From: an uncultured Candidatus Saccharibacteria bacterium | GTDB taxonomy: Bacteria; Patescibacteriota; Minisyncoccia; Phycocordibacterales; CAIZLB01 | Reading direction: 5' to 3' | NCBI GenBank assembly: GCA_964417855.1 | Contig: CAYQJB010000001.1 | Coordinates: 38,709-102,708 of the forward strand | Length of the DNA: 64,000 nucleotides | Shown here: piece by piece, positions 1-64,000 of the stretch | Numbering within the stretch: the stretch's first letter is position 1 | Layout of the letters: every line of letters begins with the position of its first letter | Made by a program: the position numbers and the translations under genes | The notes under the pieces: generated by a model | Told to the model about the DNA's origin: nothing | Database searches by the model: none | The model's input: only the letters and a program-made list of their open reading frames with translations

Positions 1-167
1 TCCAATCCTGCATCAGCTGTGGTACTTGAGGTATTTGTTGAAACACCCAGTGTTTGTAATATAGAATTATTAACCAAACCATAATCTGAGGGTCTTAAAT
101 ACCCCCTAAAAGCATAGATAACTATGAAAAATATTAGAACTGTAAGTAATAACCTATATATCTTCAT
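1..167 (-). CDS. partial CDS (N-terminus only, runs off window): membrane protein, MKIYRLLLTVLIFFIVIYAF... then a Ser/Thr-rich segment
   Basis: Hand translation of the minus strand from ATG at 165-167 gives a hydrophobic N-terminal helix. It is absent from the ORF track because it is truncated at the window edge. Confidence 0.3.
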   Translation of the reverse strand, partial: MKIYRLLLTVLIFFIVIYAFRGYLRPSDYGLVNNSILQTLGVSTNTSSTTADAGL

Positions 168-212
168 GTCGGTAATATTACGATAATTTTACCCATAAGT
201 CCACGACTATTT

Positions 213-240
213 GGGGTCAGGCACCATGGTGCCTGACCCC
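213..240. repeat. perfect 28-bp palindrome GGGGTCAGGCACCATGGTGCCTGACCCC, copy 1 of 4
   Basis: Read directly. Flanked TT..AAA. Identical or near-identical copies at 43242-43269, 44111-44138 and 53423-53450. Confidence 0.9.
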
Positions 241-252
241 AAAAAACAAAAA

Positions 253-1515
253 CTAGTCCCACAGTACAGCTTCAATACACATAAACAAAGGAATTTCCTT
301 TTTACATCTTTTATCAGCTAATTCTCTTGTCCCTGGATTACTCTTCTTGTGACTTGTCCATTCCTCAATTCTTAGTATTGCAAAACCTGCATTAGCAAGC
401 CACTTACTATAAACCTGCATCGGTCTATGGAATGATGTTGTATAAGATTTCTTTCTTCTATCTTTTTCTCCTGGATGCATATCAATTTTTATAACTTCTT
501 CACTCATGTAACTATAAACAACTCTTCCGTATCTTCCTGCCTTTTTACCATTAACAATAGTGTACGATGGGTCTCCCTCAGGTCCCCCACCTTCTGCATC
601 AAAATACCAATCAGAGTTCTTTGGAACACGGAAACATGGGTGATTTAACACAATTACCATTTTTCCCTTTGGCTTTAATATCTTTGCAGACTCCTTAAGA
701 GCTATATCAAATTCCTCAATGTTCTGTGCCGCTAGTATGCACATTGCAGAATCACATGACTTCTCTTCAACTCCGGCTGAAATCATTTTATGAGCTGGTG
801 AAACTATGAAGGCGTCATTTTCTGATATCTTATCCTTGAATCTATTTTTAGCAACCGTAATTAACTCGTTAGAAATATCCACCCCTACTACATTTGCCCC
901 CTTATCAATCATTGATTCAGAAAAAAGACCTTGTCCACAAGCAACATCCAGAACCTTCTGTCCCACTGTAGGATTAATGATTCTTATAATATTAGGCATG
1001 ATTATTTGCTTCTGATATGAATCACTGTCAGCTAGATAGTTATCGTACCACTCAGCTTCATTTCCCCATGATGTGTTATTTTTTGAAGCAACAACAGGAG
1101 TACCAATTGAAGCGTCTCTTGAAACACGTGCGTGCGCAATCCTTGGAGCATAGTCAGGTGCCATTCTAGTTGAAATCTTTGGAATAATTCTAGGCGCACT
1201 ACTTGGAGCATGCTTTGTTATTCCTCTTGAAGCATATGAAGTTACAAACTTAGGATTGTTTGAATAACGGCCCGATGAACCTTTTGCACCACGTGATGGT
1301 GAGTACCTTGAGGTACTTGGAGAGTATCTAGGTGCTCTGGGTGCAGACAATATAGGAGCACTGCTTGGAGCCCCTCTTGAGGCGCTTCTGGACGTACTTT
1401 TTGGCTTTGATCTCTGGAATCCCTTATTGTTTGGTTTGTTCATATATATATTGGTATTTGTGTAATTTAGTCCAGCAATCATACAATATAAATGAGGAAA
1501 TAGCAACAGGTACAA
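253..1515 (-). CDS. class I SAM-dependent methyltransferase with Ser/Ala/Pro/Arg-rich N-terminal low-complexity extension; true start probably the internal Met (MNKPNNK...)
   Basis: LDVACGQGLFS glycine-rich SAM-binding motif I. N-terminal approx 150 aa contains SAPR, APR and RYSPSTSRYSPSRG repeats. Confidence 0.7.
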   Translation of the reverse strand: MYLLLFPHLYCMIAGLNYTNTNIYMNKPNNKGFQRSKPKSTSRSASRGAPSSAPILSAPRAPRYSPSTSRYSPSRGAKGSSGRYSNNPKFVTSYASRGITKHAPSSAPRIIPKISTRMAPDYAPRIAHARVSRDASIGTPVVASKNNTSWGNEAEWYDNYLADSDSYQKQIIMPNIIRIINPTVGQKVLDVACGQGLFSESMIDKGANVVGVDISNELITVAKNRFKDKISENDAFIVSPAHKMISAGVEEKSCDSAMCILAAQNIEEFDIALKESAKILKPKGKMVIVLNHPCFRVPKNSDWYFDAEGGGPEGDPSYTIVNGKKAGRYGRVVYSYMSEEVIKIDMHPGEKDRRKKSYTTSFHRPMQVYSKWLANAGFAILRIEEWTSHKKSNPGTRELADKRCKKEIPLFMCIEAVLWD

Positions 1516-1573
1516 AAAAATAAACCCGAGCTTAGCGTCTCGAATTTATTGATTACAACAAGTACATACAGAA

Positions 1574-4009
1574 CTACCTCCCCACCACCCCTCTCGTCAT
1601 CTTCCCAAAGAATCCCGTACCTGGTACCTTGTTCGCCTTCTGGAACTTGATAAGCGCAGCCTTGGTAGCGGGGCCAAAGTATGTAGTCTCCTTTCCTTTG
1701 GAACCAACACCTGTCTTTGCAATAGCAAAGCCATTGTTGTTCAAGAACTTCTGTAGTTGTAGTACATCATTGTTTCTCATACCAAGTCTAAGGTCTTTGG
1801 TGAAGTCGTACTTTGTTGATGAAGTTGTAATACCACATGCTTGACCTGTGACTGTACTGAATAGGTTTCCGGAAGCACAACCAATGTTGTTTGATGTCGT
1901 GCTTGATGAGACAAGAGTAGCAAGGAGAGCTGGAGGATAATATCCACCACCTCCTCCCCCACCAGAAGATACAACAATACTTGGATCAGCAGATGTGGTG
2001 AAAGACATTACAGAAGTTGTAGAAGTGTTTGAGTCAGCATCGGTTGAAGTGATTTGGTAATAGTATGTAGTGCTGTAGCTTAAGTTTGGGAGTATCACAT
2101 AGTGTGATGTTGAAGCAAATGATGCATCGGTTGTTGTTGAGGTTGTAACAGATGAGTCTGTTCCATAGTTTAATCCAGTTGTTGCTCCCTTGTCTGTGTT
2201 CCAAGAGATTGTAGCTTGAAGACCAGATAGTGAGACGGCGGTGTTTGTAATTACAGATGGTATTGTTAAGCCAAAGATACCAAATGTTGAGAAGTGTGTT
2301 GTTGGGCAAGTTACGGTGTGAAGTCCAGTATCAACTACACAAGATGATAGCGGAGACCATACAGATCCATCAGTACTGAATATTGTAAGGGTTGAGGGAT
2401 CAGTGACACCAAGTGTTGCTGGGTTATACGTTAGGGTGATGAATAATGGATTGGTGAATGTTGTAAGGGTTGAAGTTGCTGTTGGCATTGCTTGCAATTG
2501 ATACAGTGAGTTGAATAGATTGTATCTTGCTGGTTTGCCGAGAGTGGAGATGACGGTTGTTGTTGCGAGTTCTGTGGCTTCGAACTGGGCGGTGGTTGTT
2601 GTTGCGGAGAAGCCGGTGGGGATGGTTAGGTGTAGGTTTCCCAGACTGAGTGTTCCCAGGTTGCTGATTGCAGTTGAGGTTGATTGAATGTATGTGGTGT
2701 TTGCTATACAGCCCGATGTTTTAAAGGAGTAGTTGGGGGAGGTGGCAGGATTGCTGTATATATCCATTACATCGTATTTATAATTATATGTGGTGCATGG
2801 AAGGAGGTTGGTGATGTTAAAGGAAGATGTTGTTGAAGCGGTTGATGTTGATACTGTATCAGTGTATATACTTGGTGCGAGACCGTATGATACTGATGAT
2901 GTTGCTGATTTGTCCGTAGTGAAGGAGATGGTTGAGGTAGATACTCCGGCTGAGAGGCTGTTGTTGGAGATTATTGGGGTGGTGAAGGAGATGGTGCCAC
3001 TGTGATCTAGTGAAGTTATTGTGAGACCATCATAAGAGACAAATAATCTTCCAGGAGTTGAATCAAACGTTGCGTTAGTACCAAACACGTTCGAATCCGA
3101 AGAACGAACAAAAGCAGTACCTCCGTCTATAGAACTATACAAAAACCAATTACCTGCATCCGGTGTACGACCTGCAAACACCTTCATTCCATCATAGGAT
3201 GAAGCAATCTTTCCCCATCCTGCAGTAACTCCAGGTATATCATAATATGTCCAAGATAAACCATCATTTATGGATGTGTATATCTTAGAGTCAGCATCAT
3301 CAGCCCAAAATAAATGACTTCCATCAGGAGAATATTTAAAGCCCATCAAAGTCCCAACCACTGTTGGAAAAGTAGCGGATCTATCTACCCAAGTCGCACC
3401 ACTAGTTGTTGATACATAAAATTTATTAACACCATTAGAAATAGATATTTTTGTACTACTTGCTGACATAGTGAGATAGTTCCAATATCCAGACGGTATA
3501 CTAGAAGTTGCCCAGGTCGCACCACTTGTTGTTGAATAATATAAATACGGCGCAGTATTATTGGTTAAAAATAAATTTACGCCACTAGCTGATGACCACA
3601 TGTCTTTCCATTGTGTATGCGGTATAGAATTTACAGAAGTACTTGTCGCCCACGTTAAACCACTATCTATCGAATACCATATATTTGTATTTGTTTTTAG
3701 CCATAATTTTGTAAAATCGTCTGACCCCGTTATACTTATACCCATATCGGACCATGTACTTGTACCCAATTGACTGATTGGAGTAAAGGTAGCGCCGCTT
3801 GTAGTTGAAATGTTGATAGATCTGGTTCCGCCCCTAACGCCAACGATATTCCTGCCATCAGAAGATACAAAGTTAGTGTAAGACGTTTGAGTAAAATTTT
3901 TTTCCACGTGGGCAGTAGAAGCTTCAGCTTTTTTATACTCAACAGGACATAAAACAATCGAAAACAAGAACAATGACAAGGTAATCAGTTTAAGATTATT
4001 TTTTAACAT
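1574..4009 (-). CDS. secreted cell-surface protein with BNR/Asp-box repeats, poly-Gly linker and C-terminal peptidoglycan-binding (PG_binding_1-like) domain
   Basis: Signal peptide. Repeated S-x-D/S-G-x-T-W/F boxes (YSTTSGATW, SIDSGLTW, SINDGLSW). GGGGGGGYYPP linker. C-terminal DVLQLQKFLNNNGF...FGPATKAALIKFQ motif. Confidence 0.55.
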   Translation of the reverse strand: MLKNNLKLITLSLFLFSIVLCPVEYKKAEASTAHVEKNFTQTSYTNFVSSDGRNIVGVRGGTRSINISTTSGATFTPISQLGTSTWSDMGISITGSDDFTKLWLKTNTNIWYSIDSGLTWATSTSVNSIPHTQWKDMWSSASGVNLFLTNNTAPYLYYSTTSGATWATSSIPSGYWNYLTMSASSTKISISNGVNKFYVSTTSGATWVDRSATFPTVVGTLMGFKYSPDGSHLFWADDADSKIYTSINDGLSWTYYDIPGVTAGWGKIASSYDGMKVFAGRTPDAGNWFLYSSIDGGTAFVRSSDSNVFGTNATFDSTPGRLFVSYDGLTITSLDHSGTISFTTPIISNNSLSAGVSTSTISFTTDKSATSSVSYGLAPSIYTDTVSTSTASTTSSFNITNLLPCTTYNYKYDVMDIYSNPATSPNYSFKTSGCIANTTYIQSTSTAISNLGTLSLGNLHLTIPTGFSATTTTAQFEATELATTTVISTLGKPARYNLFNSLYQLQAMPTATSTLTTFTNPLFITLTYNPATLGVTDPSTLTIFSTDGSVWSPLSSCVVDTGLHTVTCPTTHFSTFGIFGLTIPSVITNTAVSLSGLQATISWNTDKGATTGLNYGTDSSVTTSTTTDASFASTSHYVILPNLSYSTTYYYQITSTDADSNTSTTSVMSFTTSADPSIVVSSGGGGGGGYYPPALLATLVSSSTTSNNIGCASGNLFSTVTGQACGITTSSTKYDFTKDLRLGMRNNDVLQLQKFLNNNGFAIAKTGVGSKGKETTYFGPATKAALIKFQKANKVPGTGFFGKMTRGVVGR

Positions 4010-4057
4010 ATGTTTTATTCTAACATAAAAACAAAATATTTACTAGTAAAATAGACA

Positions 4058-4083
4058 ATCGAGCCCTCGTTAGAGAGCTCGAT
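4058..4083 (-). terminator. hairpin ATCGAGC-N12-GCTCGAT downstream of 4133-4579, followed by a T-rich run on the minus strand
   Basis: Inverted repeat read directly. Confidence 0.35.
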
Positions 4084-4132
4084 ATAATGTCTTGACCTTC
4101 CGTATTAATAATTTAAATACCTATTCTGGTGA

Positions 4133-4579
4133 CTATTTAGCTTTTACGATTTTTGTTGTAACAGCAGCCCCTTTTTTAACGACCTTCTTTACAGACTTTG
4201 CTCCTACTCCCAATTCCTTTGAAATTGTCTTCCAATGAGACTTTAATTCTGTTGCTAATTTTTCAAGCTCTGGAGCCTCAATCTTCTTGATTTTAGTGTA
4301 CTTTGATAATACAGAGTCCACATTAGTTTTGTACTTGTCCTCTGTAACATCCTTCATGTCTTCTAGTCTATCAAGTACCTCACCCTTTGCTTTTAATATC
4401 CAACCTTTAGCGTTTTTAATTTTTTTCTTTGCATCTTTTGAATTGTGAACAAAATATGCTCCAACTGCAGCTGCTGCAGTAAGACCACCAATAACTCCTA
4501 GAACACCCGCAACATTACTGCCTTTAGCGTCAGTGCTTTTTTTAGCACCTGCTTTGTTTCCTGTTTTTGTTGTATTCAT
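4133..4579 (-). CDS. hypothetical Lys-rich protein with one TM helix
   Basis: ORF with hydrophobic segment GVLGVIGGLTAAAAVGAYFV. No recognisable catalytic motif. Confidence 0.4.
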   Translation of the reverse strand: MNTTKTGNKAGAKKSTDAKGSNVAGVLGVIGGLTAAAAVGAYFVHNSKDAKKKIKNAKGWILKAKGEVLDRLEDMKDVTEDKYKTNVDSVLSKYTKIKKIEAPELEKLATELKSHWKTISKELGVGAKSVKKVVKKGAAVTTKIVKAK

Positions 4580-4685
4580 AACTCATATATTATATCAAGA
4601 GTAAAAAATTATGCAAAATAGATATACCCTAATATTAGGCAATTCAGTCCAAGGTTTAAATTGTGAGTAACTACGCCCCGAATAC

Positions 4686-5030
4686 CTAGTCCTCTTTCTT
4701 TACCTTCTTCTTTCCCCCAGCTCTAGATTTACGTGTAGTCCTTTCTTCCCCATCCCCAGCAGATCCATTACCCGATCTAATAAAAGATCCAAAAACAAAC
4801 TTCATTAGATTCATTGCCTTGCTTCCCTGCTCCTCAATAGACTCTCTAACCATCAAAACATCTTCCATAATACGGTCAGCCTCTTCTTTTAATTTTCTAG
4901 ATGTATATTCCAAATGCCTAGCTATTTGTATAATGTAATATAAAAATATTATTAGCAGCGATGTAAGGACCACCATTGCTAATGTTGTCATAAAGAAAAA
5001 TATATCGGCATGAACAAAAGATGAATTCAT
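4686..5030 (-). CDS. hypothetical small membrane protein
   Basis: ORF with N-terminal TM helix and basic C-terminus. Confidence 0.35.
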   Translation of the reverse strand: MNSSFVHADIFFFMTTLAMVVLTSLLIIFLYYIIQIARHLEYTSRKLKEEADRIMEDVLMVRESIEEQGSKAMNLMKFVFGSFIRSGNGSAGDGEERTTRKSRAGGKKKVKKED

Positions 5031-5031
5031 T

Positions 5032-5760
5032 TTAATTTAAATTAAGTATTTTTTTAAAGGTTGAACCGTGTGCTACAGATATTTTACCATACTTATTTGG
5101 TTTGGACATACCAGAATCGAACATAAGAAATATAAATAAAATAAAAAGGGCTGTATCATAAAGAAACATTCCTATGGGTGCGTATTCTGAAGATGGAAAA
5201 ACAAACATTCCAAGATATAGAAAACTTATAATTCCCGGTAGTTCCAAATCATGAAGTCTTCTTGTAATCAATGAAAGGAAAATTAAAGTAAAGGGTGCAA
5301 ACATAATTGGCATATACAATAACAAAATATTATTTGTATCACTTGCAACTAATTGACCAAGAAGTCCCCATGCCTCCGGTGACATAGCTTGAATAAAGCT
5401 AGCTACAATTATTAATACACTGAAGAAAAGGCTGAATAAAAAAAGTACAGAAATTGTAAAATCTTTTTTATTCAGTCTTCCAGCAAATAGCCCAAGATGA
5501 GCATGCTGATCTTCTGCTGACGGTGATTTTTTATTCTTGACCACACCCTTATTCTTGTTAAGTGTCGGTAAAAAGTTATTAGCTGCAGCAACATCCTGAT
5601 GTAATGTTCTGTGGGTTTTCTTGGTATTACTGATACCTTCTTCTATCTCTGAGTCAGAAAAACCAGCACTTTTTAAAGACACGTTTATCTCGTCTATAGT
5701 GTTAGCTTTCTCAAGCTTTCTAATTATAAAATTTTCAATTCCTTCCTTTGATTTAGTCAC
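5032..5760 (-). CDS. DUF805-like inner-membrane protein with N-terminal soluble domain
   Basis: Multi-TM C-terminal half with ITRRLHDLELPG, resembling the RRLHD signature of DUF805. Confidence 0.4.
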   Translation of the reverse strand: MTKSKEGIENFIIRKLEKANTIDEINVSLKSAGFSDSEIEEGISNTKKTHRTLHQDVAAANNFLPTLNKNKGVVKNKKSPSAEDQHAHLGLFAGRLNKKDFTISVLFLFSLFFSVLIIVASFIQAMSPEAWGLLGQLVASDTNNILLLYMPIMFAPFTLIFLSLITRRLHDLELPGIISFLYLGMFVFPSSEYAPIGMFLYDTALFILFIFLMFDSGMSKPNKYGKISVAHGSTFKKILNLN

Positions 5761-5844
5761 AATATTATATTACTTTATTAAACCAGCATAAACTCATTTA
5801 TCCCTAGTCATTATAATTAGTATACTATGATTATTTTAAAATAA

Positions 5845-5886
5845 AACAGCCGGGTGTGAACTAATTAGTTCACACCCGGCTGTTTA
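5845..5886 (-). terminator. rho-independent terminator: AAACAGCCGGGTGTGAAC-TAATTA-GTTCACACCCGGCTGTTT plus T-rich tail on the minus strand
   Basis: Perfect 18-bp inverted repeat immediately downstream of 5924-6319. Confidence 0.7.
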
Positions 5887-5923
5887 TAATAGAATCGCTA
5901 TTCGTAATTACTATTGATTATAA

Positions 5924-6319
5924 CTATTTCTTTGAAGGTAATCTATATTTTGTTGAATCAACTGAAACAAGAACAAAAAGTAAGGCTATAATAACAATAT
6001 CAAACTCCCACCCACCTACTCCAGAAAAACCAGCATTCCATACGAATATTTTTGAAAATATCGCTCCAAGTATCACTACTCCCAGAACTGATCCAGCTAA
6101 TCTTATTTTTGTACCTAACAATATAAATACCGCTGACGCTAATTCTACAAGACCTACTATTGTCATAAATATTGACCCTTGTCCGCCTAGCTTAGTAAGT
6201 GCGTGATAAATAAAGACACATCCGATAACGATACGTGCAAACATCATTGCCTCATGAGCATACTTTCCCACCTGAGTTATTTCATGTATTTTGTTATTCA
6301 TTTTTTTTAATTCGTTCAT
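5924..6319 (-). CDS. DoxX-family membrane protein
   Basis: Four predicted TM helices, approx 130 aa, DoxX-like hydrophobic pattern. Confidence 0.45.
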   Translation of the reverse strand: MNELKKMNNKIHEITQVGKYAHEAMMFARIVIGCVFIYHALTKLGGQGSIFMTIVGLVELASAVFILLGTKIRLAGSVLGVVILGAIFSKIFVWNAGFSGVGGWEFDIVIIALLFVLVSVDSTKYRLPSKK

Positions 6320-6351
6320 TTTGTAATTTTATAAGTATCTAATAATTAAAT

Positions 6352-6942
6352 TTATTTAAGCTTTCTTATGACAGCTTTGACAACAGCAGCAATCTGAAGG
6401 TCGTATTCTGGATAAATATTTGAGTATTTTTTATTTGCTGGCTGTAAGTATATCTTACCATGTTTATCATGCTTTAAGTATTTGAGTGTCCAACCCCCAT
6501 CTATTTCCGCAACTATTATTTCACCATCTTTAATTTGTTTACCACCTTCAATTCTCTCTACTAATACATAATCACCTTCACTAATATGGGCTTCTATCAT
6601 GGAATCCCCTTTTACTTCTAGCATGTATGTAGAGGAACTACTTTTACCATCAAGAAGCCACTCATCCAAGCTCAATGTATCTAGAACCTCCTCTTCTGCT
6701 GTTGTTGGGATTCCAGCTTCAACCACTCCAAGCAATGAGACTTCTCCAAAAATATGTCTTGGGGACAATTTACCAGTTGAATCTTTCTCTATGATGCCAT
6801 CATCAATCAATTTATTAACTAATTTAAATACGGCATTCTTTGACTTAAAACTAAGCAAGGACATTATCTCTGAATAACAAGGCATGCGCCTGTTGCTTCT
6901 ATAAAAGTTTGTTATTTTTTGTTTATAATCTTCGTAGGACAT
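6352..6942 (-). CDS. lexA: LexA repressor (S24 self-cleaving peptidase)
   Basis: N-terminal winged HTH. GDSM catalytic Ser and AVVKAVIRK Lys. C-terminus aligns with E. coli LexA. Confidence 0.8.
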   Translation of the reverse strand: MSYEDYKQKITNFYRSNRRMPCYSEIMSLLSFKSKNAVFKLVNKLIDDGIIEKDSTGKLSPRHIFGEVSLLGVVEAGIPTTAEEEVLDTLSLDEWLLDGKSSSSTYMLEVKGDSMIEAHISEGDYVLVERIEGGKQIKDGEIIVAEIDGGWTLKYLKHDKHGKIYLQPANKKYSNIYPEYDLQIAAVVKAVIRKLK

Positions 6943-6998
6943 TATTAATTATTTTTATTTTACTCAGCTCATTGAATTCACATTCATTTTACCAGAGA

Positions 6999-7265
6999 CT
7001 ACAGGAAGAAAGAAGCTAGAGCGAAAGTTCTGGCCATTGATGCCTCCCCTTCAATTTTTCTCAATTGACTTACCAAATGTCTATGACGGCGTGACTCTTT
7101 CTCGTAAGACTGATTACGTATTATTTTTTTATCAATAGCATTGTTTAGTGACTTAACCTCTCTTCTTATTTCAAACATCATTGTCATTTTGCTCATATTA
7201 TTTAAATTAATTATTGTTATTAATATAAATATATTATAAGTGAACGAACGTTCACCGTCAAACAT
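6999..7265 (-). CDS. hypothetical small protein (weak)
   Basis: ORF only. Confidence 0.2.
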   Translation of the reverse strand: MFDGERSFTYNIFILITIINLNNMSKMTMMFEIRREVKSLNNAIDKKIIRNQSYEKESRRHRHLVSQLRKIEGEASMARTFALASFFL

Positions 7266-7310
7266 TACAGAGAAAAATGTTGTGGATAACTCAAAACTCC
7301 ACTTAAGAAC

Positions 7311-7637
7311 CTAGATTAAGCTGATGATTCCTCCTGCATTAACAATATTAGTAAAATCCATTAATTTTAATAAACGCACAGCTTTCTCTGATCTTGCACC
7401 AGACATACAGTAAGCATAGATTTTAGAATCTCTAGGCACATTTGGAACCTTCCCATATTCAATATCTTCAACACTTAGGTTGATTGAATTTGGCAGTGAA
7501 AACTCTGCAAACTCTTCCTTTGATCTCACATCCAAAAGATATGCATTACCAGCCTTCACTTCCTCGTGTATTTGATGTGTATCAATTTTTTCTGTCATAG
7601 ATATATTATATGCTATTTTTGGAAAAATAAAAAACAC
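7311..7637 (-). CDS. single-domain rhodanese-like sulfurtransferase
   Basis: YLLDVRSKEEF...YCMSGARS active-site Cys loop. Confidence 0.7.
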   Translation of the reverse strand: MFFIFPKIAYNISMTEKIDTHQIHEEVKAGNAYLLDVRSKEEFAEFSLPNSINLSVEDIEYGKVPNVPRDSKIYAYCMSGARSEKAVRLLKLMDFTNIVNAGGIISLI

Positions 7638-7655
7638 CAGATTGGTGTTTTTTGA
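7629..7655. terminator. bidirectional hairpin AAAAACACCAGATTGGTGTTTTTT
   Basis: Read directly, between 7311-7637 and 7683-8006. Confidence 0.6.
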
Positions 7656-7682
7656 GTTGTATTTATTTAACTAGAATTTAAT

Positions 7683-8006
7683 TTATATTTTTATTGTTGA
7701 TGTTGTTGATGTTGCTGATGTATTTTGTTTGACTTTTTTAGGAGTCTTTATTTTTTTTGATTTATTATTTTGTATCCTTACTGATGTTGACGTAGGTGTT
7801 ATTTTTTTTGTTGATATTTTAGCCTTTAAATTAACTTTTCTTTGTGCGGCCGTAAGCTTTGGAGATACTACCTTGTTTTGAGTTAAGACCACTTGGGTCG
7901 ATGTAGAATTTACATCACTAGCAAGAGATACTCCTCCACTTACAGCAAAAAGAACGACAAACGGGGCTGAAATAGCTAAATTTTTAAAAGCTTTTCTTAA
8001 TTTCAT
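7683..8006 (-). CDS. secreted Ser/Thr/Lys-rich low-complexity protein
   Basis: Signal peptide followed by a basic S/T/K-rich tail. Confidence 0.4.
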   Translation of the reverse strand: MKLRKAFKNLAISAPFVVLFAVSGGVSLASDVNSTSTQVVLTQNKVVSPKLTAAQRKVNLKAKISTKKITPTSTSVRIQNNKSKKIKTPKKVKQNTSATSTTSTIKI

Positions 8007-8010
8007 TTGA

Positions 8011-8952
8011 TTATTTTAATTGCACCATACTGTTTATAATATTGTATGACTTCATAGCCTTACACTTGTTATTACGCTGGTCTGAAATATTTCTTTCATT
8101 TTTATCTGAGTTTTTTAAATGCTCTCTTATATCCGCTACGGCAGGAGCATATTTAGCGCTATCCCAAGGAAGAACATAGCAAGCACTCATTACTCTTGTC
8201 ATAGAAGATGAAGCTATTCCATTTCCACTAGTGATACCAACAACTCTAATCTGAGATGACGTGGATATTAGATCTAGACTTACATCAGGAATATAATCGG
8301 AAGATATCGTCCATAAATTACCGGTGAAATCTTTTAGAACAAAAGTTGAACTACCATCGGAAAATGAAATAACCTCTCCAGAAAGCACTCCTTTATCTGG
8401 CTGATTCCAAGCCTGCCTTCTCGTAAAGTCTGATGATCTAATAAACATATTGTTTGTTGTAATATTTTCATCAATTAATCTTGAAATTCCAAACTCATGT
8501 AAGGCTACTCCTCCCGCAATATTTGCAACTAATCCAAATAAAAGCACTATACTAAAAGAATACTTATAACCCTTATTTGTATGTCGATAATTTTCATATC
8601 CCAGGAATGCAAATGTGGCAAATAAGACTATCCATATATATGGTGTCATCTCTAGTATGAACTCGATGATGCTGTCGTGAGTTATTTCATAAATTTCAGA
8701 CTCTGAATTAGTAAAAGTAAAAATCATCACAGAAAAAGCTATAGACCCAATTATCAATGACAAAACAAATAAGGACCAGAAGGCTTTATTTCTAGCAGAG
8801 AAATAATACTTAGACGTAGGTTTTATTTTATTTTTTTCGATAAGCCCCAACACCTTAGCTTCCAGATTTTCATCTTTTTTTGTGTATGTATTGCTATTTA
8901 TTTGTGTTTTTATTTTATGTTCCATGTTTTTATTTTTGAATCGAATTTTCAA
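8011..8952 (-). CDS. membrane protein cotranscribed with ECF sigma factor; putative anti-sigma factor
   Basis: Start overlaps the sigma-factor stop by 23 nt. TM helices after a cytoplasmic N-terminal region. No catalytic motifs. Confidence 0.4.
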   Translation of the reverse strand: MKIRFKNKNMEHKIKTQINSNTYTKKDENLEAKVLGLIEKNKIKPTSKYYFSARNKAFWSLFVLSLIIGSIAFSVMIFTFTNSESEIYEITHDSIIEFILEMTPYIWIVLFATFAFLGYENYRHTNKGYKYSFSIVLLFGLVANIAGGVALHEFGISRLIDENITTNNMFIRSSDFTRRQAWNQPDKGVLSGEVISFSDGSSTFVLKDFTGNLWTISSDYIPDVSLDLISTSSQIRVVGITSGNGIASSSMTRVMSACYVLPWDSAKYAPAVADIREHLKNSDKNERNISDQRNNKCKAMKSYNIINSMVQLK

Positions 8953-9517
8953 GATGTTTTAATTTAACCCCCAATCTCTGTTTGGCCCTTCGGATAAGTG
9001 TTGCGACCGAACCTGTTGGAATTTGTAAAATGTCAGATATATTTTCATAGTCTCTGTCTTCAAAGTATCTGAGGACTAGAACGTCTCTATATTTCTGATC
9101 GATTTCTAAAATTGCCTTACCTAATAATTTGGAATTTATTTTTTCATCAATTTCCTGAACCAAATCGATATTTTCATCTTCAATTCTAAAGATAATTTCC
9201 TCGCTATCGTCAATCATGTTACCTTCCGGTCTCGCCTTATTGTGCCTAAAAAATGAGATAGCCTCATTGTGAGATATTCTGTAAATCCAAGAAGAAAAAG
9301 AAAGGTCCTTATTGAAAGAGTTTATATTTTTATAAATTTTTATGAAAACATCCTGAAGAAGATCTTCCATATCCTCATCCTTATAAACACCAATTCGCTT
9401 AAGGTACCTTGAAAGTGGGGCTTGATATCTGTCAATTAAAACAGACATAGCTCCATGTTTTGACGCAATAAGTAGTTCTACTAGCTCGCCATCTGTTTTT
9501 TTTGAGATATCGTCCAT
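8930..9517 (-). CDS. ECF-type sigma-70 family RNA polymerase sigma factor
   Basis: Region 2 (FSSWIYRISHNEAISFFR) and region 4 HTH (YENISDILQIPTGSVATLIRRAKQRL). Confidence 0.8.
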   Translation of the reverse strand: MDDISKKTDGELVELLIASKHGAMSVLIDRYQAPLSRYLKRIGVYKDEDMEDLLQDVFIKIYKNINSFNKDLSFSSWIYRISHNEAISFFRHNKARPEGNMIDDSEEIIFRIEDENIDLVQEIDEKINSKLLGKAILEIDQKYRDVLVLRYFEDRDYENISDILQIPTGSVATLIRRAKQRLGVKLKHLENSIQK

Positions 9518-9863
9518 ATTCTATATAATACAAAGCTCCTAATACAAAGCTCCACAGGATACTACATATATTACTACGTATAATAAAGTATCTAATTTCA
9601 AATAGCTACCAAGAGCACAAGTTTGAATATTTAGAATTCTGTCAGAAATCAAAACAAGCCAGGTTGAACAACCTTATTATTACCCTTGACAATAAACATA
9701 TTCCATAATATAATATGAAAAGAGTTACCGCCGAATACTCCACTAGGTAAAAGGGTGTCATCGAACCCGAGTCACCTGTGTGGGTTACTCGTTTGACATC
9801 TGGGCTTGTGCCACGTCACCTGAAAGTGATGAAAAAGTACTTAGATTCTAGGCATACACAAAA

Positions 9864-10487
9864 ATGACGACTAACCAAAAAAAACTGATTGAAAAGACAG
9901 GCGGACTATTTGGGAGGATCAATGCTGTTGTGCACCCAAATGACAAAGGCATTATCTTCAAGGTAAATGCGGAAGACTGTTTGCAAGAGGCAAGAAGCTG
10001 GAACCAAATCAAAATTGTCCTGTTGATGATTACTTCATTAGCAATTGCAGCTGTGATTGTGGACTTTGGTCTGCCGTTGTGGTATTTGCTGCCTGGCACC
10101 ATTATCATTGGAACGATGATGGGCAAGTTCGATAAAAAGAACAACAAAATGAGGCTCATCATCGGCCTAGCCAAGAAGTGGTCTCCTAATCGGAGAAAAC
10201 TTTTGCAGCTTACGAAGGGGGTCACCATTCCCGCTGTACAGCAGGAATATACTGACGACGCCGACCTGCGTGCCTACCTAATGGAACCACTGTTCAAGAC
10301 GATTGCAAATGCAATCGCCTACAAGGTGGTCAAAATTGAGAGTCTGACTGGTGAATCAAAACACCCCAAGGAAGACAAGAAACGAAAGGAACTGAATGAG
10401 TTGGCTGGGGCCTTCAATATGTCAATTCCGTGGACGGAGATCTTCAAGGAATCCGTTAGTATATTCGGGAAGCGTGAGAGGATTTAA
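9864..10487 (+). CDS. hypothetical protein with two TM helices; GC-richer than surroundings
   Basis: ORF. Local GC approx 43-50% by hand count against approx 32% background. Has its own GC-rich terminator. Confidence 0.5.
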   Translation: MTTNQKKLIEKTGGLFGRINAVVHPNDKGIIFKVNAEDCLQEARSWNQIKIVLLMITSLAIAAVIVDFGLPLWYLLPGTIIIGTMMGKFDKKNNKMRLIIGLAKKWSPNRRKLLQLTKGVTIPAVQQEYTDDADLRAYLMEPLFKTIANAIAYKVVKIESLTGESKHPKEDKKRKELNELAGAFNMSIPWTEIFKESVSIFGKRERI

Positions 10488-10514
10488 CCACCCTCTTCAA
10501 TCCAGACCAAACCC

Positions 10515-10546
10515 AACCGCGACGCACAGTGCGCCGCGGTTTTTTA
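10515..10546 (+). terminator. GC-rich intrinsic terminator CCGCGACGCACAGTGCGCCGCGG plus TTTTTT
   Basis: Read directly, just after the stop of 9864-10487. Confidence 0.75.
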
Positions 10547-10665
10547 ATTTCTCAGTTTTTGGTCCATTGATTTTAGCCAAAAAATATCAGTTCAAAAGAG
10601 ACCGTCTAAAATACTTGGTTGCTGGTCTGAAAAATGATAGAATCATAAGACTACACATACATAAC

Positions 10666-11310
10666 ATGAATCAAATAAACCCAAAAAATTTAGCGTATTT
10701 AAAAAGTAAGACCTACACTATCGCTATACTAGATAGTGCAATTTTTCTCGGACTCGCGCTTGTTGCAAATTTCTTTGCGGGAAGATTTGCAACATTTAAA
10801 GCCGGAAATTCAGTGAATGATATAGTACTTAGTAATATTCCAGTTTATGATGTTCACAATATCTTCATCTACGGACCAATTGTAATGTGGGCTGTATTAC
10901 TTGTTTACTGCTTTAACAAACCTCACAAAATTCCCTTCATATTAAAAAGTATCGCTATTTTTATATTAATTAGAAGTACCTTCGTTTCGCTTACTCATAT
11001 TGGACCATTTCCAGATAGATTAATAATCGGACTTGACGGAGCAAACTGGATGAGGTTATTCACATTTGGTGGAGATCTTTTCTTCTCGGCCCACACAGGA
11101 CTTCCCTTTTTACTAGCCTTAATTTTCTGGAAAGAGAAAGCTCTTAGAATAGTTTTCATTGCAACATCTGTTTTCTTTGGAATTATAGTTTTAATGGGTC
11201 ACCTTCACTATTCAATAGATGTTCTATCGGCGTTCTTTATTACCTACTCAATTTACTGTATATCAAAGTGGATGTTCAAGAACGATTTCGCAATGTTTGA
11301 ATTGAAATAG
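10666..11310 (+). CDS. PAP2-superfamily-like integral membrane protein
   Basis: FFSAHTG and GHLHYSIDVL resemble PAP2 motifs C2/C3. The track ORF 10396-11310 runs through the upstream terminator, so the internal ATG at 10666 was chosen. Confidence 0.45.
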   Translation: MNQINPKNLAYLKSKTYTIAILDSAIFLGLALVANFFAGRFATFKAGNSVNDIVLSNIPVYDVHNIFIYGPIVMWAVLLVYCFNKPHKIPFILKSIAIFILIRSTFVSLTHIGPFPDRLIIGLDGANWMRLFTFGGDLFFSAHTGLPFLLALIFWKEKALRIVFIATSVFFGIIVLMGHLHYSIDVLSAFFITYSIYCISKWMFKNDFAMFELK

Positions 11311-11334
11311 TCTAAGTATCCACAACTAATATAC

Positions 11335-11374
11335 AAAAAAACCTGTAGTAAACTTTAATACTACAGGTTTTTTA
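11335..11374. terminator. bidirectional terminator AAAAAACCTGTAGTA-N7-TACTACAGGTTTTTT
   Basis: Read directly, between convergent genes. Confidence 0.75.
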
Positions 11375-11390
11375 TATTCGCAGCCCTGAA

Positions 11391-13148
11391 CTATAGACTA
11401 ATAATTGTCTTCAAAAACTCTGTAAACAAAGGATGCGGATCAAGTGGTCTTGCAAGAAACTCAGGATGAAACTGTGTACCCAAGAAAAATGGGTGTTCAC
11501 TTTTTGGAAGTTCTGCAATTTCCATCAGCTTACCATTTGGAGACTTTCCAGAAAATACTAACCCAGCAGTCCTTATCTCCTCAACATATTCAGGATTAAC
11601 CTCATATCTATGTCTATGTCTTTCAATAACCTCATCTTCGCCATATGCTTTGTGTGCAATTGTCCCCTTCTCTATGTGAGCTTCGTATGCACCAAGTCTC
11701 ATCGATGCGCCATAATGACCATTGTCTAATTTAATCTTCTGATCAGGCATTATATCAATAACCACATGTTCTGCTTTAGGATTAATCTCAGCAGTATTTG
11801 CGTCTTTCCAACCTAAAACATTTCTAGCGTATTCAATTACCAGAAGCTGCATTCCATAACAAAGACCAAAGTATGGAATCTTGTTTAATCGAGCAAATTC
11901 TATGGTACTAATTAAGCCTTCAATTCCAGAATTTCCAAACCCGCCTGGAACGATTATTCCATCGTAATCTTTAAGACTTTTAATTGTCTTTGGGTCCTTC
12001 TCAAAATCCTTAGAATTTAACCACGATAATTTAACCTTAATCCCCAACTTATATGCAGAAAACTTAATTGCTTCAATAACAGAAACGTAGGCATCAGAAA
12101 AGACAAAATCTCCTGAGTCAAAATACTTTCCAACTACCGCAATTTTTAATGTTTTCTTTCCACTTTTTCCATCATCATTTTTTACAGCATCGCTCGCTGC
12201 TTTTACTTTTGAAACAAAACCCTTCCATGCTTTCATGTCTGTATTTCTATGTTCCAAGGAAAGCTCTCTAATTATCATCTCTCCAAGTTGATCCTTTTCA
12301 AAGTTGATAGGAACATCGTAAATGCTATCTATGTCAGGCGCTGATATTATATTATCAACGGGCACACTACATGAGAAAGCAATTTTCTCTTTTCTCTTTT
12401 TATCTACTGGAACTTCACTTCTTGCAACGATAAAATCTGCATGAACTCCATATGAGTTTAATTGTCTAATAGCATTTTGAGTTGGCTTACTTTTCATTTC
12501 TCCAATCTTGTTTGGAATTGGCATATAGGAAACCAAAATAAATACAACATCTTTTGGATGTCTAAGTTTCATTACACGAGCCGCTTCAATAAACATAATG
12601 TTTTGATAGTCGCCAACAGTTCCACCAATTTCAACAACTGTTATGTCAGAATCATTCATCTTTCCAGAAGCTTCATATCTATTTACAATTTCGTCTCTAA
12701 TATTATCTGCATCAATACACTTTCCACCAAAGCCAAGTGCACGCTCTTTATCTATAACATATTTATATACCATTCCAGATGTCATATAATCTTCCTTCTT
12801 TAATGATCGATTAAGAAATCTCTCATAGTTTCCCATATCTTGATCAGTTTCAAGTCCTGAGTCCATAACAAAAACCTCACCATGCTCGGTGGGGTTCATA
12901 GTACCCGCATCTACGTTTAGATACGGATCAACTTTCATTATATTTATTTTGTATCCTTTAGCCTCAAGTATAGTACCAATTGACGATGTAGTGATTCCCT
13001 TTCCTACTCCTGACATAACCCCTCCAATTACGAATATGTATTTATGCTTATCTACTATTTTTTTGTCTTTAGCCACTTTATCTGTTTTACTTGTTTTTAT
13101 CTGTTTTTTTGCGATTTTGTTTGTTTTGTTGATTTTGGAATTGGGCAT
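11391..13148 (-). CDS. pyrG: CTP synthase with Lys-rich approx 35-aa N-terminal extension
   Basis: YIFVIGGVMSGVGKGI P-loop region and glutamine amidotransferase domain with GLCYGMQ catalytic Cys. Confidence 0.9.
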   Translation of the reverse strand: MPNSKINKTNKIAKKQIKTSKTDKVAKDKKIVDKHKYIFVIGGVMSGVGKGITTSSIGTILEAKGYKINIMKVDPYLNVDAGTMNPTEHGEVFVMDSGLETDQDMGNYERFLNRSLKKEDYMTSGMVYKYVIDKERALGFGGKCIDADNIRDEIVNRYEASGKMNDSDITVVEIGGTVGDYQNIMFIEAARVMKLRHPKDVVFILVSYMPIPNKIGEMKSKPTQNAIRQLNSYGVHADFIVARSEVPVDKKRKEKIAFSCSVPVDNIISAPDIDSIYDVPINFEKDQLGEMIIRELSLEHRNTDMKAWKGFVSKVKAASDAVKNDDGKSGKKTLKIAVVGKYFDSGDFVFSDAYVSVIEAIKFSAYKLGIKVKLSWLNSKDFEKDPKTIKSLKDYDGIIVPGGFGNSGIEGLISTIEFARLNKIPYFGLCYGMQLLVIEYARNVLGWKDANTAEINPKAEHVVIDIMPDQKIKLDNGHYGASMRLGAYEAHIEKGTIAHKAYGEDEVIERHRHRYEVNPEYVEEIRTAGLVFSGKSPNGKLMEIAELPKSEHPFFLGTQFHPEFLARPLDPHPLFTEFLKTIISL

Positions 13149-13224
13149 GGTTTCTCTTTATTTTAATATTTTTTGAGAATAATGCAAAAGGCGTAAATAT
13201 GCTGTAAAATATAGACTGAATAAC

Positions 13225-15105
13225 ATGAAAAAATACATCAACTCAAATAGCATACTTGTCGTGACTATCTTGATTGCCCTCATAAGCTATGCCTTTCTAA
13301 GATCCACAGAATATAGGCAATATATTGATACGATTATTGTATCCATAACAATTATAGGTTCCCTTCCTATAGCCTATAATCTAATAATTTCCATATACAA
13401 AAAACAGTTTGGAGTGGATCTTATCGCTCTTTTTGCAATTATAGCAACGCTTTTGACCAACGAGCATCTCGCTGGTGCAATTATTCTTTTAATGCTTTCT
13501 ACTGGAGTTTTTCTTGAAAAATATGCAGAAGGCCAAGCAAAAAATGCACTGGAAAATCTATTAAGATACGCCCCCACAAAGGCACATAGAGTTATAAAAG
13601 GTACAACAAATTTTGAGGATATAACTGTTCAAGAAATTAAAATTGGTGACACACTACTTATTAAACGAGGAGAAATTATGCCCGTCGATGGCGTTGTTGT
13701 TTCAGGAGTATCTTCAATTGATGAATCTATTGTTACCGGAGAACCAATGCCAAGGAGTGTTAAACCGAGTTCAAAGGTTTGGAGTGGTACTACAAATACA
13801 GTTGATGTAATTTATATTAAGTCTACAACAAATTATGAACAAAGTACTTTCTCAGCAATCATCAGATTAGTAGAAAGAGCTCAAGATGAAAAAGCTCCCA
13901 CAGTTAGGTTGGCAAACAAATTCAGTGTAGTCTTCACTGTCACGACTTTCATTATGGCTGGTATCGCATGGTACATTGATCCAAAACTAGTTGCAGCTGT
14001 TTTAGTTGTTGCAACACCCTGCCCTCTTATCCTAGCGGCGCCGATTGCTTTCATTGCTGGAATGAGTAGATCAGCAAAGAATGGAATTATAGTTAAGCAT
14101 GGTGGAGTGTTTGAATTAATTACAAAAGCGCATTCTTTCTTTTTCGATAAAACAGGCACGCTCACTTTTGGTGTACCTCAGGTGAATAAAATTATTATTT
14201 TGGATAATAGTTCTGATAAAGGTATATCAGCAAAAAAGTGGACCAAGGAGGAGGTCTTAGCACTCTCTGCTTCTGTTGAACAATTCTCTACACATATACT
14301 TTCACAAAGTATTGTAGCCCTTGCTAACACTCAAAAACTTGATTTATTTGTACCTGAAAAGTTTGAAGAAACATTAGGTCAGGGTATAAGTGGGATAGTT
14401 AAGACAAATAGTCATGAGGCTACAGTTGTTGACGGTAGAGCGTCCCTGTTAGAATCAAAAGGAATTACAATTAGCGGTGAGGCAAAAAGACTTGTCGCAG
14501 AAGCAAAGGCCACAGGGGAGATGGCAATATACATTGCGGTTAATAACAGAAATGTTGCAGTGATGACTTTCTCAGACAAAATAAGAAGTGACATTGCTGA
14601 TATTTTAGAAAAGATAAAAGAAACAGGAGCTGAAATTGTTTTGGTAACTGGCGACACTGAGGATAGGGCTCAAAAAATTGGTGAAGAATTAGGTTTTACG
14701 ATAATTGAAGCGAATTGTCTACCAGAACATAAGATGGATTTAATACAAAAATATGAAGCCGCTGGAAAGCCTGTAGTGATGATTGGTGATGGAGTTAATG
14801 ACGCACCAGCAATCGGACGAGCAAGCGTTGGTATTGCACTTGGATATCATGGAGCAACTGCATCGACGGATACAGCTGATGCAATAATTACCTCAGATGA
14901 TACAGCAAAGGTTTTAAAATTAATTCAGATTAGCCATAAGACAATGACCATTGCCATGCAGTCTATTTTTATTGGAATGGCATTAAGTTTAACAGCAATG
15001 GTTTTTGCTATATTTGGTTTTATAACTCCAATTTCAGGTGCGCTACTTCAGGAAGCGATTGATGTTTTGGTTATATTAAATGCTTTGCGTGCGCTGAGGA
15101 ATTAA
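13225..15105 (+). CDS. P-type cation-transporting ATPase (P1B-like, no N-terminal metal-binding domain)
   Basis: TGEP, DKTGTLT, GDGVNDAPA, and a TPCPL (CPx-like) motif in a TM helix. Confidence 0.8.
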   Translation: MKKYINSNSILVVTILIALISYAFLRSTEYRQYIDTIIVSITIIGSLPIAYNLIISIYKKQFGVDLIALFAIIATLLTNEHLAGAIILLMLSTGVFLEKYAEGQAKNALENLLRYAPTKAHRVIKGTTNFEDITVQEIKIGDTLLIKRGEIMPVDGVVVSGVSSIDESIVTGEPMPRSVKPSSKVWSGTTNTVDVIYIKSTTNYEQSTFSAIIRLVERAQDEKAPTVRLANKFSVVFTVTTFIMAGIAWYIDPKLVAAVLVVATPCPLILAAPIAFIAGMSRSAKNGIIVKHGGVFELITKAHSFFFDKTGTLTFGVPQVNKIIILDNSSDKGISAKKWTKEEVLALSASVEQFSTHILSQSIVALANTQKLDLFVPEKFEETLGQGISGIVKTNSHEATVVDGRASLLESKGITISGEAKRLVAEAKATGEMAIYIAVNNRNVAVMTFSDKIRSDIADILEKIKETGAEIVLVTGDTEDRAQKIGEELGFTIIEANCLPEHKMDLIQKYEAAGKPVVMIGDGVNDAPAIGRASVGIALGYHGATASTDTADAIITSDDTAKVLKLIQISHKTMTIAMQSIFIGMALSLTAMVFAIFGFITPISGALLQEAIDVLVILNALRALRN

Positions 15106-15165
15106 TACATATCACAATAGCCCAAAGACTACTTATAACGCTAATATTCGTAGAACCTGATTAAT

Positions 15166-15195
15166 TTGACACAAAAATATAATCCATGATAAACT
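15166..15195 (+). promoter_or_regulatory. sigma70-like element TTGACA-N18-TAAACT, antisense to the mazF-like gene 3' end
   Basis: Motif read directly. The same -10 context gaTAAACT..AGTAC recurs at 40720-40747. The same -35 context ttaatTTGACAC recurs at 15794. Confidence 0.35.
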
Positions 15196-15268
15196 GTAAG
15201 TACGTTTTGAGATTAACGTGCACAGTTGATCTTTTGATTCTGGTTTAGCAATGAACCAGATGACAATT

Positions 15269-15687
15269 TTAGGGAAGCTCAAGTAAAATCTTGAGTTTTT
15301 CTTTTACCTTATTTAAATCAGATAGGCTAAGTTCCCCTATTTTTACAGATAATCTCTTTTTATCAATCATGCGAATCTGATATAACATCACACATACAAC
15401 CTCATTGTTCAATCTGACGTTTGAAAACCATGTACCTTTTTTTGTTTGTAAGTCATCGGCAGCCCGATACACAGACTTGAGGATAATTTCTTAATTACTA
15501 AAATAGGACGTCTAAATACATCTCCTTTGCCAAACGACTCCTCCCCAACATTAATACCAACAGAACACCACCATACGTCACCCTCTCTAAAGTACATCAC
15601 CTGATTTTGATAATGTTCAGCAAATTGAATACTTTGTTTTTTACTATTCCAATCATTGTATTTCTCTATCTTTTTTTCTTTTTCCAT
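15269..15687 (-). pseudogene. MazF/EndoA (PemK)-family endoribonuclease toxin, split into two frames (15409-15687 and 15269-15472) at an A7 tract
   Basis: The two partial ORFs align collinearly with the intact 139-aa paralog at 40783-41202. The frame break is at CAAAAAAAG (15436-15442). Confidence 0.6.
15277..15305 (+). terminator. plus-strand hairpin CTCAAG-taaaat-CTTGAG plus TTTTTCTTTT, overlapping the stop of 15269-15687
   Basis: Read directly. The U-tract is on the plus-strand side only. Confidence 0.45.
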
Positions 15688-15723
15688 TCAACAAACATAA
15701 CAAATCACACCTATGATTTTCAT
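15688..15723 (-). CDS. mini-ORF MKIIGVICYVC; its stop TGA abuts the mazF ATG
   Basis: Hand translation. The first 9 codons resemble the N-terminus of NYN protein 15876-16391 (MKIAGVVCY). Confidence 0.3.
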   Translation of the reverse strand: MKIIGVICYVC

Positions 15724-15751
15724 AAAGAAATTCTAAATAAAACCATTAGTA
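15716..15751 (-). promoter_or_regulatory. conserved leader motif ATTTAGAATTTCTTTATGAAAAT (minus-strand reading), copy 1 of 3
   Basis: 33 of 36 nt identical to 16384-16419. A related copy lies at 41231-41264. Confidence 0.5.
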
Positions 15752-15793
15752 GATATAAAATATACCGATTGCCACCGATAGAATCCTATTAAT

Positions 15794-15821
15794 TTGACAC
15801 GAACGAGCGCCCTACTATATA
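15794..15821 (+). promoter_or_regulatory. sigma70-like element TTGACA-N16-TATATA, preceded by the tagaatcctattaatTTGACAC context
   Basis: 19 of 22 nt identical to 15151-15172. Confidence 0.3.
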
Positions 15822-15835
15822 CTATAAATACGCCA

Positions 15836-15884
15836 AAAAAGATCTTGTTAAGCCGCGTGCTTAATGAGAGCTTTTTTATTTTTC
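15836..15884. terminator. long imperfect hairpin (17-bp stem, one mismatch) AAAAGATCTTGTTAAGC-cgcgt-GCTTAATGAGAGCTTTT plus T-tract, at the NYN gene stop
   Basis: Read directly; bidirectional (A-tract before, T-tract after). Confidence 0.6.
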
Positions 15885-16391
15885 TAGATGACGCTTAATT
15901 TGTATCAAGTACATAAGCCTTAAGTATGATCTCTGTTTTATAAAAATCGATGTGCTTGATGGAGTCACCGCTATACATAAAACTAATTTACCCATATCAC
16001 GAGCGTAATCCATTAAGAAGACAAAGTTCCCATCACCTGATATTATTACTATTTTATCAACCAGACTTCTCTCCACGTCTAGTGTCATTCTGTTTGTTAG
16101 TTCAACGTCACAATTGGCTTTAATTCTACCTCCCTCCATAGATATTTGTTTTATGACTAATTCAACACGGTACTCATTGAGAGTATATTTAATATTTTCT
16201 AAATACAGGACATCACCGACAAAGAAAATTATTTTACAATCTTTATGTTTATCATAAAGATATTTAAAAAGCTTACCTAAATCTAAATTAAAATTTATTC
16301 TTTTTGCACACAGAATAACATTAGCTGCATCTATATATATTGAGGTTAATTTCACCCCTAGATGGTAGCAAACCACTCCTGCTATTTTCAT
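15876..16391 (-). CDS. NYN-domain (LabA/PIN-like) predicted RNase
   Basis: IYIDAANV N-terminus and IISGDGNFV (GDxDF-type) motif. Confidence 0.65.
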   Translation of the reverse strand: MKIAGVVCYHLGVKLTSIYIDAANVILCAKRINFNLDLGKLFKYLYDKHKDCKIIFFVGDVLYLENIKYTLNEYRVELVIKQISMEGGRIKANCDVELTNRMTLDVERSLVDKIVIISGDGNFVFLMDYARDMGKLVLCIAVTPSSTSIFIKQRSYLRLMYLIQIKRHLEK

Positions 16392-16419
16392 AAAGAAATT
16401 CTAAATAAAACCACTAGTA
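16384..16419 (-). promoter_or_regulatory. conserved leader motif, copy 2, overlapping the NYN start codon
   Basis: See 15716-15751. Confidence 0.5.
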
Positions 16420-16422
16420 AAA

Positions 16423-16644
16423 CTACTCCACTATATCCAAAATCTTAGACGGATGATGATGCCCTGTAACTATTCTAACTTTTGATCTAACAATCTTAAA
16501 TTCCCCAGCAAGCAATTCAATCATTCTTCTGTTGGCCCTATTCCCTTCCGCAGGTTCTTTTACATGAACAATAAAACTCGCATCATTCTTTTTAACGATT
16601 TTATCTTCCTTACTATCCGGCTTAATCTTTACGTGCATCAACAT
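16423..16644 (-). CDS. DUF167 (YggU/UPF0235) family small protein
   Basis: VHVKEPAEGNRANRRMIELLAGEFKIVRSKVRIVTGHHHPSKIL fits the DUF167 pattern. Confidence 0.55.
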   Translation of the reverse strand: MLMHVKIKPDSKEDKIVKKNDASFIVHVKEPAEGNRANRRMIELLAGEFKIVRSKVRIVTGHHHPSKILDIVE

Positions 16645-16656
16645 TTATTATTATTT

Positions 16657-16702
16657 TAGGTCAGGCGATTTTGGTCAAAGACCTAAATCGTGCGCCTAAC
16701 CT
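16657..16702. repeat. degenerate composite palindrome: GGTCAGGCGATTT / GGTCaaaGACC / AAATCGtgCGCCTaACC
   Basis: Shares the GGTCAGGC..GCCTGACC arms with the 28-bp palindrome family. Confidence 0.5.
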
Positions 16703-16709
16703 TAAATTA

Positions 16710-17285
16710 TTATTGCAATATCATACCCTTAACTTCAAAAGTCTTAACTGTTCTTACCGTGGGCTCAGCTGACATCGGCTCATCTGTGTTTCTATCAATG
16801 TAAACTAGCTCAATTTTACCATTCCTTATTTTAATACTTATTGGTTCAATTCTATCTCCTATAAAGATAGAGTTAGTATTTTTTATAACACCCGCGTTAT
16901 TCATTACAGAAACCACATAATAAAATAAACCAGTTCCTCCAGAGTCCTGTACCAAAAGTACAGCTGAGTCATTTTCCTTATCATTATTTAAGTCTCCAAT
17001 AGCTGGCTTATCAAACACAGTAGTTTCCAGCTTCTCGGCGGATCCAGGTACTATATCTGATGTCGATGTACCGTTGGCTAATGTAATTTTTTCACCTTCA
17101 ATATCATAAGAAAAATTTAAAGGGTCGAAGTTTAAATTACTCGTACTAGTTGCGCTCGTATTCACATTATCAAAATTATGAACTTCTTTTTTCTTGTTAC
17201 CCAACAAGTACCAGGCTCCAACAACTAGAATAATTATAAGTAAAATTATACCCAAATATTTATTTCCCTTAGTCTTTGTTTTCAT
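16710..17285 (-). CDS. hypothetical membrane-anchored exported protein
   Basis: N-terminal TM helix then a soluble domain. Confidence 0.4.
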   Translation of the reverse strand: MKTKTKGNKYLGIILLIIILVVGAWYLLGNKKKEVHNFDNVNTSATSTSNLNFDPLNFSYDIEGEKITLANGTSTSDIVPGSAEKLETTVFDKPAIGDLNNDKENDSAVLLVQDSGGTGLFYYVVSVMNNAGVIKNTNSIFIGDRIEPISIKIRNGKIELVYIDRNTDEPMSAEPTVRTVKTFEVKGMILQ

Positions 17286-17415
17286 ACGCTAATTATAGCA
17301 CCAAAAACGCAAACAAGAACTGCAACACCTGAATTTACAAATGCCATTTTATATATCAAAAAAATCCCACCTTTTAAAGATGGGATTTTTAGGTTAGCAT
17401 TTAAGCTATTGTAAT

Positions 17416-18300
17416 TTAATTTGACTTTGAGGTTGTAGTCTTCTTCAAATCCCCCTTTTTAACAGCCTTACTTCCTGGAGCCTTAAGACCGTTTGTGATT
17501 ATTGAAGCTGCTTTTCTAGCTGCTGCCAAATCTGCATTTGCATTCTTGATACTAGTCCTTGCTAACTTAAGAGCTGCAGTATTTGCCTCTAAAGTTGCCT
17601 TGTTTCCATTATCAGGAACTAATCCTGAAATTGTTGTTTGAGCAGTTAATGCTTCCTTTTTTGCATCTGCTGTCTTTACTATCATTGAATCAAGTGCAGT
17701 TTGTAATGTTGTTACAACTGTTCCTGTTGCCTTTGCCTCATCTATTCTTATTTGTAATTTTGTAGCTACAGTTTCGAGCATTGTTGCTATTGTATTCACT
17801 TTATCAACTGAAGCTAAGATGTTTGCTCTAGGAATTACCAATGCGTATATTCTTGATCCGGAAATAATAGTAGCTAAATCTGTCTTAATTGTTGCAATAT
17901 CTGTATCTGTCGCAATTTTAGAATTTAGAGCCTGTAGTTTTGAAATCTCAGATTGTATTTCTGAAGACAATGTTGCTTTTTCTGAAGCTGAAACATTTTT
18001 CATTCCATTAACATTCTCCAATGTCTTATTTAGACTTTCAACTCTTTTTGTAATTTCTGTATCAGCCTTCTTTATTGCATCAACAATTGTTTTTGCAATC
18101 TTTGTAGCCTTAGTTGATGAAGCTGTTGATGTTGCTCTAGCTTGTATCTTAGCCTTTATACCATTACCTCTCATCAATGGTTTCGGTGATGTAGTACCGG
18201 CATTAATATCCGCAGCTTTTGACAAAGCTGGTAGTGAAGAAAAAGATAATGTCAAAACCAAAGCCAGAGTCACAATCAATTTTATTTTATTATTTTTCAT
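17416..18300 (-). CDS. secreted Ala/Thr/Lys-rich alpha-helical (coiled-coil-like) protein
   Basis: Signal peptide followed by an A/T/K/L-rich sequence, predicted alpha-helical. Confidence 0.45.
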   Translation of the reverse strand: MKNNKIKLIVTLALVLTLSFSSLPALSKAADINAGTTSPKPLMRGNGIKAKIQARATSTASSTKATKIAKTIVDAIKKADTEITKRVESLNKTLENVNGMKNVSASEKATLSSEIQSEISKLQALNSKIATDTDIATIKTDLATIISGSRIYALVIPRANILASVDKVNTIATMLETVATKLQIRIDEAKATGTVVTTLQTALDSMIVKTADAKKEALTAQTTISGLVPDNGNKATLEANTAALKLARTSIKNANADLAAARKAASIITNGLKAPGSKAVKKGDLKKTTTSKSN

Positions 18301-18330
18301 ATTTTATTTGATTTGGGAGTCGGTTACATG

Positions 18331-18368
18331 TTTTAGGTCTTTGACCAAAAACGCCTGATCCCAATTAT
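18331..18368. repeat. degenerate composite palindrome: GGTCtttGACC plus AAAAACGCCTGATCCC arm
   Basis: Related to 16657 and 21283. Confidence 0.4.
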
Positions 18369-18374
18369 TAATTA

Positions 18375-18722
18375 TTAATTAGCTGAAGTTGTGTTCAAGG
18401 CTTTAATTTGATCATCGACTTTACTCAAATCTGTAGTAAGAGCCTCGTCTGAGTTATCTTGTACTGAAATTGATGTGCTAGCGTCTTCAATTACTGCAGA
18501 TACCTCCGTTGTTGTAGCTTGTAATTCAAATTGTTGAACTGGAGCAACAGTTGGCACTTGGGATTCTGGATTACTACCAATGAACCACCAAATACCTCCG
18601 ACTAGAATAAGTATTATAATCATCCATGAAGTTGTCTTTGCTGTATCAGTCATATTTATATATTTAATATTAGAATTAATATCGGGCGCACGGTGCACAG
18701 CCACGATGAATATGGAAACCAT
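18375..18722 (-). CDS. hypothetical single-TM protein
   Basis: ORF with TM helix. Confidence 0.35.
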   Translation of the reverse strand: MVSIFIVAVHRAPDINSNIKYINMTDTAKTTSWMIIILILVGGIWWFIGSNPESQVPTVAPVQQFELQATTTEVSAVIEDASTSISVQDNSDEALTTDLSKVDDQIKALNTTSAN

Positions 18723-18863
18723 GTAGCGTTATACCGAACATGCCCCACCTAACTATTATACACCCCTGTCATCAAAAGGTGAATATCTCAAAGATTTCAT
18801 AAATTCAAGGTCTCAAAAAAGGATTTCGGGCAAACTCTCCAAACACATATCAATAATCACTAC

Positions 18864-20027
18864 TTAATGACTCTTTGCAGACTTCATAACAGCTTTTGCA
18901 ACAACCTTCGCTACCCTTCTGTCAAAAGGACTTGGTATTATATAGTCCTTTTTAAGCTCTGTTTTTTTAACGAGTGATGCGATTGCGTGAGCCGCAGCTA
19001 GTTTCATCTCATCTGTAATTTGTTTAGCTCCAGAATCAAGGGCTCCACGGAAAATTCCAGGAAAAACCAAAACATTATTTATCTGATTTGGATAGTCTGA
19101 ACGACCTGTTCCAAAGACAGCAATCTTTGTTTGCTTCGCATCCTCATAAGATATCTCAGGATTTGGATTGGCCATTGCAAAAACAATTGGATTCTCTGCC
19201 ATTTCACTCACCCATTCTTTTTTTAGAGCTCCAGCAACCGATACACCAATAAACACATCGGCATCTTTAATTACAATATCAAGAAGCCCTTCTACCTTCT
19301 TCTTGTTTGTAATTTTTGCCATTTCAATTTTTGATGCATTTAATCCTTCTCTCCCTTCATAAATTGCACCCCTACTATCTACAATAATCATCTTCCCCGC
19401 TGTTATTCCAGCCTTGATAAGTAGTTTTGAAACTGCTGTTGCTGCAGCTCCAGCTCCATTTACTACAACTTTAATATTTTTTATATCCTTCTTAATAATC
19501 TTTAGCGCATTTATTAATGCAGCAAGCACAACAATTGCTGTACCATGCTGATCATCGTGAAAGACAGGAATATTCAATTCTTTCTTTAGACGCTCTTCAA
19601 TATAAAAACAATTTGGCGCAGATATGTCTTCAAGATTAATTCCCCCAAATGTTGGTGCTAATAATTTTACGGCTTCAATAACTTTTTCTGGATCTTGTGT
19701 ATCAAGACAAATTGGGAAAGCGTCTACATTTGCAAATTCCTTAAATAAAATAGACTTTCCTTCCATAACAGGCATCGCAGCATAGGGACCAATATTTCCT
19801 AGACCAAGAACCGCTGAACCATCCGTTATAACCGCCACTGTATTGCCTCGCATTGTGTATGAATTAACCTGCTTTTGATCCTTATGAATTAAACGGCACA
19901 CTTCCGCCACCCCCGGGGTATAAGCCAAAGATAAATCAATTTTTGTTTTAAGTGGAACTTTGGATTTTAATTCCATTTTTCCTTTATATTTCTTGTGAAG
20001 TGCTAATGATTTTTTATTGTAGTCCAT
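18864..20027 (-). CDS. NAD(P)-dependent malic enzyme (short form)
   Basis: LAYTPGVAEVC, GLGNIGP and VVNGAGAAA (Rossmann-fold) motifs. Confidence 0.85.
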   Translation of the reverse strand: MDYNKKSLALHKKYKGKMELKSKVPLKTKIDLSLAYTPGVAEVCRLIHKDQKQVNSYTMRGNTVAVITDGSAVLGLGNIGPYAAMPVMEGKSILFKEFANVDAFPICLDTQDPEKVIEAVKLLAPTFGGINLEDISAPNCFYIEERLKKELNIPVFHDDQHGTAIVVLAALINALKIIKKDIKNIKVVVNGAGAAATAVSKLLIKAGITAGKMIIVDSRGAIYEGREGLNASKIEMAKITNKKKVEGLLDIVIKDADVFIGVSVAGALKKEWVSEMAENPIVFAMANPNPEISYEDAKQTKIAVFGTGRSDYPNQINNVLVFPGIFRGALDSGAKQITDEMKLAAAHAIASLVKKTELKKDYIIPSPFDRRVAKVVAKAVMKSAKSH

Positions 20028-20083
20028 ACAGCAATTATATCACATTCAATTTAGCGACAAACATCAGAGTACACTACCTATAA

Positions 20084-20125
20084 AAAACAACCCCGACAGC
20101 AATTACGCCGTCAGGGTTGGGGTTA
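20084..20125 (-). terminator. imperfect hairpin AACCCCGAC..GTCAGGGTTGGGGTT plus a T-run on the minus strand, downstream of pyrC
   Basis: Read directly. Confidence 0.4.
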
Positions 20126-20153
20126 TTAAACTAAAACATCGATCCGATACCAA

Positions 20154-21239
20154 TCAGAACATCATCTTGCCATGAGGCCAATCCTGCAATTTCCAATTCA
20201 GAGTTGTTCCTCCCTTGAAGATTTGAACCGGGCCTAATTTCATGGGGACTTCCCACGACTCACGCTTAATTGTCATAAACTCGGTAGATACCTCCATGTC
20301 ATACAGATCAATGAAGTTCTCTGACATGAATGGACCCAGATGTTTCAAGGCATTATCTTCATCGAAGATTGTTGTATATAATTCAACAGCATTTGGTGCA
20401 GTGAAGATACCAGCTGCACATCCGTAACAATGAGACTTCGCAGCTTCATCATGAGGAGCAGAATCAGTTCCCGCTCCAAAACGAGGGTTTCCAGAAGTGA
20501 CATGCTTCCGAACACGCATACGATGCTCTTCACGCTTAGGCACAGGTTTGCAATAGTTCCCTGGATTCATTCCACCCAAGAACATTGCATTCCTGTTGAT
20601 CATCATGCCTTGAGGAGTAGCTGTTGCATAAATTGGATGGTCAACCTCCGCTACAAAGTCTGCAGAACGTCCATCGGTAATGTGTTCAAACACAACCTTG
20701 AGCCCTGGGAAGACTTTTATCAACGGAACCAAATCACGCTCAATGGAAACAATCTCGCGATCGAATTCATCAACCTCTCGCTCAGCCGCTTCAAAGTGAC
20801 CAAGAAGTGGAATACCATGTTTCTCCATCATTTCAAAGACAGGGTATCTTCCAAGAAGATTTCTGACTCCATGTTGGGATCCCGTTGTTCCCCCTTCTCC
20901 ATTCTTGTCAGCCATATACAATTTGACAGCAGTAAGATATCCAGTGTCAATCCACTTCTTGATTTCAGAGGCTGGAGTTGTGTCGGTGAGATACAACGCC
21001 AAACGCGGTTCAAAGTCACTCCACCAAGGAAGGGTTTCTTTGATTCGGCGATAATAAGCTTCAACCTTTTCCGGCGTATCAATCTGATCAGGATATTTCA
21101 GGTTAGGCATAATCAGCGCACCACTTGCCTGTTGGCAAACAGTAGCTGGCAATACCAGACTCATCACTTCTCCATCTCTCACATGTAAATGGCGATCAAA
21201 CCATCTTTTAATCAAGATTTTATTTTGTTTTTCTTTCAC
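20154..21239 (-). CDS. pyrC: dihydroorotase, type II (E. coli PyrC-like); GC-richer than the genome background
   Basis: WFDRHLHVRDG, LKVVFEHIT and GTDSAPH align with E. coli PyrC. Confidence 0.8.
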   Translation of the reverse strand: MKEKQNKILIKRWFDRHLHVRDGEVMSLVLPATVCQQASGALIMPNLKYPDQIDTPEKVEAYYRRIKETLPWWSDFEPRLALYLTDTTPASEIKKWIDTGYLTAVKLYMADKNGEGGTTGSQHGVRNLLGRYPVFEMMEKHGIPLLGHFEAAEREVDEFDREIVSIERDLVPLIKVFPGLKVVFEHITDGRSADFVAEVDHPIYATATPQGMMINRNAMFLGGMNPGNYCKPVPKREEHRMRVRKHVTSGNPRFGAGTDSAPHDEAAKSHCYGCAAGIFTAPNAVELYTTIFDEDNALKHLGPFMSENFIDLYDMEVSTEFMTIKRESWEVPMKLGPVQIFKGGTTLNWKLQDWPHGKMMF

Positions 21240-21282
21240 GACTCAATTTCTTTCTATGTTTGTTTTGTTTTCTGCGTTTTGC

Positions 21283-21328
21283 GGTCAGACACACGATTCA
21301 GGTCTTCGACCAGAATCGCCTGACCCCA
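21283..21328. repeat. degenerate composite palindrome GGTCAGacacaCGATTCa-GGTCttcGACC-aGAATCGCCTGACCCC
   Basis: Read directly, between pyrC and pyrD. Confidence 0.5.
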
Positions 21329-21332
21329 AAGA

Positions 21333-22274
21333 TTATTCCAACAAATGTGTTGGCTGATCCTGATGATTCAATTCCTCCACAATCGCTGTCGGCCTCCATG
21401 GAGTCCTTAAGTGAATTGCACCGAAGCTAATTGCAGCGGCTTTGAGAATTAAATTTGCATGTACAACGTCTTGATAGTTCATCACGCTCGGCACAATTAC
21501 CGGAAGTGATCCTTGTCTGTAGAGCTGTTCAGCAGCCCTCCAATTAAGTTTTTGTGCTGGCTTCCCAGACACACCACCACCACCTCCACCAACTTTTTTC
21601 TCCAATCTCCAAAGAGGTGTTTCCTCACCGTCAGGAAAGGCGGTTTTCCAAGGTATACTATTCAGAGCGATTGCTTCCGCAATGCCCTCCAGATCACTGG
21701 CGATAGTCAAATAGTCTTGGTCAACTGAAACCTTCACGATAACAGGGTGCCCAGACACTTCCTTCACAGCCTTAACAGCATCAACGACACTGCCAGCGTC
21801 TTGCAAAGCATCTCCAGAATTTGGACATGAATAATTCACCTTGATTGCAACAAATGGATATCGGTTGAGCATCTTTGTCATTTCGACAAGCTCTTCCTTT
21901 GTTCCAAAAATTGAGGCAATTAGAGGAAATTTTACAAAATCATGAAATGGTGCAATTTCTTTACACCACCAATCAATTCCCTTGTTAGTCAATCCAATCT
22001 TGTTGACAGAGCCTCCACGAATCAAACGCATGCAAGTCCAAGGATTCCACCAACGCAGATTTCCCGGACGAGGATGACGAGTCAGAGTTTTGATAACCAC
22101 GGTAAAAAGCTCGGGTTTAATAATCCCAAGCCAAACCAATGGCCATTCCCAAAACCATCCTTTCCCATCAAAAGCGAGAGCCCCGCTTGCAACAACATAT
22201 TTCAACTCATGTCCATTCGATAGTTTAATCATCTTATGTATTCCTCCAGTTTGTAGTTTTTGTTCAATTGTCAA
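21333..22274 (-). CDS. pyrD: dihydroorotate dehydrogenase-like (class 1 type) protein
   Basis: NYSCPNSGD and GGGGGGVSGKP segments align with class 1 DHODH. Confidence 0.6.
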   Translation of the reverse strand: MTIEQKLQTGGIHKMIKLSNGHELKYVVASGALAFDGKGWFWEWPLVWLGIIKPELFTVVIKTLTRHPRPGNLRWWNPWTCMRLIRGGSVNKIGLTNKGIDWWCKEIAPFHDFVKFPLIASIFGTKEELVEMTKMLNRYPFVAIKVNYSCPNSGDALQDAGSVVDAVKAVKEVSGHPVIVKVSVDQDYLTIASDLEGIAEAIALNSIPWKTAFPDGEETPLWRLEKKVGGGGGGVSGKPAQKLNWRAAEQLYRQGSLPVIVPSVMNYQDVVHANLILKAAAISFGAIHLRTPWRPTAIVEELNHQDQPTHLLE

Positions 22275-22367
22275 TTGTAAGGCCGTAGGACCGTTACAGG
22301 ACGATGTCGATTTAATCGACTATACGGCAATCCTAGACTAAATAAGGCTTAAAAGCAAACCAAAATA

Positions 22368-23582
22368 CTATAAATTATTCTTCCTAATTCTATTCCCTGC
22401 AACAAACAAAAGTGTCAAAAAAACTAAAGCTGAAAATCCTATTCCCGCCCAAGCTATCCAGGGATATTGTTCAGTGAATCTACTTTCACTAGTGTCGCAA
22501 GCATCTCCAATTTTATCGCCATCAGTATCTCTTTGATCATAATTTGGAACATCCCTACAATTATCTATGGAGTTAATTATTCCGTCTCTGTCATAATCAT
22601 CACAAACATCCCCTCTTCCATTTTGATCAATATCAAGCTGATCTCCATTGGCAACGTTTATACAATTATCTATTACATTAGGAACACCATCTCCGTCAGT
22701 ATCACTTAGGACAAAAACTGGGTTCTCCAAAACAGCAGGCATTGAGATTTTCCTTACACCAAGAGACGATGAATAATTGGAGGCCTCTTCATAATTTGCA
22801 TATATCTTAGGTGCAACTTCAGGATTTACATAAATTACATACTCTTTTTTGGGAAGCGCTAAAAAACTTAAGGACTCTCCAGCATATGCATTTAATGTAT
22901 CATTTAAATGAATCTCTGAAATTCTAATAGGTTGAGCGTATTGTAGTTCTAAAATCCATTTGTTTGACAATGTTATTGGAAAGTTAATTTCATTTGAGGT
23001 TGGTTTGTAATTGTTTAGCAAGACAATTTCTTTGCCATTTACGTATGCCTTCAATGTAACCAATGTAGGTAGTGAGACATACGAATCAAAAGATAAATTT
23101 AAAGAGTCAGACTTAATTGCTTTTGAATAATTAATTGAAATTGCAGAAATACTTTTACTCTCTTCCTTATTAAGGTAGAAATCCTTCATCGTTTGATAAT
23201 TATTATCAAACAAATCGTTTAGATTTTCATTAGTAGAAATATCTATTGCATTTACATTATTAACATTTATTTGATTATCTCTCGTGACCAAACTTGAAAT
23301 AAATTTACCATCAGTTTTATTGTATACACCAAAAGAGTCACTACTGATTTGATTGATGTCTATGGGAATCTGTAAGAGTGTCGGAACTAATATATTTTGG
23401 GCAGGAACTTTCATATAGTTCTTATACGCTTTAAATATCACCTCGTTTGTTGATGTGGCGACACTTGTCACAGGTTGCCAATCTTTTACAATCGCATATG
23501 CAGGCTTAAAACTTAAAATTAGGACGAATGCTATTGCAAGACATGCTGTAACCGATGATTTTATAATTAGTTTTTTATTCAT
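22368..23582 (-). CDS. surface protein with signal peptide, thrombospondin type-3-like Ca-binding Asp repeats and C-terminal TM anchor
   Basis: [40 protein letters not shown] and [12 protein letters not shown] repeats; C-terminal hydrophobic helix. Confidence 0.55.
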
Positions 23583-23618
23583 GTTTATTATTGTTTTTAT
23601 TTTTACTGTGGACGTATC

Positions 23619-25547
23619 TTATTGTTGTTTTTTTGAAATAAAAGCTGTACTGATAAACATAACTCCCAAAATAATGAATGTAACAACACGTAATGCCAAC
23701 TCCATTTGCCATACATCAACGAGTACTAATCTAAGTACAACCAAGACAAGAAGAACTCCTCCATACTTTTTTAGAATATCACTCCTGTTAAATAACCCAA
23801 TAAAATACGTTCCTAATCCAATAACTGTATACATAAATAAGCTAACAAAGACCGCTGTATCTTGATTGAATATTACAGCGTGTGATGATAGCCAAATTAT
23901 TACATAAAGATAAACTGTTGAGAATATTAGTGATAAATGATAGAAATCAAATTCAGGCGCCATTGAGTCTTTTTCTTTATTTAACCTATAGAACATTCCA
24001 AGAGTAGCTAGAATTACTCCTATCAGAAATAGAACAAAGAAGTCAACATGGAACATTCCCATTCCCCTTTCATATTCCCAATTAGAAGAGAAAACACTCT
24101 CCAAGGACATCGCCATTGGTATAACCATTAAAGCACCAAAGGCCTTTGATATTTTAATATTATTTGTTACCAAGAATGATGCGATAGAAACAATTGCCGC
24201 TTCAATAGCAAAAGCAATAATTAATGATTTACCACTTAATTCTACAGATGTGGCTATCGCTAAAAACAAAACGGCAACTAGAGAATGTATATAGAATAGC
24301 TTTTCGTTTCTTGTAGCTTGAAATACAATAAATCCTGAAACTCCGTATATCAACATCCACATAGATAACACAAGAGATTGATAAATCATAGGAACAAGAC
24401 CTAGTGTAAGACCTAGAATAATTATTGTACTGACCACAGTTAGGAGTACATCATTTGAAGTAGCGCCAAACTCTACACTCTCTTCACTATTAACACCTCT
24501 ATTTTTGGCCAATGCAACACTTCCATTTTCTGCGATTAGTGTATTGTCCTTTTTAATCAAACTCCAAGAACTAACAACAAGGTATAATAGTGATATTACG
24601 TATGCAAGTATAAGTGTTGTATATTTTGCAGAATCAGAGGCAAAGCTGTTTTGAGCATTCATCATTATAGGAAAACTGTAAAGTAGTATTCCAACTATTC
24701 CTATTGGATTACCAAATCTCCATCCCTTAACAATAGAAACCCAGATTGTAGAAATCGAAATAACAAGTAAATACAGGTAGATAGACACATAATCTAGATT
24801 CATTGATACATGAGATAGAACAGGAGCAAGAAGCGCTAATATTAGACCGTAAATTGCCAACTTTTCTACAGAGTATGCAAGGGCTGTAAGGCTTACATAG
24901 AACGAAACCAAGAATATTATTCCTAGCACTATCATTGGAGAGAAAAATTGATAGAAATATTGTCCAGATAGAACAGAAATAATAACAAGAGCAGCACCTA
25001 ATGCTGTAAACAAAACTCCCTGTGTTTCATCCTTACCAAGTCTAATTGTTCCAAAAATTGATATAAACGATCCTGCAACAATACCAATTGCAATTCTACC
25101 TACGGGACCAATCCAATCATGCATAAATGCATAACTCACAAACCAACCAAAGCCAATTAGAATCATCAGTACTCCAAGTTTTAATAACCAGTTCTCTTGA
25201 ATCCACGCAAGTACAGGATCAGGAGTACTTGTTTCAGGCTGATTTACTCTGGCGGGTTGACGATAAATAGGCTGACCCATTTCCGTCACCCCAACATACG
25301 TATGCGTTTCAGGATTATTAGCCCCATTTCTTTGTTCTGCATAATTTACGTCTGTTCGTTGAGAATCAGAAATTGAAACCTTAGATGAAGACTGCGAGAC
25401 TCCTCCTTCTATTTCAGCAAGTTTCTGCTTAATCTTATAAACCTCTGACTTTAAATTCCGCACAGAACTACTTAAATCTGATGTCCTCGCGAGGAATATA
25501 ATCCCTAAAATAATAAGTAAAAAATAAATCATAAATATGATGAACAA
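23619..25547 (-). CDS. large polytopic membrane protein (DUF2339-like)
   Basis: N-terminal coiled segment then at least 14 predicted TM helices. Confidence 0.4.
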   Translation of the reverse strand: MFIIFMIYFLLIILGIIFLARTSDLSSSVRNLKSEVYKIKQKLAEIEGGVSQSSSKVSISDSQRTDVNYAEQRNGANNPETHTYVGVTEMGQPIYRQPARVNQPETSTPDPVLAWIQENWLLKLGVLMILIGFGWFVSYAFMHDWIGPVGRIAIGIVAGSFISIFGTIRLGKDETQGVLFTALGAALVIISVLSGQYFYQFFSPMIVLGIIFLVSFYVSLTALAYSVEKLAIYGLILALLAPVLSHVSMNLDYVSIYLYLLVISISTIWVSIVKGWRFGNPIGIVGILLYSFPIMMNAQNSFASDSAKYTTLILAYVISLLYLVVSSWSLIKKDNTLIAENGSVALAKNRGVNSEESVEFGATSNDVLLTVVSTIIILGLTLGLVPMIYQSLVLSMWMLIYGVSGFIVFQATRNEKLFYIHSLVAVLFLAIATSVELSGKSLIIAFAIEAAIVSIASFLVTNNIKISKAFGALMVIPMAMSLESVFSSNWEYERGMGMFHVDFFVLFLIGVILATLGMFYRLNKEKDSMAPEFDFYHLSLIFSTVYLYVIIWLSSHAVIFNQDTAVFVSLFMYTVIGLGTYFIGLFNRSDILKKYGGVLLVLVVLRLVLVDVWQMELALRVVTFIILGVMFISTAFISKKQQ

Positions 25548-25601
25548 TAAATAATTGGTAAATAATAAAACCTTCTTGTTTATAATTATACAACATTAAG
25601 C

Positions 25602-25645
25602 AAAACAAAACACCTCGCGTTTAAGCGAGGTGTTTTGTTTTTTTT
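25602..25645 (-). terminator. terminator AAAACAAAACACCTCGC-GTTTAA-GCGAGGTGTTTTGTTTT
   Basis: Perfect inverted repeat immediately downstream of the helicase gene. Confidence 0.7.
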
Positions 25646-25659
25646 GAAATCAGTATTAC

Positions 25660-27267
25660 TTAGTCAATGAAAGTAAGAGCCTTACCTTTCTTATCACTTC
25701 TACCTGTTCTACCAATACGGTGAACATAGTCATCATGAGTTTCAGGTAATTCATAGTTAATAACGTGAGATACGTTAGGTATATCAAGTCCACGTGCAGC
25801 AACGTCAGTTGCAACAAGCATTTGAACTTCACCATCCTTGAAAGACTTTAGAGCACGTTGACGTTGAGTATGAACCTTGTCTCCGTGAATAGATGCTGCT
25901 TTGAAACCACGTTCTGCAAGCATTGTTGTTAGCTTCTCTACACCATGCTTTGTTCTTCCAAAAATAATAACCTTTTGAAATTCTGGATTGATCAATAGAT
26001 CATGAAGAATATCAATTTTTGTTCCTCCCTTAACATAGACAACATCTTGATCAACGTTCTTTGCGGTATCTCTAGTTTTAACAGAAATACGAATTGGGTT
26101 TTTCAAGAAGTCATTAATGATTCTTTCAATATCAGGAGACAATGTAGCTGAGAAGAAAAGAGTTTGTCTTTCCTTTGGCATAAGACTCATAACGTATTTC
26201 ATATCGTTAATGAATCCCATATCAAGCATACGGTCAGCCTCATCAAGAACTAAGTTCTTGAAGTTTGAAAGATTTAATTTCTTTCGCTCGATAAGGTCCT
26301 TCAGACGTCCTGGAGTTCCAATTATAAAGTTGTTGAAATATCTTAGTTCAGAAATTTGTCTTCCGATTGGCGCTCCACCAACACAACAAACTGAATAGAT
26401 TTTTAATCCTTTAATAAAAGATTGTAATTCTTGATCAATTTGAATAGCTAGTTCACGAGTTGGGGCCATTATAATAGCCTGCTCATCAGGATTTATAAGA
26501 ACCTTGTTTATAAGTGGTAAAAGAAAAGCTGCTGTTTTACCAGTACCTGTATTTGCAATACCTACCAAGTCTTCCCCATTAAGAATATGGGGAATTGTTT
26601 TATCTTGAATTGGTGAAGGTGTTATGTAACCTTTTGCGATTACACTTTTCTTTAGAGTTTCTTCGATTTTAAAATCGCTGAAAGTATTCTCTGGTACGTA
26701 AACCTCTACCTTGTCATCAGTTGTAGCTTTGTTGATGAATCTTGAAACATCAAGACGTGCACCACCTCTTGCTCCACCGCGACCACGGTTACCACCAAAG
26801 TTTCCTCTGCCACCGAATCTACTTGCTCCACCTCCAAATCCACCGCGTGAACCACCGTTTCCTCCGGCGTATCCACCACGACTTCCTGATGAAGCTCCGT
26901 ATGAAGAACCTCCACCAAAAGATGAACCGTCACGTGAACTTGCACGTGAGCTGTATGAAGAACCACCAGATGAACGTCCACCAGCAGATGATCCGCTGTA
27001 TGAAGAACCACCATGACTTGCGCCAGATGTTCCTCTTGATGATCCACCATAAGATGAACCACCACGTGATGCACCGTATGAAGAACCTCCAGATCTTGGG
27101 GCGCTTGATGAAGTGCTTTTATTTAATGAACCACCGTATACACCAGTAAAAGCAGCGTTACTAGCTGATCTTGGAGCACTAGAACTACGAGGCGCTGATT
27201 TACGAGCTCCTCCTGTTGTACCACGAGTAATATTGTTTCTATTGCTAGAAGTTGTTTTATTATACAT
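25660..27267 (-). CDS. DEAD-box ATP-dependent RNA helicase with approx 170-aa N-terminal Gly/Ser/Arg-rich (RGG/SAPR) low-complexity extension
   Basis: Q-motif, GTGKT, DEAD, SAT and HRIGRTGR motifs. The N-terminus repeats SAPR, GGSSY and RGG. Confidence 0.85.
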   Translation of the reverse strand: MYNKTTSSNRNNITRGTTGGARKSAPRSSSAPRSASNAAFTGVYGGSLNKSTSSSAPRSGGSSYGASRGGSSYGGSSRGTSGASHGGSSYSGSSAGGRSSGGSSYSSRASSRDGSSFGGGSSYGASSGSRGGYAGGNGGSRGGFGGGASRFGGRGNFGGNRGRGGARGGARLDVSRFINKATTDDKVEVYVPENTFSDFKIEETLKKSVIAKGYITPSPIQDKTIPHILNGEDLVGIANTGTGKTAAFLLPLINKVLINPDEQAIIMAPTRELAIQIDQELQSFIKGLKIYSVCCVGGAPIGRQISELRYFNNFIIGTPGRLKDLIERKKLNLSNFKNLVLDEADRMLDMGFINDMKYVMSLMPKERQTLFFSATLSPDIERIINDFLKNPIRISVKTRDTAKNVDQDVVYVKGGTKIDILHDLLINPEFQKVIIFGRTKHGVEKLTTMLAERGFKAASIHGDKVHTQRQRALKSFKDGEVQMLVATDVAARGLDIPNVSHVINYELPETHDDYVHRIGRTGRSDKKGKALTFID

Positions 27268-27334
27268 ATTATTTAAGACTCTTTCTAAAAAGAAAGAGGT
27301 TTGATTTCCATTTATTTATGGAAAACTGAATTAG

Positions 27335-27374
27335 TCTTTAGAGATATACGTAAGGCGACTAGAAATCTCTAAAG
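27335..27374 (-). promoter_or_regulatory. 10-bp inverted repeat CTTTAGAGAT-N20-ATCTCTAAAG within the approx 230-nt helicase 5' leader
   Basis: Read directly. Confidence 0.3.
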
Positions 27375-27498
27375 TTTCGAAAAGTATATAGTTTGTGTGA
27401 AATATCCACGCAAAACCCATGAGAGATTAACTTACCCCTGTAGTATGTACTATTTTGATGCTTTTGTCAAATGAGCGATTGGGTGCTTATTGAGCAAC

Positions 27499-27526
27499 CA
27501 AAAAACCCCGAGATTCGGGGTTTTTT
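27499..27526. terminator. bidirectional terminator AAAAAACCCCGAGATTCGGGGTTTTTT
   Basis: Read directly, downstream of 27551-27748. Confidence 0.75.
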
Positions 27527-27550
27527 GGTGTATTGAGATTAACTCTTTAC

Positions 27551-27748
27551 TTATGCGACTACTTCTTCTGCTGCTGGAGCAACTTCTTCAACTGGGGCTA
27601 CTTCCTCTGCTGCAACTGTAGCAACTTCCTCTGTAGGAGCTTCTACTGTAGCATCAGCTGCAACCTCTGCAGAGGCCTCAACTGTAACCTCCGCTGCAAC
27701 TACTGCATCATCAGCTACACCTGTAACAATTGTTTGTTCATCTGTCAT
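27551..27748 (-). CDS. small acidic Ala/Glu/Val-rich protein
   Basis: ORF with its own terminator; composition only. Confidence 0.4.
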   Translation of the reverse strand: MTDEQTIVTGVADDAVVAAEVTVEASAEVAADATVEAPTEEVATVAAEEVAPVEEVAPAAEEVVA

Positions 27749-27816
27749 ATAATTATTATAAGATTAGATATTATTAAAAACGACCAAGGGAGTATACTAC
27801 ACATGTTCTGTATGTA

Positions 27817-28653
27817 CTAATTTATTAGTTTTTCTATAATTTTTTTTGTCTCCTCCGGTCCACTTACCTGAATACAATCAACACCCGTCATTTTTGCAGC
27901 ATAGTCATTTCCTCCGGGAAATATTTTATCACCAACAAAAACCATCTTGATGATTGGAATCTTCAAGAATTCTTCAAGTTTATGAATTCCATATGCTTTA
28001 TTCACCCCTTTCATGGTTATATCAATTGATGTAGATCCACCCATTGATACATCAAAATTTGGAAGTCTCTCCTTAAGAATATCAACTGCAACCTTACGTT
28101 TTGCTCCATTTGGATCCCAAGCATTCTTAAGCTCAAGCGGGGCTTCTTGTCCAAGCGCCGAAAATGTTATTTGTGATTCCCTATCCTCAATAATTTGCCC
28201 ATATGTTTTTTCTGGAGTTTCTATACCAGCTTCAAGTAATGCCTCCTTAAGCGTTTTCAAAATAGTTTTTTTGTCATCCTCAGATAAATTTTCTGAATAC
28301 TCTTCATACCAGACTCCAACTGCACCCACTTTTTTTCCGCCAGAATTTTCCCTTTCCCCTTCACGTTCACCAATCATCTTCCAAGAATAAAGTCTGGTAC
28401 CTGAAGTAGGTAATAAAAATAAATTTTGAAAGTACTTTGCAGAAAGTTCATCTTTAGGCAAATTTCCTAAAAATTGTTTCTCAAATTGAGCATATTTTCC
28501 ACCAGAAATAACAGCGACCTTTCTTCCTTCTAGGAGTTTAATAATTAGGCCTGCCATCTCACTATCCAGTGCAGACTTGCTGGCAGCAAGGGTTCCGTCT
28601 AAATCGAAAATGATTAACTCTTTCTCCAGACTACCTTTATGTTCTAAGCTCAT
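27817..28653 (-). CDS. HAD-IIB eukaryotic-type phosphomannomutase-like enzyme
   Basis: FDLDGTL, VAVISGGKYAQFEKQFLGN and VGDKIFPGGNDY align with human PMM2 (FDVDGTL, IGVVGGSDFEKVQEQLGND, FGDKTMPGGNDH). Confidence 0.6.
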   Translation of the reverse strand: MSLEHKGSLEKELIIFDLDGTLAASKSALDSEMAGLIIKLLEGRKVAVISGGKYAQFEKQFLGNLPKDELSAKYFQNLFLLPTSGTRLYSWKMIGEREGERENSGGKKVGAVGVWYEEYSENLSEDDKKTILKTLKEALLEAGIETPEKTYGQIIEDRESQITFSALGQEAPLELKNAWDPNGAKRKVAVDILKERLPNFDVSMGGSTSIDITMKGVNKAYGIHKLEEFLKIPIIKMVFVGDKIFPGGNDYAAKMTGVDCIQVSGPEETKKIIEKLIN

Positions 28654-28654
28654 A

Positions 28655-30559
28655 TTATATTCTTAGTTTATGCAACAAATCCTTCAAAACAATTGTTGCA
28701 ACGCCAATAACACTGTCTCCTGCTCCATAATAAATATAAGCTCTTTCATCTCTTAGAACCAAACTACATGGGAATACAACCTTAGGAACAAGACCATTTA
28801 ATTCATAAGGATCTTCTGGCTCAAAAATTGGAGCTGCAGTTCTTGCTTTTACAATTGTTGGATTTTCTAAATCCAAGAGCACAGCACCCACACGATACGT
28901 TTTATTTTTTGAAATACCATGATACAAAAGAAGCCATCCTTCTTCTGTCTTTATTGGAGGGCCTGCAATACCAACCTTAACACCATCCCACATACCAGGT
29001 TGCGGATTCAATACTTCTATACATCTACTAATTTTTTCTTTAGTAAAATCAAGTGTTGCAACAAAGTCTGCGCAAATACTTGTGTTAACTCTGTGTATTA
29101 TCATGTACTTACCACCAATTTTCTCAGGAAAAATTACAGCGTCTTTATTAGGTATATTTGACGGAGTAATAACATTTGGCATTTCCCAATTATCCCATTT
29201 TCTATTCACAAAATCTTCAATAGAAATGGAACTTACTGCAACACGCGGGGTAACACCATCATAGGCAGTGTATGTCATGTAAATTCTTCCTTCAATTTCT
29301 ATAATACGAGGGTCTTCACATCCATAATTTCCACTAGCTCCAATGCTTCTTTCAAAATCGGTACGGGGTGAATAAATTGGAGTATTAGGCCTTTCGTCGA
29401 TTTTTAAACCATCACTACTTACAGCATAACCAAGGACAGAGAGATTGGTTGACGATGCTGCTCTGTAGATAATATGAGTTTGACCGTTAATATTAATTGC
29501 CGCTGGATTAATTGTTCCACCAGCTTCCCAAAGAAGCCCTTGTCGTGGAGTGATTATTGGATTCCCAGCAAAGCGCTTAAATTTATGTTCAAGCTTAGAA
29601 TCCGTCATCATATCCAAAAGATTTTCCATATATATAGTAGCTGTAGCACAGTGTGTATCAGCTGCTCCGTAGAATATTTCCAATCTTCCTTCCTTAACTA
29701 GTGCTCCTGTTGGAAATACAATATTTATAATATGCCCAGTCTTTTCATAATATGTATCAGGCACCATAAATGGACCCTTTGTTCTTCCCACAATACGTCT
29801 TGGATCTACTAAATCAAGCAAAACGGCCTCAACACCAAAAACAGGAGCCGAACTATTGTATTCCTGAATATGTGAATATATAAAAAGCCACCCCTTATCT
29901 GTTCTTATTGGAGGTGTCCCCATCTCAACCTGTTCATTATCTTTTCTTCTAAGAATTATTTTATGAACATCCATGTGCGCCATCCACTCTATCCACTTAT
30001 TTTCATTCCACATATCTTCAACGTTATCAAACTCTGCATAGCAAATATCGGACATTTTAAGATCTGTATTTACAGTAAGAAGCGCTGCAAACTTTCCATT
30101 TATTTTTTCTGGAAACAGGACCATCGCCTTTGCATTAAAGGGTGTAATAAGGTGTTTCTCCCTAACTGTTTCCAAATCATCAGATATTGCAACAGCAACC
30201 TTTATATTGTCCGATGAATATGGGTAACCCCCAAGTGCTGTATAAAAAATATAATATGTGTCATCAACCTTGGTAATTCTTGGATCCTCGCAACCAGCTT
30301 TATCGTAATCTGTATTTGGACCAAAGAAAACTTTCCTATCTTCAAAATGCACCCCATCATCTGCTATTCCAACACCAATTACAGAAGTACTTATATACGG
30401 GTACAAAAGAAGGTCTGGGCGTGACATTGCTCTATAGAAAAGATATGTCTTATCTCCTTTTACTATTGGACACCCATTAAACGATGCGCTAGCCTCCCAT
30501 GGATGATCCTTAATTGGTGATAATATTGGATTGTGTTCTGATCTGGTTAATGTAAACAT
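28655..30559 (-). CDS. tandem double-domain GH130-family glycoside phosphorylase/hydrolase
   Basis: Two repeats of the GH130 pattern (NPIL..FNP...YRA, GCEDPRI..YTA, FPEKI, GWL..YH, YYGAAD). Confidence 0.7.
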   Translation of the reverse strand: MFTLTRSEHNPILSPIKDHPWEASASFNGCPIVKGDKTYLFYRAMSRPDLLLYPYISTSVIGVGIADDGVHFEDRKVFFGPNTDYDKAGCEDPRITKVDDTYYIFYTALGGYPYSSDNIKVAVAISDDLETVREKHLITPFNAKAMVLFPEKINGKFAALLTVNTDLKMSDICYAEFDNVEDMWNENKWIEWMAHMDVHKIILRRKDNEQVEMGTPPIRTDKGWLFIYSHIQEYNSSAPVFGVEAVLLDLVDPRRIVGRTKGPFMVPDTYYEKTGHIINIVFPTGALVKEGRLEIFYGAADTHCATATIYMENLLDMMTDSKLEHKFKRFAGNPIITPRQGLLWEAGGTINPAAININGQTHIIYRAASSTNLSVLGYAVSSDGLKIDERPNTPIYSPRTDFERSIGASGNYGCEDPRIIEIEGRIYMTYTAYDGVTPRVAVSSISIEDFVNRKWDNWEMPNVITPSNIPNKDAVIFPEKIGGKYMIIHRVNTSICADFVATLDFTKEKISRCIEVLNPQPGMWDGVKVGIAGPPIKTEEGWLLLYHGISKNKTYRVGAVLLDLENPTIVKARTAAPIFEPEDPYELNGLVPKVVFPCSLVLRDERAYIYYGAGDSVIGVATIVLKDLLHKLRI

Positions 30560-30603
30560 GTTTTATTCTTTGGTTATATTTTATTTATTATCGATATCTT
30601 TTC

Positions 30604-31734
30604 CTAAACCTTTCCGTAGGTTACCAACCAATCTAATAGTGGTTTCAAAGGGGTCTTTGCAACACAAACATGTTTATCACCACCTCCATAATAAACATAC
30701 AGATCATCATCTTGAAGAATTGCACCTGAAGCATATACAACACCCGGTTTTTCATCATTCTCATAATTCTCTACAGGCTCAAGTATTGGCGAAGGAGAAC
30801 GATACAAAATCTTTGTTGGATCTTCAAAATCCAAAATCATACATCCTAACTTATATTTATTTGGATCACTCTTATCCATTGCGTGGTACAAAAGTAACCA
30901 ACCGATTTCTGTTCTGATAGGTGGTGATCCCGCACCTCTTACCCAATTATCCCACTGATCCTCTCTTCCTCCTGAAGGCGCGGAGCTTTGAATAAATTCT
31001 TCATCGATACGATCAATGTCATCAATATATCCAATTCTAATTTCTGGAGAAATACTGTGAATTACAGCAAATTTTCCATTTAGCTTTTCTGGAAATAATA
31101 CCCAATTTTTATTTATGTCTTTTGCAGATGAAATAAATTTTGGTTTTTTCCAATTCCATTTTCCTTTTTTAAAATCCTCCATTGAAATAGAGGTCAATGC
31201 CATACGCACTGATCCCCAACCTTCAAAAGCTGTGTAGGTCATGTAAATACGATCACCAATCACAACTGCCCTTGGGTCTTCAGTTCCTCCCCATCCTCCA
31301 CCAGAAGCGTAAACCATTGGATTATAAAAATGCGGTCTATCCTCCTCGCATTCATTTTCTATACAAAAAGTTGAGACAGAGACATAAACAGGATAATTAT
31401 ACCTTTCATCAAAAACAATTCCGTCCTGACTATTTGCATATCCAATACGTGAAAGTCCATCATCCCCCACAGCTCTGTATAACATATGAACAACACCGTC
31501 ATCATCTTTTATGATTGCAGGGTTGAATGTTCCAATGTTCTCCCATTTATTTAGGAGAGAAGGACTTATAACAGGATTGTTTACATTACGATCCAGATGA
31601 ATACCGTCTACGGAGACTTCTGGAGTCTTAATTGAGATCTGCTTCTTTCTGAAAATCGAAACGATAAGCACCCCTAGAAATATAATCGCTAATACCCAAA
31701 ATGGGTTTGTTATTATTTCTTTTAAATTAGGCAT
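30604..31734 (-). CDS. GH130-family protein with N-terminal TM anchor
   Basis: NPVISP..FNPAII..YRAVG, GTEDPRAVVIGDRIYMTYTA and GWLLLYHA motifs. Confidence 0.65.
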   Translation of the reverse strand: MPNLKEIITNPFWVLAIIFLGVLIVSIFRKKQISIKTPEVSVDGIHLDRNVNNPVISPSLLNKWENIGTFNPAIIKDDDGVVHMLYRAVGDDGLSRIGYANSQDGIVFDERYNYPVYVSVSTFCIENECEEDRPHFYNPMVYASGGGWGGTEDPRAVVIGDRIYMTYTAFEGWGSVRMALTSISMEDFKKGKWNWKKPKFISSAKDINKNWVLFPEKLNGKFAVIHSISPEIRIGYIDDIDRIDEEFIQSSAPSGGREDQWDNWVRGAGSPPIRTEIGWLLLYHAMDKSDPNKYKLGCMILDFEDPTKILYRSPSPILEPVENYENDEKPGVVYASGAILQDDDLYVYYGGGDKHVCVAKTPLKPLLDWLVTYGKV

Positions 31735-31740
31735 TTATTT

Positions 31741-32121
31741 TTACTTTACTCTATTGTATTTATCCTCAATACGAACGATGTCTTCCTCATCAAAAGTTCC
31801 GTATGCTATTTCTAAAAAAGTGACATTCTCATCACCAGCTTCAATTCTGTGTAACATCTTTCTAGGAATGAATAGCTCAAGACCTGCTTTTATTTCTATT
31901 TTCTCTTCGCCTACTGTAGCTATTCCGTTACCAGAAAGGATGTACCAGAACTCATCACGCGAATCATGATATTGCAAACTAAAAGCTTGACCACTGTTTA
32001 CAGTAATAGTCTTTACCGTACAGGGTAAATTTTCCACAAATTTTACAAAATCACCCCAAGGGCGTTTTTCCTTATATGATTTTGGGGGATTTTCTATTGT
32101 AAATTGTGTTGTCATTTGCAT
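31741..32121 (-). CDS. small cupin, phosphomannose-isomerase (type II C-terminal)-like
   Basis: Cupin motifs G(X)5HxH-like (SLQYHDSRDEFWYILSG) and IPRKMLHRIEA. Confidence 0.5.
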   Translation of the reverse strand: MQMTTQFTIENPPKSYKEKRPWGDFVKFVENLPCTVKTITVNSGQAFSLQYHDSRDEFWYILSGNGIATVGEEKIEIKAGLELFIPRKMLHRIEAGDENVTFLEIAYGTFDEEDIVRIEDKYNRVK

Positions 32122-32176
32122 TGATTATTATATCACAACGTGCCCTTTTTTTGTCTATTTGTTTGTACTTATTGCA

Positions 32177-33451
32177 TTACCAGGCCTTAATCTTTGTATT
32201 TACAAAGATTCTATACTTTTCTAGGTTGTCTTGTTCTCTTTTGGAGACATTAATGCTTACTGGAATTTTATCAGCATCGAGTGGTAGAACTGTATAATAT
32301 TTGTTTCCATTTTTGTCTGACCCTCTCTTTACCCATGTACCCATAAAATCTGGTGTTATAGACAGAGTACTACTGCCATTAACCCTGCTGGGATTAATTT
32401 CTTTTGTAATTTCAAGCTTAAGTATTCCTCCAAGGTCCGTATATGGATTGGTCATTCCAGACACAAAATTTCCAAGTGAATATATAACTAGACACTTTTC
32501 ACCATTAGTACTTTTCAAAAATGTTATAGGTTCCAGTACATGAGGATGATCTCCTAGAACAATATTTGCACCACTGTTACATGCCAGCTGTGCAAGTTCT
32601 CGTTGAGATGCATTCTCTTGTAATTTATACTCTACCCCAAAATGTAATGCTGTCACAATTACATCAACATTTTGTTTTTTTAAATCATTTATGTCCCTTA
32701 CTATTTGCTCTTTATTAATATATGAAAGCATTCCAGATTTACTTTTAGGTAATGTTAGGCCGTTTGTATCATAAGTATATGAAACAAAACCAAATTTAAG
32801 TCCGTTCTTTTCAGTAATTTGATAATTAGAAATAGGTGAAACAATTCCATTTGGTAATGAACTTGTGCCAGATAGAGCAATTTTAGTATCGGGCTGAATT
32901 CTAGCACCCAATCCAATTAAGCCAGAATTCTCGACATTCTTAATTGTATTCGTAAGGCCTACAACACCCCTATCGAGCGCGTGATTATTTGCCAAAGACA
33001 CATGAGTAAAATAATTATTTTTTAATTCAGTTAATATTTCTGCAGGAGCATTAAACCTTGGATACCCAGAGTATTTTAATTCCTTTCCTGCAATTGGCGT
33101 TTCTAAATTAGCATAAACAATATCCGCATTATTTAAATACGGTTTTATGTTTACAAAAAAACTTGAGAAATCATATTTACCATTTTTTTTATTATAAGTA
33201 GCATCAAGTTGTGCCTGATGCATCATAATATCTCCAACAGCGAGAAGCGTCACCTTTCTAACCACTGGGGCCGGCTCAACTTGTTTTATAGAGTCAGCTC
33301 CCGCAACCTGCGCGGAGAGACTTGATTCTACTTTTTTAAAATATTTACCATATTGTGTGTTTACAAAAAAACCTCCGATTATGAAAACAGCTGTTGCTGT
33401 TAGGTAAAATGCATAATGACTAATTCTTCCTGATTGATTTTTGAGTATCAT
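32177..33451 (-). CDS. CapA/PgsA-family metallophosphoesterase
   Basis: GDIMMH, NLETPI, ANNHALD and GDHPHV metallophosphatase motifs. Confidence 0.65.
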   Translation of the reverse strand: MILKNQSGRISHYAFYLTATAVFIIGGFFVNTQYGKYFKKVESSLSAQVAGADSIKQVEPAPVVRKVTLLAVGDIMMHQAQLDATYNKKNGKYDFSSFFVNIKPYLNNADIVYANLETPIAGKELKYSGYPRFNAPAEILTELKNNYFTHVSLANNHALDRGVVGLTNTIKNVENSGLIGLGARIQPDTKIALSGTSSLPNGIVSPISNYQITEKNGLKFGFVSYTYDTNGLTLPKSKSGMLSYINKEQIVRDINDLKKQNVDVIVTALHFGVEYKLQENASQRELAQLACNSGANIVLGDHPHVLEPITFLKSTNGEKCLVIYSLGNFVSGMTNPYTDLGGILKLEITKEINPSRVNGSSTLSITPDFMGTWVKRGSDKNGNKYYTVLPLDADKIPVSINVSKREQDNLEKYRIFVNTKIKAW

Positions 33452-33468
33452 TTTATATTATATCTTTA

Positions 33469-34032
33469 TTATTCAGCTTCATTAAAATTTTCAGCATTTT
33501 GAATCATAAATTCCCGAACACTTTTTAATGCAATATTTCGCATTGCAAAAGAAGACCTTTCTTCATCTAACATTTCGGCGTATGTTTTATCATATCCATC
33601 TGGAATGAATATAGATGACCAGCCAAAACTATTTGTGCCCTTTGGTGAATCAGAAATAGTACCAGACATTGATCCATCAAATAGATGAACAGTTTCTCCA
33701 TCGCAAAAACCATAGCAAACTTTAGCTGTACATCTCCTATCTTTTCCATCAATAAGTCTACAAAGGCCTTCATTTTCAAGTTCTTTTAAAAACCATTTAA
33801 TTAGTGGGCCAGGCAGTTTTCCCAAGGCATGAAAAACAAAAGAGACATCCTCCACAAGAACAGGTTTTCCAATTTTACTATATGCACGCAAAGCTTTATC
33901 TTTTACAATTTCTTCTAGATCTAAAGATTGTATTTCTTCCAAATCAAGTGAATGATGGTCTATTTCAAGACCTAGGTACCTACTAACCTCTTCGGCCTTT
34001 CCAGCATTTCCAGTTATAAAGGTTATTTTCAT
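33469..34032 (-). CDS. non-canonical purine NTP pyrophosphatase (Ham1/RdgB family)
   Basis: ITFITGNAGKAEE start and conserved C-terminus. Confidence 0.7.
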   Translation of the reverse strand: MKITFITGNAGKAEEVSRYLGLEIDHHSLDLEEIQSLDLEEIVKDKALRAYSKIGKPVLVEDVSFVFHALGKLPGPLIKWFLKELENEGLCRLIDGKDRRCTAKVCYGFCDGETVHLFDGSMSGTISDSPKGTNSFGWSSIFIPDGYDKTYAEMLDEERSSFAMRNIALKSVREFMIQNAENFNEAE

Positions 34033-34080
34033 ACATTTAATATATCATATAACACCCCGGGGAAGAACTTCTTTTTAATG

Positions 34081-34860
34081 CTAAAGTTTACTGTATAGTA
34101 ATTTAAAAATTTTAGTTTGAAACTGAGCAATCATCTCATTTTCTATAACAATTGCTGTCTTACTATTATAATCAATCAAAGCCACCTTATTTCCATAAAT
34201 GATTTGAGTAATATTTAAATCAAATAAATTATAACTATTTGGTACCGTTCTGACAGATCTGCCAAGTTTTGCATGACCAGCATTTTTTGAGGATTCATCT
34301 GTAATAACTAATCTTTCAAGGGATTTCCTATCTCTTATAATTTTATAATCTGCCGGAACATATTTTTTGCGGGATAATGTCAGTCCAGAACTGTATCTAT
34401 AATAGATAGCGTTTTTGGGTAAACTATGTACAACATCTGAAAACACAGCCTTGATTGCACTATCACCTTCTGTAAAGGTAACGATTGGTTTCTTGTCTCT
34501 CATTTTATAAGTCTCATGAAGTTCATGGATCTCCGCATTAAAGTTATCCTCCAAATCATTAAAAAGTTTTTCTAGCTTTTCTGGAGATTCTGCAACATAC
34601 AACTTATACTTACCTTTTGGCATAGCATTAACTAACCCCAAACTAGATAGATTTGGTAATGCCTTATAAACAGTTGGCCTATGTAATTTTGTCTCTCTTA
34701 TAATATCTGAAATAGAAGCAGGACCTAGTTTCAAAAGACCCTTATAAATCAAGGCTTCTTCTTTACTCATCCCTATTTGTTCCAGTACAGTTTTGTTTAT
34801 TTTCATAAGTTGTAATGTTTTGTTACAACTTAATATATCACTATTAACTATGTAAATCAA
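34081..34860 (-). CDS. TrmB-family HTH transcriptional regulator; real start may be the internal MKINK
   Basis: N-terminal wHTH (ALIYKGLLKLGPASISDIIRETKLHRPTVYKALPNL). Confidence 0.55.
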   Translation of the reverse strand: MIYIVNSDILSCNKTLQLMKINKTVLEQIGMSKEEALIYKGLLKLGPASISDIIRETKLHRPTVYKALPNLSSLGLVNAMPKGKYKLYVAESPEKLEKLFNDLEDNFNAEIHELHETYKMRDKKPIVTFTEGDSAIKAVFSDVVHSLPKNAIYYRYSSGLTLSRKKYVPADYKIIRDRKSLERLVITDESSKNAGHAKLGRSVRTVPNSYNLFDLNITQIIYGNKVALIDYNSKTAIVIENEMIAQFQTKIFKLLYSKL

Positions 34861-34979
34861 GGGTGCTACAGCAGGCTCTCTGTTTAATGTACAAATTTTA
34901 GCATTTTCAAATACAAGTTTGTTGATTTGAACTATAGTTTAATCAGAAAAGAAATTAACAATTAACAGCAAACAAAACC

Positions 34980-35891
34980 ATGAAAAACAAAATCGAAAAC
35001 ACTAGGGTTAAGCAAATTGGGAATATCATTCTTCAAAACCTTGTTCCACAGGCAATACAAATAATTCAAGATGAATGTCATGACCTGACTATAATCAAGA
35101 AGGTTGGCTATGATGGAGTGAAGCCTGACCTTGCAACTAATGGTGACAGAAAAGCACAGGAAATGTACATGCGAGAAATCGCCAAACACTTCCCTGACTT
35201 TGGAATCATCGCCGAGGAAGATGGGGTTGCCTTTGATGGCAAAGATAATGGCGAGGATGGAGAGAAGGGCGAAGATATATATTTCACTATTGATCCACTA
35301 GATGGAACCAAGGCGTATGAACGTGGTGCAGGACAAGGTGTTGGAACAATGATTGCCCTCTGTAAAGACAACGATGTCATTGCAGCTTACATCGGCGACG
35401 CAAACACTGGTGAGACATACGGTTTTGCAGACATGGAAAAAAGAGGCGCAGCCATAAGGCAAAGATTTGGTGTAACAACCAACTTAAAGCCCAGAACTGA
35501 TAAACCTCTAGCTGAACAATATGTACTCTTGCGTGAAATGCCTCGCAAGCAACCCGAGTTAATTAATAAAATGATTAACGATATAACAGCAGGTGGGCTA
35601 TTTAAGGACGCTGAGGTTACAGGAGGAAGTATTGGTACAGCTTTTGCAAGGTTGTGGAAGGGAGAGGTTGGAGCGATGGTTCTTCAGCCAGGATTCAATA
35701 CACCATGGGATCTTGCTCCAACACTTGGTATTAGCCGTAGGCTTGGCTACAAGTTTTTCAAACTTTTAGATGGTAAACTCATTGAGAATGAGCCAATGCT
35801 TACAAAGACTGTTGTTGAGAAACCATACACAGAAATTGTTGTCCATGAAGCTCATGAAAAGGAATTGATGGAGTGGTTGAAGGTTAATTAA
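34980..35891 (+). CDS. inositol monophosphatase/FBPase-family phosphatase
   Basis: DPLDGT and WDLAP metal-binding motifs. Confidence 0.6.
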   Translation: MKNKIENTRVKQIGNIILQNLVPQAIQIIQDECHDLTIIKKVGYDGVKPDLATNGDRKAQEMYMREIAKHFPDFGIIAEEDGVAFDGKDNGEDGEKGEDIYFTIDPLDGTKAYERGAGQGVGTMIALCKDNDVIAAYIGDANTGETYGFADMEKRGAAIRQRFGVTTNLKPRTDKPLAEQYVLLREMPRKQPELINKMINDITAGGLFKDAEVTGGSIGTAFARLWKGEVGAMVLQPGFNTPWDLAPTLGISRRLGYKFFKLLDGKLIENEPMLTKTVVEKPYTEIVVHEAHEKELMEWLKVN

Positions 35892-35905
35892 CAGCGGAAT
35901 AAACC

Positions 35906-35943
35906 GCAATGCCCCGGCGCCAGAATGGCGCCGGGGCATTGCA
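35906..35943 (+). terminator. GC-rich perfect palindrome GCAATGCCCCGGCGCC-AGAAT-GGCGCCGGGGCATTGC
   Basis: Read directly, 15 nt after the stop of 34980-35891. Confidence 0.6.
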
Positions 35944-36009
35944 AATGTTTAAACGTTTCCGTTCAATATACTCGTGCTATATCCAATCATAAAAAAACAA
36001 TTCCTTCTG

Positions 36010-36903
36010 TTAGAGATTATCCATCCCTGGCCTTCTGATTAATGTAGAATAATTCTCAGCATACCCAGTTTTTTGAGAAATATCTGTAATGTAAAATTTC
36101 TTTCTAGCCTGATCTATAGTAAGTTTTGTATCGATTAACCCACTATCTAACGCCATCTTATCGGCATGACTTGTAAGCACTACTTGCCAGTCAAAAGACG
36201 TTAACATTCCTGGCCAAAGTTTGTTCACATGTCCTGCAATACTTGATGTACAATTTGCAAAGATAGAGTTGTACCATGCAGGGTGAATAGATAACTCGTT
36301 CATTCTATTTAACATATCCACAAGCAATAACTTACCATCTTTTTGATTAGCTTTAAGTGGGTATATATAAATGTCAGCCTTGAATATATTTGCACGAACA
36401 TAAATAGCATCCCTCTCGTCCGTTGCAATATACATCAATGGAAAAGTACGAATAGTTCCATTCACCGGGCTGTATTTTTGACCCTTTGTTAATCTTCCTT
36501 CAATTGTAATTACCAAAAATGAATTATCTTCAAATTCAAATGATAAAAAGGTATGAGCAAAAGAACTATCTGGACTGAATGGAGCTGTTATGTACCAAAC
36601 TTTTTTTAACTTATTCAAATCATAGGTTTTATCATAGTACACCTCAATAGTTGGGTTCCCATTAGCATCATATTGAAAATTTCTGACATTTTTGACCGTG
36701 ACTAAATTATCTTTAAATTCAGCTGTAGACAGTACTTTTAAGGTATCCTTCCAGTCTCCATCAGTTGGAACTTTTTTTGTTGCTTGCCAAATGATAAAAA
36801 CAGCGAGGATTATACAAATTAGAGACAGGGTGAATTTTAGTATTTTTCTGAATTTGAAGCCCTTCCTGATTTTTGCCATGTGAGATGGTTTCGTGTTTTT
36901 CAT
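36010..36903 (-). CDS. DUF4105-like membrane-anchored protein
   Basis: AHTFLSF and YNSIFANCTS resemble DUF4105 signatures. Confidence 0.45.
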   Translation of the reverse strand: MKNTKPSHMAKIRKGFKFRKILKFTLSLICIILAVFIIWQATKKVPTDGDWKDTLKVLSTAEFKDNLVTVKNVRNFQYDANGNPTIEVYYDKTYDLNKLKKVWYITAPFSPDSSFAHTFLSFEFEDNSFLVITIEGRLTKGQKYSPVNGTIRTFPLMYIATDERDAIYVRANIFKADIYIYPLKANQKDGKLLLVDMLNRMNELSIHPAWYNSIFANCTSSIAGHVNKLWPGMLTSFDWQVVLTSHADKMALDSGLIDTKLTIDQARKKFYITDISQKTGYAENYSTLIRRPGMDNL

Positions 36904-37097
36904 TTAGTTCATTATAAAACAAAAGCAATACAATTACACGCAAAAATCAAAAGATTTTTATATATTTTACGCTTAAAAACATTGTCCCTCGCTAAGCTCG
37001 GGATGATTTAGGCTAATATTGATGCGCTTCGCACCTAATAAGAGGAACATCTACGTCAAAATCTGCTGATTTTGACGCGATTTTTACGCTTAAAAAT

Positions 37098-37171
37098 TGG
37101 CTGCGAGACTTGGACTCGAACCAAGATAGCGCCCTTCAGAGGGGCGCGTCCTACCATTAGACGATCTCGCA
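37098..37171 (-). tRNA. tRNA-Gln (anticodon CUG), CCA encoded
   Basis: Hand-folded cloverleaf: acceptor TGCGAGA/TCTCGCA, T-arm CTTGG-TTCGAGT-CCAAG, anticodon loop CTCTGAA. Confidence 0.8.
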
Positions 37172-37306
37172 ATGTAAATAAAGAATATCATTTTAGACTC
37201 TCATAAACAAGGGGTTAAAAATAACACTGATTACCACTTCAAAAACAAAAGCACCCCCTGTATGTTGGATGCTTTTTCTAGTTTACCAACCATATTATGA
37301 AACGTT

Positions 37307-38236
37307 TTAGACCTTCAAATACTTCTTCACCGCCAAATAACTTGAAACAGCACCGAGAATTAGTCCTGTTCCAACAACAACCATAAACATCTGTCCAAAA
37401 TTTGAAACATAGTAGCTAAAGATATTTAGCCCAGTTCCAAGATTAAACGTAAGCGGACCAACATAATAAGTCATTGGATATAATAGAATCAAGGTTATAA
37501 TTCCAGCTACGGCACCATACATTAAACCAACAGTAACAAACGGACCTCTAATATACATTTCACTAGCACCAACTAATCTCATAACAGCAATTTCCTCTCT
37601 GAAGATGTAAATCGCCAATCTAACGGTATTAAATGTTATTAAAATTGAAACGATTGCAAAGAACGTCACCACAATTGTTCCAAGCTTCCTTGAAGAATCC
37701 ATTATTCTATTAAGCGCATCAATTGCTTGTTTATTGTTAGAATAGTTTACTCTATCAACAATACCCGCGCCATTTCCATCGACACCAGTTTTCTGACTAT
37801 CCAAGAATTTTACGATTGACTCATATTGTGAAGGATTCTTTGCTCTAATATTAAAGCTAGCTCCAAGTGGGTTTGCCCCAATTTCATCTAATGCTTGAAG
37901 TGTAAGCTCATCATCTTGATGTCTCTTTCTAAATTGAGTTAATGACTCCTCTCTTGAAACAAATGTAGCTGAAGCAACTTCTGGCAAATTCTTAATAGAC
38001 TTTTGAAGTGAAGCTATGTCTTCATCGCTTGCGGATTGAGTTAAATAAACATTAACATCAACCTTACTTTCAATTGATTTCAATGTCGATGTTAGCATCG
38101 CGCCAATAAAGATGATTGAAGATATGACGAGTAGTGTCACAATCATCACGAGAACCGATGCCAGAGAAACTGATCCGTTTCTCCAGAAACTTACAAAACC
38201 TGACTTTAATGTTCTTTTTATATTTGTCCAAATCAT
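37307..38236 (-). CDS. ftsX: cell division ABC-transporter-like permease FtsX
   Basis: Four-TM topology with large periplasmic loop; the FtsE partner gene lies upstream. Confidence 0.8.
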   Translation of the reverse strand: MIWTNIKRTLKSGFVSFWRNGSVSLASVLVMIVTLLVISSIIFIGAMLTSTLKSIESKVDVNVYLTQSASDEDIASLQKSIKNLPEVASATFVSREESLTQFRKRHQDDELTLQALDEIGANPLGASFNIRAKNPSQYESIVKFLDSQKTGVDGNGAGIVDRVNYSNNKQAIDALNRIMDSSRKLGTIVVTFFAIVSILITFNTVRLAIYIFREEIAVMRLVGASEMYIRGPFVTVGLMYGAVAGIITLILLYPMTYYVGPLTFNLGTGLNIFSYYVSNFGQMFMVVVGTGLILGAVSSYLAVKKYLKV

Positions 38237-38293
38237 AAGTTTATTATAACCCCATATGTGGGAATTACAAAATCATGAAAAATAGATATACGG

Positions 38294-38910
38294 TTAGTTT
38301 CCAGCACAATATGACCGGTCCCAGACATAAGGATCCGTTGGACCCACCAATTCCTTATTTAAATAAGAAATACCCACGTCTATAGGATTGTTTTGTTTAT
38401 CAAGTACATACAAATTAAAATAATATTCGTTAAAGGATCTTTTACCCCCACAATCATAACCCCAACTACTATCCCAAGATAAAGGAGAAAGGTAGCTAAC
38501 ATTAACTGTGCCATAATTTGGGATAGTTTTTAGAATAGATATTAAATCTCCATTATACATTTTTTTTAACTGTAGATCAGCCGTAATATAAGTTGTAAAA
38601 CCTCCGTCACTCCATACTGTATCACCAGGATCAAAATTAACATCACATTCACCATACTGACACAACGAAGAGGATGGGTAGTGACCGTAAGCTGTTCTGT
38701 ACACTTCCAAAGACTTCATGAACTCCTCAAGAGAACTTTTAACCTTGGACATTTGCGCTTTTTGCCTAGCTATATTAACAGAAGCCAACACAATAGATGA
38801 AAGCAAGGCAATAATCGATATAACCACCAAAAGCTCAATTAAAGTGAATCCTGCTTTTTTACTATTACCACCCCCCCCCTTGCTAGTTTTTTGTTTTTGA
38901 AAATATTCAT
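38294..38910 (-). CDS. type IV pilin-like protein whose leader (ATG at 38908-38910) is out of frame with the mature domain because of a G9 tract
   Basis: A G10 tract would give MNIFKNKKLARGGGGNSKKAGFTLIELLVVISIIALLSS... The in-frame portion 38294-38830 lacks an ATG. Confidence 0.55.
38871..38879 (-). repeat. homopolymeric G9 (C9 on plus) tract inside the pilin leader-coding region
   Basis: Read directly. It is the only tract of this kind noticed in an AT-rich window. Confidence 0.9.
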
Positions 38911-38941
38911 TTTACTAGTTTTTCAGGTTTTTTTCTTTTTA

Positions 38942-39622
38942 TTACACAACAAACTCCCCTGTCTCACTATCCATAACAATCGCACCATCCTTCATTGAAA
39001 TAACTCTTTTACCAACATGATCCACCACTCCAGTGTTATGTGTAGTTAGGATGACGGTTGTTCCAAGATCATTGATCTTTTTAAGAATCTGAATAATCTC
39101 ATAGGCGGTCTTTGGATCTAGATTTCCAGTTGGCTCATCGGCAATAATAATGTCTGGTTGATTAACAATAGCTCTTGCGATAGCCACTCTCTGCTTCTCT
39201 CCACCTGAAAGTTGGTGAGGAAAGTTATGCATTTTATTACCAAGATCAACTAACTCTAGAACATGAGGAACATCAGCATGAATCTCTTCCTCATTTCTTC
39301 CTGCGGCTTCCATTGCAAAAGCTACGTTCTCATAGGCAGTTTTGTCGGATAATAATCTAAAATCCTGAAACACAGTTCCAACACGCCTTCTGTATTCATT
39401 CATATCAGACTTTCTTATTCCATGAATATCAATATTTTCAAAGGTTATAATTCCCTCTGTAGGTTTCTCCTCCGCTAAGATCATTTTAAGCAAAGTTGTC
39501 TTTCCAGCACCTGAGTGCCCCACAATTGAAACAAACTCTTTTGGTTTGATTAATAATGAAACATTATCTAACGCAAATGTATTATCAGCGTATTTTTTTG
39601 AGACTTTGTCGAGGAATAACAT
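38942..39622 (-). CDS. ftsE: cell division ATP-binding protein FtsE
   Basis: Walker A GHSGAGKTT, signature LSGGEKQRVAIARA, Walker B IIIADEPTG. Confidence 0.85.
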   Translation of the reverse strand: MLFLDKVSKKYADNTFALDNVSLLIKPKEFVSIVGHSGAGKTTLLKMILAEEKPTEGIITFENIDIHGIRKSDMNEYRRRVGTVFQDFRLLSDKTAYENVAFAMEAAGRNEEEIHADVPHVLELVDLGNKMHNFPHQLSGGEKQRVAIARAIVNQPDIIIADEPTGNLDPKTAYEIIQILKKINDLGTTVILTTHNTGVVDHVGKRVISMKDGAIVMDSETGEFVV

Positions 39623-39664
39623 ATAGAGATATTATAACCCCATATGCGGTTTTTACAAAATGCT

Positions 39665-40567
39665 TTATTCCGCAAAGAACTTTTTCTCTGCCTGTATAAA
39701 ATCGTCCAGATCTCCACTTAAAACATTCTCCACCTTACTAGTCTCCTCCCCAGTCCTATGATCCTTAACCATTTTATATGGATGAAGTACATATGATCTT
39801 ATCTGATTCCCCCACTCGGCATCCGTAGTCTTGCTCACATATAAACCTTTTTCTTTTGCCAGTCTTTCTTCTTCTTGATGTGCATATATTTTGGCCTTCA
39901 ACATTGCAATTCCTTTTTCTCTATTCTGTAACTGCGAACGTTCAGTTGTAACATGCACAGACATTTTTGTTGGCTTATGAACAATCCTAACTGCAGTTTC
40001 CCTTTTATTTACATTCTGTCCCCCAGGACCTCCGGCTCTTGCATAGGAGTATTCCAATTCATCTTCTGGAATTTCAATATCAACTTCCCTTTCAAATTTT
40101 GGTACAACCTCAACCATAGAAAAACTTGTATGTCTTAATTGTTTTGAATTAAACGGAGAAAGTCTAACAAGCCTATGCACTCCTGACTCATGTTTTAAAG
40201 TTCCGTAAGCGTTCTTTCCATCTATGTCAAAAGAGACATTTCTGTATCCTCCGTGATCATTTTTGTGTTCGTGAATCAAGGTCATACTCCAGCCTTTTTT
40301 TGAGATGAACTTCTGATACATTTCAAATAGCATTCTAGAGAAATCTTCTGAATCATCCCCTCCAGCTCCTGAGAAGATTGTAATAATAGCCGAGCCTCCG
40401 TCATAAGGGCTTCCACCAAGACCGCTTGCAAGCTCTGTTTTTAGGTCCTGAAGCTCTTTTATTGTAGCCTGCGCTGTTGTTGAATCATTCCAAAAATCAA
40501 CAGCGTTCATTGCTGATTCTATTTCAATTATTCTAGCTTCTTTTTCTTTTTTGTTTAGATTATTCAT
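39665..40567 (-). CDS. prfB: peptide chain release factor 2
   Basis: SPF tripeptide and GGQ motif (GGPGGQNVNKRET). Confidence 0.85.
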   Translation of the reverse strand: MNNLNKKEKEARIIEIESAMNAVDFWNDSTTAQATIKELQDLKTELASGLGGSPYDGGSAIITIFSGAGGDDSEDFSRMLFEMYQKFISKKGWSMTLIHEHKNDHGGYRNVSFDIDGKNAYGTLKHESGVHRLVRLSPFNSKQLRHTSFSMVEVVPKFEREVDIEIPEDELEYSYARAGGPGGQNVNKRETAVRIVHKPTKMSVHVTTERSQLQNREKGIAMLKAKIYAHQEEERLAKEKGLYVSKTTDAEWGNQIRSYVLHPYKMVKDHRTGEETSKVENVLSGDLDDFIQAEKKFFAE

Positions 40568-40719
40568 GTTTTTAGACCTGATTAAGCATATTTTCCTAAC
40601 ACGATTCGCATTACTCCATCTACTCCGTGACCCTTCCCTTTTATTGGTATTTTAGCATAAATTTGGGTTTTCTTTATCTTTCCCTTGGTAATTCGAAACC
40701 CCGCCAGATAAACAAAAAT

Positions 40720-40747
40720 TTGACAAGCCAAAATTATTTGATAAACT
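40720..40747 (+). promoter_or_regulatory. sigma70-like element TTGACA-N16-TAAACT, antisense to and 35 nt upstream of the mazF stop
   Basis: Same gaTAAACT...AGTAC context as 15188-15203. Confidence 0.35.
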
Positions 40748-40773
40748 AAAAGTACAAATGGGGTATCCCAACC

Positions 40774-40818
40774 GCCCGAGCCTTAAAACCGCTCGGGCTT
40801 AAGGTTTGATTTTATTTT
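40774..40818 (+). terminator. plus-strand hairpin GCCCGAGC-N9-GCTCGGGC followed by a T-rich run, overlapping the mazF stop
   Basis: Read directly. Confidence 0.45.
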
Positions 40819-41202
40819 AATCAGATCTTTTATAGACCTCTGTATCATTGCGAAATCTTTGTCTGACAAATATCCGATATGAGTGTCTAGCCTTTTTGTA
40901 TCCAAAACCCTAAGTTGAGAGATTATAACAGACTGCTCAGTATTTTTCAGTAAGACCTTCACATAATAGATATTGTCTTTATTTTTAGTACTCATTGGTA
41001 TTCCCCAAAAAATGTTATTATTGAATTTTTTGAATACCAAAACAGGCCTTCGAAATATATACCCTTTTCCGTTTTCTTCATCCCCAACATTCTCCCCCAG
41101 TGCGCACCATCGAACCTCACCTTCTTTAATATAGATTCCCTTCCTTTCTTTTTTATCCAAATTAATTTTCACATATATCCAATCAATAAATATTTTTAGC
41201 AT
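40783..41202 (-). CDS. MazF/EndoA (PemK)-family endoribonuclease toxin with approx 25-aa N-terminal extension; no antitoxin gene adjacent
   Basis: EGEVRWCALGENVGDEENGKG..RRPVLV and SVIISQLRVLDTKRLDTHIGYLSDKDFAMIQRSI align with B. subtilis EndoA ([25 protein letters not shown] / [32 protein letters not shown]). Confidence 0.7.
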   Translation of the reverse strand: MLKIFIDWIYVKINLDKKERKGIYIKEGEVRWCALGENVGDEENGKGYIFRRPVLVFKKFNNNIFWGIPMSTKNKDNIYYVKVLLKNTEQSVIISQLRVLDTKRLDTHIGYLSDKDFAMIQRSIKDLIKIKSNLKPERF

Positions 41203-41214
41203 TTAGAAATGTTA

Positions 41215-41238
41215 TCAAAATGCAAGTGTGATTTTCAT
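41215..41238 (-). CDS. mini-ORF MKITLAF, 12 nt upstream of the mazF ATG
   Basis: Hand translation. Lies within conserved leader motif copy 3 (41231-41264). Confidence 0.25.
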   Translation of the reverse strand: MKITLAF

Positions 41239-41286
41239 TAACAAATTATAAAGAAATTCCAAATTTTTTATAAACATACGTGAAAT

Positions 41287-41363
41287 TGGAGCCAATGGAC
41301 GGGATCGAACCGTCGGCCTGCACGTTACGAATGTGCCGCTCTACCAACTGAGCTACATCGGCT
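41287..41363 (-). tRNA. tRNA-Thr (anticodon CGU), CCA encoded
   Basis: Cloverleaf: GCCGATG/CATTGGC acceptor, GCTC-AGTTGGTA-GAGC D-arm, TTCGTAA anticodon loop, GACGG-TTCGATC-CCGTC T-arm. Confidence 0.85.
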
Positions 41364-41427
41364 TAAATAAGTCACTCACTATCTCACTTTTCCACACAGC
41401 ATATTAACACTCACATACAATACTACT

Positions 41428-42288
41428 CTATCCCTTTTTTACCAGTTTTGAAAACAGGTCCATTATTACCTTAGTATTTTTGCCGACAACTCCATCACCA
41501 ACCTTATCTTTATCAACCATAACAATTGGAACGATATCTTTATAAGAGGAGGTTAGAAAAATTTCATCTGCCTTCTTCATCTCTTCTATTGTGACGTCTC
41601 TTTCCTCAATCTTAAAATGCTTTTTTGCAATATCAAGCACGGCCATTCTGGTTATACCGAATAGAACATTATCTTTTGGAGTAACAAGTGTATCACCGAA
41701 GAACATAAAAATATTACTTGTTGAACACTCAAGAATTTTTCCCTTATCGGTGAATAGTATCTCTATTGCTTTTTCTTTCTTACGCTTAACCTGTAAACTA
41801 ACTGTGGTTATGTAATGAGTACTTTTTACATCAGGCATAAAACGTTGATGTTCTTCTACAATAATCTTTCCACCTTTTATATATAAGTCTTCAGGAAGTG
41901 GAGTCCATTTTTCTGCTATTACAAAAAAAGTAGGTGTGTTTACATTGAATTCTATTCCCCTAATTGCGTCACCCCCTGTTAAAATCATTTTTAAATTAGT
42001 TCTTTCAAACCCATTCTTTTTTATAAGCGTCTTTAGAATTTGCTCTATCTCAACATCTGTAGATGGTATTTGTAGTCCGAGTTTTTTTGCAGATCTTTTA
42101 AATCTAGCCAAATGTTGTTTAAGGTAAAAAGGTTTATCGCCGTAAGCTGTAATTCCTTCATATATTGCATACCCTCTCAAAAGTCCAATATCGTAACAAC
42201 TCACGTAAAGTTTATCAGCTCTCTCTATCTTTCCATTTATATAGCAATAAGGCTTAATGCTTGGCTTACCCGTTTTTTCTGATGTCAT
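41428..42288 (-). CDS. class IV PLP-dependent aminotransferase (branched-chain or D-amino-acid aminotransferase)
   Basis: Fold-type IV pattern, approx 286 aa with an EILFTDKGKILE region. Catalytic Lys not pinpointed. Confidence 0.6.
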   Translation of the reverse strand: MTSEKTGKPSIKPYCYINGKIERADKLYVSCYDIGLLRGYAIYEGITAYGDKPFYLKQHLARFKRSAKKLGLQIPSTDVEIEQILKTLIKKNGFERTNLKMILTGGDAIRGIEFNVNTPTFFVIAEKWTPLPEDLYIKGGKIIVEEHQRFMPDVKSTHYITTVSLQVKRKKEKAIEILFTDKGKILECSTSNIFMFFGDTLVTPKDNVLFGITRMAVLDIAKKHFKIEERDVTIEEMKKADEIFLTSSYKDIVPIVMVDKDKVGDGVVGKNTKVIMDLFSKLVKKG

Positions 42289-42382
42289 AAGTTAAATATA
42301 CCAAATATGGTCTAGGGTTACAAACTATATACGAGTTCTTAGATACATTTAACATAACAGGACACAGGTTCAATACTAATTG

Positions 42383-42454
42383 AGCCGACAGTGAGAATCG
42401 AACTCACGATCTCTTCCTTACCAAGGAAGTGCTTTACCACTAAGCTATAACGGC
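42383..42454 (-). tRNA. tRNA-Thr (anticodon GGU), CCA not encoded
   Basis: Cloverleaf: CTTCC-TTGGTAA-GGAAG anticodon arm, GTGAG-TTCGATT-CTCAC T-arm, one U-U mismatch in acceptor stem. Confidence 0.7.
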
Positions 42455-42505
42455 TTTGATACCAAATGAGTAACAACCAGAACCCCGATGGACTCTGACT
42501 ATACC

Positions 42506-43219
42506 CTACTCATCAATCTCCTGCTCCTCTTCAGTCTCAATATGATGATTACTTGGAATAATATCATCATCGTCAGAAAATGCACGGTCGAGCCATGCGT
42601 GCATGATATTCGAGCTTGCTGGCACAAGATTGAATAGAATTGCTAAAATAAAGAGTACTTTGGCCACCAGGGGACTCCAGAAACAGACGATGATTGCAAG
42701 AATAGCTGTTGCAACAGGAAACAGAATTCTAATATAACCACTTCTTCTATCGATTTTTGTTATATCAACAGTGTCGATTTCCGGATCCTTTTCAATATGC
42801 CTCCTCATTAAATATAAGCTCAATCCTATCAAAATAACATTTATCGCATAAACAATTACAGCTATTTTACTATCTGGATATCTTCCAAGTAAGGTTGTTG
42901 AAAAAGGGACTAGGATAATTAATAGGAAAAATAATGCGTTATAACATGCAAGGTATACGGTTAGAGTTTTGGCGTAAACAGAAGATATATAGTGGTGAGC
43001 ACGCCAGTATGTAAACAAAAGAGAGAATGACATTATGAAACTTAGAAAGATTGGAAGTAATTCTTTTAGAGAAGTAAGCAGAAGTTGTTCAGATGCTCCA
43101 TCTGCTAAAATTGGGACCTTAATTTCAAAAGCCAGAAGCGTCATAACAATTGCAAATATACCATCTGCAAGCCCATCTAATCTCTGACGTCGCATATGAA
43201 TTGGTCTCTTTGTAATCAT
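42506..43219 (-). CDS. DUF1211/TMEM175-like membrane protein
   Basis: RLDGLADGIFAIVMTLLAFEI N-terminal signature plus approx 6 TM helices. Confidence 0.5.
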   Translation of the reverse strand: MITKRPIHMRRQRLDGLADGIFAIVMTLLAFEIKVPILADGASEQLLLTSLKELLPIFLSFIMSFSLLFTYWRAHHYISSVYAKTLTVYLACYNALFFLLIILVPFSTTLLGRYPDSKIAVIVYAINVILIGLSLYLMRRHIEKDPEIDTVDITKIDRRSGYIRILFPVATAILAIIVCFWSPLVAKVLFILAILFNLVPASSNIMHAWLDRAFSDDDDIIPSNHHIETEEEQEIDE

Positions 43220-43241
43220 GTAATTATTTTAGCATGACTTT

Positions 43242-43269
43242 GGGGTCAGGCACCAGCGTGCCTGACCCC
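43242..43269. repeat. 28-bp palindrome copy 2 (GGGGTCAGGCACCAGCGTGCCTGACCCC)
   Basis: Read directly. Confidence 0.9.
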
Positions 43270-43343
43270 AAATTAAAAATAGCGCAGCCCAATTCTAGGT
43301 CACACTATTTTTATGAAGCAAATAATTTGTTCAACCCTTCCCC

Positions 43344-44090
43344 CTAGTCTCTTTGTCTCTCCATGTAAACAGATATTGTTCTTCTTTTGTAAGCTTTACC
43401 GTCTCTTATATGTTTATAAGATTTAATCATCTTATGAATTTTAAAATATGGTGAAAACAATTCTATAATTTCATCATCTGTCCAGACGTGCTCATAAACA
43501 TCAATTCTAGGATGTATATATGAATTCAACTCCCCCGCTGGATTTTCCTTAATCAATCTTATTGCATGAGCGTCGGCGTCAAGCACAAATGTTTTTAGAA
43601 ACGCCCAACCATACGGCTTAACAACTCTTGCAATTTCTTTAACATAATTTTTACGCTCTTCATCTCTAAGAAAATGACTTGTCATCATGTCTAGGAACAT
43701 ATCAACAGTTCCGTCCTCTGTAGGTATTGGATCTGATAGGTCCTGAACATAAAATAGAATTCTTTCTGCTTTAGGGATTTTTGCATCTGGATTCACTTTT
43801 GTAACACCCTTCTCTTTTGCCATATCCTTTGCTTGTGAAATAGCAGTTCCAGAAATATCTATTCCAATACCCCTCATGTTATATTCAGCACAAAGTGGGA
43901 CGAGATTTCTACCATTTCCGCACCCCGCATCAACAATTAATCCATTCTTTGGAAAAGGAGGCCACTCTGAGTTTCTGGTCACCCATTTTTCAAAAGTAAT
44001 TAAATCAGAAGAAGGCTCAGTGGACATTGCTAAATGCTCCCCTGTTTTATATTCCTTATTCCAAAACGCTGCTGAATTTTTTTTAGTCAT
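43344..44090 (-). CDS. class I SAM-dependent methyltransferase, flanked on both sides by the 28-bp palindrome
   Basis: LIVDAGCGNGRN motif I. Confidence 0.65.
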   Translation of the reverse strand: MTKKNSAAFWNKEYKTGEHLAMSTEPSSDLITFEKWVTRNSEWPPFPKNGLIVDAGCGNGRNLVPLCAEYNMRGIGIDISGTAISQAKDMAKEKGVTKVNPDAKIPKAERILFYVQDLSDPIPTEDGTVDMFLDMMTSHFLRDEERKNYVKEIARVVKPYGWAFLKTFVLDADAHAIRLIKENPAGELNSYIHPRIDVYEHVWTDDEIIELFSPYFKIHKMIKSYKHIRDGKAYKRRTISVYMERQRD

Positions 44091-44110
44091 GATATTTGTT
44101 TGTTTGATTT

Positions 44111-44138
44111 GGGGTCAGGCACCACGGTGCCTGACCCC
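44111..44138. repeat. 28-bp palindrome copy 3, extended to TTTGATTTGGGG...CCCCAAATCAAA
   Basis: Read directly. Confidence 0.9.
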
Positions 44139-44146
44139 AAATCAAA

Positions 44147-45667
44147 CTATGAGAACAAAGCATAGATTGTAGCCAAAGCTGTAACACCCATAAACACTAC
44201 CGTAACCCACCCAACAACATTAGTCAATTTTTTATTTCTATTTTCACCCATCACATCCTTTCTAGAGCTTAATCTAACGATAAAATACAATATTACAGGG
44301 GCAACAATACCATTAAGAACGGCAGAGTAGATTAATGCCTTTATAGGGTCTAAACCAATAAAGTTAAGCCCAATACCCACTATTACAGCAAGTGATATAA
44401 CTCCATAAAAAGCCCTAGCCTCTTTTAGCTTCCTATTCAAACCAAACTTCCATCCAAAACTCTCAGATACAGCATATGCTGCTGAGCCTGCAAGAACTGG
44501 CACAGCAAGTAGTCCAACACCAATGATACCTATCGTAAACAGCAAATAAGCAAAATCTCCAGCAAAAGGACGAAGTGCAGCAGCAGCATCAGCAGCAGTG
44601 CCAATATTCGTTACACCATGTGAAAATAGAGTTGCAGAACAAACTGCGATAATAAAAAACATCGCAGCATTTGAAATAAACATTCCCATCCAAATATCTA
44701 CTCTCATTTTTTTAATATCCTCTGGAGTAGAAATTGTCATCAATGGTTCCGTCACAACTGATACAAAAGAAGGGTCAGTTAAAGGAACGGTCTCTAAGGT
44801 TTGAACATTCTGATTATTTTGTAAATCTAAAATTCTTTGAGCAAGTTGTTTTTCTTCTATCTCCTGAGAAGTCTGCCAGAAGAATAGATATGGAGAAATT
44901 GTTGTTCCTAATATTCCACAAACCAAAAGTATTTGATCTTTTGTAAAATCAAAATGTGGAACAACAGTATAATATAATACCGCTGACCAATCTATTTGAA
45001 CAAAGAATGCCGTAATAACATATGAAAGTAGCACAAGCGCTAAATATTTTAAATACCTAGCATACTTTCCATAGCTCATAAATATTTGCATCAATAGACC
45101 ACTCACACCAAAGAAAATAACAGTTGGACCAAAAGGAAAATAAGGAAAAATTAATTGAAGCGCCTTAGTCATTGCACCAAAGTCTGCACCAATATTGAAA
45201 ATATTTGCAGCAAGCAATAGAAATGTACAAATATAAATAGCAGTTCTTGAATGATACTGTCTTATGTTTGCAGCAAGGCCTTGCCCTGTAATCATACCAA
45301 TTCTAGCGCACATCTCTTGAACTGTTGCCATTAAAGGAAAGGTAAAAAGAGAAAGCCAAATTAATTTGAAACTATACTGAGCGCCGGTTTGAGAATATGT
45401 AGCAATTCCTGATGGATCATCATCAGAAGCACCCGTAGTTAGTCCTGGGCCAAGCATACGCCAAAAGTTTTTTGCTTTCTTTTCAACCACAACAGCTTCA
45501 TGGCCTGCAGCTCTTACCCCCTCTCCTGCTACATGAATAGTTTTTCCAATTACATGACCAGTTGCATGTAAGGCATCTTTCATTCTATGTACATCATTTT
45601 GTTCATCATTATTCACAACAATATTATACACTATTAGATATTTTTTGAACAAGCAGTTATAATACAT
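44147..45667 (-). CDS. mntH: NRAMP-family divalent metal (Mn2+/Fe2+) transporter with long N-terminal extension
   Basis: GPGLTTGASDDDPSGIATYSQTGAQYSFKLIWLSL...QEMCARIGMITG matches the NRAMP consensus. Confidence 0.75.
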   Translation of the reverse strand: MYYNCLFKKYLIVYNIVVNNDEQNDVHRMKDALHATGHVIGKTIHVAGEGVRAAGHEAVVVEKKAKNFWRMLGPGLTTGASDDDPSGIATYSQTGAQYSFKLIWLSLFTFPLMATVQEMCARIGMITGQGLAANIRQYHSRTAIYICTFLLLAANIFNIGADFGAMTKALQLIFPYFPFGPTVIFFGVSGLLMQIFMSYGKYARYLKYLALVLLSYVITAFFVQIDWSAVLYYTVVPHFDFTKDQILLVCGILGTTISPYLFFWQTSQEIEEKQLAQRILDLQNNQNVQTLETVPLTDPSFVSVVTEPLMTISTPEDIKKMRVDIWMGMFISNAAMFFIIAVCSATLFSHGVTNIGTAADAAAALRPFAGDFAYLLFTIGIIGVGLLAVPVLAGSAAYAVSESFGWKFGLNRKLKEARAFYGVISLAVIVGIGLNFIGLDPIKALIYSAVLNGIVAPVILYFIVRLSSRKDVMGENRNKKLTNVVGWVTVVFMGVTALATIYALFS

Positions 45668-45766
45668 ATGTAGCCTAAAATGAAATTTTTCTGAATATTA
45701 GACGTAATAATCATTATGAAGGCTAAAGGTGACAGCTTTCTGTTTTAACTAAACATAAATATAAAT

Positions 45767-46660
45767 ATGAATATAAAAAAAATATCATTAGTAACGTCTA
45801 GCCTTGCATTAGTTGCAAGTATGATGATAGCCTCTTCATCTTCTGCAGACAGCATTACTAATACTAGACCCCAAGGAATGACGGGTCGAGGCGTGGCGCC
45901 TTATGGCGTAAACAAAAACGCAGTAAGACCTGTAGCTATGGGGGCAGTTACATCCATTAATGGATCAACAATTACAATCGCAGGACGTCAGGTATCATTT
46001 AGTGAAAGAAGTAGCTCATCAACTCCATCGTCAGCAGTAGTAACCTATACTGTTGATGCAACAAACGCTGTTGTAACTAAAGGAAACGCTTCAAGCACAG
46101 TTTCAAGTATTGTAGTTGGAGATAACATTGTTGTTATGGGTACCGTAAGTGGAACAAACATTGTTGCCACAACAATTTTTAATAGTGTAAGAGGTCCGGC
46201 AAATGGACAAGGTAAAGAGCTGCAAAACAGCGGTCAAGATAGTAGACAAAACGGTGGACAAAAAACTGGAAATAGAAATCCAAGAAACGGAACCTCAACG
46301 CAACCAGGAATTATTGGTAATGGGCAGCCGGTTGTGGCGGGAAAAATTGTCACTATAAATTCAAACTCTATCACAATTACAACCTCTGGTAATCTTACAT
46401 ATACAATCGATGTAGCAAACGCAAAAATTACACTAGGGCAGGCCATCAGTGATATATCAAAACTAACTATTGGAGATATGGTTGTTGTTCAGGGTACAAT
46501 AAACGGATCATCTGTTACAGCTTCAACAATAATGGATAGAGGAAATTCTAATGGGCCATCCGGAACAGCAACAGGCTCTGCAAACACAAATCCTACTAAT
46601 GGTGTAAAGGGATTTTTTGGTGGAGTAGGACAATTCTTCATGCACATGTTTGGATTCTAA
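45767..46660 (+). CDS. secreted protein with two internal repeats and Gly/Asn/Gln-rich linker
   Basis: Signal peptide. Repeated ITI..G..TYT(V/I)D..NA..T.G modules. Confidence 0.45.
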   Translation: MNIKKISLVTSSLALVASMMIASSSSADSITNTRPQGMTGRGVAPYGVNKNAVRPVAMGAVTSINGSTITIAGRQVSFSERSSSSTPSSAVVTYTVDATNAVVTKGNASSTVSSIVVGDNIVVMGTVSGTNIVATTIFNSVRGPANGQGKELQNSGQDSRQNGGQKTGNRNPRNGTSTQPGIIGNGQPVVAGKIVTINSNSITITTSGNLTYTIDVANAKITLGQAISDISKLTIGDMVVVQGTINGSSVTASTIMDRGNSNGPSGTATGSANTNPTNGVKGFFGGVGQFFMHMFGF

Positions 46661-46682
46661 TCTAAATTTTTATCGATTAAAT

Positions 46683-46714
46683 AAAAAAGGACCGCATTCT
46701 GCGGTCCTTTTTTT
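46683..46714. terminator. bidirectional terminator AAAAAAGGACCGCATTCTGCGGTCCTTTTTTT
   Basis: Read directly, between convergent genes. Confidence 0.75.
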
Positions 46715-47345
46715 AATTCTTATTCCTATTTACCCACCAAGCATCATCCTTATCACCAAACCACCAATGATCAGATTCTATATTTAATATTTTCTCTGCC
46801 AAGTCTTTTGCTTCATCCGTCTTTAGTCTACTTATTGTAGATTTAACCCAAGTCCTTGCTCTCTCATTACCAATATCAATTTGCTCTTTTAGTGAAATTA
46901 AAAATTCTAGATTATCTGCATCTTTTGCAAGCTGTGATTCATATGTAGTTCTTTCATGATATTCATGCAACAACTCCCCTATTTTATTTCCAAACGGCAA
47001 TGAATCAACCAAATCTTTTTCAGCCTTCTCCTCTAGTCTTTCTGTATATTTTTGATGAACATAATTTAAATCAGAAATTCTAGATTCTGTTATGTCGTGG
47101 AATTGACACATTTGAACGATTCTTCCAACATCAACTTTTCCATTTATGTGACCTAGGCAAAATCCAATATAAACAACTCTGTTAATATGTTCAGCAACAC
47201 TTTGTTGTCCGCTGCCCAAAAACGCAGACCAACTACGAGGTGTTTTTGCTAAGATTCCAACTTCATATAAGAAGTCTACTACGGGGTCCACTGAATTCTC
47301 TGGAATGTTAGTTATGATGTTTTTCATATAATTAGATACTAGCAT
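46713..47345 (-). CDS. HD-domain phosphohydrolase (YfbR-like 5'-nucleotidase family)
   Basis: H..R...HD..E HD-domain motif. Confidence 0.6.
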   Translation of the reverse strand: MLVSNYMKNIITNIPENSVDPVVDFLYEVGILAKTPRSWSAFLGSGQQSVAEHINRVVYIGFCLGHINGKVDVGRIVQMCQFHDITESRISDLNYVHQKYTERLEEKAEKDLVDSLPFGNKIGELLHEYHERTTYESQLAKDADNLEFLISLKEQIDIGNERARTWVKSTISRLKTDEAKDLAEKILNIESDHWWFGDKDDAWWVNRNKN

Positions 47346-47436
47346 ATCTGAGCCAAATTTGTGTACTGCTCCAAATTTTTAACTTCTATATTACGCTCCT
47401 AACACAGCCCTCATGTTCCAGAATTTTAGCAGAAAT

Positions 47437-47480
47437 AAAAAACCTCTGGGTCACATATAATGTGCCCCAGAGGGTGTTTG
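47437..47480 (-). terminator. terminator CCTCTGGG-N15-CCCAGAGG plus a T-run on the minus strand
   Basis: Read directly, downstream of 47511-47810. Confidence 0.6.
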
Positions 47481-47510
47481 AGAATAGAATCATATTGTAA
47501 TGATTGGTAA

Positions 47511-47810
47511 TCACCAGCCAAACGGGTTAGCGTATGGATTGTAGTATGGTTCCACGTAGTGTCCACGGTAGTAGCCACGGCGGCCATAGCCACCGTACGG
47601 AACAGTCGGACGGTTCATGGAATTGTTGAGGACAGCACCCCCTACCGCAGCAGCAGCAACACCCAATGCGGCCATTCCGACAGCATTGCCCATCTTGGCA
47701 TTAGCTTCAGTTTGGCGAGCGCGCTGTTCGGGAGTACCACTTGGCATGGCGCAGTTTGTGAAAACAAGCGACACCATCGTAACGACAACAGTCAACAGTT
47801 TAGTTTTCAT
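47511..47810 (-). CDS. lipoprotein with Gly-zipper and Gly/Tyr/Arg-rich tail; GC-rich gene
   Basis: Signal peptide plus lipobox FTNC. Approx 50% GC. Promoter TTGACA-N17-TAGCAT duplicated upstream of the next gene. Confidence 0.5.
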   Translation of the reverse strand: MKTKLLTVVVTMVSLVFTNCAMPSGTPEQRARQTEANAKMGNAVGMAALGVAAAAVGGAVLNNSMNRPTVPYGGYGRRGYYRGHYVEPYYNPYANPFGW

Positions 47811-47904
47811 TTGTTCTGATTCTGGTTTTGGTTTTCTGACATCAGGAAAGGAGTATTCCTCCGGTCCTCACTAATGCTATTCCTATCATATTTTTTGTCA
47901 ATGA

Positions 47905-48318
47905 TCATCTATTGTTATGACCGTGTCCACCTTGGTGTTGATTGCCCCCAAAGTTTTGGTGCTGACCATATCCACCTCCTCTTCCTGGCGTGTTGTATAC
48001 ACCACGGTTGTAACTACCGTTGTAACCACTATATCCATGATTACCGCCAACACTGTGACCGTAACCACTTGTATATCCACGATCTCCATAACTTGATCCG
48101 TAGTTATGGTTATCGTAACGATTATAGTATCCACCTCCGCGATAATAATTACGATATGGTTCGTACCCATAATACTGGGGACTTTCCACAATCACCTCCT
48201 CGACATACCCAGGTGTGTATGCTTGACTGCTATAATCAATCATCGGCACACAACTCGTCAAAAGAAATGCTGGTGGAGCAAGGACAAGTAATGCTGTAAG
48301 AAACAATTTTGCATTCAT
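47905..48318 (-). CDS. lipoprotein with Gly/Tyr/Asn/Arg-rich low-complexity domain; GC-rich gene
   Basis: Signal peptide plus lipobox LTSC. Same promoter architecture as 47511-47810. Confidence 0.5.
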   Translation of the reverse strand: MNAKLFLTALLVLAPPAFLLTSCVPMIDYSSQAYTPGYVEEVIVESPQYYGYEPYRNYYRGGGYYNRYDNHNYGSSYGDRGYTSGYGHSVGGNHGYSGYNGSYNRGVYNTPGRGGGYGQHQNFGGNQHQGGHGHNNR

Positions 48319-48488
48319 ATTCTTTGTGATTCTAGGGTTCTGTATTTTAGTTCAGGGTTCTGATGCAAGGAATCGATAACATCTTCACATCTGTCTTAAT
48401 GCTATTCTTCTCGTGATTTTTGTCAATGCAGAAAAATAATCACAAAAAAAAGAGCCCTATTGCTAGGACTCTTTTTATTGTTTCTTTG

Positions 48489-48560
48489 CGCGGCTGATGG
48501 GTGCTGACCCCACGGCCTCTCCCGTGACAGGGGAGTGCTCTACCGTTGAGCTACAGCCGC
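48489..48560 (-). tRNA. tRNA-Asp (anticodon GUC), CCA not encoded, unusual T-loop GTCAGCA
   Basis: Cloverleaf: GCGGCTG/CAGCCGC acceptor, GCTC-AACGGTA-GAGC D-arm, CTCCC-CTGTCAC-GGGAG anticodon arm. Confidence 0.6.
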
Positions 48561-49159
48561 ATTTTCATGAATCCTTCGAAAATAAGCTTTTTTCTGTCCA
48601 GATAAAGCTTACTCGTCGTATTATACATGATTTTATAAATTTTCAAAGAGTCTCGGGTACTATACTGTAATCTACTATAATTTCCACTTCTAAGGTTAAA
48701 TAAACTTCCACCGTCCAAACCTAAAGAATTAAGCATATTAAATAGATTATTTAAGAACATTTTACTAGCAGAAGTAAAGGCTACAAACATCACGGATGTT
48801 GGTTTTTTTCTTGTTTTATTAGTATGCCCTACCCAGATATTTCCATCCCCATCAAAATACCCTCTAATAAAATCTCCTTCATATTTTTTTGGAATGGTAG
48901 GAATATCCATTCTTAATGACTTATTTGGGGTAAGTCCAAGGAGTACAAGGTCATTAAACATTTCTTTGCTTCCAATTTGGACCCTATATACAGACCCCGT
49001 TTCTGATTTTATTTCAGATATTTTATGTGGTAATTTCATTACTTCAGCAATAGAAATAAGAAGTTCCCTGTCAGCCGTATAGAAAGAGATAAAATGAGTA
49101 TTTCTTTTAGTTTTAATTATGTTACCATCTGCAAATAAAAAACCTAAAATATAAGCCAT
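48551..49159 (-). CDS. double-motif LAGLIDADG homing endonuclease; stop lies inside tRNA-Asp 5' end
   Basis: LGFLFADGNI and IRGYFDGDGNIW dodecapeptide motifs. Confidence 0.75.
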   Translation of the reverse strand: MAYILGFLFADGNIIKTKRNTHFISFYTADRELLISIAEVMKLPHKISEIKSETGSVYRVQIGSKEMFNDLVLLGLTPNKSLRMDIPTIPKKYEGDFIRGYFDGDGNIWVGHTNKTRKKPTSVMFVAFTSASKMFLNNLFNMLNSLGLDGGSLFNLRSGNYSRLQYSTRDSLKIYKIMYNTTSKLYLDRKKLIFEGFMKMRL

Positions 49160-49267
49160 GTTAGGCGACCATTTTTTGAAAAAGTTGTTGTTGTTAATTT
49201 TAAATACTGGAGTGGTATTATTATATATTCGAAAAAATTAATGACAATTGCGAACATTAAAAAAGTG

Positions 49268-49341
49268 TGTCGACGGGAGGGATCGAACCTCCGACCTTGG
49301 GCTTATGAGTCCCACGCTCTAACCAACTGAGCTACGTCGAC
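49268..49341 (-). tRNA. tRNA-Met (or tRNA-Ile lysidine), anticodon CAU, elongator-type
   Basis: Cloverleaf: perfect acceptor GTCGACG/CGTCGAC, canonical D-arm and T-arm (GGAGG-TTCGATC-CCTCC), loop CTCATAA. Confidence 0.8.
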
Positions 49342-49423
49342 GTACAGACACTATAATACAAAAACACCTAATTTTCAAGCTTTATAGAAGGCTCTATTTT
49401 ATGCATTTTTTACGATTAATATC

Positions 49424-49460
49424 TACCCAGCAAAAAAGCCCCTATTAGGAGCTTTTTTTT
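49424..49460. terminator. bidirectional hairpin AAAAAAGCCCCTATTAGGAGCTTTTTTTTTT between the two CAU tRNAs
   Basis: Read directly. Confidence 0.6.
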
Positions 49461-49468
49461 TTAAATTG

Positions 49469-49539
49469 TTGCGGAGTCCGGAATTGCACCGGATCTACAA
49501 GGTTATGAGCCTCGCGTGCGACTGTAACACTCCCCCGCA
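49469..49539 (-). tRNA. atypical tRNA-like gene with CAU anticodon: 7-bp acceptor, 4-bp D-stem with 7-nt D-loop lacking GG, T-loop TGCAATT
   Basis: Hand-folded TGCGGGG..(GTGT-TTACAGTC-GCAC)..CGAGG-CTCATAA-CCTTG..TCCGG-TGCAATT-CCGGA..CTCCGCA-A. Confidence 0.4.
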
Positions 49540-49647
49540 ATTTGTATCTATATCAAATATGAATACCTTCGTACTATATAACATATTGTAATAAAAGACA
49601 ATCCTTTTCAGGTTTTAGTCTAAAATACCAAATAGCAATAAGTCAGC

Positions 49648-50430
49648 CTAGATAAAATAGAATTCAGCAAAAACCTTTCTGTATAAATCTATTGTGTTTT
49701 GAGCTTGCTCATGTGACAACTCATATGAAGACCCTTCATGAGCAATGGTGTTTCTAACTTTATGAGCCCTCCATGCCAAATCAAGTGTATTAAAGTCTGA
49801 GGACTCAATTGCTTTTAATTTGTCTGCGATAGTGTCTCCATCGTAACCCATTTGATCAAGCATTTCATATAGCAAAATATCAGCTTCAAGAATTGCCATT
49901 CTCCAATCTGAAGAATTTGTAGATGCTATGTGACCTAAAATATCTTCCCATTTTTTATTTTCTCCAGATGGATTAAGTACAGGCTTACCGGCAGACAAGT
50001 CTGTACCACCTTCAGACACACCTTCTCCAACACCCCCCTGCGATACACCACTCTGTGAACCCGCAGTACTTGAAATACTTGCGATATAACCTTTTGGTAA
50101 ACTAGTTTTATACAAAGTAACAATTTCCTTTTGCTTATTTTTTAAATAAAAGGACGCAAGAAGGAAAAATAGAATTAAAAAAACAGAGAAAAATATCACC
50201 ATATTAAATAGTGAATTGAATGAGTCCAGAGCCTGATTTATAAAACCAGTTGAGTCTGTAGTCAACTTTCCTTGTCCGTACCCCAAATTCTCTAAAACTC
50301 TTTTCCCGGTTGCAAGATAAATAAGAACAATAAAAGCGACAACTGAAAATATCTTAATTTCCAATGCGAACATATGGTCTGAAGCCCCAGCACTTGCTGG
50401 TTTTTTTGCATCTGGTTTTTTATCTGCCAT
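49648..50430 (-). CDS. membrane protein with C-terminal DUF4145 (HEPN-superfamily, R-x4-H) domain
   Basis: Two TM helices. C-terminal LDLAWRAHKVRNTIAHEG...DLYRKVFAEF fits the DUF4145/HEPN RN..AH pattern. Confidence 0.5.
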   Translation of the reverse strand: MADKKPDAKKPASAGASDHMFALEIKIFSVVAFIVLIYLATGKRVLENLGYGQGKLTTDSTGFINQALDSFNSLFNMVIFFSVFLILFFLLASFYLKNKQKEIVTLYKTSLPKGYIASISSTAGSQSGVSQGGVGEGVSEGGTDLSAGKPVLNPSGENKKWEDILGHIASTNSSDWRMAILEADILLYEMLDQMGYDGDTIADKLKAIESSDFNTLDLAWRAHKVRNTIAHEGSSYELSHEQAQNTIDLYRKVFAEFYFI

Positions 50431-50551
50431 TGTATTGTAATTCTATCATACTAGATGAGCAAAGAGAAAGACTAATTAGAATATGTACAAATTTTCGATT
50501 AAATTCCCCACCAACATACAGTATTACTGCCTAAAGTAGAATTAGTTTCCC

Positions 50552-51895
50552 TTACTGGGGGGTGCTGGTGCCGGTGTCAACACAGGTGTTAGTTACATAG
50601 TCAAAATATGTGGTCTCCGTTGCTCCAGCACAGTAAGGTTCAACAGACGTCTTTCTTTGATCAACCGAGGCTGCGCATGTACCATTGGCAGTATTTTCCG
50701 TTCCGTCTGTAAGGAACACCAGACCTTCAGGACAAACAGCCTCAGTAGTACAATCCGTATCCGCTGAATCCACATCATTATCCAAATCATTATCTATACC
50801 GTCATGACATGTTGTTAAAGTATTTTCAGGACGTGATAGAAAAGGGTGAGCACCCGAGTGCAAAAAACCGGCACAATCTGCATCATAATTATCACTAGCT
50901 CCATCACCATCATTATCGATATGATCGTTACAAAGATCTGCTGTATTCTCCTGTGGAGATGGAGAAGTAATGGTATTTACGATTGGAGCAAAGACAGTCT
51001 CATAGAAGCTTCCTCCTGAACCATTAGAAATAGCAGGGGCACCATTTGTAATACCAGCAACGGCATCAACGGAGTCGCTTATATTGGTAGATGCCTCTAA
51101 ACCATCATGTCCTGCAGGGAAGGGTCTCTCAGAAACTTCAGATTCACCAGCTCCAACAGTATACTCCACAACACCATACGTGTACCCATTTTCGTTTTCG
51201 CCTCCATTATTCAAAACATCAATAGCCGCAGGACTCGTGTCCCCTAAAATAAAACCAGTTCTCTTGTTTATAATACCACTTGATTCTGACCCACCTCCAC
51301 TTACTCCAACTTGAGCTGTCAAAATAGAGTAAGTTGCAAACGTTGTGTCAGTTTTAATTGCCTTATAACAAATCCCTGCTGCATCATCATCATATGGGTG
51401 AACGGGTACGGCTGGCATGTATTTTTTTGCTACCAATGCCGCCGCCGCATTATCAAAGTTTACACAAAGCTGTGTCGTACTATGTGTGGCTGATGCATCA
51501 GCCTTTTTAATAAAAAACGAAAGTTTGTTTGCCCAATTTGCTCTTTGTTCATTGTTGTGTCCAGCCGTTCTCTGCAAACCCAAAACCTTATTTTCCTTTT
51601 GATTATTCAGCGCAACGGTAGTTCCATCTGTTGGCGGAAATGTATGTGTATCATTATAATAAAGATCTGCAGCTATTCTAAACTGCCTCAAGTCCTCTGT
51701 TATCTTTGTATCATTAGTTTTCATTCTTGTGCTAGCAAGATTATTTAGAACAATTGATGACATTAGTGCGATTATCGCAACAACAACGAGAAGCTCAATT
51801 AAAGTGAAAGCTCTTTCTCTATTAGTTTTAGTTTTCATCATACTTATATTATACAGCTTTATCGAAAAAAATCGACAACATAACGCCAAATACAA
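50552..51895 (-). CDS. type IV pilin-like protein with C-terminal thrombospondin-type-3-like Asp repeats
   Basis: Prepilin N-terminus RAFTLIELLVVVAIIALMSSIV. C-terminal DNDGDGASDNYDADC and DNDLDNDVDSADTDC. Confidence 0.6.
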   Translation of the reverse strand: MYLALCCRFFSIKLYNISMMKTKTNRERAFTLIELLVVVAIIALMSSIVLNNLASTRMKTNDTKITEDLRQFRIAADLYYNDTHTFPPTDGTTVALNNQKENKVLGLQRTAGHNNEQRANWANKLSFFIKKADASATHSTTQLCVNFDNAAAALVAKKYMPAVPVHPYDDDAAGICYKAIKTDTTFATYSILTAQVGVSGGGSESSGIINKRTGFILGDTSPAAIDVLNNGGENENGYTYGVVEYTVGAGESEVSERPFPAGHDGLEASTNISDSVDAVAGITNGAPAISNGSGGSFYETVFAPIVNTITSPSPQENTADLCNDHIDNDGDGASDNYDADCAGFLHSGAHPFLSRPENTLTTCHDGIDNDLDNDVDSADTDCTTEAVCPEGLVFLTDGTENTANGTCAASVDQRKTSVEPYCAGATETTYFDYVTNTCVDTGTSTPQ

Positions 51896-51906
51896 TCAAA
51901 CAATGA

Positions 51907-53412
51907 CTATCTCACCTCTTCAAACTTCTTTCCTATTGCAAACAAAACGTCTTCTCTACATGACGGTGCCATGAATTGAATACCAAGTGGTAATTTTATT
52001 TTTCCCCCATTATTTTCTATAGAATTTACACTTGAAGAATCTTTCTCTTCTGCTTCTACATAACCCGATGGAACAGAAATAGCTGGGATTCCAATTAGGT
52101 TTGCAGTAACCGTAAATATATCTTCTAAATACATTTGAACTGGATCACTAGTATTTTGGCCAATTTTAAAAGCTGGACTTGGTGCTGTTGGTGTCAGGAT
52201 GACATCAACTTCCTCAAATGCTTTTTTGAAATCTTGTGCAATCAAATCTCTGACAATATTGGCCTTGTTATAATACGCATCATGATATCCAGATGAAAGC
52301 ACATAGGTTCCTAAAATTATTCTTCTTCTAACTTCCTTTCCCAATAATCCCCCTCTGGTATTTAGATAGTCACCAAGTAAATCATCGCCCTCAATTTTTG
52401 AACCGTATTTTACAGCATCAAATCTTGCCATGTTCGATGAAACCTCAGCTGGCATCAAAATATAATAAACAGCTAGTGAATATTTTATATGAGGAAGACT
52501 AACTTCTTTTATCTCAACCCCTGCTTTTTTAAGTTTTTCTATTGATTCATTTAAATTCTTAAGAACAGCTGGATCAATTCCACCCATATTCATAAGCTCA
52601 GGAACAATTCCTATTCTTAATTTATTCAAATCTATTCTTGATGTATTTGCGACTGTATTCTTCACCTCTTCATCTGAAAGTGAGGTTGCGTCATATCTAT
52701 CCTGTCCTTTTATTACATTAAAAATTTGTTCCGTTTCTTCAACTGTTTTTGCGATTGGTCCGATTACGTCTAGTGACGACCCCATCGCCATTAGTCCATG
52801 ACGAGAAACTCTTCCATATGTTGGCTTAAGTCCAACTACTCCGCAGTAACTTGCGGGTTGTCTAATTGATCCACCTGTATCTGATCCAAGTGAAACAAGT
52901 ACGGCGTCCATTGCAACCGAAGCCGCTGATCCACCTGATGAGCCTCCGGCAACACGAGATAAATCATTTGGATTTTTTGTTACCCCATATGCGGAGTTCT
53001 CAGTTGAACCTCCCATGGCAAATTCATCCATATTCACTCTTCCGATAAAAATAGCTCCGACTGCTTTTAGTTTTGTGATTACATTTGAATCATAGGCGCT
53101 AATATAATTTTCCAGGATTTTCGATGAAGCTCCCGCGTGCTTTCCTTCTGTTAAAATATTGTCCTTGATTGCAAAAGGAATTCCAAGCAGGGCTCTCGCT
53201 GAAAGGTCTCCTCCTCCCTTTCTTTCGTCATCAGCTTTTTTTGCTTGTTCAAGTGCGTCTGCAAAAACCTCTCTAAATGCATTTATATCTTTGTCTTTTA
53301 AATTTATTTGATCAAGATAAGCTTGCACCAAATCAACACTGGTTAATGTGCCGTTTGCAAACATTTCTTTTACTGATGATATTGTGAGTGATTTTAGATC
53401 TATTGTAGTCAT
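51907..53412 (-). CDS. gatA: Glu-tRNA(Gln)/Asp-tRNA(Asn) amidotransferase subunit A
   Basis: Amidase signature GGSSGGSAASVA with Ser-cisSer-Lys triad context. Confidence 0.9.
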   Translation of the reverse strand: MTTIDLKSLTISSVKEMFANGTLTSVDLVQAYLDQINLKDKDINAFREVFADALEQAKKADDERKGGGDLSARALLGIPFAIKDNILTEGKHAGASSKILENYISAYDSNVITKLKAVGAIFIGRVNMDEFAMGGSTENSAYGVTKNPNDLSRVAGGSSGGSAASVAMDAVLVSLGSDTGGSIRQPASYCGVVGLKPTYGRVSRHGLMAMGSSLDVIGPIAKTVEETEQIFNVIKGQDRYDATSLSDEEVKNTVANTSRIDLNKLRIGIVPELMNMGGIDPAVLKNLNESIEKLKKAGVEIKEVSLPHIKYSLAVYYILMPAEVSSNMARFDAVKYGSKIEGDDLLGDYLNTRGGLLGKEVRRRIILGTYVLSSGYHDAYYNKANIVRDLIAQDFKKAFEEVDVILTPTAPSPAFKIGQNTSDPVQMYLEDIFTVTANLIGIPAISVPSGYVEAEEKDSSSVNSIENNGGKIKLPLGIQFMAPSCREDVLFAIGKKFEEVR

Positions 53413-53422
53413 ATTTTTTGTT

Positions 53423-53450
53423 GGGGTCAGGCACCATGGTGCCTGACCCC
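53423..53450. repeat. 28-bp palindrome copy 4 (identical to copy 1)
   Basis: Read directly, between gatC and gatA. Confidence 0.9.
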
Positions 53451-53456
53451 AAATCG

Positions 53457-53765
53457 TTAGCCGAGAATTTTCTTAACCTCCACCAATCCATCTTGATGCT
53501 TTGGAGCAGCCTCTACCAGCTTTTGTGGAACTGGATTAAGCAATTGATCAGCAACATCATCTCTCATTACATTTCTATGAGAAAGATCCGATGGGTTTTT
53601 AATTGAAGCGCTTGTAGTATCAGCACCTTCTGTCACCTCTTGTATTTGATCTACATACTTCAGAATATGGCTTATCTCCGTAGCGTATTGCTCAGCCTCT
53701 TCATTTGCAACCTTAATACGTGCAAGGCTAGCCAATTTTTGTATATCTTCTGATGTGATTGTCAT
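53457..53765 (-). CDS. gatC: amidotransferase subunit C
   Basis: Approx 100 aa, ITSEDIQKLASLARIKVANEE typical GatC N-terminus, immediately upstream of gatA. Confidence 0.8.
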   Translation of the reverse strand: MTITSEDIQKLASLARIKVANEEAEQYATEISHILKYVDQIQEVTEGADTTSASIKNPSDLSHRNVMRDDVADQLLNPVPQKLVEAAPKHQDGLVEVKKILG

Positions 53766-53870
53766 GTTTGTTATAGTAGCATTATTGGGACGATTTTCAA
53801 ATGTCGAGGTCTGGTGAGACTTAGGCCTATCTTCATAAAATGTAGTACATTTTATTAAAATTAAACTCTA

Positions 53871-54128
53871 CTAATAAAGTTCGCTATGCGAACCAATTTC
53901 GACTAGAATAACCACATCTTTCTGACTTTTATCAAAAATAACTCTAACATCCCCTGTTACATTCAAACTCCATAAATCCTTTAACTTACCAGATAGTCTA
54001 TGAATATTTAGAGACCTATCACCTGAGTCTTTTATAAAAATTCCTATTCTAGCCCTGAACTCATTTTTAATTCTTTGGTCCTGTTTTTTAAATTGCTTAT
54101 CAAATTTATTGGTAGTGGTTATTATCAT
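53871..54128 (-). CDS. RelE/ParE-superfamily toxin (YafQ-like)
   Basis: HRLSGKLKDLWSLNVTGDVRVIFDK...VVILVEIGSHSELY matches the YafQ/RelE C-terminal pattern. Confidence 0.65.
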   Translation of the reverse strand: MIITTTNKFDKQFKKQDQRIKNEFRARIGIFIKDSGDRSLNIHRLSGKLKDLWSLNVTGDVRVIFDKSQKDVVILVEIGSHSELY

Positions 54129-54156
54129 TAGTAAGGTTCATTATGACGACTAGAGA

Positions 54157-54462
54157 TTAAGAATTAAGATGCTTCATTAAATCATTGGTATTATCAAATG
54201 GGCCCGAGGTTTTACCTTCTTTATATTCTTTCCTTGCTTCAACAATTAAAGACTCTAAACGTGGTGTTATGGTTGTTGATGTAGAAAATTCAAGCTGACC
54301 AGTTCTTGCAAATTGCTTTAGTGTTGCGTTCACTATTGAACTCAAAGACAGCCCTAGATCAAAGGCTCTTTGCTGGGCTTGTACCTTTACATCATTATCT
54401 ATCTTTAGATTGACCTGTGTTTTCATATACCATAAGTATATACTTATGGTAGCGTGAGTCAA
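54157..54462 (-). CDS. DinJ/RelB-like RHH antitoxin (likely start MKTQVNL at 54426)
   Basis: VNLKIDNDVKVQAQQRAFDLGLSLSSIVNATLKQ ribbon-helix-helix segment. Overlaps and pairs with the toxin gene. Confidence 0.6.
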   Translation of the reverse strand: MTHATISIYLWYMKTQVNLKIDNDVKVQAQQRAFDLGLSLSSIVNATLKQFARTGQLEFSTSTTITPRLESLIVEARKEYKEGKTSGPFDNTNDLMKHLNS

Positions 54463-54470
54463 GTCAACTA

Positions 54471-56618
<2,148 letters not shown>

Positions 56619-56691
56619 TTAACACAATTTAAGCACGGGGTCAGTCACGACGGCACTCAAACACCCAATAGTCATACATAGTCCTAAATCA

Positions 56692-57324
56692 TTAGTATTG
56701 TACATCCAGACCTCTTTCTACCGTTCTTGGATTTGCAGTATTACAACCTATTTTATCGGCTGTTACACCAGAATTATATCCTCTAGAAATAATTCTGGTG
56801 TAGGGTACGTTTTCTGTATTACCCAAATCATCTGTTGCACTATTATAACCTTTAGCAATCACGACTTTTGCACAAGACGGATATCCATCGGTATTATTTG
56901 AATAATCAATAATTAAAGTTGAGGTTGCTGCATCAAAAGACACCATTTTTGATGCATATATTTTACCAGCTCCGCAACGAATAGTTGCATTTTCGGTGGG
57001 TATAGGTATAGGTGTAGGTGTAGCTGCGACAACAGTAGAAGATGCAGAAAATGGACCATCATCCAAAACATTTGTTCCATCAGCATTTTTTACATCCCAA
57101 AACTGTACACATTCAGAGCCAGAGTCAGCTGCATAAAAAGCAATCTGTGAATCTTTTCCTGAGCCTGCAAGAAGTAATTGCTTCAAAATAATATTCCCAA
57201 TAGAAAAACCAACAGCAAGCAGAAGGCTTGAGACAACCATAGCCACAAAGAGTGTAAAACCAGAAGATCTGCTTTCTCTTGTGCTGTTCTTTTTGTTTTT
57301 CATCAGTTTATTTAAATTAATCAT
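56692..57324 (-). CDS. minor type IV pilin/pseudopilin
   Basis: Prepilin N-terminus GFTLFVAMVVSSLLLAVG. Confidence 0.6.
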   Translation of the reverse strand: MINLNKLMKNKKNSTRESRSSGFTLFVAMVVSSLLLAVGFSIGNIILKQLLLAGSGKDSQIAFYAADSGSECVQFWDVKNADGTNVLDDGPFSASSTVVAATPTPIPIPTENATIRCGAGKIYASKMVSFDAATSTLIIDYSNNTDGYPSCAKVVIAKGYNSATDDLGNTENVPYTRIISRGYNSGVTADKIGCNTANPRTVERGLDVQY

Positions 57325-57345
57325 ATTGTAATTATATTACTTAAA

Positions 57346-58005
57346 TTATAAACCATTTTTAGAAGCCCAGTTTGTAAAATACTCTTTTAAAGTAAGCTTT
57401 GATTGACTACTTCCAGTTTTCCAATACATATTCACAACCATAACAATTTCTTGCGGGACTGCCGGTTGAGTACCTGTAGGCATAGGTACTCTTTCAAAAT
57501 ATATCTCTCTTTTAAATATAGAATCTGTTACTACACTCCCTGTTGTTTTACCAAAAATACCATCCCCAATCTTTAAAAAATTATCATTGTATGCATCAAA
57601 TTGATATCCACCAACACCTATAGTCAAGGATACTGTATTTGTCTTAGTAGTTGCAGCATTAGGAGCCGTCAGTATCATCTTGGTTCCGAATACACCGTCA
57701 GCTGTATTATCTCCAAGCCATATTCTTCTATCAGCATATTTCGCATTATCAACGTAAAACCCCGTAATTCCAATGCTCTGAACATCTCTCAAATTCCTTA
57801 CATATTCAATTGCCTCCTGCGCCAGATAATAAGCGGTCATTTGGTCTCTTGTGTAATACGATGAATGCAAAGCCTGCGCAATAATTCCGAGAGGCCCAAT
57901 AACAGCAATTGTCAAAATAGAAATTGCGACCAAAGTTTCTACCATAGTTAAGCCTGCGTTACTTCTCACCTTACCAATATTTAATTTTATTTTTTTCAGG
58001 AACAT
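57346..58005 (-). CDS. minor type IV pilin/pseudopilin
   Basis: GLTMVETLVAISILTIAVIGPL. Confidence 0.6.
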   Translation of the reverse strand: MFLKKIKLNIGKVRSNAGLTMVETLVAISILTIAVIGPLGIIAQALHSSYYTRDQMTAYYLAQEAIEYVRNLRDVQSIGITGFYVDNAKYADRRIWLGDNTADGVFGTKMILTAPNAATTKTNTVSLTIGVGGYQFDAYNDNFLKIGDGIFGKTTGSVVTDSIFKREIYFERVPMPTGTQPAVPQEIVMVVNMYWKTGSSQSKLTLKEYFTNWASKNGL

Positions 58006-58010
58006 ATTTA

Positions 58011-58652
58011 TTATTTTGGTAGATTTAGATTTCTTTGAGAAATATATGTCTGCACTGTAAAATCAGAAGTCTGGGTTGGGTTCACATTTGCCGTTCCATT
58101 CATCGTAAGAAACACACTCGGTTGACCAGTATAATTTGCAGAGATGGGATTACTCACAACAAATTTTAAATCCTTAATATCAACTTCTGGTGATGTTAAT
58201 GGATATTGGGAAACGACTTCGGACCCTGTGCGGGTTTCTTTCCATATTCTACCCTTACCGTCTGTCACTTCACGATAATATCTAACACCTCTTTTTTCAC
58301 CTGTAATTGTGGATACTAGGGAAATAGAGAAGAACGACGTATTGGGAGTACAACCATTATCACCAGATAGATTAGAAGTCGTGGATGCTGAAATAACATT
58401 CACAGTACAGGTGTAAGCATATCCTGTTTTAATGTCTCTGACCATACTTTCGACTGCAAAGTTTAAGTTATTAGCTACAGCATTTATTGCTTGAGCTTTT
58501 TTGTTACCATCAACGATAGATAAGATTGCTCCAAGACTCAGAGTCATAACCATAGCAAATAAACTAACAGAAACCATAACCTCAATAAGGGTAAAACCTC
58601 TTTTTTGATTGGTATTCTTTTCAGTTTTATTTTTATTATTATTTCTAATCAT
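58011..58652 (-). CDS. minor type IV pilin/pseudopilin
   Basis: GFTLIEVMVSVSLFAMVM. Confidence 0.6.
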   Translation of the reverse strand: MIRNNNKNKTEKNTNQKRGFTLIEVMVSVSLFAMVMTLSLGAILSIVDGNKKAQAINAVANNLNFAVESMVRDIKTGYAYTCTVNVISASTTSNLSGDNGCTPNTSFFSISLVSTITGEKRGVRYYREVTDGKGRIWKETRTGSEVVSQYPLTSPEVDIKDLKFVVSNPISANYTGQPSVFLTMNGTANVNPTQTSDFTVQTYISQRNLNLPK

Positions 58653-58694
58653 TTTTTTATTATTTACTATTTTTCAATAGAACCTCACATTATT

Positions 58695-59396
58695 TTACGG
58701 AATTGGAGTAGTGGGTGTTGTACAATTAAGTCCTGGATTAGGAACCCCCGGATTCTCAACTCTTATCTGCCCAGTAACTTCAACTACAATAGCTCTACAG
58801 TTTGTCCCCTCCGCATTGTTTACAATAATTCTTGCAGGACCCACAGCCTGAGTGACACCAAGACTAGCATCAACAACATAAAAAGTAGCCTCAGGATTTG
58901 GTCTTTTAAACATTATAGCTAGTTTTTCACTAGATTGCAGAGACATACAGGCAGGGTCAGTACCATGGGCGACGCAAGCTCCTGTAATTTTATTTCCTCT
59001 CTGGTTCTGAATTTGATACATTGATTGAACTTCTGATGGTTGACCATCAGACTCAAGTATGCGGGGCACTTTGTTATCATCAGCGTCACCAAATACAACA
59101 ACTTGATTTGAAATTCCCATATCAAAATACGCACCATATCCCATATTAAAATTAGGATTGGCAGAGGCTGTTGCTCTCACTCCAATACCATAGGTCTGTG
59201 CCTCTCTTACAGAAAGTGCAGTCTCATACGCAAGGTTCGTTATCAAAATACTACTATTCAATCCAGTCTGATTAAATAATGCAGCACCCATAATTACAGC
59301 AAAAATACCAAGAACAACAATAAGCTCAATCATAGTAAACCCCCCATTCTTTAGCTTTACAATCTGCTTATTTTTTTTAGAAAAAATTACCTTCAT
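58695..59396 (-). CDS. minor type IV pilin/pseudopilin
   Basis: GFTMIELIVVLGIFAVIM. Confidence 0.6.
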   Translation of the reverse strand: MKVIFSKKNKQIVKLKNGGFTMIELIVVLGIFAVIMGAALFNQTGLNSSILITNLAYETALSVREAQTYGIGVRATASANPNFNMGYGAYFDMGISNQVVVFGDADDNKVPRILESDGQPSEVQSMYQIQNQRGNKITGACVAHGTDPACMSLQSSEKLAIMFKRPNPEATFYVVDASLGVTQAVGPARIIVNNAEGTNCRAIVVEVTGQIRVENPGVPNPGLNCTTPTTPIP

Positions 59397-59437
59397 TAGC
59401 TATATTGTAACACAACAGAAAACAAGAAAATAGTAAA

Positions 59438-60442
59438 TTATGAATTAAATATCGCAAGAAAATCCATTACAGAAATATTTAAGAAGAATACAATCAACAG
59501 TCCAAGTATTAGGAATGGTGCAAACGGTATCTCACTTTGAAATTTAACAGAATACAGTTGCTTGAAATCACTTTGTATTCCCATTCTATTCTTTCTGTTT
59601 GCCGTCTTTTTTGATATAAATTTCATCACAGCAACGCCTCCCATTGCAATAAGTGATATTATTGCTCCAATCCAGAAGGCAAAAACAACAGCTGAGAAGC
59701 CATATTTAACTCCAAGAAGCCATCCGATTCCTAACCCGAGCTTTGCATCACCAAGTCCCATCCACTTCCCTCCTGAGATAAGCCAAATGAAATAGAATGG
59801 AAATGCAACGAAGATTCCAGAAAGTAGCATCATATACCCATCAAAGTTCAGTGGTATGCCAAAAAGAATACTAGAAGTTTCATAATTGAAGCTGAGAAAA
59901 ATCTGAAGAAATGCTATAGCAGCAAATGCGTATGAGAATTCATCGGGAATAATTTTATGCTTGAAATCATAAACTGTCATCAGAACCAGCAAACACATAA
60001 TTATTAAAGATACCCCTACAGATACACCAAAAATTAATGGCGACACCTCAAGTATTGCTGCGTTTTTTAAATATACAAACAAAAACAGAACGGCAGTGAA
60101 AATCTCTACCAATACATATTGTGGAGATATCTTACTTTTACACGTTCTACATTTTCCTTTTAGGAATATCCAACTGAAAATTGGGAACAGGTCTATTACA
60201 GACAATGTTCTTCTGCACGATGGACATTTAGAGCGACCCCCCAACCCCCTCCCTGTATTAAATCTATATAAAACTACATTCAAGAAACTTCCAATAATGG
60301 CGCCAAAAATAAAAAAGGCAAATGATAAGAAAATGGTCATGTCTATATAATACATTATTATTGGTGTGCTGGCGATTGGGTAGTTTCCAGCTGTATTTTG
60401 TGATTTTAGAACAACAAAAAAACCGAGCCGGAATATCTCCAA
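59438..60442 (-). CDS. pilD: prepilin peptidase (A24 family)
   Basis: CPSCRR...CRTC zinc tetracysteine and GLGDAKL catalytic Asp motif. N-terminal extension in the track ORF may be spurious. Confidence 0.8.
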   Translation of the reverse strand: MEIFRLGFFVVLKSQNTAGNYPIASTPIIMYYIDMTIFLSFAFFIFGAIIGSFLNVVLYRFNTGRGLGGRSKCPSCRRTLSVIDLFPIFSWIFLKGKCRTCKSKISPQYVLVEIFTAVLFLFVYLKNAAILEVSPLIFGVSVGVSLIIMCLLVLMTVYDFKHKIIPDEFSYAFAAIAFLQIFLSFNYETSSILFGIPLNFDGYMMLLSGIFVAFPFYFIWLISGGKWMGLGDAKLGLGIGWLLGVKYGFSAVVFAFWIGAIISLIAMGGVAVMKFISKKTANRKNRMGIQSDFKQLYSVKFQSEIPFAPFLILGLLIVFFLNISVMDFLAIFNS

Positions 60443-60475
60443 ACTCGGTTTTTAATTCTCCCAAACTATGTCAAA

Positions 60476-60901
60476 TTAACTTCCACAAACACCCCCCGTA
60501 ACTGTATTTCCTGTTGTAGAAGCTGATTTTCCAGTACTATCTACACACCAATATGCGCCAGACGTCTTTGCTGCTACAGCCCAAGCTGTAGTTGATGCGG
60601 TACAATAAACGGAATTTACTGGTGAAGTTTTTGTCTTAACATCCGTTATAAGAGTTTTTAAGCCTGTATCTGCGATAAAAATACCACCGGTACAGTCAGC
60701 AGAACTACTGTAACTTCCAGCTGTCGAATAATACAACTCCGCCTGAGCTCTCATGTTTGAAAGCTCAGATTGGATAGCTGCATCCTGTCCTTTTGTTCTC
60801 GCTGTTGTAAGTGAAGCTAACACAACAGATGAAAGAATACCGATGATAGCAATAACTACCAAGAGCTCGATCAATGTGAAACCTTTATTTGAATTTTTCA
60901 T
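60476..60901 (-). CDS. pilA: major type IV pilin
   Basis: MKNSNKGFTLIELLVVIAIIGILSSVVLAS prepilin signature, 141 aa. Confidence 0.8.
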   Translation of the reverse strand: MKNSNKGFTLIELLVVIAIIGILSSVVLASLTTARTKGQDAAIQSELSNMRAQAELYYSTAGSYSSSADCTGGIFIADTGLKTLITDVKTKTSPVNSVYCTASTTAWAVAAKTSGAYWCVDSTGKSASTTGNTVTGGVCGS

Positions 60902-60984
60902 AAACTATTTTTAAATTTAATTGTTATAACAATGAGACTGGCCGAAAACCGAAACTGATTTTTAACTTGATTTTGATTTCAAAA

Positions 60985-61011
60985 TTACGTGAGTGTCTTA
61001 AATAGACATTC
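60985..61011. promoter_or_regulatory. 27-bp near-perfect palindrome CGTGAGTGTCTTAAATAGACATTCACG upstream of pilA
   Basis: Read directly. A second 12-bp palindrome TTGTTATAACAA at 60921-60932. Confidence 0.35.
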
Positions 61012-61107
61012 ACGTATGTTTAATTATATACTATATATACAAATAGGCTATTTTGATGTGTGGATAGGTCATTTGCGTCCATTACTTTTTTCCTTCTTTC
61101 CCAATTA

Positions 61108-62319
61108 CTACATAGATGAAGACACGTTGTAAATAGGAATCAAAACTGACGCGAGCAAGAATCCAACACCAAGACCAAGTGCAACAATCATAATAGGTTC
61201 AATCAAGTCCACAAGTGTATCAACTGCTTGCATAACCTCTCTTTGATAGAATTTAGCAAGAGTCTTTAGAATTCCACCCACATCTCCCGTCTCCTCTCCA
61301 ACCTTAACCATCTGTACCATAATTCCTGGAATTTCTTTTTGATAGGGCATCAATGAATCAGACAATGACTTACCACCTCTAACCGCTTCCAATGCGTCAT
61401 TCAACAAATCTTCATAAACTTTATTGTCCACAACCTTACTTGTAAGTTCAAGTGCTTTAACCATAGGAACACCAGAAATTAGCTGTGTGTTCATGTTATC
61501 TGCAATTCTTGAAAGATACAGTTTCTTATACAAACTACTTACATAAGGAATCTCTAATTTAAATTTTGCAAACGAGTCCTTGCCAGCTGGTGTTCTTGCG
61601 TAATAAATAAGTAAAATAATTCCTGCAATGAACACCGCCAAAAAGAAGAATCCATATCTCACCATAAAATTACTAAGTCCAATAACAATTTTTGTATAAA
61701 TAGGAACCTCTTGTCCAGAATCAAGAATAATTGAAGAGATTTTTGGAATAACCACAGTAAGCATCAGAATCATAACGGCAAAGAATGTGAAGATAACAAA
61801 GGCTGGATAAATTAAGGCATTCTTAACCTTTGATGAAACTTCATAACTTCTATCAAGATAGTCAGCTAGGTATTCAAATGTCTCATCCAACTTACCAGAC
61901 TCCTCCCCCGCCTTGATCATGTTTGTATAAAAAGAGGAGAAAACTCTTGGATGCTTTGACAAAGCAGATGACATGGATGTACCACCCTGAATATCTTCTG
62001 CAACTTCTGAAAGAATTATTCTAAGATTCTTATTCTCCATTTCCCCCGCTAGCAATCTAAAGATTCTAAGAGCAGAAACCTGCGCAGTAAAGAGTGTAGC
62101 CAACTGACGAGACAAAATAACAATATCCTTGTTTGAGATACCTGTACCAAAAATAGCCAAATCTCTACTTAAAAGACCTTTATCTTCAGCTGGCTTAATT
62201 GAGGAAATTGTCAGATTTCTTCTTTGAAGAGAGTTTATGGCAATATCAACATTGATTGCATCAATTGTTCCTTCACTCTCGGCTCCACCTTCTCCTATTG
62301 CTTTGTATTTGAATAACAT
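61108..62319 (-). CDS. pilC: type IV pilus platform protein (GspF/PilC family)
   Basis: Two GspF-like repeats with three TM segments, approx 400 aa. Confidence 0.8.
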   Translation of the reverse strand: MLFKYKAIGEGGAESEGTIDAINVDIAINSLQRRNLTISSIKPAEDKGLLSRDLAIFGTGISNKDIVILSRQLATLFTAQVSALRIFRLLAGEMENKNLRIILSEVAEDIQGGTSMSSALSKHPRVFSSFYTNMIKAGEESGKLDETFEYLADYLDRSYEVSSKVKNALIYPAFVIFTFFAVMILMLTVVIPKISSIILDSGQEVPIYTKIVIGLSNFMVRYGFFFLAVFIAGIILLIYYARTPAGKDSFAKFKLEIPYVSSLYKKLYLSRIADNMNTQLISGVPMVKALELTSKVVDNKVYEDLLNDALEAVRGGKSLSDSLMPYQKEIPGIMVQMVKVGEETGDVGGILKTLAKFYQREVMQAVDTLVDLIEPIMIVALGLGVGFLLASVLIPIYNVSSSM

Positions 62320-62339
62320 CTTTTTTAGATTTGTTTAAA

Positions 62340-63401
62340 TTATACCATTCTTTCTAGATTTTTTGGATTCAAAGAATGCTTATATGCAGATTCAATTGAA
62401 ATTTCCCCACGTCTTACTAGCTCCGCAAGGGACCTATTCATATCAATCATACCATCACCCATTCCCGTTTCAATTACGGTATTTATTTCATATGATCTTT
62501 TCTCTCTAATTAAGTTTGCTGTTGCGTTGTTTGCAATCATAAGCTCAAAGGCAGGAACCATTCCACCTGAAATTTTTGGAATTAATCTTTGTGAAAATAT
62601 TCCGGTTAAGGATGATGCCAGCTGTGTTCTAATTTGATCCTGTTGTTCAGGTGGAAATGAATCTATAATTCTATCAATGGTTTGCGATGCATTATTAGTA
62701 TGAAGTGTTGAAAGAACTAAGTGACCAGTCTCGGCTGCTGTTACCGCAGCTGATATTGTCTCCGTATTCCTCATCTCTCCCAATAGAATAACGTTAACGT
62801 CTTGACGCAAAACTGAGGTTAGTGCAGCTTCAAAACTATTTGTATCAACAAAAATCTCTCTTTGGTCAATAATAGATTTCTTTTGTTCATACAAATATTC
62901 AATGGGGTTTTCAATTGTGATAATATGTTCTGCTCTTTCTTGATTAATAAGTTCAACCATAGACGCCAGGGTTGTTGACTTGCCTTGTCCAACTGGACCA
63001 ACTACCAAAAAGAAACCTTGCTTCATTCTGGCAAAGCTTTCCAGAATTTCTGGTAACCCTAACTCCTTAAGTGTCTTTATTTTATTTTGAATAAGTCTAA
63101 GTGCAATAGTATGAGCACTTCTTTGTATATACGCATTACCTCTAAATCTTGACACTTCATTAAACTGATACGAGAAGTCCAACTCTTTATTGTCTAAAAA
63201 TCTTTTACGAGAAGCTTCATCTATCATTAAATTTAACAAGGAATCAATATCATCATGTGTAAGAAGTGGTTTTTTAACTAATGGAATTAAAACCCCATTA
63301 ACTCTAACTGTTGGATGTCTACCCTCAGACAAGTGTAAATCAGACGCCCCCTCTAGGGTAACTGTTGATAAAAGGTCTTTTAATTCTTGTTCGTAATTCA
63401 T
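62340..63401 (-). CDS. pilT: type IV pilus retraction ATPase
   Basis: Walker A GPVGQGKSTT, Walker B ILLGEMR, 353 aa (PilT/PilU size, not PilB). Confidence 0.8.
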   Translation of the reverse strand: MNYEQELKDLLSTVTLEGASDLHLSEGRHPTVRVNGVLIPLVKKPLLTHDDIDSLLNLMIDEASRKRFLDNKELDFSYQFNEVSRFRGNAYIQRSAHTIALRLIQNKIKTLKELGLPEILESFARMKQGFFLVVGPVGQGKSTTLASMVELINQERAEHIITIENPIEYLYEQKKSIIDQREIFVDTNSFEAALTSVLRQDVNVILLGEMRNTETISAAVTAAETGHLVLSTLHTNNASQTIDRIIDSFPPEQQDQIRTQLASSLTGIFSQRLIPKISGGMVPAFELMIANNATANLIREKRSYEINTVIETGMGDGMIDMNRSLAELVRRGEISIESAYKHSLNPKNLERMV

Positions 63402-63425
63402 ATTTTTTATTTTAATAGTTTAAAA

Positions 63426-63842
63426 TTATATAGAAACACCTACCCTTCTATCTTTTGTTCTCTCTAAAAGAGCAAAAACTTCTGTGACAATTTCTGATGG
63501 AATAGATGTTGCCTTAACAATATAACCATCAACACCAAGACTTTTGGCCTTCTCAATATCAGATGGCTGTCCTTGATTACTAAGCATCATAATAGCAGCT
63601 CTCTTTGCTAGGCCGTCCACCCTGATTGCGTTCAACGCCTCTATGCCATCCATTACAGGCATTACAACATCCAGAAGAATGACATCAGGTTCGTATCCAT
63701 CCTTTAGTTTGGTAACAGCAACCAAACCATTGCCAGCTAAAGTAACATCAAATCTATTATTGGTAAATTTTATTGAATACATATTCAATAAAAACTTATC
63801 ATCATCCACAATCATTACTTTAAATGGTATATCTCCGTTCAT
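63426..63842 (-). CDS. single-domain CheY-like response regulator receiver
   Basis: IMIVDDD..., phospho-acceptor D in ILLDVVMP, conserved K in GYIVK. Confidence 0.75.
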   Translation of the reverse strand: MNGDIPFKVMIVDDDKFLLNMYSIKFTNNRFDVTLAGNGLVAVTKLKDGYEPDVILLDVVMPVMDGIEALNAIRVDGLAKRAAIMMLSNQGQPSDIEKAKSLGVDGYIVKATSIPSEIVTEVFALLERTKDRRVGVSI

Positions 63843-63933
63843 GTTTTTATTATATCACAAAACAATTACAAAAAAATGTAGATAGTAACATTCCAACATA
63901 AAAAAAACACTTCTCTCTACGCAATAGATCTTA

Positions 63934-64000
63934 CTAAACTTTACTGATTTCTTCCATCGGAATAACTTTATTTAAAGCCTTGATTGTAGCATCCTCTTTC
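63934..64000 (-). CDS. partial CDS (C-terminal 22 codons ...KEDATIKALNKVIPMEEISKV), gene continues beyond the window
   Basis: Hand translation of the minus strand; stop TAG at 63934-63936. Confidence 0.3.
   Translation of the reverse strand, partial: KEDATIKALNKVIPMEEISKV

Follow-up and report, generated by a model that had tools for sequence, protein, structure and literature searches.

A lineage-restricted family of 28-bp palindromes in a Patescibacteria genome, probably REP-like repeats of a TIRtron system with a single-copy RAYT-like Y1/HUH transposase

Four palindromes in the window and their surroundings

The window, by which we mean the whole 64-kb stretch of DNA that was analysed, has a GC content of ~36% and carries six tRNA genes, and its genes lie nearly all on the minus strand. 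Among the genes assigned by Pfam are gatC and gatA, an NAD-dependent ligase gene, type IV pilus genes, an Nramp gene, a gene for a TMEM175-like channel, and two genes for class-I SAM methyltransferases. The closest homologues of the GatA protein bear Paceibacteria or Parcubacteria names, and the exact protein is also encoded on JBAXXP010000001.1 (GCA_037127815.1, 365 kb) and on contigs of one lake metagenome series. The host of the palindromes described here is an ultra-small bacterium of the Patescibacteria (CPR).

A search of the window with the pattern GGGGTCAGGCACC-NN-GGTGCCTGACCCC, in which up to three mismatches were allowed, returned four matches, as compared to a chance expectation of 0.00 from 100 dinucleotide-preserving shuffles of the window. 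These are the same four copies, at the same coordinates, that the original prediction had reported. The unit in each of them is GGGGTCAGGCAC-NNNN-GTGCCTGACCCC, a perfect 12-bp stem around a centre of 4 nt, and, as had been described, it is the centre that varies, reading CATG, CAGC, CACG, and CATG on the plus strand in window order. The copies were also correctly placed in intergenic DNA between co-directional genes, the neighbours of all four being minus-strand genes:

213..240: palindrome copy 1, GGGGTCAGGCAC-CATG-GTGCCTGACCCC, 12 nt past the stop codon of a class-I SAM methyltransferase gene (253-1515, minus strand)
43242..43269: palindrome copy 2, with the most diverged centre, CAGC, between a methyltransferase gene (43344-44090, minus strand) and the TMEM175-like channel gene (42506-43219, minus strand)
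44111..44138: palindrome copy 3, centre CACG, between the Nramp gene (44147-45667, minus strand) and the methyltransferase gene (43344-44090, minus strand)
53423..53450: palindrome copy 4, centre CATG, 6 nt past the stop codon of gatC (53457-53765, minus strand) and 10 nt before the ATG of gatA (51907-53412, minus strand)

All four copies are preceded by TT(T) and followed by AA(A), in agreement with the earlier description. In copy 1, which is also present in a metagenome locus (L143), the palindromy reaches through these bases to span 210-243 (TTT/AAA). In copy 3 it extends to 44102-44147, which gives arms of 22 nt. Since complementarity of the flanks past TTT/AAA was not above chance across 26 copies, the longer palindromy, whether due to chance or to selection, is an individual peculiarity of copy 3.

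The RNA hairpins predicted for the copies are very stable, at −28 to −40 kcal/mol (z = −6.7 to −9.3), with copy 3 at −40.1 kcal/mol; folded as DNA, the 34-mer gives −17.9 kcal/mol. As GC-rich hairpins located soon past a stop codon, they bear a likeness to Rho-independent terminators. However, the palindrome is its own reverse complement, so that on both strands T precedes and A follows the stem, without a U-tract in either direction, and a terminator scan of 42400-54200 called none of the three copies inside that range. The contention that they are not classical intrinsic terminators is thus borne out. At gathering thresholds, Rfam matched tRNAs alone across the window, with no match for the palindromes. 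A promoter reading of the −35-like CTGACC within the arm was likewise rejected, the promoter-scan matches being weak and their −10 boxes lying inside coding sequence.

The proximity of three copies to the two methyltransferase genes, one of which is bracketed by copies 2 and 3, had also been pointed out. Both genes encode class-I SAM enzymes of the small-molecule type (Methyltransf_11/25), and not DNA methyltransferases. The idea of a methyltransferase cassette bounded by two copies was discarded: the Nramp-methyltransferase-TMEM175 order is kept in relatives that have no palindromes, and the bracketing is therefore coincidental. Elsewhere in the genome, most copies adjoin unrelated genes. A tempting but false link to methyltransferases is thereby removed.

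Distribution, variation, and insertion of the copies

A scan of 241 million metagenome records for the exact pattern found it in 24 stretches only, nearly all of them from the series of lake samples in which the window's genome occurs, and the palindrome family is therefore lineage-restricted. After de-duplication, ~26 unique copies remained in DNA of the window's population, and a lineage related at 82% (L157) holds three further copies. The window, whose choice did not depend on copies, has a density of ~1 per 16 kb, and a 206-kb contig from the same sample (L133) has a comparable one; the estimated load is dozens of copies per roughly 1-Mb genome.

The family consensus is TTT-GGGGTCAGGCAC-CATG-GTGCCTGACCCC-AAA, in which the flanking bases are conserved as T from −1 to −3 and as A from +1 to +3. 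Among 29 unique copies from the two populations, the centre was variable at 12/116 positions and the arms at 4/696 (Fisher p = 5e-8), making the centre ~20-fold more variable, although most of the additional copies were retrieved with a pattern that demanded exact arms, and the conservation of the arms has to be read with this in mind. A master sequence is dominant, the centre being CATG in 19/29 copies.

Every one of the ~26 unique copies lies in intergenic DNA, and 17 of the 26 sit 4-12 nt past a stop codon. Their settings include convergent gene pairs as well as two divergent pairs (L133 955 and L145 1854). Some copies are found 10-26 bp upstream of start codons, and several have a canonical hairpin with a T-run, that is, a separate terminator, directly beside them. 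Solitary half sites occur at chance level: ~380 kb yielded seven weak 12-mer matches with one or two mismatches, none of them in genes, and two of the seven form part of a 47-nt long variant of the palindrome.

Two degenerate copies of this long variant, which have the same arms and had escaped the first reading of the sequence, are present in the window:

21281..21327: 47-nt variant, degenerate, arms GCGGTCAGACAC and TCGCCTGACCCC around a 23-nt inner hairpin, ACGATTCAGGTCTTCGACCAGAA; flanks TTTT/AAAG; intergenic
16658..16702: 47-nt variant, more degenerate, AGGTCAGGCGA-TTTTGGTCAAAGACCTAAATCGT-GCGCCTAACCT; intergenic

An intact 47-nt variant with perfect arms lies ~1.3 kb from the transposase gene described in the following section (L160). 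Intact and degenerate forms side by side are what one would expect if the family consists of deletion derivatives that arise and later decay.

Syntenic relatives that lack the palindromes identify the copies as insertions. The clearest instance is copy 4: gatC and gatA are spaced by 3-7 nt, with no palindrome, in two syntenic relatives whose GatA is 79-80% identical (L152 and L153), whereas the spacer in the window measures 44 nt, of which the palindrome makes up 28. In L152, the 21-kb syntenic block is free of GC-rich palindromes, with nothing at the orthologous spacer of the copy 2 site, and no counterpart of copy 3 is found in the orthologous spacer of either L152 or a third relative (L154, GatA 84% identical). 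At the methyltransferase-TMEM175 spacer orthologous to the copy 2 site, L154 does, in fact, retain a half remnant, TTGCCTGACCCC. Comparison of these spacer sequences suggests that copy 2 is an old insertion whose arms have stayed perfect, a hint that selection, gene conversion, or re-insertion, and not neutrality alone, has been at work. Together with the degenerate copies of the long variant, the half remnant shows that copies decay. The spacers of relatives at 79-84% identity are too diverged for the exact insertion borders to be read, and no presence/absence polymorphism of copies was found between strains.

A Y1/HUH transposase gene flanked by the palindrome

On the 206-kb contig (L133), three palindromes within 1.2 kb bracket a 198-aa ORF:

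L133:290-886, minus strand: Y1/HUH ORF, 198 aa, with palindromes at 258-285 and 955-982

One palindrome lies 4 nt past the stop codon of this ORF, another 68 nt before its ATG, and the third 400 nt further on; in the copy next to the stop codon, the outer pair has changed symmetrically to A…T. The protein matches Pfam Y1_Tnp (E = 1.2e-15), and its best NCBIfam model is the REP-associated tyrosine transposase NF047646 (E = 1.9e-18), against which it scores 66.8 bits, short of the curated cut-off of 80. A score of only 21.7 bits makes the match to the IS200 model a weak one. The sole match in the PDB is E. coli TnpA-REP (4ER8), which is weak (E = 0.047), and in this alignment HFH falls on the HUH motif and the tyrosine of IRYVERNP on the catalytic residue Y115. 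The motifs of the protein are NHFH, YQ in place of WQ/FQ, and YVERNP, which keeps the Y…NP pattern. No Pfam domain was found in the last ~70 residues, and no HTH-like C-terminal domain was detected.

An identical protein is recorded at NCBI as MEI6042383.1 ('MAG: transposase'), and the gene has the same neighbours in 20/20 contigs that carry it. It is therefore a single-copy gene, as RAYT genes are, and not a multi-copy IS. These contigs come from sample sets that carry the window's genome, and the transposase contig and the window most likely belong to one genome, since they co-occur in the same four sample sets, share the lineage-specific repeat, and are similar in GC content. A tblastn search with the IS200-type Y1 protein of a relative (L153) had found no match in the source DNA, because the partner gene is too distant from IS200; it was spotted instead through ORFs bracketed by clustered copies. 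The suggestion that the palindromes might be REP-like elements is thus substantiated by the RAYT-like Y1 transposase gene that lies between copies of the palindrome.

The 198-aa protein has more than 600 homologues, many of which bear Kaiserbacteria or Parcubacteria names. The flanks were fetched for five of these (L157, L168, L169, L158, and L159), which are listed first below, followed by two further homologues:

L157 homologue, 82% identity: identical 28-mer on both sides and a third copy nearby
L168 homologue, 59% identity: single inverted repeats GGGGTCAGACACC … GGTGTCTGACCCT
L169 homologue, 52% identity: AAAGGGTCAGGTACCTTT at both ends
L158 homologue, Kaiserbacteria chromosome, 55% identity: AACAGGGTCAGGTACGGTTT at both ends
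L159 homologue, 55% identity: TAAAGGGGTCAGACTCCTTT at both ends
Pseudomonadota MAG homologue, 33-42% identity: GGGGTCAGGCACGTGCCTGACCCC flanking both sides
Guptibacillus hwajinpoensis homologue, 26% identity: GGGGGTCAGGCTCGTGCCTGACCCCC upstream; motifs NHVH, FQ, and YIHLNP

Homologues from other Patescibacteria are accordingly bounded by single inverted repeats that nearly match the 12-13-nt arm, for example GGGGTCAGACACC and GGGTCAGGTACC. The outer ends GGGGTCAGAC, (G)GGGTCAGGTAC, and GGGGTCAGACTCC in homologues fit the consensus GGGGWSAS, as does the beginning of the palindrome arm, GGGGTCAG. Judged from these flanking sequences, the 12-13-nt arm is the terminal inverted repeat that bounds Y1 transposase genes of this kind, and the 28-mer would therefore consist of a left repeat, 4 nt, and a right repeat. 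A loose scan of genome contigs, with 10-nt arms and a centre of 4-14 nt, returned at least 120 loci in many phyla, two of which carried homologous transposase genes, namely those of the Pseudomonadota MAG and of Guptibacillus; among the cross-phylum matches of the GGGGTCAGGC…GCCTGACCCC type, some share may be chance likeness among GC-rich hairpins.

These homologues also bear on the proposal that the constancy of the stems indicates selection on structure. The arms are indeed conserved, but they are uniform in sequence, the copies having one shared sequence instead of covarying pairs. Furthermore, around the homologous genes these 12-13 nt stand as single, unpaired repeats, which points to recognition by the transposase and not to a purely structural constraint. 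Conservation of the arms thus stands, and its attribution to structure alone does not.

Interpretation as a TIRtron system and its alternatives

With good confidence, we interpret the palindromes as lineage-restricted, REP-like miniature repeats of a TIRtron system whose single-copy RAYT-like Y1/HUH transposase is of the TIRYT kind (TnpA-Y1 subclass 2.1, RAYT group 1). On the sequence evidence, the repeats are tiny and dispersed, and they are probably mobile. RAYT-like genes flanked by GGGGWSAS inverted repeats were described and named TIRYTs or TIRtrons by Di Nocera et al. (2013; PMC3733652), who also found that some TIRYT repeats are self-complementary and form dispersed families. TIRYTs have since been equated with TnpA-Y1 subclass 2.1 (Quentin et al. 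2018; PMC6006769), which corresponds to RAYT group 1 in the classification of Bertels et al. (2017; PMC5581495). Members of subclass 2.1 have the motifs NHVH/NH[YF]H, W[EQ]/FQ, and YIELNP/Y[IV]HLNP, a C-terminal HTH-like extension, a median length of 238 aa, and a wide taxonomic spread, and the subclass was scored 'REP: no' (PMC6006769). The motifs of the Guptibacillus homologue fit it exactly.

The system described here resembles TIRtrons in several respects. A RAYT-like Y1/HUH gene lies between inverted repeats whose first 8 nt fit GGGGWSAS, the flanking repeats are self-complementary and form a moderately abundant dispersed family, and the protein has both the HUH motif NH[YF]H and the tyrosine motif Y…NP. 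The taxonomic spread is wide and patchy as well. It differs in that each flank is a complete palindrome, with both repeats fused, rather than a single repeat, and in that the protein, at 198 aa, has no detectable HTH-like tail and carries YQ instead of WQ/FQ. Its host, moreover, has a Patescibacteria genome of ~1 Mb, whereas such genes are reported to favour larger genomes, and dozens of repeat copies accompany a gene of a subclass recorded without REPs.

The REP/REPIN-RAYT systems (REPtrons) of Proteobacteria, such as those of E. coli and Pseudomonas, offer a second point of comparison. They too comprise many short (20-40 bp), extragenic, GC-rich palindromes, together with a single-copy, domesticated-looking Y1 transposase gene flanked by repeats, no target duplication, and a dominant master sequence with its mutational neighbours. 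However, neither GTAG nor GTGG, the forms of a 5' GT[AG]G head, is found at the foot of the hairpin, where TTT-GGGG is paired with CCCC-AAA, and the palindrome is perfect rather than imperfect. The copies are mostly singletons and not REPIN doublets, and the protein scores under the NCBIfam REP-transposase cut-off and matches 4ER8 only weakly. Without the GT[AG]G head and, for the most part, without REPIN doublets, the family is best filed as being of the TIRYT/TIRtron kind, REP-like in its working, and not as a canonical GTAG-REP. PATEs, which derive from IS200/IS605, share the action, proposed for the palindromes, of a Y1/HUH enzyme on single-stranded DNA hairpins, the lack of target duplication, and a short conserved target adjoining the insertion. 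Yet they are asymmetric, with unlike left and right subterminal hairpins taken from a multi-copy IS, in contrast to the symmetric element and single-copy gene seen here, the latter of which also has a low score with the IS200 model.

Each arm, GGGGTCAGGCAC[C], corresponds to the terminal inverted repeat, and the 28-mer, with both repeats head to head, would in effect be the smallest non-autonomous derivative. A mechanism can be proposed on the model of IS608 TnpA and E. coli TnpA-REP. The transposase would recognise the sequence of the arm, probably on a hairpin in single-stranded DNA, and would cut at the T/A-rich borders, so that the element could be moved or copied into T-rich/A-rich intergenic sites. 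The 4 nt of the centre would remain uncontacted by the enzyme and be free to drift. No direct-repeat target duplication was present at any boundary offset of the 26 copies, as is expected for Y1 transposition. For the host, the copies are probably tolerated passengers in the main. A stable hairpin just past a stop codon might nevertheless stabilise the mRNA upstream of it or reduce translation of the following gene, and could disturb translational coupling, as between gatC and gatA. As to the origin of the 28-mer, we put the chances at roughly even that it arose when the two terminal inverted repeats of a TIRYT transposon were fused head to head, which would make it a minimal 28-bp non-autonomous element.

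Three alternatives were weighed against this interpretation. The one that survives best, although we consider it improbable, is that the hairpins are selected as an RNA element of the host, be it an mRNA 3'-end stabiliser, an RNase site, or a U-tract-independent terminator, with the transposase being incidental or secondary. The frequency of copies shortly past stop codons (17/26) and the stability of the hairpins would suit such a role, as would certain details of the variation: the two single mismatches in the arms yield G·U, not A·C, in a strand that is transcribed (at L133 1360, where the neighbouring genes converge, one of the two transcripts has G·U), the outermost pair is changed symmetrically in one copy (A…T), and arms are perfect where a relative keeps only a remnant. 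However, closeness to a stop codon is also expected for any tolerated insertion in spacers of 45-75 nt in which the start-proximal part is preserved. The element has one sequence in every copy rather than covarying stems, and the unpaired occurrence of the same 12-13 nt around homologous transposase genes is difficult to reconcile with a purely RNA-based function. Copies between divergent genes, copies beside separate canonical terminators, and the insertion of a copy into the gatC-gatA spacer, where relatives have the two genes tightly coupled, likewise argue against it.

Less credible still is a DNA-binding site, either an operator for a dimeric regulator or nucleoid protein, or a dif/pdif-like core site for a tyrosine recombinase (11-6-11). 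Perfect dyad symmetry around a variable centre of 4-6 bp fits either role, the 11-6-11 geometry suits the recombinase site, and the copies located 10-26 bp upstream of start codons would be well placed for regulation. Against this, all 24 arm positions are equally invariant, unlike in regulator sites, and it is the distance to the stop codon that is tight, that to the start codon not being fixed. The neighbouring genes are functionally unrelated, and copies are absent at the same genes in relatives. No integrase gene adjoins the copies examined, and a dif/pdif-like site would not be expected in dozens of copies, nor does the bracketed methyltransferase gene, which is syntenic in site-free relatives, speak for one. 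Among proteins, the Y1 transposase alone shows a specific link to the sequence. Among the candidate roles put forward in the original prediction, it is thus the REP-like one that holds, and nothing was found that would specifically favour an operator or a role in RNA processing, though either may occur as a side effect.

Inverted DUS pairs, as known from Neisseria, sit after genes, and type IV pilus and competence-type genes lie near copies in the window, but a role as inverted pairs of a species-specific DNA uptake sequence is highly implausible, since solitary half sites show no excess over chance in ~380 kb, no copies occur inside genes, and the density of ~1 per 16 kb is far under that of known uptake sequences.

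The interpretation as REP-like repeats of a TIRtron system explains a conspicuous repeat of an uncultured ultra-small bacterium without a new regulatory signal, and it extends REP/RAYT-type (TIRYT) systems to the Patescibacteria, an unusual host. A literature search returned no description of such systems in this group, and a search for the palindrome sequence itself gave only unrelated primer and oligonucleotide matches; if the interpretation is correct, this would be the first REP/RAYT-type system described in reduced CPR genomes, and its copies may stay perfect through ongoing activity or selection. Should the fusion reading also be true, the family would be a direct record of a REP-type family born from the ends of a Y1 transposon, beside relatives that keep single repeats.

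To our knowledge, no TIRYT enzyme has been characterised biochemically. When fused repeats are compared with single ones, a candidate recognition sequence of 12-13 nt, GGGGTCAGGCACC, can be derived for such an enzyme. A 12-nt arm, GGGGTCAGGYAC, accompanies the homologous enzymes of at least three phyla (Patescibacteria, Bacillota, and Pseudomonadota), which would imply a long-conserved code of protein-DNA recognition. The presence of very stable hairpins inside operons such as gatCA is relevant to the modelling of expression in these organisms. In addition, the repeats probably break metagenome assemblies, and many of the homologues are found on very short contigs.

A longer variant and like-armed palindromes elsewhere

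The element also exists in a second form, 47 nt long, which retains the arms of the 28-bp palindrome and additionally contains a 23-nt inner hairpin, ACGATTCAGGTCTGCGACCAGAA. Three copies were seen in all, two of them in the window and one at L160, a locus that carries the transposase gene.

Copies of the 47-nt variant
L160, ~4927-4973: intact, near the transposase gene
Window, 21281-21327: degenerate
Window, 16658-16702: degenerate

Matching of a loose core pattern (10-nt arms) to genome contigs returned at least 120 loci (L001-L120). Among the matches listed, distant phyla harbor multi-copy palindromes that share the 10-nt arms with the element, a likeness that may in part be due to chance, and differ from it in their centres. 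In the 8-kb blocks examined, a homologous Y1 gene was seen in only two of these genomes.

Examples of like-armed palindromes in distant phyla
GGGGTCAGGCTTCAGCCTGACCCC: several Actinomycetes MAGs
…CACGTG…: Bacillaceae/Guptibacillus and a Pseudomonadota MAG
…TTAA…: Desulfopila
…ACTTTAAGT…: an Acidimicrobiales MAG

A different Y1 gene and a rearranged homologue

In L153, a syntenic relative (GatA 79% identical), a 151-aa IS200-type Y1_Tnp gene (3485-4060) is inserted amid pilin genes. It is bordered at both ends by unrelated hairpins, TACTAAAGCCGTCC/GGACGGCTTTAGTA upstream and CCACCGGAC/GTCCGGTGG downstream, and this Y1 element is of another class than the one linked to the palindromes. One homologous TIRtron, at L159, contains a tandem duplication (9813-10000; a 134-nt repeat) of the left repeat together with ~80 nt from the start of the transposase gene, and fragments of an IS3-type integrase (rve_3) lie directly downstream.

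The start-codon region of the TMEM175-like gene

The segment TAAAATAATTACATG (window 43219-43240) lies directly upstream of the TMEM175 start codon, which it includes, and is identical in three lineages, namely the window and the orthologous sites of the relatives L152 and L154. The remainder of the spacer has diverged. This identity suggests a -10 element very near the ATG, which would make the mRNA leaderless or leave it a very short leader. No Shine-Dalgarno motif is visible ahead of the start codons adjoining the palindromes.

Gene content and unrelated hairpins in the window

Between ligA and gatC lies a toxin-antitoxin pair (53871-54462), consisting of a RelB/DUF6364-like antitoxin and a YafQ/RelE-like toxin. 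The pair is found in L154 and is absent from L152 and L153, and is therefore a further lineage-variable insertion in this block. A free-standing LAGLIDADG_3-like ORF (48551-49159; a weak Pfam match), whose position is kept in relatives, adjoins the tRNA-Asp gene (48488-60), and two tRNA-Met genes (49267-49539) lie 100-300 nt past its other end.

Two further hairpins were observed. The GC-rich hairpin at 35906-35942, GCAATGCCCCGGCGCCA-GAA-TGGCGCCGGGGCATTGC, is unique, has perfect 17-nt arms, and is flanked by the convergent genes 34980-35891(+) and 36010-36903(-), with no T-run on either side. The other is a perfect 42-bp palindrome with zero spacer (5844-5885; AAACAGCCGGGTGTGAACTAA / TTAGTTCACACCCGGCTGTTT), located intergenically, with ORFs 5032-5760(-) and 5924-6319(-) on its two sides. 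Unrelated to the 28-bp family, it occurs once in the DNA of this genome that was examined, and may serve as an operator or form a terminator-like hairpin.

Follow-up and report, generated by a model that had tools for sequence, protein, structure and literature searches.

Among type II toxins, MazF is the textbook example, and control by its partner MazE is regarded as a defining property. What, then, controls three RNase-toxin-like genes, two of the MazF type and one with a NYN domain, that lie without any such partner beside them in the genome of an uncultured Saccharibacteria bacterium of the candidate phyla radiation (CPR)? We analyzed these genes within a stretch of 64,000 nucleotides of this genome (the window) and compared them with their relatives elsewhere. 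The comparison suggests that each of the three genes has its own promoter and a conserved gene for a structured small RNA (sRNA) that converges on it from the opposite strand. It further suggests that such an RNA-controlled MazF/NYN toxin module is widespread and apparently undescribed. The best reading, as far as we infer function, is that of an RNA antitoxin that overlaps the toxin gene at its 3' end—a type I-like and possibly type III-like arrangement.

The mazF1 gene is intact (Table 1), and its product belongs to the MazF/PemK family with a CcdB/MazF SH3-like barrel (Pfam PF02452, 8.5e-13); the family profile also matches S. aureus MazF. An AlphaFold model of moderate confidence (pLDDT 71, with a poorly defined N-terminal helix) recovers MazF proteins such as 4mzp and 1ne8 as its best PDB matches (E ~1e-6), and the top 50 Foldseek matches in the PDB are all MazF-family toxins (MazF, YdcE and MoxT). 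Arg52, within the motif RRPVLV, is invariant and aligned to the catalytic Arg25 of B. subtilis MazF; Ser71/Thr72 are nearly invariant, with an uncertain alignment of their loop to Thr48. Judging from the modeled fold and these residues, the protein looks like an active toxin. Its 203 homologues share 60-83% identity, and a ~25-aa N-terminal extension (MxKRFIDWIxxKIxIDKKER) is conserved in these MazF-like toxins.

The second MazF-like gene, mazF2, had originally been taken for a single gene at 15269-15687. It is in fact frameshifted and split into two ORFs (15409-15687 and 15269-15472), whose frames meet at A_AAA_AAG in an A7 run (15437-15443), and the same break is present in all contigs of the population. 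A simulated -1 shift restores a 139-aa protein that is 58% identical to its intact homologue at locus L025 over the first 127 residues (blastp); the C-termini also agree by eye. The third gene encodes a NYN-domain RNase, for which a start at 16391 had been assumed. This start is over-extended, as homologues begin 12 codons downstream at the equivalent of GTG 16355: five close homologues start at this position, and the alignment with the L025 homologue (64% identity) begins at window residue 13. The annotated N-terminus MKIAGVVCYHLG is promoter sequence read as codons.

Table 1. Features of the three loci in window coordinates; sRNAs and promoters are predicted.
Feature	Coordinates	Strand	Parts	Evidence
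mazF1, intact MazF-like toxin gene, 139 aa	40783-41202	-		Pfam PemK_toxin 8.5e-13
mazF1 upstream promoter element	41203-41270	-	ATGAAA (-35-like) 41238-41233; 18-nt spacer; extended -10 TGA-TAACAT 41217-41209; 6-nt spacer; ATG 41202	nhmmer profile from other genomes: 41270-41200, E = 0.0066
sRNA1 promoter	40720-40747	+	TTGACA-16 nt-TG-a-TAAACT	scan 10/12 with TG extension
sRNA1, ~50-70 nt	40754-40822	+	5' ACAAAU tail; H1 40759-40770 (GGG/CCC stem); H2 40774-40798 (GCCCGAGC/GCUCGGGC)	covariance model R1
mazF2, frameshifted MazF-like gene, 419 nt	15269-15687	-		two ORFs, each a partial PemK match
mazF2 upstream promoter element	15688-15751	-	ATGAAA 15723-15718; 18-nt spacer; TGT-TATGTT 15702-15694; TGTTGA; ATG 15687	nhmmer 15743-15685, E = 2e-4; repeat D1
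sRNA2 promoter and conserved upstream block	15141-15195	+	TTGACA 15166-15171; 18 nt; TG-a-TAAACT 15190-15195	scan 10/12 with TG extension; repeat D4
sRNA2, ~104 nt, three hairpins	15202-15305	+	H1 15209-15233; H2 15239-15260; H3 intrinsic terminator 15271-15302 and T tract	fold energy
NYN-domain RNase gene, 159 aa, corrected start GTG 16355-16353	15876-16355	-		Pfam NYN 3.3e-14
NYN upstream promoter element	16356-16419	-	ATGAAA 16391-16386; 18-nt spacer; TGC-TACCAT 16370-16362; CTAGGG; GTG	nhmmer 16418-16357, E = 2e-7
sRNA3 promoter and conserved upstream block TAGAATCCTATTAAT	15779-15823	+	TTGACA 15794-15799; 18 nt; TATACT 15818-15823 (or 16-TATATA)	scan 11/12
sRNA3, ~55 nt	15830-15885	+	5' ACGCCAAAAAAG tail; long hairpin 15835-15877; U6AU5 tract over NYN stop 15876-15878	terminator scan 15843-15869 and T tract; fold energy

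The toxin genes share a motif directly upstream of their starts, as had been predicted. Searched with a pattern that tolerates up to three mismatches, for which 0.02 chance matches are expected in 64 kb, the motif occurs exactly three times, once at each toxin gene (15716-15737, 16384-16405 and 41231-41252). The first two copies are identical at 35 of 36 positions (15716-15751 versus 16384-16419), not at 33 as earlier counted, and belong to a repeat of 54 nt with 87% identity (15698-15751 versus 16366-16419). In each case a -35-like ATGAAA is followed by 18 nt, the box TGnTAnnnT, 6 nt and the start codon. Since the TAnnnT is only 6 nt away from the ATG or GTG, the toxin mRNAs are predicted to be leaderless. 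The architecture is seen upstream of ~34 of 38 close mazF1 homologues, and the element is likewise kept before the NYN genes of L025, L038, L182, L183 and L184. An nhmmer profile built from other genomes matches the window at the three toxin genes only, which rules out a generic promoter of this organism. Most metagenomic mazF2 loci lack the element; hence, it is lineage-specific and not a family-wide feature of mazF2. By its sequence, we interpret it as a lineage-specific promoter region of ~65 nt and not as a leader.

The original prediction had instead seen here a shared leader with mini-ORFs beginning with MKI. Two open frames, MKIIGVICYVC (inside the mazF2 promoter element) and MKITLAF, do adjoin the mazF start codons, as would befit a regulatory leader peptide whose translation controls the toxin. 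They are open yet not conserved: relatives have ATA, CAC, TAA, ATT or CTA in place of the ATG, neither frame nor stop is retained, and in some loci the mini-frame is fused to the toxin ORF. The positions that are conserved are those of the TGnTAnnnT box, at a fixed distance of 6-7 nt from the toxin ATG. A leader peptide is thus extremely improbable, and the mini-ORFs are promoter spacer read as codons, with the MKI appearance arising from a -35-like hexamer that happens to spell ATGAAA.

The plus-strand sigma-70-like promoters downstream of the three toxin genes are found at the sites originally reported (15166, 15794 and 40720), and the whole window contains only eight sites that reach their quality, including these three. 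The flanking context had been assigned to the wrong copies: TAGAAYC..TTAATTTGACAC is common to the elements at 15151 and 15779, and GATAAACTnnAAGTAC to those at 15166 and 40720. A repeat at the sRNA3 promoter (D4) is 84% identical to 15151-15175. Counting sites that score at least 10/12 within 150 nt downstream, a near-consensus antisense promoter follows the stop codon closely in 61 of 79 MazF-like genes from many Patescibacteria, Rickettsiales, Bdellovibrionales and Campylobacterota. Sense-strand sites of this score accompany 6 of the 79 genes, and 12 of 201 random windows contain one; ~15-20% of the homologues show no clear antisense promoter. Counterparts of the sRNA2 promoter lie downstream of mazF2 in L025 and of its metagenomic homologues. 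A TTGACA/-10 pair follows the NYN genes of L025, L182, L183, L184, L099, L100 and L101, and at L038 the -10 region is visible before the locus ends.

Past each antisense promoter comes a 5' A/U tail, then a short hairpin and then a covarying GC hairpin or a terminator. A hairpin with a T-tract had been proposed for all three; this holds on the plus strand at 15271-15302 and 15843-15869, and 40774-40798 is a GC hairpin across the mazF1 stop. The loop of this hairpin (H2 of sRNA1) holds the toxin stop codon (40783-40785), and the U-rich tail enters the last toxin codons. Many mazF1 loci have an interrupted U tract behind H2, and for them neither the 3' end of the sRNA nor the extent of its overlap with the toxin gene is certain. 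The terminator of sRNA2 (H3) falls within the last ~12 toxin codons, and its position inside the VKEKLxxLLEL codons is conserved across metagenomic mazF2 loci; more than 30 mazF2 loci have the cassette architecture with a terminator inside the toxin ORF. The L025 counterpart also folds into three hairpins, although its H1 and H2 differ in sequence. Homologues of sRNA3 show two conserved G·U pairs and one compensatory change from U-A to C-G, and the cassette layout around NYN genes, with its own version of the sRNA, is found in nine genomes. The predicted overlaps between sRNA and toxin gene span 40783-40822 for sRNA1, 15269-15305 for sRNA2 and 15876-15885 for sRNA3.

The RNA structure itself is conserved. 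In alignment A2, of the sRNA1 type, the paired fraction is 87% and 10 of 14 pairs have changes on both sides, a result reached by none of 500 shuffles; in A6, of the mazF2 type, the paired fraction is 97.8% and five of the six H2 pairs covary. The covariance model R1 matches sRNA1 at 40754-40803 (62.9 bits, E = 4.5e-22), its only strong match (E < 0.01) in the window. Across 438 kb it yields 35 matches at E < 0.01, and each of them immediately follows the 3' end of a mazF1-type gene that is encoded on the other strand. The antisense promoter, the transcript hairpins and their covariation are kept beside hundreds of homologues, which gives strong comparative support to the proposal that MazF-like and NYN genes without a MazE partner are met at their 3' ends by a short, convergent transcript from the plus strand.

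Could the downstream element rather belong to the toxin mRNA, as a cis-acting structure or terminator in its 3' UTR, with the TTGACA boxes being chance matches in AT-rich DNA? The hairpins do fold on the sense strand too, and for sRNA1 the two strands are comparable (-22.6 kcal/mol, z = -3.1, versus -24.3 on the other strand). The strands part ways for sRNA2, with -35.0 kcal/mol (z = -5.3) against -17.1 (z = -1.9), and sRNA3 has -16.3 (z = -3.4) against -13.2. Furthermore, G·U cells outnumber A·C cells by 45 to 9 when read on the strand antisense to the toxin, and CUUCGG, forming C(UUCG)G loops, occurs 16 times on this strand and once on the sense strand. Together with -35/-10 boxes whose spacing is kept in 61 of 79 loci, where the background is ~6%, these asymmetries make a sense-strand element barely credible. 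We also considered a peptide of ~14 aa encoded by sRNA1 (MGYP..., from the AUG in ACAAAUGGG). It was rejected: the ORF length varies, changes in H1 preserve pairing but are non-synonymous (GGA UUA UUC in L024 and L185), and the AUG is missing from distant and mazF2-type RNAs.

No conventional partner adjoins these genes. The toxin start abuts the promoter element and the stop abuts the sRNA gene. There is no MazE/PemI of AbrB or RHH fold among the flanking ORFs; the upstream neighbors are heterogeneous, and ten small upstream ORFs gave no MazE, AbrB or RHH match. The original prediction of an absent MazE-like partner thus stands for the adjoining genes. Rfam 15 produced no family match, at the gathering score or below it, at the window elements and 58 related loci (permissive searches covered 38 loci to E = 5 and the window mazF1 region to E = 10); the matches at gathering score are tRNAs and one unrelated DUF3800-II only. 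PADLOC models gave no match to known defense-system proteins. Tandem Repeats Finder reported nothing in 14900-16700 and, in 40500-41500, nothing beyond one weak match (18 nt, 2.8 copies) that lies within the sRNA promoter. Searches of the published literature yielded neither MazF or NYN genes with convergent sRNAs nor such modules in Patescibacteria. The family is apparently undescribed, as had been suggested.

From these sequence comparisons, we propose that the three loci are probably self-contained cassettes in which the sRNA acts as the antitoxin by pairing with the toxin mRNA at its 3' end. The first part of each cassette is a dedicated and rather weak toxin promoter, with an extended -10, a poor -35 and a phased A/T-rich upstream region. 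The second is the RNase toxin gene, whose product is a NYN-domain nuclease or else an endoribonuclease with the MazF/PemK fold, belonging to one of two subfamilies. The third is the convergent sRNA gene, whose near-consensus sigma-70 promoter lies 30-110 nt past the toxin stop and whose predicted transcript of 50-105 nt comprises a short A/U 5' tail followed by one or two conserved hairpins. It is predicted to end in or beside the last toxin codons, which makes it complementary to the final stretch of the toxin mRNA. The abundant sRNA would pair there, as in the 3'-overlapping type I systems of Bacillus, and the toxin mRNA would be degraded or silenced; upon a halt in sRNA synthesis, the RNase would be made.

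The Bacillus systems txpA/RatA, bsrG/SR4 and bsrE/SR5 offer the closest parallel to this antisense model. They, too, have convergent toxin and sRNA genes, a strong sRNA promoter, a 3'-end overlap with a terminator hairpin shared with or embedded in the toxin 3' end, and no protein antitoxin. The predicted sRNAs accord with the type I hallmark of a cis-encoded antisense RNA that overlaps the toxin mRNA. However, nearly every known type I toxin is a small membrane peptide, and the 139-aa MazF-like and 159-aa NYN proteins do not conform to the usual size of hydrophobic membrane peptides below 60 aa: the toxins here are soluble RNases of 130-160 aa. The overlap may shrink to ~10-40 nt, the sRNA is best conserved outside it, and the hosts are Patescibacteria and members of other phyla. 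That type I logic reaches beyond membrane peptides is seen in SymE/SymR and RalR/RalA, nuclease-type toxins repressed by a cis-encoded or partly complementary sRNA, as is predicted here. In those cases, the overlap of SymR with symE is at the 5' end and RBS, the SymE protein adopts an AbrB fold, and RalR cleaves DNA as a DNase; a 3' overlap is absent from both systems, as are MazF and NYN proteins. With type II MazEF/PemIK the cassettes have in common a genuine MazF/PemK protein by Pfam and fold, including the catalytic Arg. They differ in having no MazE/PemI gene up- or downstream, a monocistronic toxin gene with a promoter directly at the start codon and the ~25-aa N-terminal extension.

The most conserved part of the sRNA, the 5' tail ACAAAU with the GGG/CCC hairpin, lies outside the toxin ORF, and a pure antisense mechanism does not explain this. 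ToxN has a MazF-like fold and is inhibited by RNA. An alternative is a type III-like antitoxin, in which the sRNA would bind the RNase as a decoy or pseudo-substrate through the invariant single-stranded 5' tail and GGG/CCC hairpin, and the 3' overlap would be incidental to terminator sharing. In keeping with this, ACAAAUGG in the tail and H1 is invariant in 25 of 25 sequences and UUUGGG...CCC in all 27 mazF2-type RNAs, while H2 and the overlap region vary freely; moreover, the 5' motif follows the toxin type (ACAAAU for mazF1, ACUUUU for mazF2 and ACGAAAAAG for NYN). ToxIN, CptIN and TenpIN likewise combine a Kid/MazF-like endoribonuclease with a small structured RNA, as the predicted control here does, and no protein. 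In those systems the RNA is encoded by a tandem repeat array that precedes the toxin gene and shares its strand, in contrast to the single convergent opposite-strand RNA gene found here, and the toxin falls outside the ToxN, AbiQ, CptN and TenpN families, with Pfam giving PemK_toxin only. Unrelated MazF and NYN folds in one layout also fit control of RNA by RNA more easily than two RNA-protein interfaces. On balance, a purely type III-like antitoxin is possible but doubtful. Rfam further lists a pemK RNA motif, which owes its name to an association with pemK genes; neither its model nor those of the other Rfam 15 families match at the sRNA positions.

It could also be that the sRNA is real but not an antitoxin, serving instead in the insulation of neighboring genes, in toxin attenuation through transcriptional interference and a shared bidirectional terminator, or as a substrate or cofactor of the RNase. 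Several of the H2/H3 hairpins are indeed terminators in both directions, being preceded by an A tract and followed by a U tract, and RNAduplex gave no signal of trans complementarity between the sRNA 5' domain and the first 45 nt of the toxin mRNA in 20 modules (mean z -0.53). We nevertheless regard this as unlikely: a plain terminator needs no near-consensus promoter, invariant 5' tail or conserved H1. The one-to-one linkage with the toxin across phyla fits a protective partner better, as does the retention of an intact sRNA beside three disrupted toxins (mazF2 of the window, L054 and L055). Pairing with the toxin-mRNA 3' end remains the reading we prefer.

If this is right, a large conserved lineage of MazF toxins in which a convergent sRNA replaces the protein antitoxin would blur the boundaries between types I, II and III. 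Relatives are encoded in 357 of 484 candidate stretches from a collection of 185,579 species genomes, and at least 584 come from metagenomes. The sRNAs would constitute a new structured RNA family, among the few regulatory RNAs predicted for the CPR; to our knowledge, next to nothing has been learned about how genes are regulated or phages repelled in this radiation. Gene callers mis-annotate the cassettes, running N-termini through the promoter and labeling the toxins as type II, and the covariance models from this analysis provide a means of finding the modules.

More tentatively, the cassettes may represent a new class of toxin-antitoxin system with a single convergent structured sRNA acting as a hybrid of protein-binding decoy and antisense RNA, with modular, exchangeable cargo and perhaps a role in abortive-infection defense. 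The sRNA would then begin with its invariant A/U tail, continue with a hairpin of the GGG/CCC or C(UUCG)G kind and close with a terminator, with the conserved 5' domain binding or decoying the RNase and the 3' overlap pairing as antisense. The NYN nucleases use the same chassis of promoter and sRNA as the MazF-like toxins, and the cargo seen on it includes, besides mazF1, mazF2 and NYN, an ORF of 138 aa that has no annotation. The cassettes occur in multiple copies in ultra-small CPR genomes and extend to at least four phyla. In two further modules of the same genome, the sRNA is likewise directly 3' of the toxin on the opposite strand.

We rate the three cassettes of the window, each consisting of an upstream promoter element adjoining the toxin start, a toxin gene, and a convergent small RNA (sRNA) gene adjoining the toxin stop, as probable RNA-controlled toxin modules whose cargo is a MazF or NYN RNase. 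Nearly all genes in the window, toxins included, lie on the minus strand, and the sRNA promoters face them from the plus strand.

Coordinates of toxin genes, predicted sRNAs and associated elements in the window
Feature	Position	Strand	Remark
MazF/PemK-like gene (mazF1)	40783-41202	-	Pfam 8.5e-13
NYN-domain gene, as annotated	15876-16391	-	Pfam 3.3e-14
Second MazF-like gene (mazF2)	15269-15687	-	belongs to subfamily mazF2
mazF2 frameshift heptamer	15437-15443	-	A_AAA_AAG, in frame
sRNA1 (predicted)	40754-40822	+	convergent with mazF1
sRNA2 (predicted)	15202-~15305	+	convergent with mazF2
sRNA3 (predicted)	15830-~15885	+	convergent with NYN gene
GC hairpin	40774-40798		encloses mazF1 stop codon
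Terminator-like hairpins	15271-15302; 15843-15869	+	behind sRNA promoters
CTTTR pentamers	15724-15751; 16392-16419; 41239-41270		in upstream elements
Block before sRNA -35	15141-15165; 15779-15793		
Short open frame in sRNA1	40757-40801	+	~14 codons
Perfect consensus promoter	9686-9714	+	intergenic 9517-9848
Gene behind that promoter	9864-10487		

By fold, the mazF1 product is a bona fide MazF; its top 50 Foldseek matches in the PDB are all MazF-family toxins (MazF, YdcE, MoxT), and its invariant Arg52 pairs in alignment with the catalytic Arg25 of Bacillus subtilis MazF. The 419-nt mazF2, taken for a single gene in the original prediction, is split into two ORFs, and the break is found in every population contig. 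For its subfamily, 116 homologues were found in databases, and metagenomes gave at least 584 matches. The heptamer at the frameshift site is of the classical -1 slippery type known from bacterial genes such as dnaX, and a simulated -1 shift yields a full-length 139-aa protein with 58% identity to its intact homologue in L025 (L-numbers denote homologous loci fetched from other contigs or genomes) over 127 blastp-aligned residues. The window mazF2 could be a pseudogene, through deletion of one A from a run of eight (A8 to A7), or undergo low-efficiency programmed frameshifting.

Upstream of the toxins, a search of the 64 kb for the motif TTTAGAATTTCTTTATGAAAAT (up to three mismatches) gives three copies where 0.02 would be expected; each toxin gene has one shortly before it, as had been predicted. 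The two neighboring copies are 87% identical across 54 nt, and over the 36-nt span for which 33 identities had been reported the actual figure is 35/36. For comparison, the intact MazF-like protein was searched for in one-genome-per-species contigs, where 357 of 484 candidate stretches encode relatives, and 80 loci around such homologues were fetched. An upstream element of about 65 nt precedes the toxin in about 30 related Parcubacteria/Paceibacteria genomes, with the consensus CTTYGG..TCTTTAGAATTTCTTTATGARAAnTTTAgGgGTGnTTTGnTAnnnT-N6-ATG. In several loci the codon taken as the start of the MKI peptide is not ATG but ATA, CAC, TAA, ATT or CTA, and neither the frame nor the stop of this mini-ORF is kept among relatives, the frame being fused with the toxin ORF in some. 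Conservation instead falls on a hexamer, TAnnnT, which often has TG ahead of it and which stands at a fixed 6-7 nt from the toxin start codon in about 34 of 38 close homologues. Because this -10-like box is conserved while the start, frame and stop of the mini-ORF drift, we read the motif as a promoter predicted to give leaderless toxin mRNAs; the proposed shared leader with MKI mini-ORFs is rejected, the mini-ORFs being promoter spacer read as codons. All three window genes have the same layout of an ATGAAA hexamer (matching the -35 consensus at 4 of 6 positions), an 18-nt spacer, the -10 box, 6 nt and the start codon (TGA-TAACAT/ATG for mazF1, TGC-TACCAT/GTG for NYN and TGT-TATGTT/ATG for mazF2). 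Since the motif is read as a promoter, the NYN start moves to GTG 16355, 12 codons downstream of the annotated 16391 adopted earlier; homologues in L025, L038, L182, L183, L184 and L099 start at the equivalent position, directly after their own -10 box. A further NYN homologue (L101 1501-2004) has an in-frame stop (...LFF*LKDKY...), and the locus translation disagrees with the database protein; a reassigned stop codon in that lineage would fit.

That the element is merely the organism's generic promoter was considered and rejected: an nhmmer profile from which the window copies were left out matches the window at the three toxin genes only (E = 2e-7, 2e-4 and 7e-3). In related genomes it precedes mazF1, mazF2, NYN and an unannotated 138-aa ORF, and it is missing from most metagenomic mazF2 loci; it is lineage-specific rather than toxin-specific. 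CTTTR pentamers recur every ~11 nt through it, as in L020 2433-2500 (CTTTG-N6-CTTTA-N6-CTTTA-N6-CTTTG), which suggests phased protein binding or DNA curvature, and its spacer TTTAgGgGTG is unusually conserved.

Three plus-strand TTGACA/-10 pairs, two of them with a TG extension, lie where the original prediction had placed them, and terminator-like hairpins follow the mazF2- and NYN-linked ones; the prediction's assignment of the shared flanking context to the copies had the labels swapped. Only eight sites of such promoter quality exist in the whole window, these three included. Downstream of almost every MazF-like homologue, the opposite strand carries TTGACA, 16-18 nt, (TGn)TAnnnT, about 6 nt and a transcript starting ACAAAUGG. 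On the antisense strand, 61 of 79 genes have a promoter scoring at least 10/12 within 150 nt of the stop; the sense strand has one in 6 of 79 cases, and random windows in 12 of 201. Just upstream of each sRNA -35 is a conserved block (...ATTAGYGT..TAGAAYC..; GGTTCTAYRAnnATTAG on the toxin strand) marking the outer edge of each cassette, also seen at L025 1503-1545, 2172-2215 and 2373-2410 and L185 1975-2015; it could be a UP element, an operator or a recombination scar.

In the mazF1-type RNA, close relatives have GGG-UUAU-CCC as the short first hairpin (H1), whereas in distant relatives H1 has a GCC/GGC stem and a UUCG loop. It is followed by a GAUCG linker, a GC-rich H2 abutting or spanning the toxin stop codon, and either U-rich sequence or, in some loci, a second clear terminator within the last toxin codons. 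Across a 25-sequence alignment its two helices are 87% paired, with 10 of 14 pairs changing on both sides; none of 500 shuffles reached the observed double changes, and shifted registers fall to 28-53% paired. A covariance model of 21 sequences finds 35 matches at E < 0.01 in 438 kb, all of them immediately past the 3' end of a mazF1-type gene and on the strand opposite to it; the sole such match in the window is 40754-40803 (62.9 bits). A short frame in sRNA1 and its homologues, with its AUG inside the invariant ACAAAUGGG (MGYP...), often stops at the TTAA palindrome common to the toxin stop; we rejected it as coding, as its changes preserve pairing but are non-synonymous and the AUG is absent in distant relatives.

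The mazF2 relatives have a three-hairpin convergent RNA with a 5' ACUUUU tail, H1 GGG..CCC, an often UUCG-looped H2, and an H3 that is an intrinsic terminator (AAGCUCGAG...CUCGAGUUUUUCUUUU) inside the codons of the conserved C-terminus VKEKLxxLLEL. In its 5' domain pairing reaches 97.8%, and 5 of the 6 pairs of H2 covary; sRNA2 shares the fold with its L025 counterpart while differing in H1 and H2 sequence. The NYN-associated RNA has a 5' ACG(C)CAAAAAAG tail, a single long hairpin and U6AU5; the NYN genes of L025, L182, L183, L184 and L038 are followed by the same promoter, tail and hairpin, where two G·U pairs are conserved and one compensatory change, U-A to C-G, is seen, and diverged versions occur in L099, L100 and L101. 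In these homologues the ORF continues through the hairpin, and the overlap is therefore ~35-45 nt. Three comparisons favor the antisense strand. On it, 45 G·U pairs stand against 9 A·C cells, which would be G·U on the toxin strand; it has 16 C(UUCG)G tetraloops, the sense strand 1; and the fold energy of sRNA2 is -35.0 kcal/mol (z = -5.3), versus -17.1 (z = -1.9) for the toxin strand. The structured RNA is therefore the strand antisense to the toxin, in agreement with the promoter direction.

No antitoxin protein adjoins the toxins at the cassettes. Their same-strand neighbors are housekeeping genes of all sizes, 10 small upstream ORFs of distant loci have no MazE, AbrB or RHH domain, and PADLOC has no model for the toxin proteins. 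From this absence, the cassette anatomy, the structure, strand and conservation of the RNA and its linkage to toxin genes, we infer that the convergent sRNA acts as an RNA antitoxin. A strong constitutive promoter would produce an sRNA complementary to the 3' end of a leaderless toxin mRNA made from a weak promoter, and loss of the sRNA would free toxin synthesis, the same logic as in the 3'-overlapping type I systems of Bacillus. Most of what the original prediction described is real, and its core, a convergent RNA opposite RNase toxin 3' ends without MazE, is well supported by the comparative data. Three broken toxins retain intact sRNAs (window mazF2, L054 and L055), the decay order expected of toxin-antitoxin pairs, which hints in the same direction. 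The main rival is that the toxin recognizes the sRNA directly, as in type III systems. This would fit what is hardest to square with the antisense reading: the invariant part of the RNA, the 5' tail and H1, lies outside the ORF overlap, and no complementarity links it to the 5' end of the toxin mRNA (mean z -0.5). The cassettes differ from type III systems in having no upstream repeat array and a toxin outside the ToxN family. Nor are they a type II MazEF, as no MazE adjoins the toxin, or a classical type I system, whose toxin is a small membrane peptide. Rfam 15 gave no family match, even in permissive scans, and we found no description of MazF/NYN genes with convergent sRNAs in the literature searched, whose coverage was incomplete.

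In L025, mazF2, NYN and mazF1 cassettes stand in a row, in an order differing from the window. L185 (~243-247 kb of the window's contig, JBAXXP010000001.1, GCA_037127815.1, a Patescibacteria/CPR metagenome-assembled genome) adds a tandem pair of mazF1 cassettes, located between efp and recA (1440-2580); both have the upstream element, an ATG predicted to be leaderless and an sRNA1 (71.7 and 63.4 bits), which brings the total to at least five cassettes in one small genome. In L044 (40-680), the element precedes the unannotated 138-aa ORF (107-523), which apparently starts at ATC directly behind a TGGTAAAAT box, is followed by a convergent TTGACA-TGCTAAAAT promoter, has no Pfam match, and is a candidate fourth toxin cargo on the same chassis. 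In other genomes, disrupted mazF1 genes with an intact convergent sRNA (69-73 bits, covariance model) occur at L054 2501-2743, L055 2501-2752 and L027 ~2423-2857. The upstream half only of the promoter element lies at L054 3613-3661 and L025 3219-3271, before a 590-aa gene (weak LCAT/alpha-beta hydrolase match) following the array, and may be a remnant of a cassette boundary.

In Sulfuricurvum and Sulfurimonas (L059, L061, L077, L094), distant MazF-like homologues sit tightly between large genes. The downstream gene has a start like that of a type I restriction specificity subunit (...KLGEICKVIAGQSPEG...), and H2, the UUCG-loop H1 and the promoter arrangement are still present in L059 and L061. 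The perfect consensus promoter of the window (TTGACA-17-TATAAT, on the minority strand) has no Rfam match downstream and may drive the following gene or an unannotated RNA. L041, with two MazF-like genes, also has an Rfam DUF3800-II RNA at 4207-4272 (minus strand; 47.6 bits, over the gathering score).

Follow-up and report, generated by a model that had tools for sequence, protein, structure and literature searches.

A MazF-like gene of a Candidatus Saccharibacteria bacterium broken at a dnaX-type heptamer: a probable recent pseudogene beside a conserved, predicted convergent RNA gene

The MazF-like gene copy 1, located in the window (the whole stretch of 64,000 nucleotides that was analysed), was most likely a recent pseudogene formed by the deletion of one base, in which the slippery heptamer at the break was incidental and any rescue by slippage would be unselected and below ~1%. 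The text at the break, read directly on the minus strand, was ..CCG ATG ACT TAC AAA CAA AAA AAG GTA CAT GGT TTT CAA ACG TCA GAT TGA. The A7 run occupied positions 15437–15443 (T7 on the plus strand), and the heptamer was composed of its last six A's and G15436. The 5' ORF (15409–15687, 92 aa, minus strand) continued past the break for 8 out-of-frame codons (VHGFQTSD) and ended with TGA at 15409–15411; it was overlapped by a second minus-strand ORF of 67 aa (15269–15472). A −1 slip or an eighth A joined ..MTYKQKK with GTWFSNVRL.. into a conceptual protein of 139 aa. The original prediction, that the two partial ORFs are halves of one PemK/MazF-fold gene related by a −1 shift at CAA AAA AAG, was correct, coordinates included, and the heptamer was indeed the one used by E. 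coli dnaX, with identical motif and phase (zero-frame codons AAA AAG). The restored full-length protein was also collinear, as had been claimed, with the intact paralog in the window (41% identity, no gaps). The paralog was said to have no A-run at the homologous spot, which did not hold strictly, as a short A5 was present there (ACT AAA AAT AAA). The features of the two loci are listed in Table 1.

Table 1. Positions of the features at copy 1 and at its paralog, numbered along the window
Feature	Position	Strand	Basis
Heptamer A_AAA_AAG, the frame break (zero frame CA-A AAA AAG)	15436–15442	−	Read directly; phase by translation
5' part of the MazF-like gene, codons 1–84, MEKEKK..MTYKQKK	15437–15687	−	ORF list; Pfam PF02452
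3' part of the gene, −1 frame, codons 85–139, GTWFSNVRL..LLELP, then TAA 15269–15271	15269–15436	−	ORF list; paralog alignment; conserved columns
Convergent (antisense) sigma-70-type promoter, putative: TTGACA, 18 nt, TAAACT, extended-10 TG	15166–15195	+	Promoter scan; alignment A2
Predicted ~100-nt antisense small RNA	15202–15305	+	Covariance model; covariation; terminator scan; transcript ends inferred
Predicted RNA helix P1	15210–15217/15225–15232	+	Covariance model
Predicted RNA helix P2	15240–15245/15254–15259	+	Covariance model
Predicted RNA helix P3, followed by U-run 15296–15305, terminator-like	15278–15283/15290–15295	+	Covariance model; terminator-like site scan
Copy A of the 25-nt imperfect direct repeat, containing the −35 of the antisense promoter	15151–15175	+	Repeat comparison
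Copy B of the 25-nt direct repeat, containing the −35 of a second plus-strand promoter (15794–15823)	15779–15803	+	Promoter scan; repeat comparison
Intact distant paralog, 139 aa, 41% identity to copy 1	40783–41202	−	Alignment; Pfam
Predicted at the paralog 3' end: convergent promoter, structured antisense RNA	40700–40822	+	Alignment A2; model R1

The conceptual fused protein matched the Pfam family PemK_toxin (PF02452) across the junction, over positions 2–109 of 109, with an E value of 1.3e-13 and a score of 51.5 bits against a curated cut-off of 23.1. The family profile matched B. subtilis EndoA/MazF with an E value of 4.8e-09. In the AlphaFold (AF2) model of the fused protein (pLDDT 81.7, pTM 0.74), the junction was located in a loop (residues 80–87) between two strands (residues 72–79 and 88–93), and an extra N-terminal helix (residues 2–22) was added to the MazF-fold domain. 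When this conceptual fused protein was compared with known structures by Foldseek, the best matches were the MazF structures 4me7, 1ne8, and 4mzp, with a probability of 1.00 and target-normalised TM values of 0.70–0.76; these best structural matches were the MazF proteins of B. subtilis and S. aureus. The fused protein is thus predicted by the model to adopt the SH3-like barrel fold of MazF/Kid. The Arg and Thr residues aligned with the catalytic residues of B. subtilis MazF were retained in the alignment.

The break can be derived from an ordinary coding sequence of the family. The ancestor would have read ..AAA CAA AAA AAA GGT.. or ..AAA CAA AAA ATA GGT.. in a lysine-rich stretch, and the loss of one A, or of the T, would have given CAA AAA AAG GTA. 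A one-base deletion in CAA AAA AAA GGT or CAA AAA ATA GGT yields CAA AAA AAG G.. automatically, so that the phase is no independent evidence; the dnaX-like heptamer and its phase would be automatic by-products of the position of the deletion. Both candidate ancestral states were found in intact homologs, GAA AAA AAA GGA (A8, KEKKG) in L007 and CAA AAA ATA GGT ACT TGG in L171. The family motif at this site was T-S-K-x-K-x-G-T-W-F, in which the Lys at position 83 was invariant. Translation would now give 84 native residues followed by 8 out-of-frame residues, and the resulting 92-aa product would lack part of the MazF fold, namely four β-strands and the C-terminal helix. Because of these missing elements, the product is expected from the model to be non-functional. 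Spontaneous slippage of the ribosome or of RNA polymerase on the A-run may yield full-length protein, at most in trace amounts, and no sign was found that such a rescue is selected or regulated.

The heptamer itself was common. The 64-kb window (36.5% G+C) contained 56 copies of AAAAAAG. In a set of 56 non-overlapping intact window ORFs of at least 120 aa, the shift-prone phase A_AAA_AAG was observed 9 times, against 7.2 expected from codon usage. Intact homologs contained 34 in-phase copies, which were distributed over 33 of the 153 distinct homologs, and six of these 33 carried the heptamer in the same Lys-rich stretch. Furthermore, runs of A7–A8 were present at the same spot in six intact homologs with an undisturbed reading frame. 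The heptamer was therefore an ordinary Lys-Lys dicodon, neither rare nor avoided, and its free use in ordinary genes argues against strong shiftiness in these organisms. The case shows that, where a gene is broken at a "canonical" slippery heptamer, the motif can have arisen trivially, through the loss of one base from a Lys-Lys-Gly coding sequence.

To collect the homologs, JGI metagenomes and a set of genomes with one member per species were scanned under profile guidance, which gave 160 loci with 165 copies, 153 of them distinct. Their source was essentially all Patescibacteria, and the family spans hundreds of candidate phyla radiation species. Residues 75–95 were read through in one frame in 165/165 copies, and a split at the site of copy 1 was found in none of the 165 copies and in 0/153 distinct homologs. 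Lesions of other kinds were found elsewhere in the family. The invariant Gln104 was replaced by TAA in L097, and Trp40 by TAG or TGA in L101/L102 and L153. Single stops interrupted L162 (TAG), L156, and L062 (both TAA). The only other frameshifted copy was L020, with a break near residue 100. Unrelated disruptions of this pseudogenisation-like kind had been named beforehand as the pattern that speaks against a programmed event, and they were found in these homologs. Among the alternatives that had been listed, the decaying pseudogene was the one backed by the evidence.

The lesion in copy 1 appeared to be recent. Of the 48 columns with a conservation of at least 90%, the conceptual protein kept 46, while the median of intact members was 1 mismatch; 17 of 18 family-conserved columns were kept downstream of the break. 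No lesion other than the break was found in copy 1, and the −1 frame downstream was fully open and ended at the usual stop position of the family. The retention of the conserved columns together with the lack of a second lesion points to a recent break. The closest known relative stood at 67% protein identity, and no closer one was found in the databases searched. Three observations count against a pseudogene. The open and conserved downstream frame also fits a gene that is still expressed. In E. coli, few heptamers are as prone to shifting as A_AAA_AAG, which makes some full-length product plausible. In addition, neither the promoter region nor the antisense RNA partner shows apparent damage.

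Programmed −1 ribosomal frameshifting of the dnaX/IS3 type, in which a regulated fraction of ribosomes would slip on A_AAA_AAG and set the dosage of the full-length toxin, is highly improbable. The heptamer and its phase were correct for such an event, the zero-frame stop followed 8 codons on while the −1 frame completed the MazF fold, and the part downstream of the break was undecayed. However, the elements that accompany such sites were missing, as was any conservation of the split among the 153 distinct homologs. The stimulatory stem-loop or pseudoknot envisaged 5–9 nt downstream was not borne out by folding, which was no better than that of shuffled sequences. The free energy of the 70 nt after the heptamer was −11.1 kcal/mol, compared with a shuffled mean of −13.9 ± 2.5 (z = +1.12), and the 140-nt context around the heptamer gave z = +0.11 against shuffles. 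No SD-like stimulator (GGAGG-like; GGAG or GAGG) was present within 25 nt upstream of the heptamer, and no Rfam frameshift element was found at the locus (14900–16100). The use of the heptamer in window genes and intact family members, described above, likewise stands against this explanation. When stimulators were lacking, heptamers in E. coli reporters gave only 2.1–10 times the background of 0.055%, which is far below 1% (PMC4066793). The high efficiency of A_AAA_AAG in E. coli also depends on its single tRNA-Lys (PMC5009743). The tRNA genes of the window were those for Gln, Thr (two), Asp, and Met (two), and no tRNA-Lys gene was found within the window.

When copy 1 was compared with E. 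coli dnaX, the heptamer and its phase were shared, but the remaining features differed. The dnaX site is flanked by an SD-like stimulator upstream and a stem-loop downstream, and copy 1 has neither. The dnaX site is conserved across genera, whereas that of copy 1 is not conserved. In dnaX the shift leads to a shorter product, whereas at copy 1 it would be needed for the only functional product. Programmed frameshifts require a site conserved in the gene cluster, and singletons validated by homology (BLASTp/Pfam) are indel mutations, pseudogenes, or errors (PMC3711429). Copy 1 fitted the singleton fs-genes of GeneTack (PMC3711429) with no substantial difference, being a lineage-specific poly-A indel with homology on both sides and an unconserved site.

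The A7 tract was real, and the lesion was present in every assembly of the population. In a public collection, the exact 92-aa truncated product was encoded by 19 contigs, drawn from six or more datasets, including the NCBI MAG GCA_037127815.1, two ENA MEGAHIT assemblies, two JGI metagenome assemblies, and a Logan assembly. Six loci taken from NCBI, ENA, JGI, and Logan had the same 419-nt gene text and matched the window at 100.000% identity, without a mismatch, over stretches of up to 10,279 bases. All 19 of the 19 contigs carried A7, and no tract-length variant (A6, A8) was on record, these being consensus assemblies in which minor alleles are invisible. No protein identical to the repaired (A8) full-length product was found among 5.8 billion clustered proteins, and the 90% cluster of the truncated ORF had a single member.

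A phase-variable A-tract, in which slipped-strand mispairing would toggle the toxin between ON (A8) and OFF (A7) within the population, had been listed as an alternative and deserves very little credence. The homopolymer lies within the ORF, reversal in one step would be possible in principle, and many Patescibacteria have reduced repair systems. However, the record of tract lengths was uniform, without an A6 or A8 product, and seven A's are short for a contingency tract. The six intact homologs with A7–A8 at the same spot were undisrupted, and the tract may stem from the deletion itself, out of AAAAAATA.

A sequencing or assembly error, with a true genome of A8 and an intact gene, is slightly less probable still. 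Homopolymers are the classic site of miscalls, and the gene was otherwise perfect. This alternative was nevertheless made unlikely by the same A7 in 19 contigs of NCBI, ENA, JGI, and Logan, which came from independent assemblies and pipelines, and by the lack of an A8 protein in the 5.8-billion-protein collection. In addition, the intact long ORFs of the window held 34 further A-runs with a length of at least 7, all of them in frame, which indicates that homopolymer miscalls were not general in this assembly.

Least probable was transcriptional slippage, in which RNA polymerase would add an A on the A7/T7 run and restore the frame in a useful share of the mRNA: A/T runs do provoke such slippage, and poly(A) rescue of frameshifted genes is documented in endosymbionts (PMC5009743), but the site was unconserved in the family and documented programmed slippage involves runs of more than 7 A or more than 8 T, typically 9 or more (PMC3711429; PMC5009743), programmed transcriptional realignment likewise requiring A-runs longer than 7 (PMC3711429). 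For a tunable toxin dosage by either ribosomal or transcriptional slippage, one of the alternatives originally listed, there was no conserved site, no stimulator, and no avoidance of the heptamer.

A recent pseudogene may still have a small output. A 'saviour indel' in a G-run of the herpes simplex thymidine kinase gene (PMC5009743) is likewise a one-base homopolymer indel in a gene that is potentially harmful at full activity, and by this likeness unprogrammed slippage could supply a trace of product at copy 1 too. The trace activity of the viral enzyme, however, was demonstrated and was selected under drug pressure (PMC5009743), whereas the product of copy 1 and its role are hypothetical. 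The frameshift itself is minor, a further case of a homopolymer indel in a toxin-type gene that is dispensable, and the finding as first stated is an ordinary frameshift pseudogene.

Copy 1 was a mobile, 'solitary' toxin-type gene occurring in variable contexts. The nearest homologs of the neighbouring NYN gene (75% and 66% identity) had no MazF-like gene after them. The nearest MazF homologs (P0002, P0004) were located upstream of gap-rpiB-rpe-tkt, a locus differing from that of copy 1, and this cluster was absent from the window. The placement of relatives at other loci and the lack of the gene beside the nearest NYN homologs led to this description. The gene was bracketed by copies A and B of the direct repeat, which were identical at 21 of 25 positions and shared the exact 13-mer ATTAATTTGACAC. 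The promoter at copy B, together with a hairpin and T-run at 15843–15869, formed a small unit convergent on the NYN gene (15876–16391). The flanking repeat was considered as a general promoter motif and rejected, since exact copies of ATTAATTTGACAC were confined to the two gene flanks.

When the 3' flanks were inspected, a conserved non-coding module was found behind nearly every family member, including both copies of the window; it is of greater interest than the frameshift. A promoter on the antisense strand, with TTGACA, 16–17 nt, and TGnTATAAT, was present in 67 of 76 aligned rows. A strict promoter pattern was matched at a fixed distance in 68/138 3' flanks, compared with 1/146 and 0/146 control regions. 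The antisense promoter of copy 1 was homologous to this conserved TTGACA-N16/17-TGnTATAAT element, and that of the paralog (TTGACA at 40720–40725, 16 nt, TAAACT at 40742–40747) had the same architecture as that of copy 1. The predicted RNA at copy 1 reached over the stop codon of the toxin into the ORF, covering its final ~35 nt. In alignment A2, the layout after the promoter was ..ACUUUUGGG-loop-CCCA-CCGAUC, a GC-rich hairpin, and UGAUGAUU, and in most subfamilies the third hairpin and U-run were located within the last codons of the toxin ORF.

The predicted structure was supported by covariation. The three helices were 90.9% paired, compared with 73.1% in shuffles, and the covariation score was 0.467 against 0.162 in shuffled alignments (0/500 shuffles reached it), while slid partners gave at most 0.153. 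Compensatory changes were found in 7/7 pairs of the central hairpin, in which G·U and A·C stood at 36 to 7 when read on the antisense strand. The covariance model R1 matched copy 1 at 15146–15308 (+) with 94.4 bits and the paralog at 40700–40822 (+) with 43.9 bits and an E value of 4.5e-06, the paralog being a row of the training set. These two were the only R1 matches in the window. On 90 loci outside its training, some of which duplicate training sequences, the model gave 72 matches, all antisense at the gene 3' end. No Rfam match at or near threshold was found in 14900–16100, in 16 homolog loci, or for one element. Among the papers searched, nothing relevant was found on frameshifted MazF, MazF in Patescibacteria, or MazF with convergent RNA antitoxins.

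The RNA is probably an RNA antitoxin or a regulator of the toxin. Its unpaired segments had a conserved sequence, so that its action may go beyond simple antisense pairing. The RNA gene was intact beside the broken copy 1 and also at other toxin-disrupted loci (L097, L101), which is the order of decay expected of a toxin-antitoxin pair if the toxin partner dies first.

The module was compared with the known classes of toxin-antitoxin systems and failed a defining feature of each of types I, II, and III. With type II MazEF/PemIK it shared the MazF fold, the Pfam family, and the aligned Arg and Thr, but it had no adjacent protein antitoxin, an extra N-terminal helix, and a convergent small RNA gene instead. 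Upstream, in 15688–15875, the minus strand had no ORF reaching 20 aa. A comparison of neighbouring ORFs (45 aa or longer) over ~144 loci gave no conserved one, and the largest cluster comprised 8 loci. A type II MazEF module was rejected because no adjacent, co-oriented protein antitoxin gene was present.

In some type I systems, such as txpA/RatA and bsrG/SR4 of B. subtilis, a convergent antisense RNA overlaps the 3' end of the toxin gene. The geometry was shared, with a convergent RNA that has its own promoter and terminator over the toxin 3' end, both predicted from sequence here. However, type I toxins are small, hydrophobic membrane peptides, whereas the toxin of copy 1 would be a 139-aa protein of RNase fold, and the RNA was strongly conserved in sequence and structure, beyond the need of plain type I cis-antisense pairing.

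Type III toxins (ToxIN, CptIN) are RNases of the wider Kid/MazF-like fold. The likeness to ToxIN and CptIN lies in the pairing of an RNase-type toxin with a structured RNA and no protein, and the paralog gave a weak CptIN match (E 0.039). Type III antitoxins, however, are tandem repeats located upstream on the same strand, whereas the RNA here was single-copy, downstream, and convergent. No tandem repeats of the type III kind were found in 15100–16000, and a ToxIN-like array was rejected on this ground and on the single-copy, downstream, antisense placement of the conserved RNA.

The geometry of the module may be that of type I and its toxin that of type II, possibly with an RNA–protein binding like that of type III. 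As a tentative reading, possible but not favoured, the locus may be the toxin-dead relic of an undescribed toxin-antitoxin-like module widespread in Patescibacteria, which would consist of a MazF-fold RNase and a convergent, conserved RNA of ~100 nt without a protein antitoxin, the A7 tract perhaps being a 'saviour' indel that leaves a trace of toxin. If the RNA is an antitoxin, the module would blur the type I, II, and III classes of toxin-antitoxin systems and would explain the 'solitary' MazF genes in these tiny genomes.

The 3' ends of the frameshifted toxin gene MazF-like copy 1 (15269–15687, minus strand) and of its intact paralog (40783–41202, minus strand) were each overlapped by a structured antisense element, which was also present across the homologous loci L007–L174. 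The predicted antisense RNA was approximately 100 nt in length and was composed of three helices with strong covariation, and it was preceded by a conserved convergent promoter (TTGACA, N16–17, TGnTATAAT). It covered the stop codon and the 3' end of nearly all members of the MazF-like family. No Rfam family matched this RNA, and no protein antitoxin was present for the MazF-like family. The antisense RNA may serve the toxins of this family as an RNA antitoxin or as a regulator.

Several longer homologs carried seemingly conserved C-terminal tails (..RHPxEAGIEGxNPKSN.., ..GDRRE.., and ..DRWxIPKV..), as seen in the proteins P0008, P0009, P0011–P0013, P0021, P0041, and others, and at loci L097, L153, and L156. 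Because the three tail types corresponded to the non-coding RNA element of the MazF-like genes translated in three different frames, they probably represent read-through or annotation artefacts and not conservation at the protein level.

A unit of the same architecture faced the neighboring NYN (PIN-like nuclease) gene (15876–16391, minus strand) at its 3' end. It consisted of a promoter (TTGACA, 18 nt, TATACT), a conserved hairpin (AAAAAGATCTTGYTAAG..GTGCTTARTGA), and a T-run, and it was retained in NYN homologs with 66–75% identity (L167, L168, and L169). The unit was not detected in a search with model R1, the covariance model of the MazF-like antisense RNA, and it is therefore a distinct RNA.

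Features in the window and in homologous loci
Feature	Location	Position	Strand	Remark
Antisense RNA element, MazF-like copy 1	window	15146–15308	+	antisense to gene 3' end
Antisense RNA element, intact paralog	window	40700–40822	+	antisense to gene 3' end
NYN-convergent unit	window	15794–15869	+	promoter, hairpin, T-run
prfB-like ORF	window	39665–40567	-	RF2-type release factor; SPF and GGQ motifs
tRNA-Thr(CGT)	window	41287–41362	-	85 nt upstream of intact paralog
Inverted repeat, 27 nt	window	40651–40677 / 41248–41274		81% complementary; brackets intact paralog
Direct repeats, MazF-like copy 1	window	15151–15175 / 15779–15803		25 nt, 21/25 identical
Direct repeats	L151	1455–1578 / 2094–2217
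Direct repeats	L165	2841–2923 / 3458–3540
Direct repeats	L079	2880–2934 / 3488–3542

Single nonsense codons or a frameshift were found at varied positions in approximately 5% of the fetched family copies (L097, L101/L102, L153, L162, L156, L062, and L020), and toxin inactivation is therefore recurrent in the MazF-like family. In L032, L147, L144, L037, and L164, TGA stood in frame at several of the columns where glycine is conserved (e.g., GK*E and NKQ*TWF), which fits lineages using code 25 (UGA = Gly), such as Gracilibacteria and Absconditabacteria. The 56 long ORFs of the window, 51 of which were located on the minus strand (a strong strand bias), ended with TAA (36), TAG (19), or TGA (only ORF 20154–21239). 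Despite this single TGA stop, the window encoded a short RF2-type release factor of 300 residues, with no CTT TGA +1 frameshift site visible upstream of the ATG of its ORF.

The tRNA gene beside the intact paralog constitutes a neighborhood typical of integrated elements. The inverted repeat around the paralog may be a chance product of AT-rich DNA.

Direct repeats, 540–660 nt apart, flanked the MazF-like gene on both sides, and further bracketing pairs were found in L120, L037, L136, L078, and L148. At the loci outside the window, the repeats reached 31–134 nt with 85–96% identity, and the repeat score exceeded all 395 mismatched-flank controls in 8 of the 124 loci. In L165, the cassette was located between atpA and atpG, and the last 83 nt of atpA were duplicated. 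The bracketing repeats and this duplication suggest that the MazF-like gene moves as a small cassette and is accompanied by long duplications of the target.

Follow-up and report, generated by a model that had tools for sequence, protein, structure and literature searches.

A compact group of four genes in a 64,000-nucleotide stretch of DNA from an uncultured Candidatus Saccharibacteria bacterium (the window) raises the question of which mannosides its GH130 proteins act on and whether these are taken up from outside or belong to the cell itself. An earlier note on this DNA had read the genes as a mannoside-salvage block, and we examined that reading gene by gene.

Organization and conservation of the locus

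The interval 27817-32121 of the window is filled exactly by four open reading frames on the same strand, separated in the order cupin, single GH130, tandem GH130 and HAD protein by 6, 44 and 1 nt:

31741-32121, minus strand: ORF of 126 aa, cupin of the phosphomannose isomerase (PMI) type
30604-31734, minus strand: ORF of 376 aa, single GH130 with N-terminal membrane helix
31651-31716, minus strand: hydrophobic segment, the membrane helix of the single GH130 (about residues 7-28)
28655-30559, minus strand: ORF of 634 aa, tandem GH130-GH130 protein
29594-30559, minus strand: N-terminal GH130 propeller of the tandem protein (residues 1-322)
28658-29593, minus strand: C-terminal GH130 propeller of the tandem protein (residues 323-634)
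27817-28653, minus strand: ORF of 278 aa, HAD-IIB protein of the phosphomannomutase (PMM) family

Since the same four proteins were called on 19 independent contigs and the gene order of the block is kept in distant genomes, these are real genes and not chance ORFs. With matching Pfam domains, the four-gene block of the earlier note is thereby confirmed, and its domain assignments, tandem fusion and membrane helix also proved correct by Pfam, the ORF calls and the hydrophobic segment.

We found the tandem gene in at least 592 species-representative genomes, almost all of them Patescibacteria, so the fusion, called unusual in the earlier note, is in fact widespread in this group. The single GH130 gene adjoins it in 78 of the 80 loci examined. 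Of 51 loci whose flanks were complete, 37 have the cupin gene, 35 the HAD gene and 32 both, which places each near the tandem gene in about 70% of loci, and approximately 22% of well-flanked loci have neither nearby. The block has kept 50-76% identity across groundwater, lake, sludge and soil genomes, and no further conserved neighbour, sugar-related or other, stands beside it in the 80 genomes. Far from being a one-off, it is thus an operon conserved among Patescibacteria (class Paceibacteria and relatives). A degenerate extra GH130-like domain has been added at the N-terminus of the neighbouring GH130 in other lineages.

Linkage specificity and active sites of the GH130 domains

We drew the residues diagnostic for GH130 enzymes from Li et al. 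2020 (PMC7660257, Table 2), Cuskin et al. 2015 (PMC4599007), Ladeveze et al. 2025 (PMC12814180) and Franceus et al. 2024 (PMC10913872), and mapped them onto 80 N-domains and 80 C-domains of the tandem protein and 67 single-domain orthologues. A Glu before the catalytic Asp together with a Lys at the R150 position is the signature of beta-1,2 enzymes, whereas beta-1,4 enzymes carry Tyr and Arg (PMC7660257). All three GH130 domains of the window have the catalytic Asp as well as the Glu/Lys pair, and the pair recurs in each of the three orthologue groups. Beta-1,2 enzymes matched at E 1e-42 to 1e-67 and beta-1,4 enzymes at E 1e-17 to 1e-29, the closest relatives being two GH130_6 enzymes of Thermoanaerobacter sp. 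X-514, the 1,2-beta-oligomannan phosphorylase Teth514_1788 and the beta-1,2-mannobiose phosphorylase Teth514_1789. Because of the Glu/Lys pair and these best matches, the predicted substrates are beta-1,2-mannosides.

The 634-aa protein matched PF04041 (Glyco_hydro_130) at E 3e-101 in two stretches, scored 440.8 bits on NCBIfam NF052550, slightly below the cut-off of 450, and was modelled by AlphaFold2 as two beta-propellers (pLDDT 89, pTM 0.83). Its closest sequences and structures are Teth514_1788 and Teth514_1789, which share with the window GH130s the Glu/Lys signature, a short L2 loop and the lack of a signal peptide; the two Thermoanaerobacter proteins are encoded side by side, whereas the tandem protein is a single polypeptide. 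The C-domain best matched Teth514_1788 in the PDB (212 bits, 40% identity, Foldseek TM 0.88-0.90), and its R366, E415, D416, K472, H489-R490, K528, H547, Y555-R556 and D615 are each kept in 80 of 80 orthologues, as are the equivalents of UhgbMP R168 and H231. With the full set of catalytic and phosphate-binding residues, it is predicted to be a canonical inverting beta-1,2-(oligo)mannoside phosphorylase, which would catalyse beta-1,2-Man(n) + Pi <-> beta-1,2-Man(n-1) + alpha-Man-1-P.

The N-domain best matched Teth514_1789 (168 bits, 35% identity; only 59 bits against 5A7V), yet unlike that enzyme it lacks the phosphate site. R43, E91, D92, K144 and D301 are invariant in all 80 orthologues; the R168 equivalent, however, is T162 (T/S/G, Arg in none of the 80), S229 stands where H231 would be, Q210 (H/Q) takes the third basic position, and the Tyr-Arg pair is replaced by F241-G242. 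This mapping is supported by the AlphaFold2 model, in which N-domain strand 156-163 corresponds to C-domain strand 484-491. Near the former phosphate site D166, E212 and E244 are invariant, and a Glu in the phosphate site distinguishes GH130 mannosidases from phosphorylases (PMC4599007). In the GH130_3 beta-1,2-mannosidases BT3780 and BACOVA_03624 of Bacteroides the basic phosphate ligands are lost, Asp, Glu and Lys are kept and the pocket holds carboxylates (PMC4599007); the N-domain has changed in a similar way, its Glu residues being candidate counterparts of BT3780 Glu227/Glu268, and differs from these secreted enzymes in subfamily. With the catalytic Asp and the beta-1,2 subsite kept and the phosphate site replaced, the N-domain thus resembles a hydrolase-like or otherwise non-phosphorylase enzyme.

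The 376-aa protein, a third GH130 paralogue beyond the Teth514_1788/1789 pair, matched PF04041 at E 4e-40 and, in the PDB, Teth514_1788 (E 2e-45) followed by Teth514_1789. Its R87, E152, D153, K209, H284 and D353 are conserved, but the UhgbMP R168 equivalent is S227, with Ser, Ala, Asn or Gly in 67 of 67 orthologues and Arg in none, and the third basic residue is shifted by one position (V265/R266). A HMMER ungapped alignment to Teth514_1788 independently gave the same changes, HR to HS and RV to VR. The claim of three GH130 phosphorylases therefore stands only in part, the catalytic Asp being present in all three domains and the phosphate-binding residues in the tandem C-domain only. The tethered paralogue would be a poor phosphorylase, perhaps with a transferase or priming function. 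In the related family GT108 the same pocket position is His in GDP-mannose-dependent transferases, as opposed to the Ser, Ala, Asn or Gly seen here, and active-site residues by themselves do not decide between transferase and phosphorylase activity in that family (Franceus et al., PMC10913872). As to the orientation of the protein, one Lys/Arg precedes the helix and four lie in the 15 residues after it, and in orthologues bearing the helix the usual counts are 0-1 before it and 3-6 after it. This charge distribution places the N-terminus outside and the catalytic domain in the cytoplasm, so the anchored domain is most likely not an outward-facing scavenger. The helix is absent from many orthologues, the more distant ones having no hydrophobic segment.

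The mutase and the cupin

The HAD protein scored 45 bits on PF03332 PMM (cut-off 22) and 61 bits on TIGR01484 HAD-SF-IIB. Its best PDB match was the L. lactis alpha-phosphoglucomutase 4BND (E 1e-32, 31.6% identity over 269 aa), followed by PMM2, PMM1 and protist PMMs, and every PDB match down to E 3e-6 was a PMM or an alpha-PGM; as anticipated earlier, it groups with PMM-family mutases and not with Cof-type phosphatases. In 55 orthologues the DxDGT motif (D17, D19) is kept, together with EDR..QITFSALGQ in the cap and GGNDY. We therefore predict a phosphohexomutase of the PMM/alpha-PGM family, which would interconvert Man-1-P and Man-6-P reversibly. A mutase of this type had been considered unusual in a bacterium; L. 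lactis PgmH (4BND), a bacterial enzyme from the eukaryotic-type PMM family with the same SA(I/L)GQ...K..WDP cap motif and GGNDY, is however a characterised precedent. PgmH is a glucose-phosphate mutase, whereas the HAD protein lies in a mannoside operon, and since the closest characterised relative is a phosphoglucomutase, the assignment of PMM activity rests on this operon context. PgmH is said, after Neves et al. 2006, not to use mannose phosphates.

The cupin, which the earlier note likened to the C-terminal domain of type II PMI, bears out that resemblance: it scored 64.8 bits on PF01050 MannoseP_isomer (cut-off 23.6) and aligned to positions 360-467 of the 467 of TIGR01479 GMP_PMI, at 63 bits far below the equivalog cut-off of 373. 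RPWG, SLQxH..R.E.W (Q50, H52, E57), H91 and a C-terminal FDE.DI.R..D.YGR motif are kept in 58 orthologues. The type II PMI domain of the AlgA/XanB/ManC-type GMP-PMI proteins has in common with it RPWG, SLQxH..R.E.W and an EDDI.R..D.YGR-like C-terminal motif, the cupin covering the last ~108 profile positions; unlike them it is a stand-alone protein of 126 aa without a guanylyltransferase domain. We found no solved structure close to it and, in the literature, no biochemical validation of stand-alone PF01050 cupins. It is a homologue of the type II PMI C-terminal catalytic domain, from which we infer that it would interconvert Man-6-P and Fru-6-P reversibly.

Role of the block

The proposed route from Man-1-P through Man-6-P to Fru-6-P is coherent, and the module would lead into it from a cytoplasmic beta-1,2-mannoside, with all catalytic domains of the block in the cytoplasm. 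The host or environmental origin of the substrate, in contrast, was an assumption: in the 80 genomes the block has no transporter, binding protein or secreted glycanase as a conserved companion, and no transporter, ManC or kinase lies near it within the window. Because the domains are cytoplasmic and the block is near-universal in the lineage and comes without a transporter or secreted glycanase, we lean to a plausible endogenous, mannogen-like beta-1,2-mannoside pool that would be built and consumed, and give a probability of roughly 0.6 to the four genes being a Patescibacteria operon for cytoplasmic beta-1,2-mannoside metabolism that may act on such a pool. The block would thereby link beta-1,2-mannose chains to central sugar metabolism in ultra-small Patescibacteria. 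To our knowledge, beta-1,2-mannan has never been reported from Patescibacteria carrying it. A parallel exists in the mannogen system of Leishmania, where several paralogous five-bladed propellers (GT108, MTP1-7) act on cytosolic beta-1,2-mannan and a HAD-type PMM of the same family as ours takes part. The GT108 paralogues have Arg in phosphorylases and lack it in transferase-only enzymes, at the pocket position that also varies among the window GH130s (PMC10913872), and the GH130 fold matched GT108 by Foldseek at E 1e-10 with 13-14% identity. Leishmania, however, is a eukaryote whose enzymes belong to a different family, GT108, whereas the block is bacterial and of family GH130, and its polymer and transferase activity are putative.

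The same enzymes could also serve catabolic salvage, in which imported host or environmental beta-1,2-mannooligosaccharides are broken down in the cytoplasm and Man-1-P and mannose enter glycolysis through PMM and PMI at no ATP cost. We consider this possible but the less probable reading. It suits Patescibacteria, which are host-dependent fermentative scavengers, and a phosphorylase fused to a hydrolase-like domain fits stepwise degradation; moreover, all characterised bacterial GH130 phosphorylases have been given a catabolic or salvage role (Thermoanaerobacter; Bacteroides loci, PMC4599007). Its importer would have to be encoded elsewhere, which may be so if gene clustering in these genomes is loose, but the Thermoanaerobacter cluster, by contrast, has an ABC transporter and a GH5 (with a Man-1-P guanylyltransferase and a GT4) where the block has PMI and PMM. 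Beta-1,2-mannans are rare in nature, yet the block persists across all four habitats, and the loss of the phosphate Arg in one paralogue, with no carboxylate gained in return, is hard to explain by degradation alone. Quite unlikely, in our judgement, is a supply role. GDP-mannose synthesis classically begins with PMI and PMM, which would here turn Fru-6-P into Man-1-P destined for GDP-mannose and mannosylation of the cell envelope; the GH130s would serve as a buffer or recycling system for Man-1-P, and the tethered enzyme would make a beta-mannoside associated with the membrane. A GDP-mannose-feeding role was proposed by Chiku et al. for Teth514_1788/1789, and one paralogue is membrane-tethered in the close relatives of the window; however, no conserved Man-1-P guanylyltransferase or glycosyltransferase lies beside the block, about 1.2 Mb of flanks held a single NTP-transferase-like motif, and many orthologues lack the helix.

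The literal earlier model, three phosphorylases releasing Man-1-P from beta-1,4-mannosides or N-glycan Man-GlcNAc, agrees with the Pfam family name (beta-1,4-mannooligosaccharide phosphorylase) and with general knowledge of the family, but these substrates are unsupported and the model is highly improbable, given a Glu/Lys instead of a Tyr/Arg pair in every domain, the far lower scores of beta-1,4 enzymes and phosphate ligands missing from two of the three domains. As for the tandem protein, its N-domain could be a catalytically dead partner in what amounts to a covalent GH130 homodimer with only the C-half working, which we regard as rather unlikely. Teth514_1788 and Uhgb_MS form dimers in which a loop at the interface gives the active site its shape (PMC12814180), AlphaFold2 gives a confident fixed arrangement of the two domains, and the degenerate domain gained by the neighbouring GH130 in other lineages would be a similar case. 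Against this, the proton-donor Asp and four sugar-subsite residues are kept in all 80 N-domains, and the invariant carboxylates around the former phosphate site imply more constraint than a scaffold needs. We infer instead that the tandem protein combines phosphorolytic with hydrolytic cleavage.

Gene content of the block

The interval 27817-32121 contains exactly four ORFs, all on the minus strand and separated by gaps of 6, 44 and 1 nt:

31741-32121, minus strand: cupin, 126 aa; PF01050 MannoseP_isomer
30604-31734, minus strand: single-domain GH130 protein, 376 aa; PF04041
28655-30559, minus strand: tandem GH130-GH130 protein, 634 aa; PF04041 in two stretches
27817-28653, minus strand: HAD-IIB protein, 278 aa; PF03332

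The Pfam profile PF04041 (Glyco_hydro_130; cut-off 26) matched the tandem protein in two stretches with 339 bits (E 3e-101) and the single-domain protein with 138 bits (E 4e-40), and the NCBIfam assignments agreed with Pfam for the four proteins. The cut-off of 450 for NF052550, the NCBIfam equivalog of beta-1,2-mannobiose phosphorylase, was missed by the tandem protein (440.8 bits, summed over its two domains) and by the single-domain protein (198.9 bits). The fold was examined for the tandem protein alone, the AF2 model of which (pLDDT 89) has the five-bladed beta-propeller fold, with GH130 structures as its top Foldseek matches (target TM 0.86-0.90). The block described in the earlier note is confirmed, with its domains and the membrane anchor on one GH130 protein, and the identical tandem protein was called on 19 contigs with the same neighbours on all, including the NCBI MAG GCA_037127815.1 and several lake metagenomes. 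Scanning 27200-35100 for promoters and terminators gave sites no more numerous than in shuffled sequence, and the scan therefore carries no information on transcription units.

Linkage signature of the GH130 domains

The linkage on which a GH130 enzyme acts is set by the residue before the catalytic Asp together with the residue at R150 of UhgbMP, with Tyr/Arg denoting beta-1,4, Glu/Lys beta-1,2 and Glu/Arg beta-1,3 (Li et al. 2020, PMC7660257). We found that the Glu/Lys pair is invariant across all orthologues of the N-domain (residues 1-322 of the tandem protein; E91/K144), the C-domain (residues 323-634; E415/K472) and the single-domain protein (E152/K209), and that the Tyr/Arg pair of beta-1,4 GH130 enzymes is absent from these two positions in all three domains. 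The best solved relatives of all three are Teth514_1788 and Teth514_1789, beta-1,2-mannoside phosphorylases of Thermoanaerobacter sp. X-514, far below which the beta-1,4 enzymes score. The beta-1,4-mannosides and N-glycans that had been put forward as substrates in the earlier note are therefore not supported. The chain-length-limiting Trp of Teth514_1789, W120, is also absent from all three domains, and we drew no firm prediction of chain length.

Phosphate pockets of the GH130 domains

To assign the pockets we used the diagnostic residues of Li et al. 2020 (PMC7660257), namely D104 as donor, R168 and H231 as phosphate ligands, and R59, Y103, R150 and D304 at subsite +1, to which a third basic residue, that of Uhgb_MS in Ladeveze et al. 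2025 (PMC12814180), was added. For the mapping, 80 N-domains, 80 C-domains and 67 single-domain orthologues were aligned with Teth514_1788 and Teth514_1789; the equivalences were derived from published motifs and residue numbers, together with sequences of the two Teth514 proteins reconstructed from HMMER output. The proton-donor Asp, equivalent to D104 of UhgbMP, is kept throughout, as D92 in 80/80 N-domains, D416 in 80/80 C-domains and D153 in 67/67 single-domain proteins.

The C-domain, which matches Teth514_1788 with 212 bits, 40% identity and a Foldseek target TM of 0.88-0.90, retains R366, E415-D416, K472, H489-R490, K528, H547, Y555-R556 and D615 in all 80 orthologues. Among these are its phosphate ligands R490 (equivalent to R168), H547 (equivalent to H231) and K528 (the third basic residue), each present in 80/80, and by this residue pattern the C-domain is predicted to be a canonical phosphorylase.

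The N-domain matches Teth514_1789 with 168 bits and 35% identity, and R43, E91-D92, K144 and D301 are kept in 80/80. Its phosphate ligands are missing across the 80 orthologues, the columns being occupied by T162 (T/S/G), S229 (S/A/C) and Q210 (H/Q), and also by F241-G242, and the loop that follows carries no conserved Arg. D166, E212 and E244 are invariant and lie near the former phosphate site, outside the aligned ligand columns. A 5-residue gap in this domain was placed differently by HMMER and by MAFFT, with no conserved Arg in either alignment, and the match of AF2 strand 156-163 to strand 484-491 supports the MAFFT mapping. GH130 enzymes in which the basic phosphate ligands are gone and that pocket holds Glu residues act as beta-1,2-mannosidases (Cuskin et al., PMC4599007), and the N-domain looks hydrolase-like in its residues. 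When tested against the GH130_3 beta-1,2-mannosidases with NF058598, the score was 198 bits against a cut-off of 550, and a signal peptide is not present.

The single-domain protein has Teth514_1788 as its best solved match (E 2e-45) and is unchanged at the donor Asp, at the subsite residues and at H284, the equivalent of H231. However, an Arg at the R168 equivalent (S227; S/A/N/G) was found in none of the 67 orthologues, and the third basic position is occupied by V/M/T/I, with an Arg displaced by one residue, a shift that would turn it to the opposite face of a beta-strand. The R168-type Arg is a His in the transferase-only enzymes MTP1 and MTP2 of Leishmania, and mutating it lowers or abolishes phosphorylase activity, the position alone being insufficient to predict function (Franceus et al., PMC10913872; Ladeveze et al., PMC12814180). 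Judged by these residues, the single-domain paralogue would be neither a standard phosphorylase nor a hydrolase. The earlier reading of the GH130 domains as phosphorylases thus holds for the catalytic Asp in all three domains and for the full phosphate set in the C-domain, but not for the N-domain, where the ligands are lost, nor for the single-domain protein, where the R168-type Arg is lost.

The HAD and cupin proteins

The HAD protein matched the eukaryotic PMM profile PF03332 of Pfam with 45.3 bits (cut-off 22.4). All of its best 17 PDB matches are PMM or alpha-PGM enzymes, led by the Lactococcus lactis alpha-phosphoglucomutase 4BND (E 1e-32, 31.6% identity) and followed by human PMM2/PMM1 and protist PMMs, and Cof-type phosphatases are absent from these best matches. 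The DxDGT nucleophile motif (D17, D19), a cap motif in common with 4BND and a GGNDY motif are conserved in 55 orthologues. With its C2b cap, DxDxT motif and above-cut-off profile, the protein belongs to the PMM/alpha-PGM family of HAD-IIB proteins and not to the non-PMM HAD-IIB phosphatases, which agrees with the assignment in the earlier note; the four-domain PGM_PMM Pfam families of alpha-D-phosphohexomutase ManB/PGM enzymes were matched by none of the four block proteins. A eukaryotic-type PMM is, however, less unusual in a bacterium than had been suggested, 4BND of L. lactis being a bacterial precedent. Human PMM2 is assayed via its phosphoglucomutase activity, P. falciparum HAD5 has both PMM and PGM activity, and L. 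lactis PgmH is reportedly glucose-specific; for this reason the sugar preference of the HAD protein cannot be read from its sequence. Residues ~93-112 form an insertion of ~20 residues (MIGEREGERENSGGKKVGAV) that is missing in most of the 55 orthologues.

The cupin matched PF01050 with 64.8 bits (cut-off 23.6) and corresponds to the C-terminal catalytic part of type II PMI. Its metal ligands and motifs, that is RPWG, SLQxH..R.E.W (Q50, H52, E57), H91 and the C-terminal motif, are kept in 58 orthologues. A close solved or assayed homologue of the cupin was sought and not found.

Cellular location

No signal sequence is present in the tandem, HAD or cupin proteins, and the 376-aa GH130 protein begins with one hydrophobic helix. 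In this protein and its closer relatives, 0-1 Lys/Arg residues precede the helix and usually 3-6 are found in the 15 residues after it, so that by the positive-inside rule the catalytic domain of the anchored GH130 most likely lies in the cytoplasm. More distant single-domain orthologues have no hydrophobic segment at all, and some have an extra degenerate GH130-like N-terminal domain. From these features the chemistry of the block is predicted to be cytoplasmic. We also considered that the anchored GH130 might be a hydrolase working outside the cell, and rejected this in view of the charge distribution and the anchor-less orthologues.

Distribution and conservation

The tandem protein recurs at full length and 60-76% identity in more than 120 database clusters, the named ones being Patescibacteria, Paceibacterota or Parcubacteria MAGs. 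Scanning one genome per species, we found it encoded in at least 592 genomes, which among the matches listed are nearly all Patescibacteria (Taylor-, Nomura-, Zambryski-, Adler-, Campbell-, Wolfe-, Moraniibacteria and others). For neighbourhood counts 80 related loci were kept, and the presence of the cupin and HAD genes was counted in the 51 that have at least 2.5 kb on both sides. The single-domain GH130 paralogue lies immediately upstream of the tandem gene and on the same strand in 78/80 loci; a cupin orthologue is present in 37 of the 51 well-flanked loci and the HAD gene in 35, with both in 32 and neither in 11. The gene order of the window is the commonest one (25 loci), and the order HAD-cupin-GH130-GH130x2 occurs in 6 loci. 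At the related loci L050, L053, L056, L067, L070, L074, L077 and L084, the 'single-domain' GH130 upstream of the tandem gene is 611-683 aa long, has no membrane helix and is extended at its N-terminus by ~300 aa that form a degenerate GH130-like domain (local HMM E 1e-8 to 1e-18), which gives four GH130-like domains per operon there.

When every ORF flanking the 80 loci was clustered, no transporter, kinase, guanylyltransferase or glycosyltransferase emerged as conserved. The next commonest neighbour families, found in at most 20/80 loci, are housekeeping ones (D-Ala-D-Ala carboxypeptidase, pilins, HisRS, ribosome hibernation factor and formyltransferase). A search for ManC-like (NTP-transferase-type) motifs in the available flanks of related loci and in the window gave one match at one locus, and the rest of the 64-kb window contains no sugar transporter, sugar kinase or Man-1-P guanylyltransferase. 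A TrmB-family sugar-type regulator (34081-34860, minus strand) and, divergent from it, an inositol-monophosphatase-family gene (34980-35891, plus strand) are found two genes upstream of the block. We considered the TrmB-family protein as the operon's regulator and rejected it, since it is not a conserved neighbour and is near the block in only 1/80 related loci.

Proposed role of the block

In the pathway that we envisage, the C-domain would convert beta-1,2-oligomannoside and Pi to alpha-Man-1-P, a step that is based on its residues and is the best supported of all, whereupon the HAD protein would convert Man-1-P to Man-6-P and the cupin Man-6-P to Fru-6-P, as family and context suggest. All three steps would be reversible. 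[quoted passage not shown] Dimers have been reported for Thermoanaerobacter and gut GH130 enzymes (Ladeveze et al. 2025, PMC12814180), and the tandem protein, modelled by AF2 with a pTM of 0.83, may be such a dimer in covalent form.

The beta-1,2-mannosides could be imported or made by the cell itself, and salvage of an imported substrate is a serious rival. We lean towards an endogenous pool because no transporter or glycanase accompanies the block, because the block is kept in many habitats although beta-1,2-mannans are rare (Chiku et al.), and because one paralogue has a transferase-like pocket. Our tentative proposal, to which we give a probability of about 0.3, is that Paceibacteria and related groups both build up and draw on an intracellular reserve of beta-1,2-mannan or oligomannosides, in which the tethered paralogue would act as synthase or primer enzyme, the C-domain as a reversible phosphorylase and the N-domain as a hydrolase making breakdown irreversible, with the PMI and PMM as the link to Fru-6-P. 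Such a reserve would be a bacterial counterpart of Leishmania mannogen, suggested here indirectly by the residue pattern, the cytoplasmic location and the absent transporter.

The GH130, PMM-type and PMI enzyme families are already known. In 2018, CAZy listed only four GH130-GH130 proteins, and of the predicted GH130 phosphorylases >99% had a single module (Li et al., PMC7660257). In the literature searched, GH130 in a candidate-phyla-radiation genome is mentioned by a single paper, in passing. That literature does not describe GH130 domains fused in this way, phosphate pockets that differ between them, a PMM-type mutase and a PMI cupin in the same operon, or conservation throughout the lineage. 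The genomes of Patescibacteria are very small and show few carbohydrate pathways that can be recognised, yet hundreds of their species, found in many different habitats, have kept the block at 50-76% protein identity. Beta-1,2-linkage of mannosides is rare, and the block would mark a large and little-understood section of the bacterial tree as holding a source or sink of such mannosides. Its three related GH130 propellers, which differ in their phosphate pockets, form a natural set in which to ask what turns a GH130 enzyme into a phosphorylase, hydrolase or transferase. Should the substrate be an endogenous reserve, this would be the first storage-polymer cycle of its type described in bacteria.

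Other features of the window

Directly downstream of the HAD gene is a 65-aa, Ala/Val/Glu-rich ORF (27551-27748, minus strand), which was called in every assembly, matches no Pfam family and shows no conservation at related loci. A DEAD-box helicase (25660-27267, minus strand) has a Ser/Gly/Arg-rich N-terminal extension of ~190 aa, the low complexity of which gives several spurious overlapping ORFs. The GenBank contig JBAXXP010000001.1 starts ~1592 nt inside the window, with window positions 1-1592 preceding the contig start, so that the window probably derives from another and longer assembly of this genome. Nearly all genes of the window are carried by the minus strand, almost all 2-kb bins have a negative GC skew, and the cumulative skew drops steadily to -4.1, in keeping with a single replichore. 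At ~56700-64000 (minus strand) we observed a type IV pilus/competence-like cluster with a T2SSE ATPase, a T2SSF protein, several N_methyl prepilins and an A24 prepilin peptidase, downstream of which are a RelB/YafQ toxin-antitoxin pair and a LAGLIDADG-like ORF.
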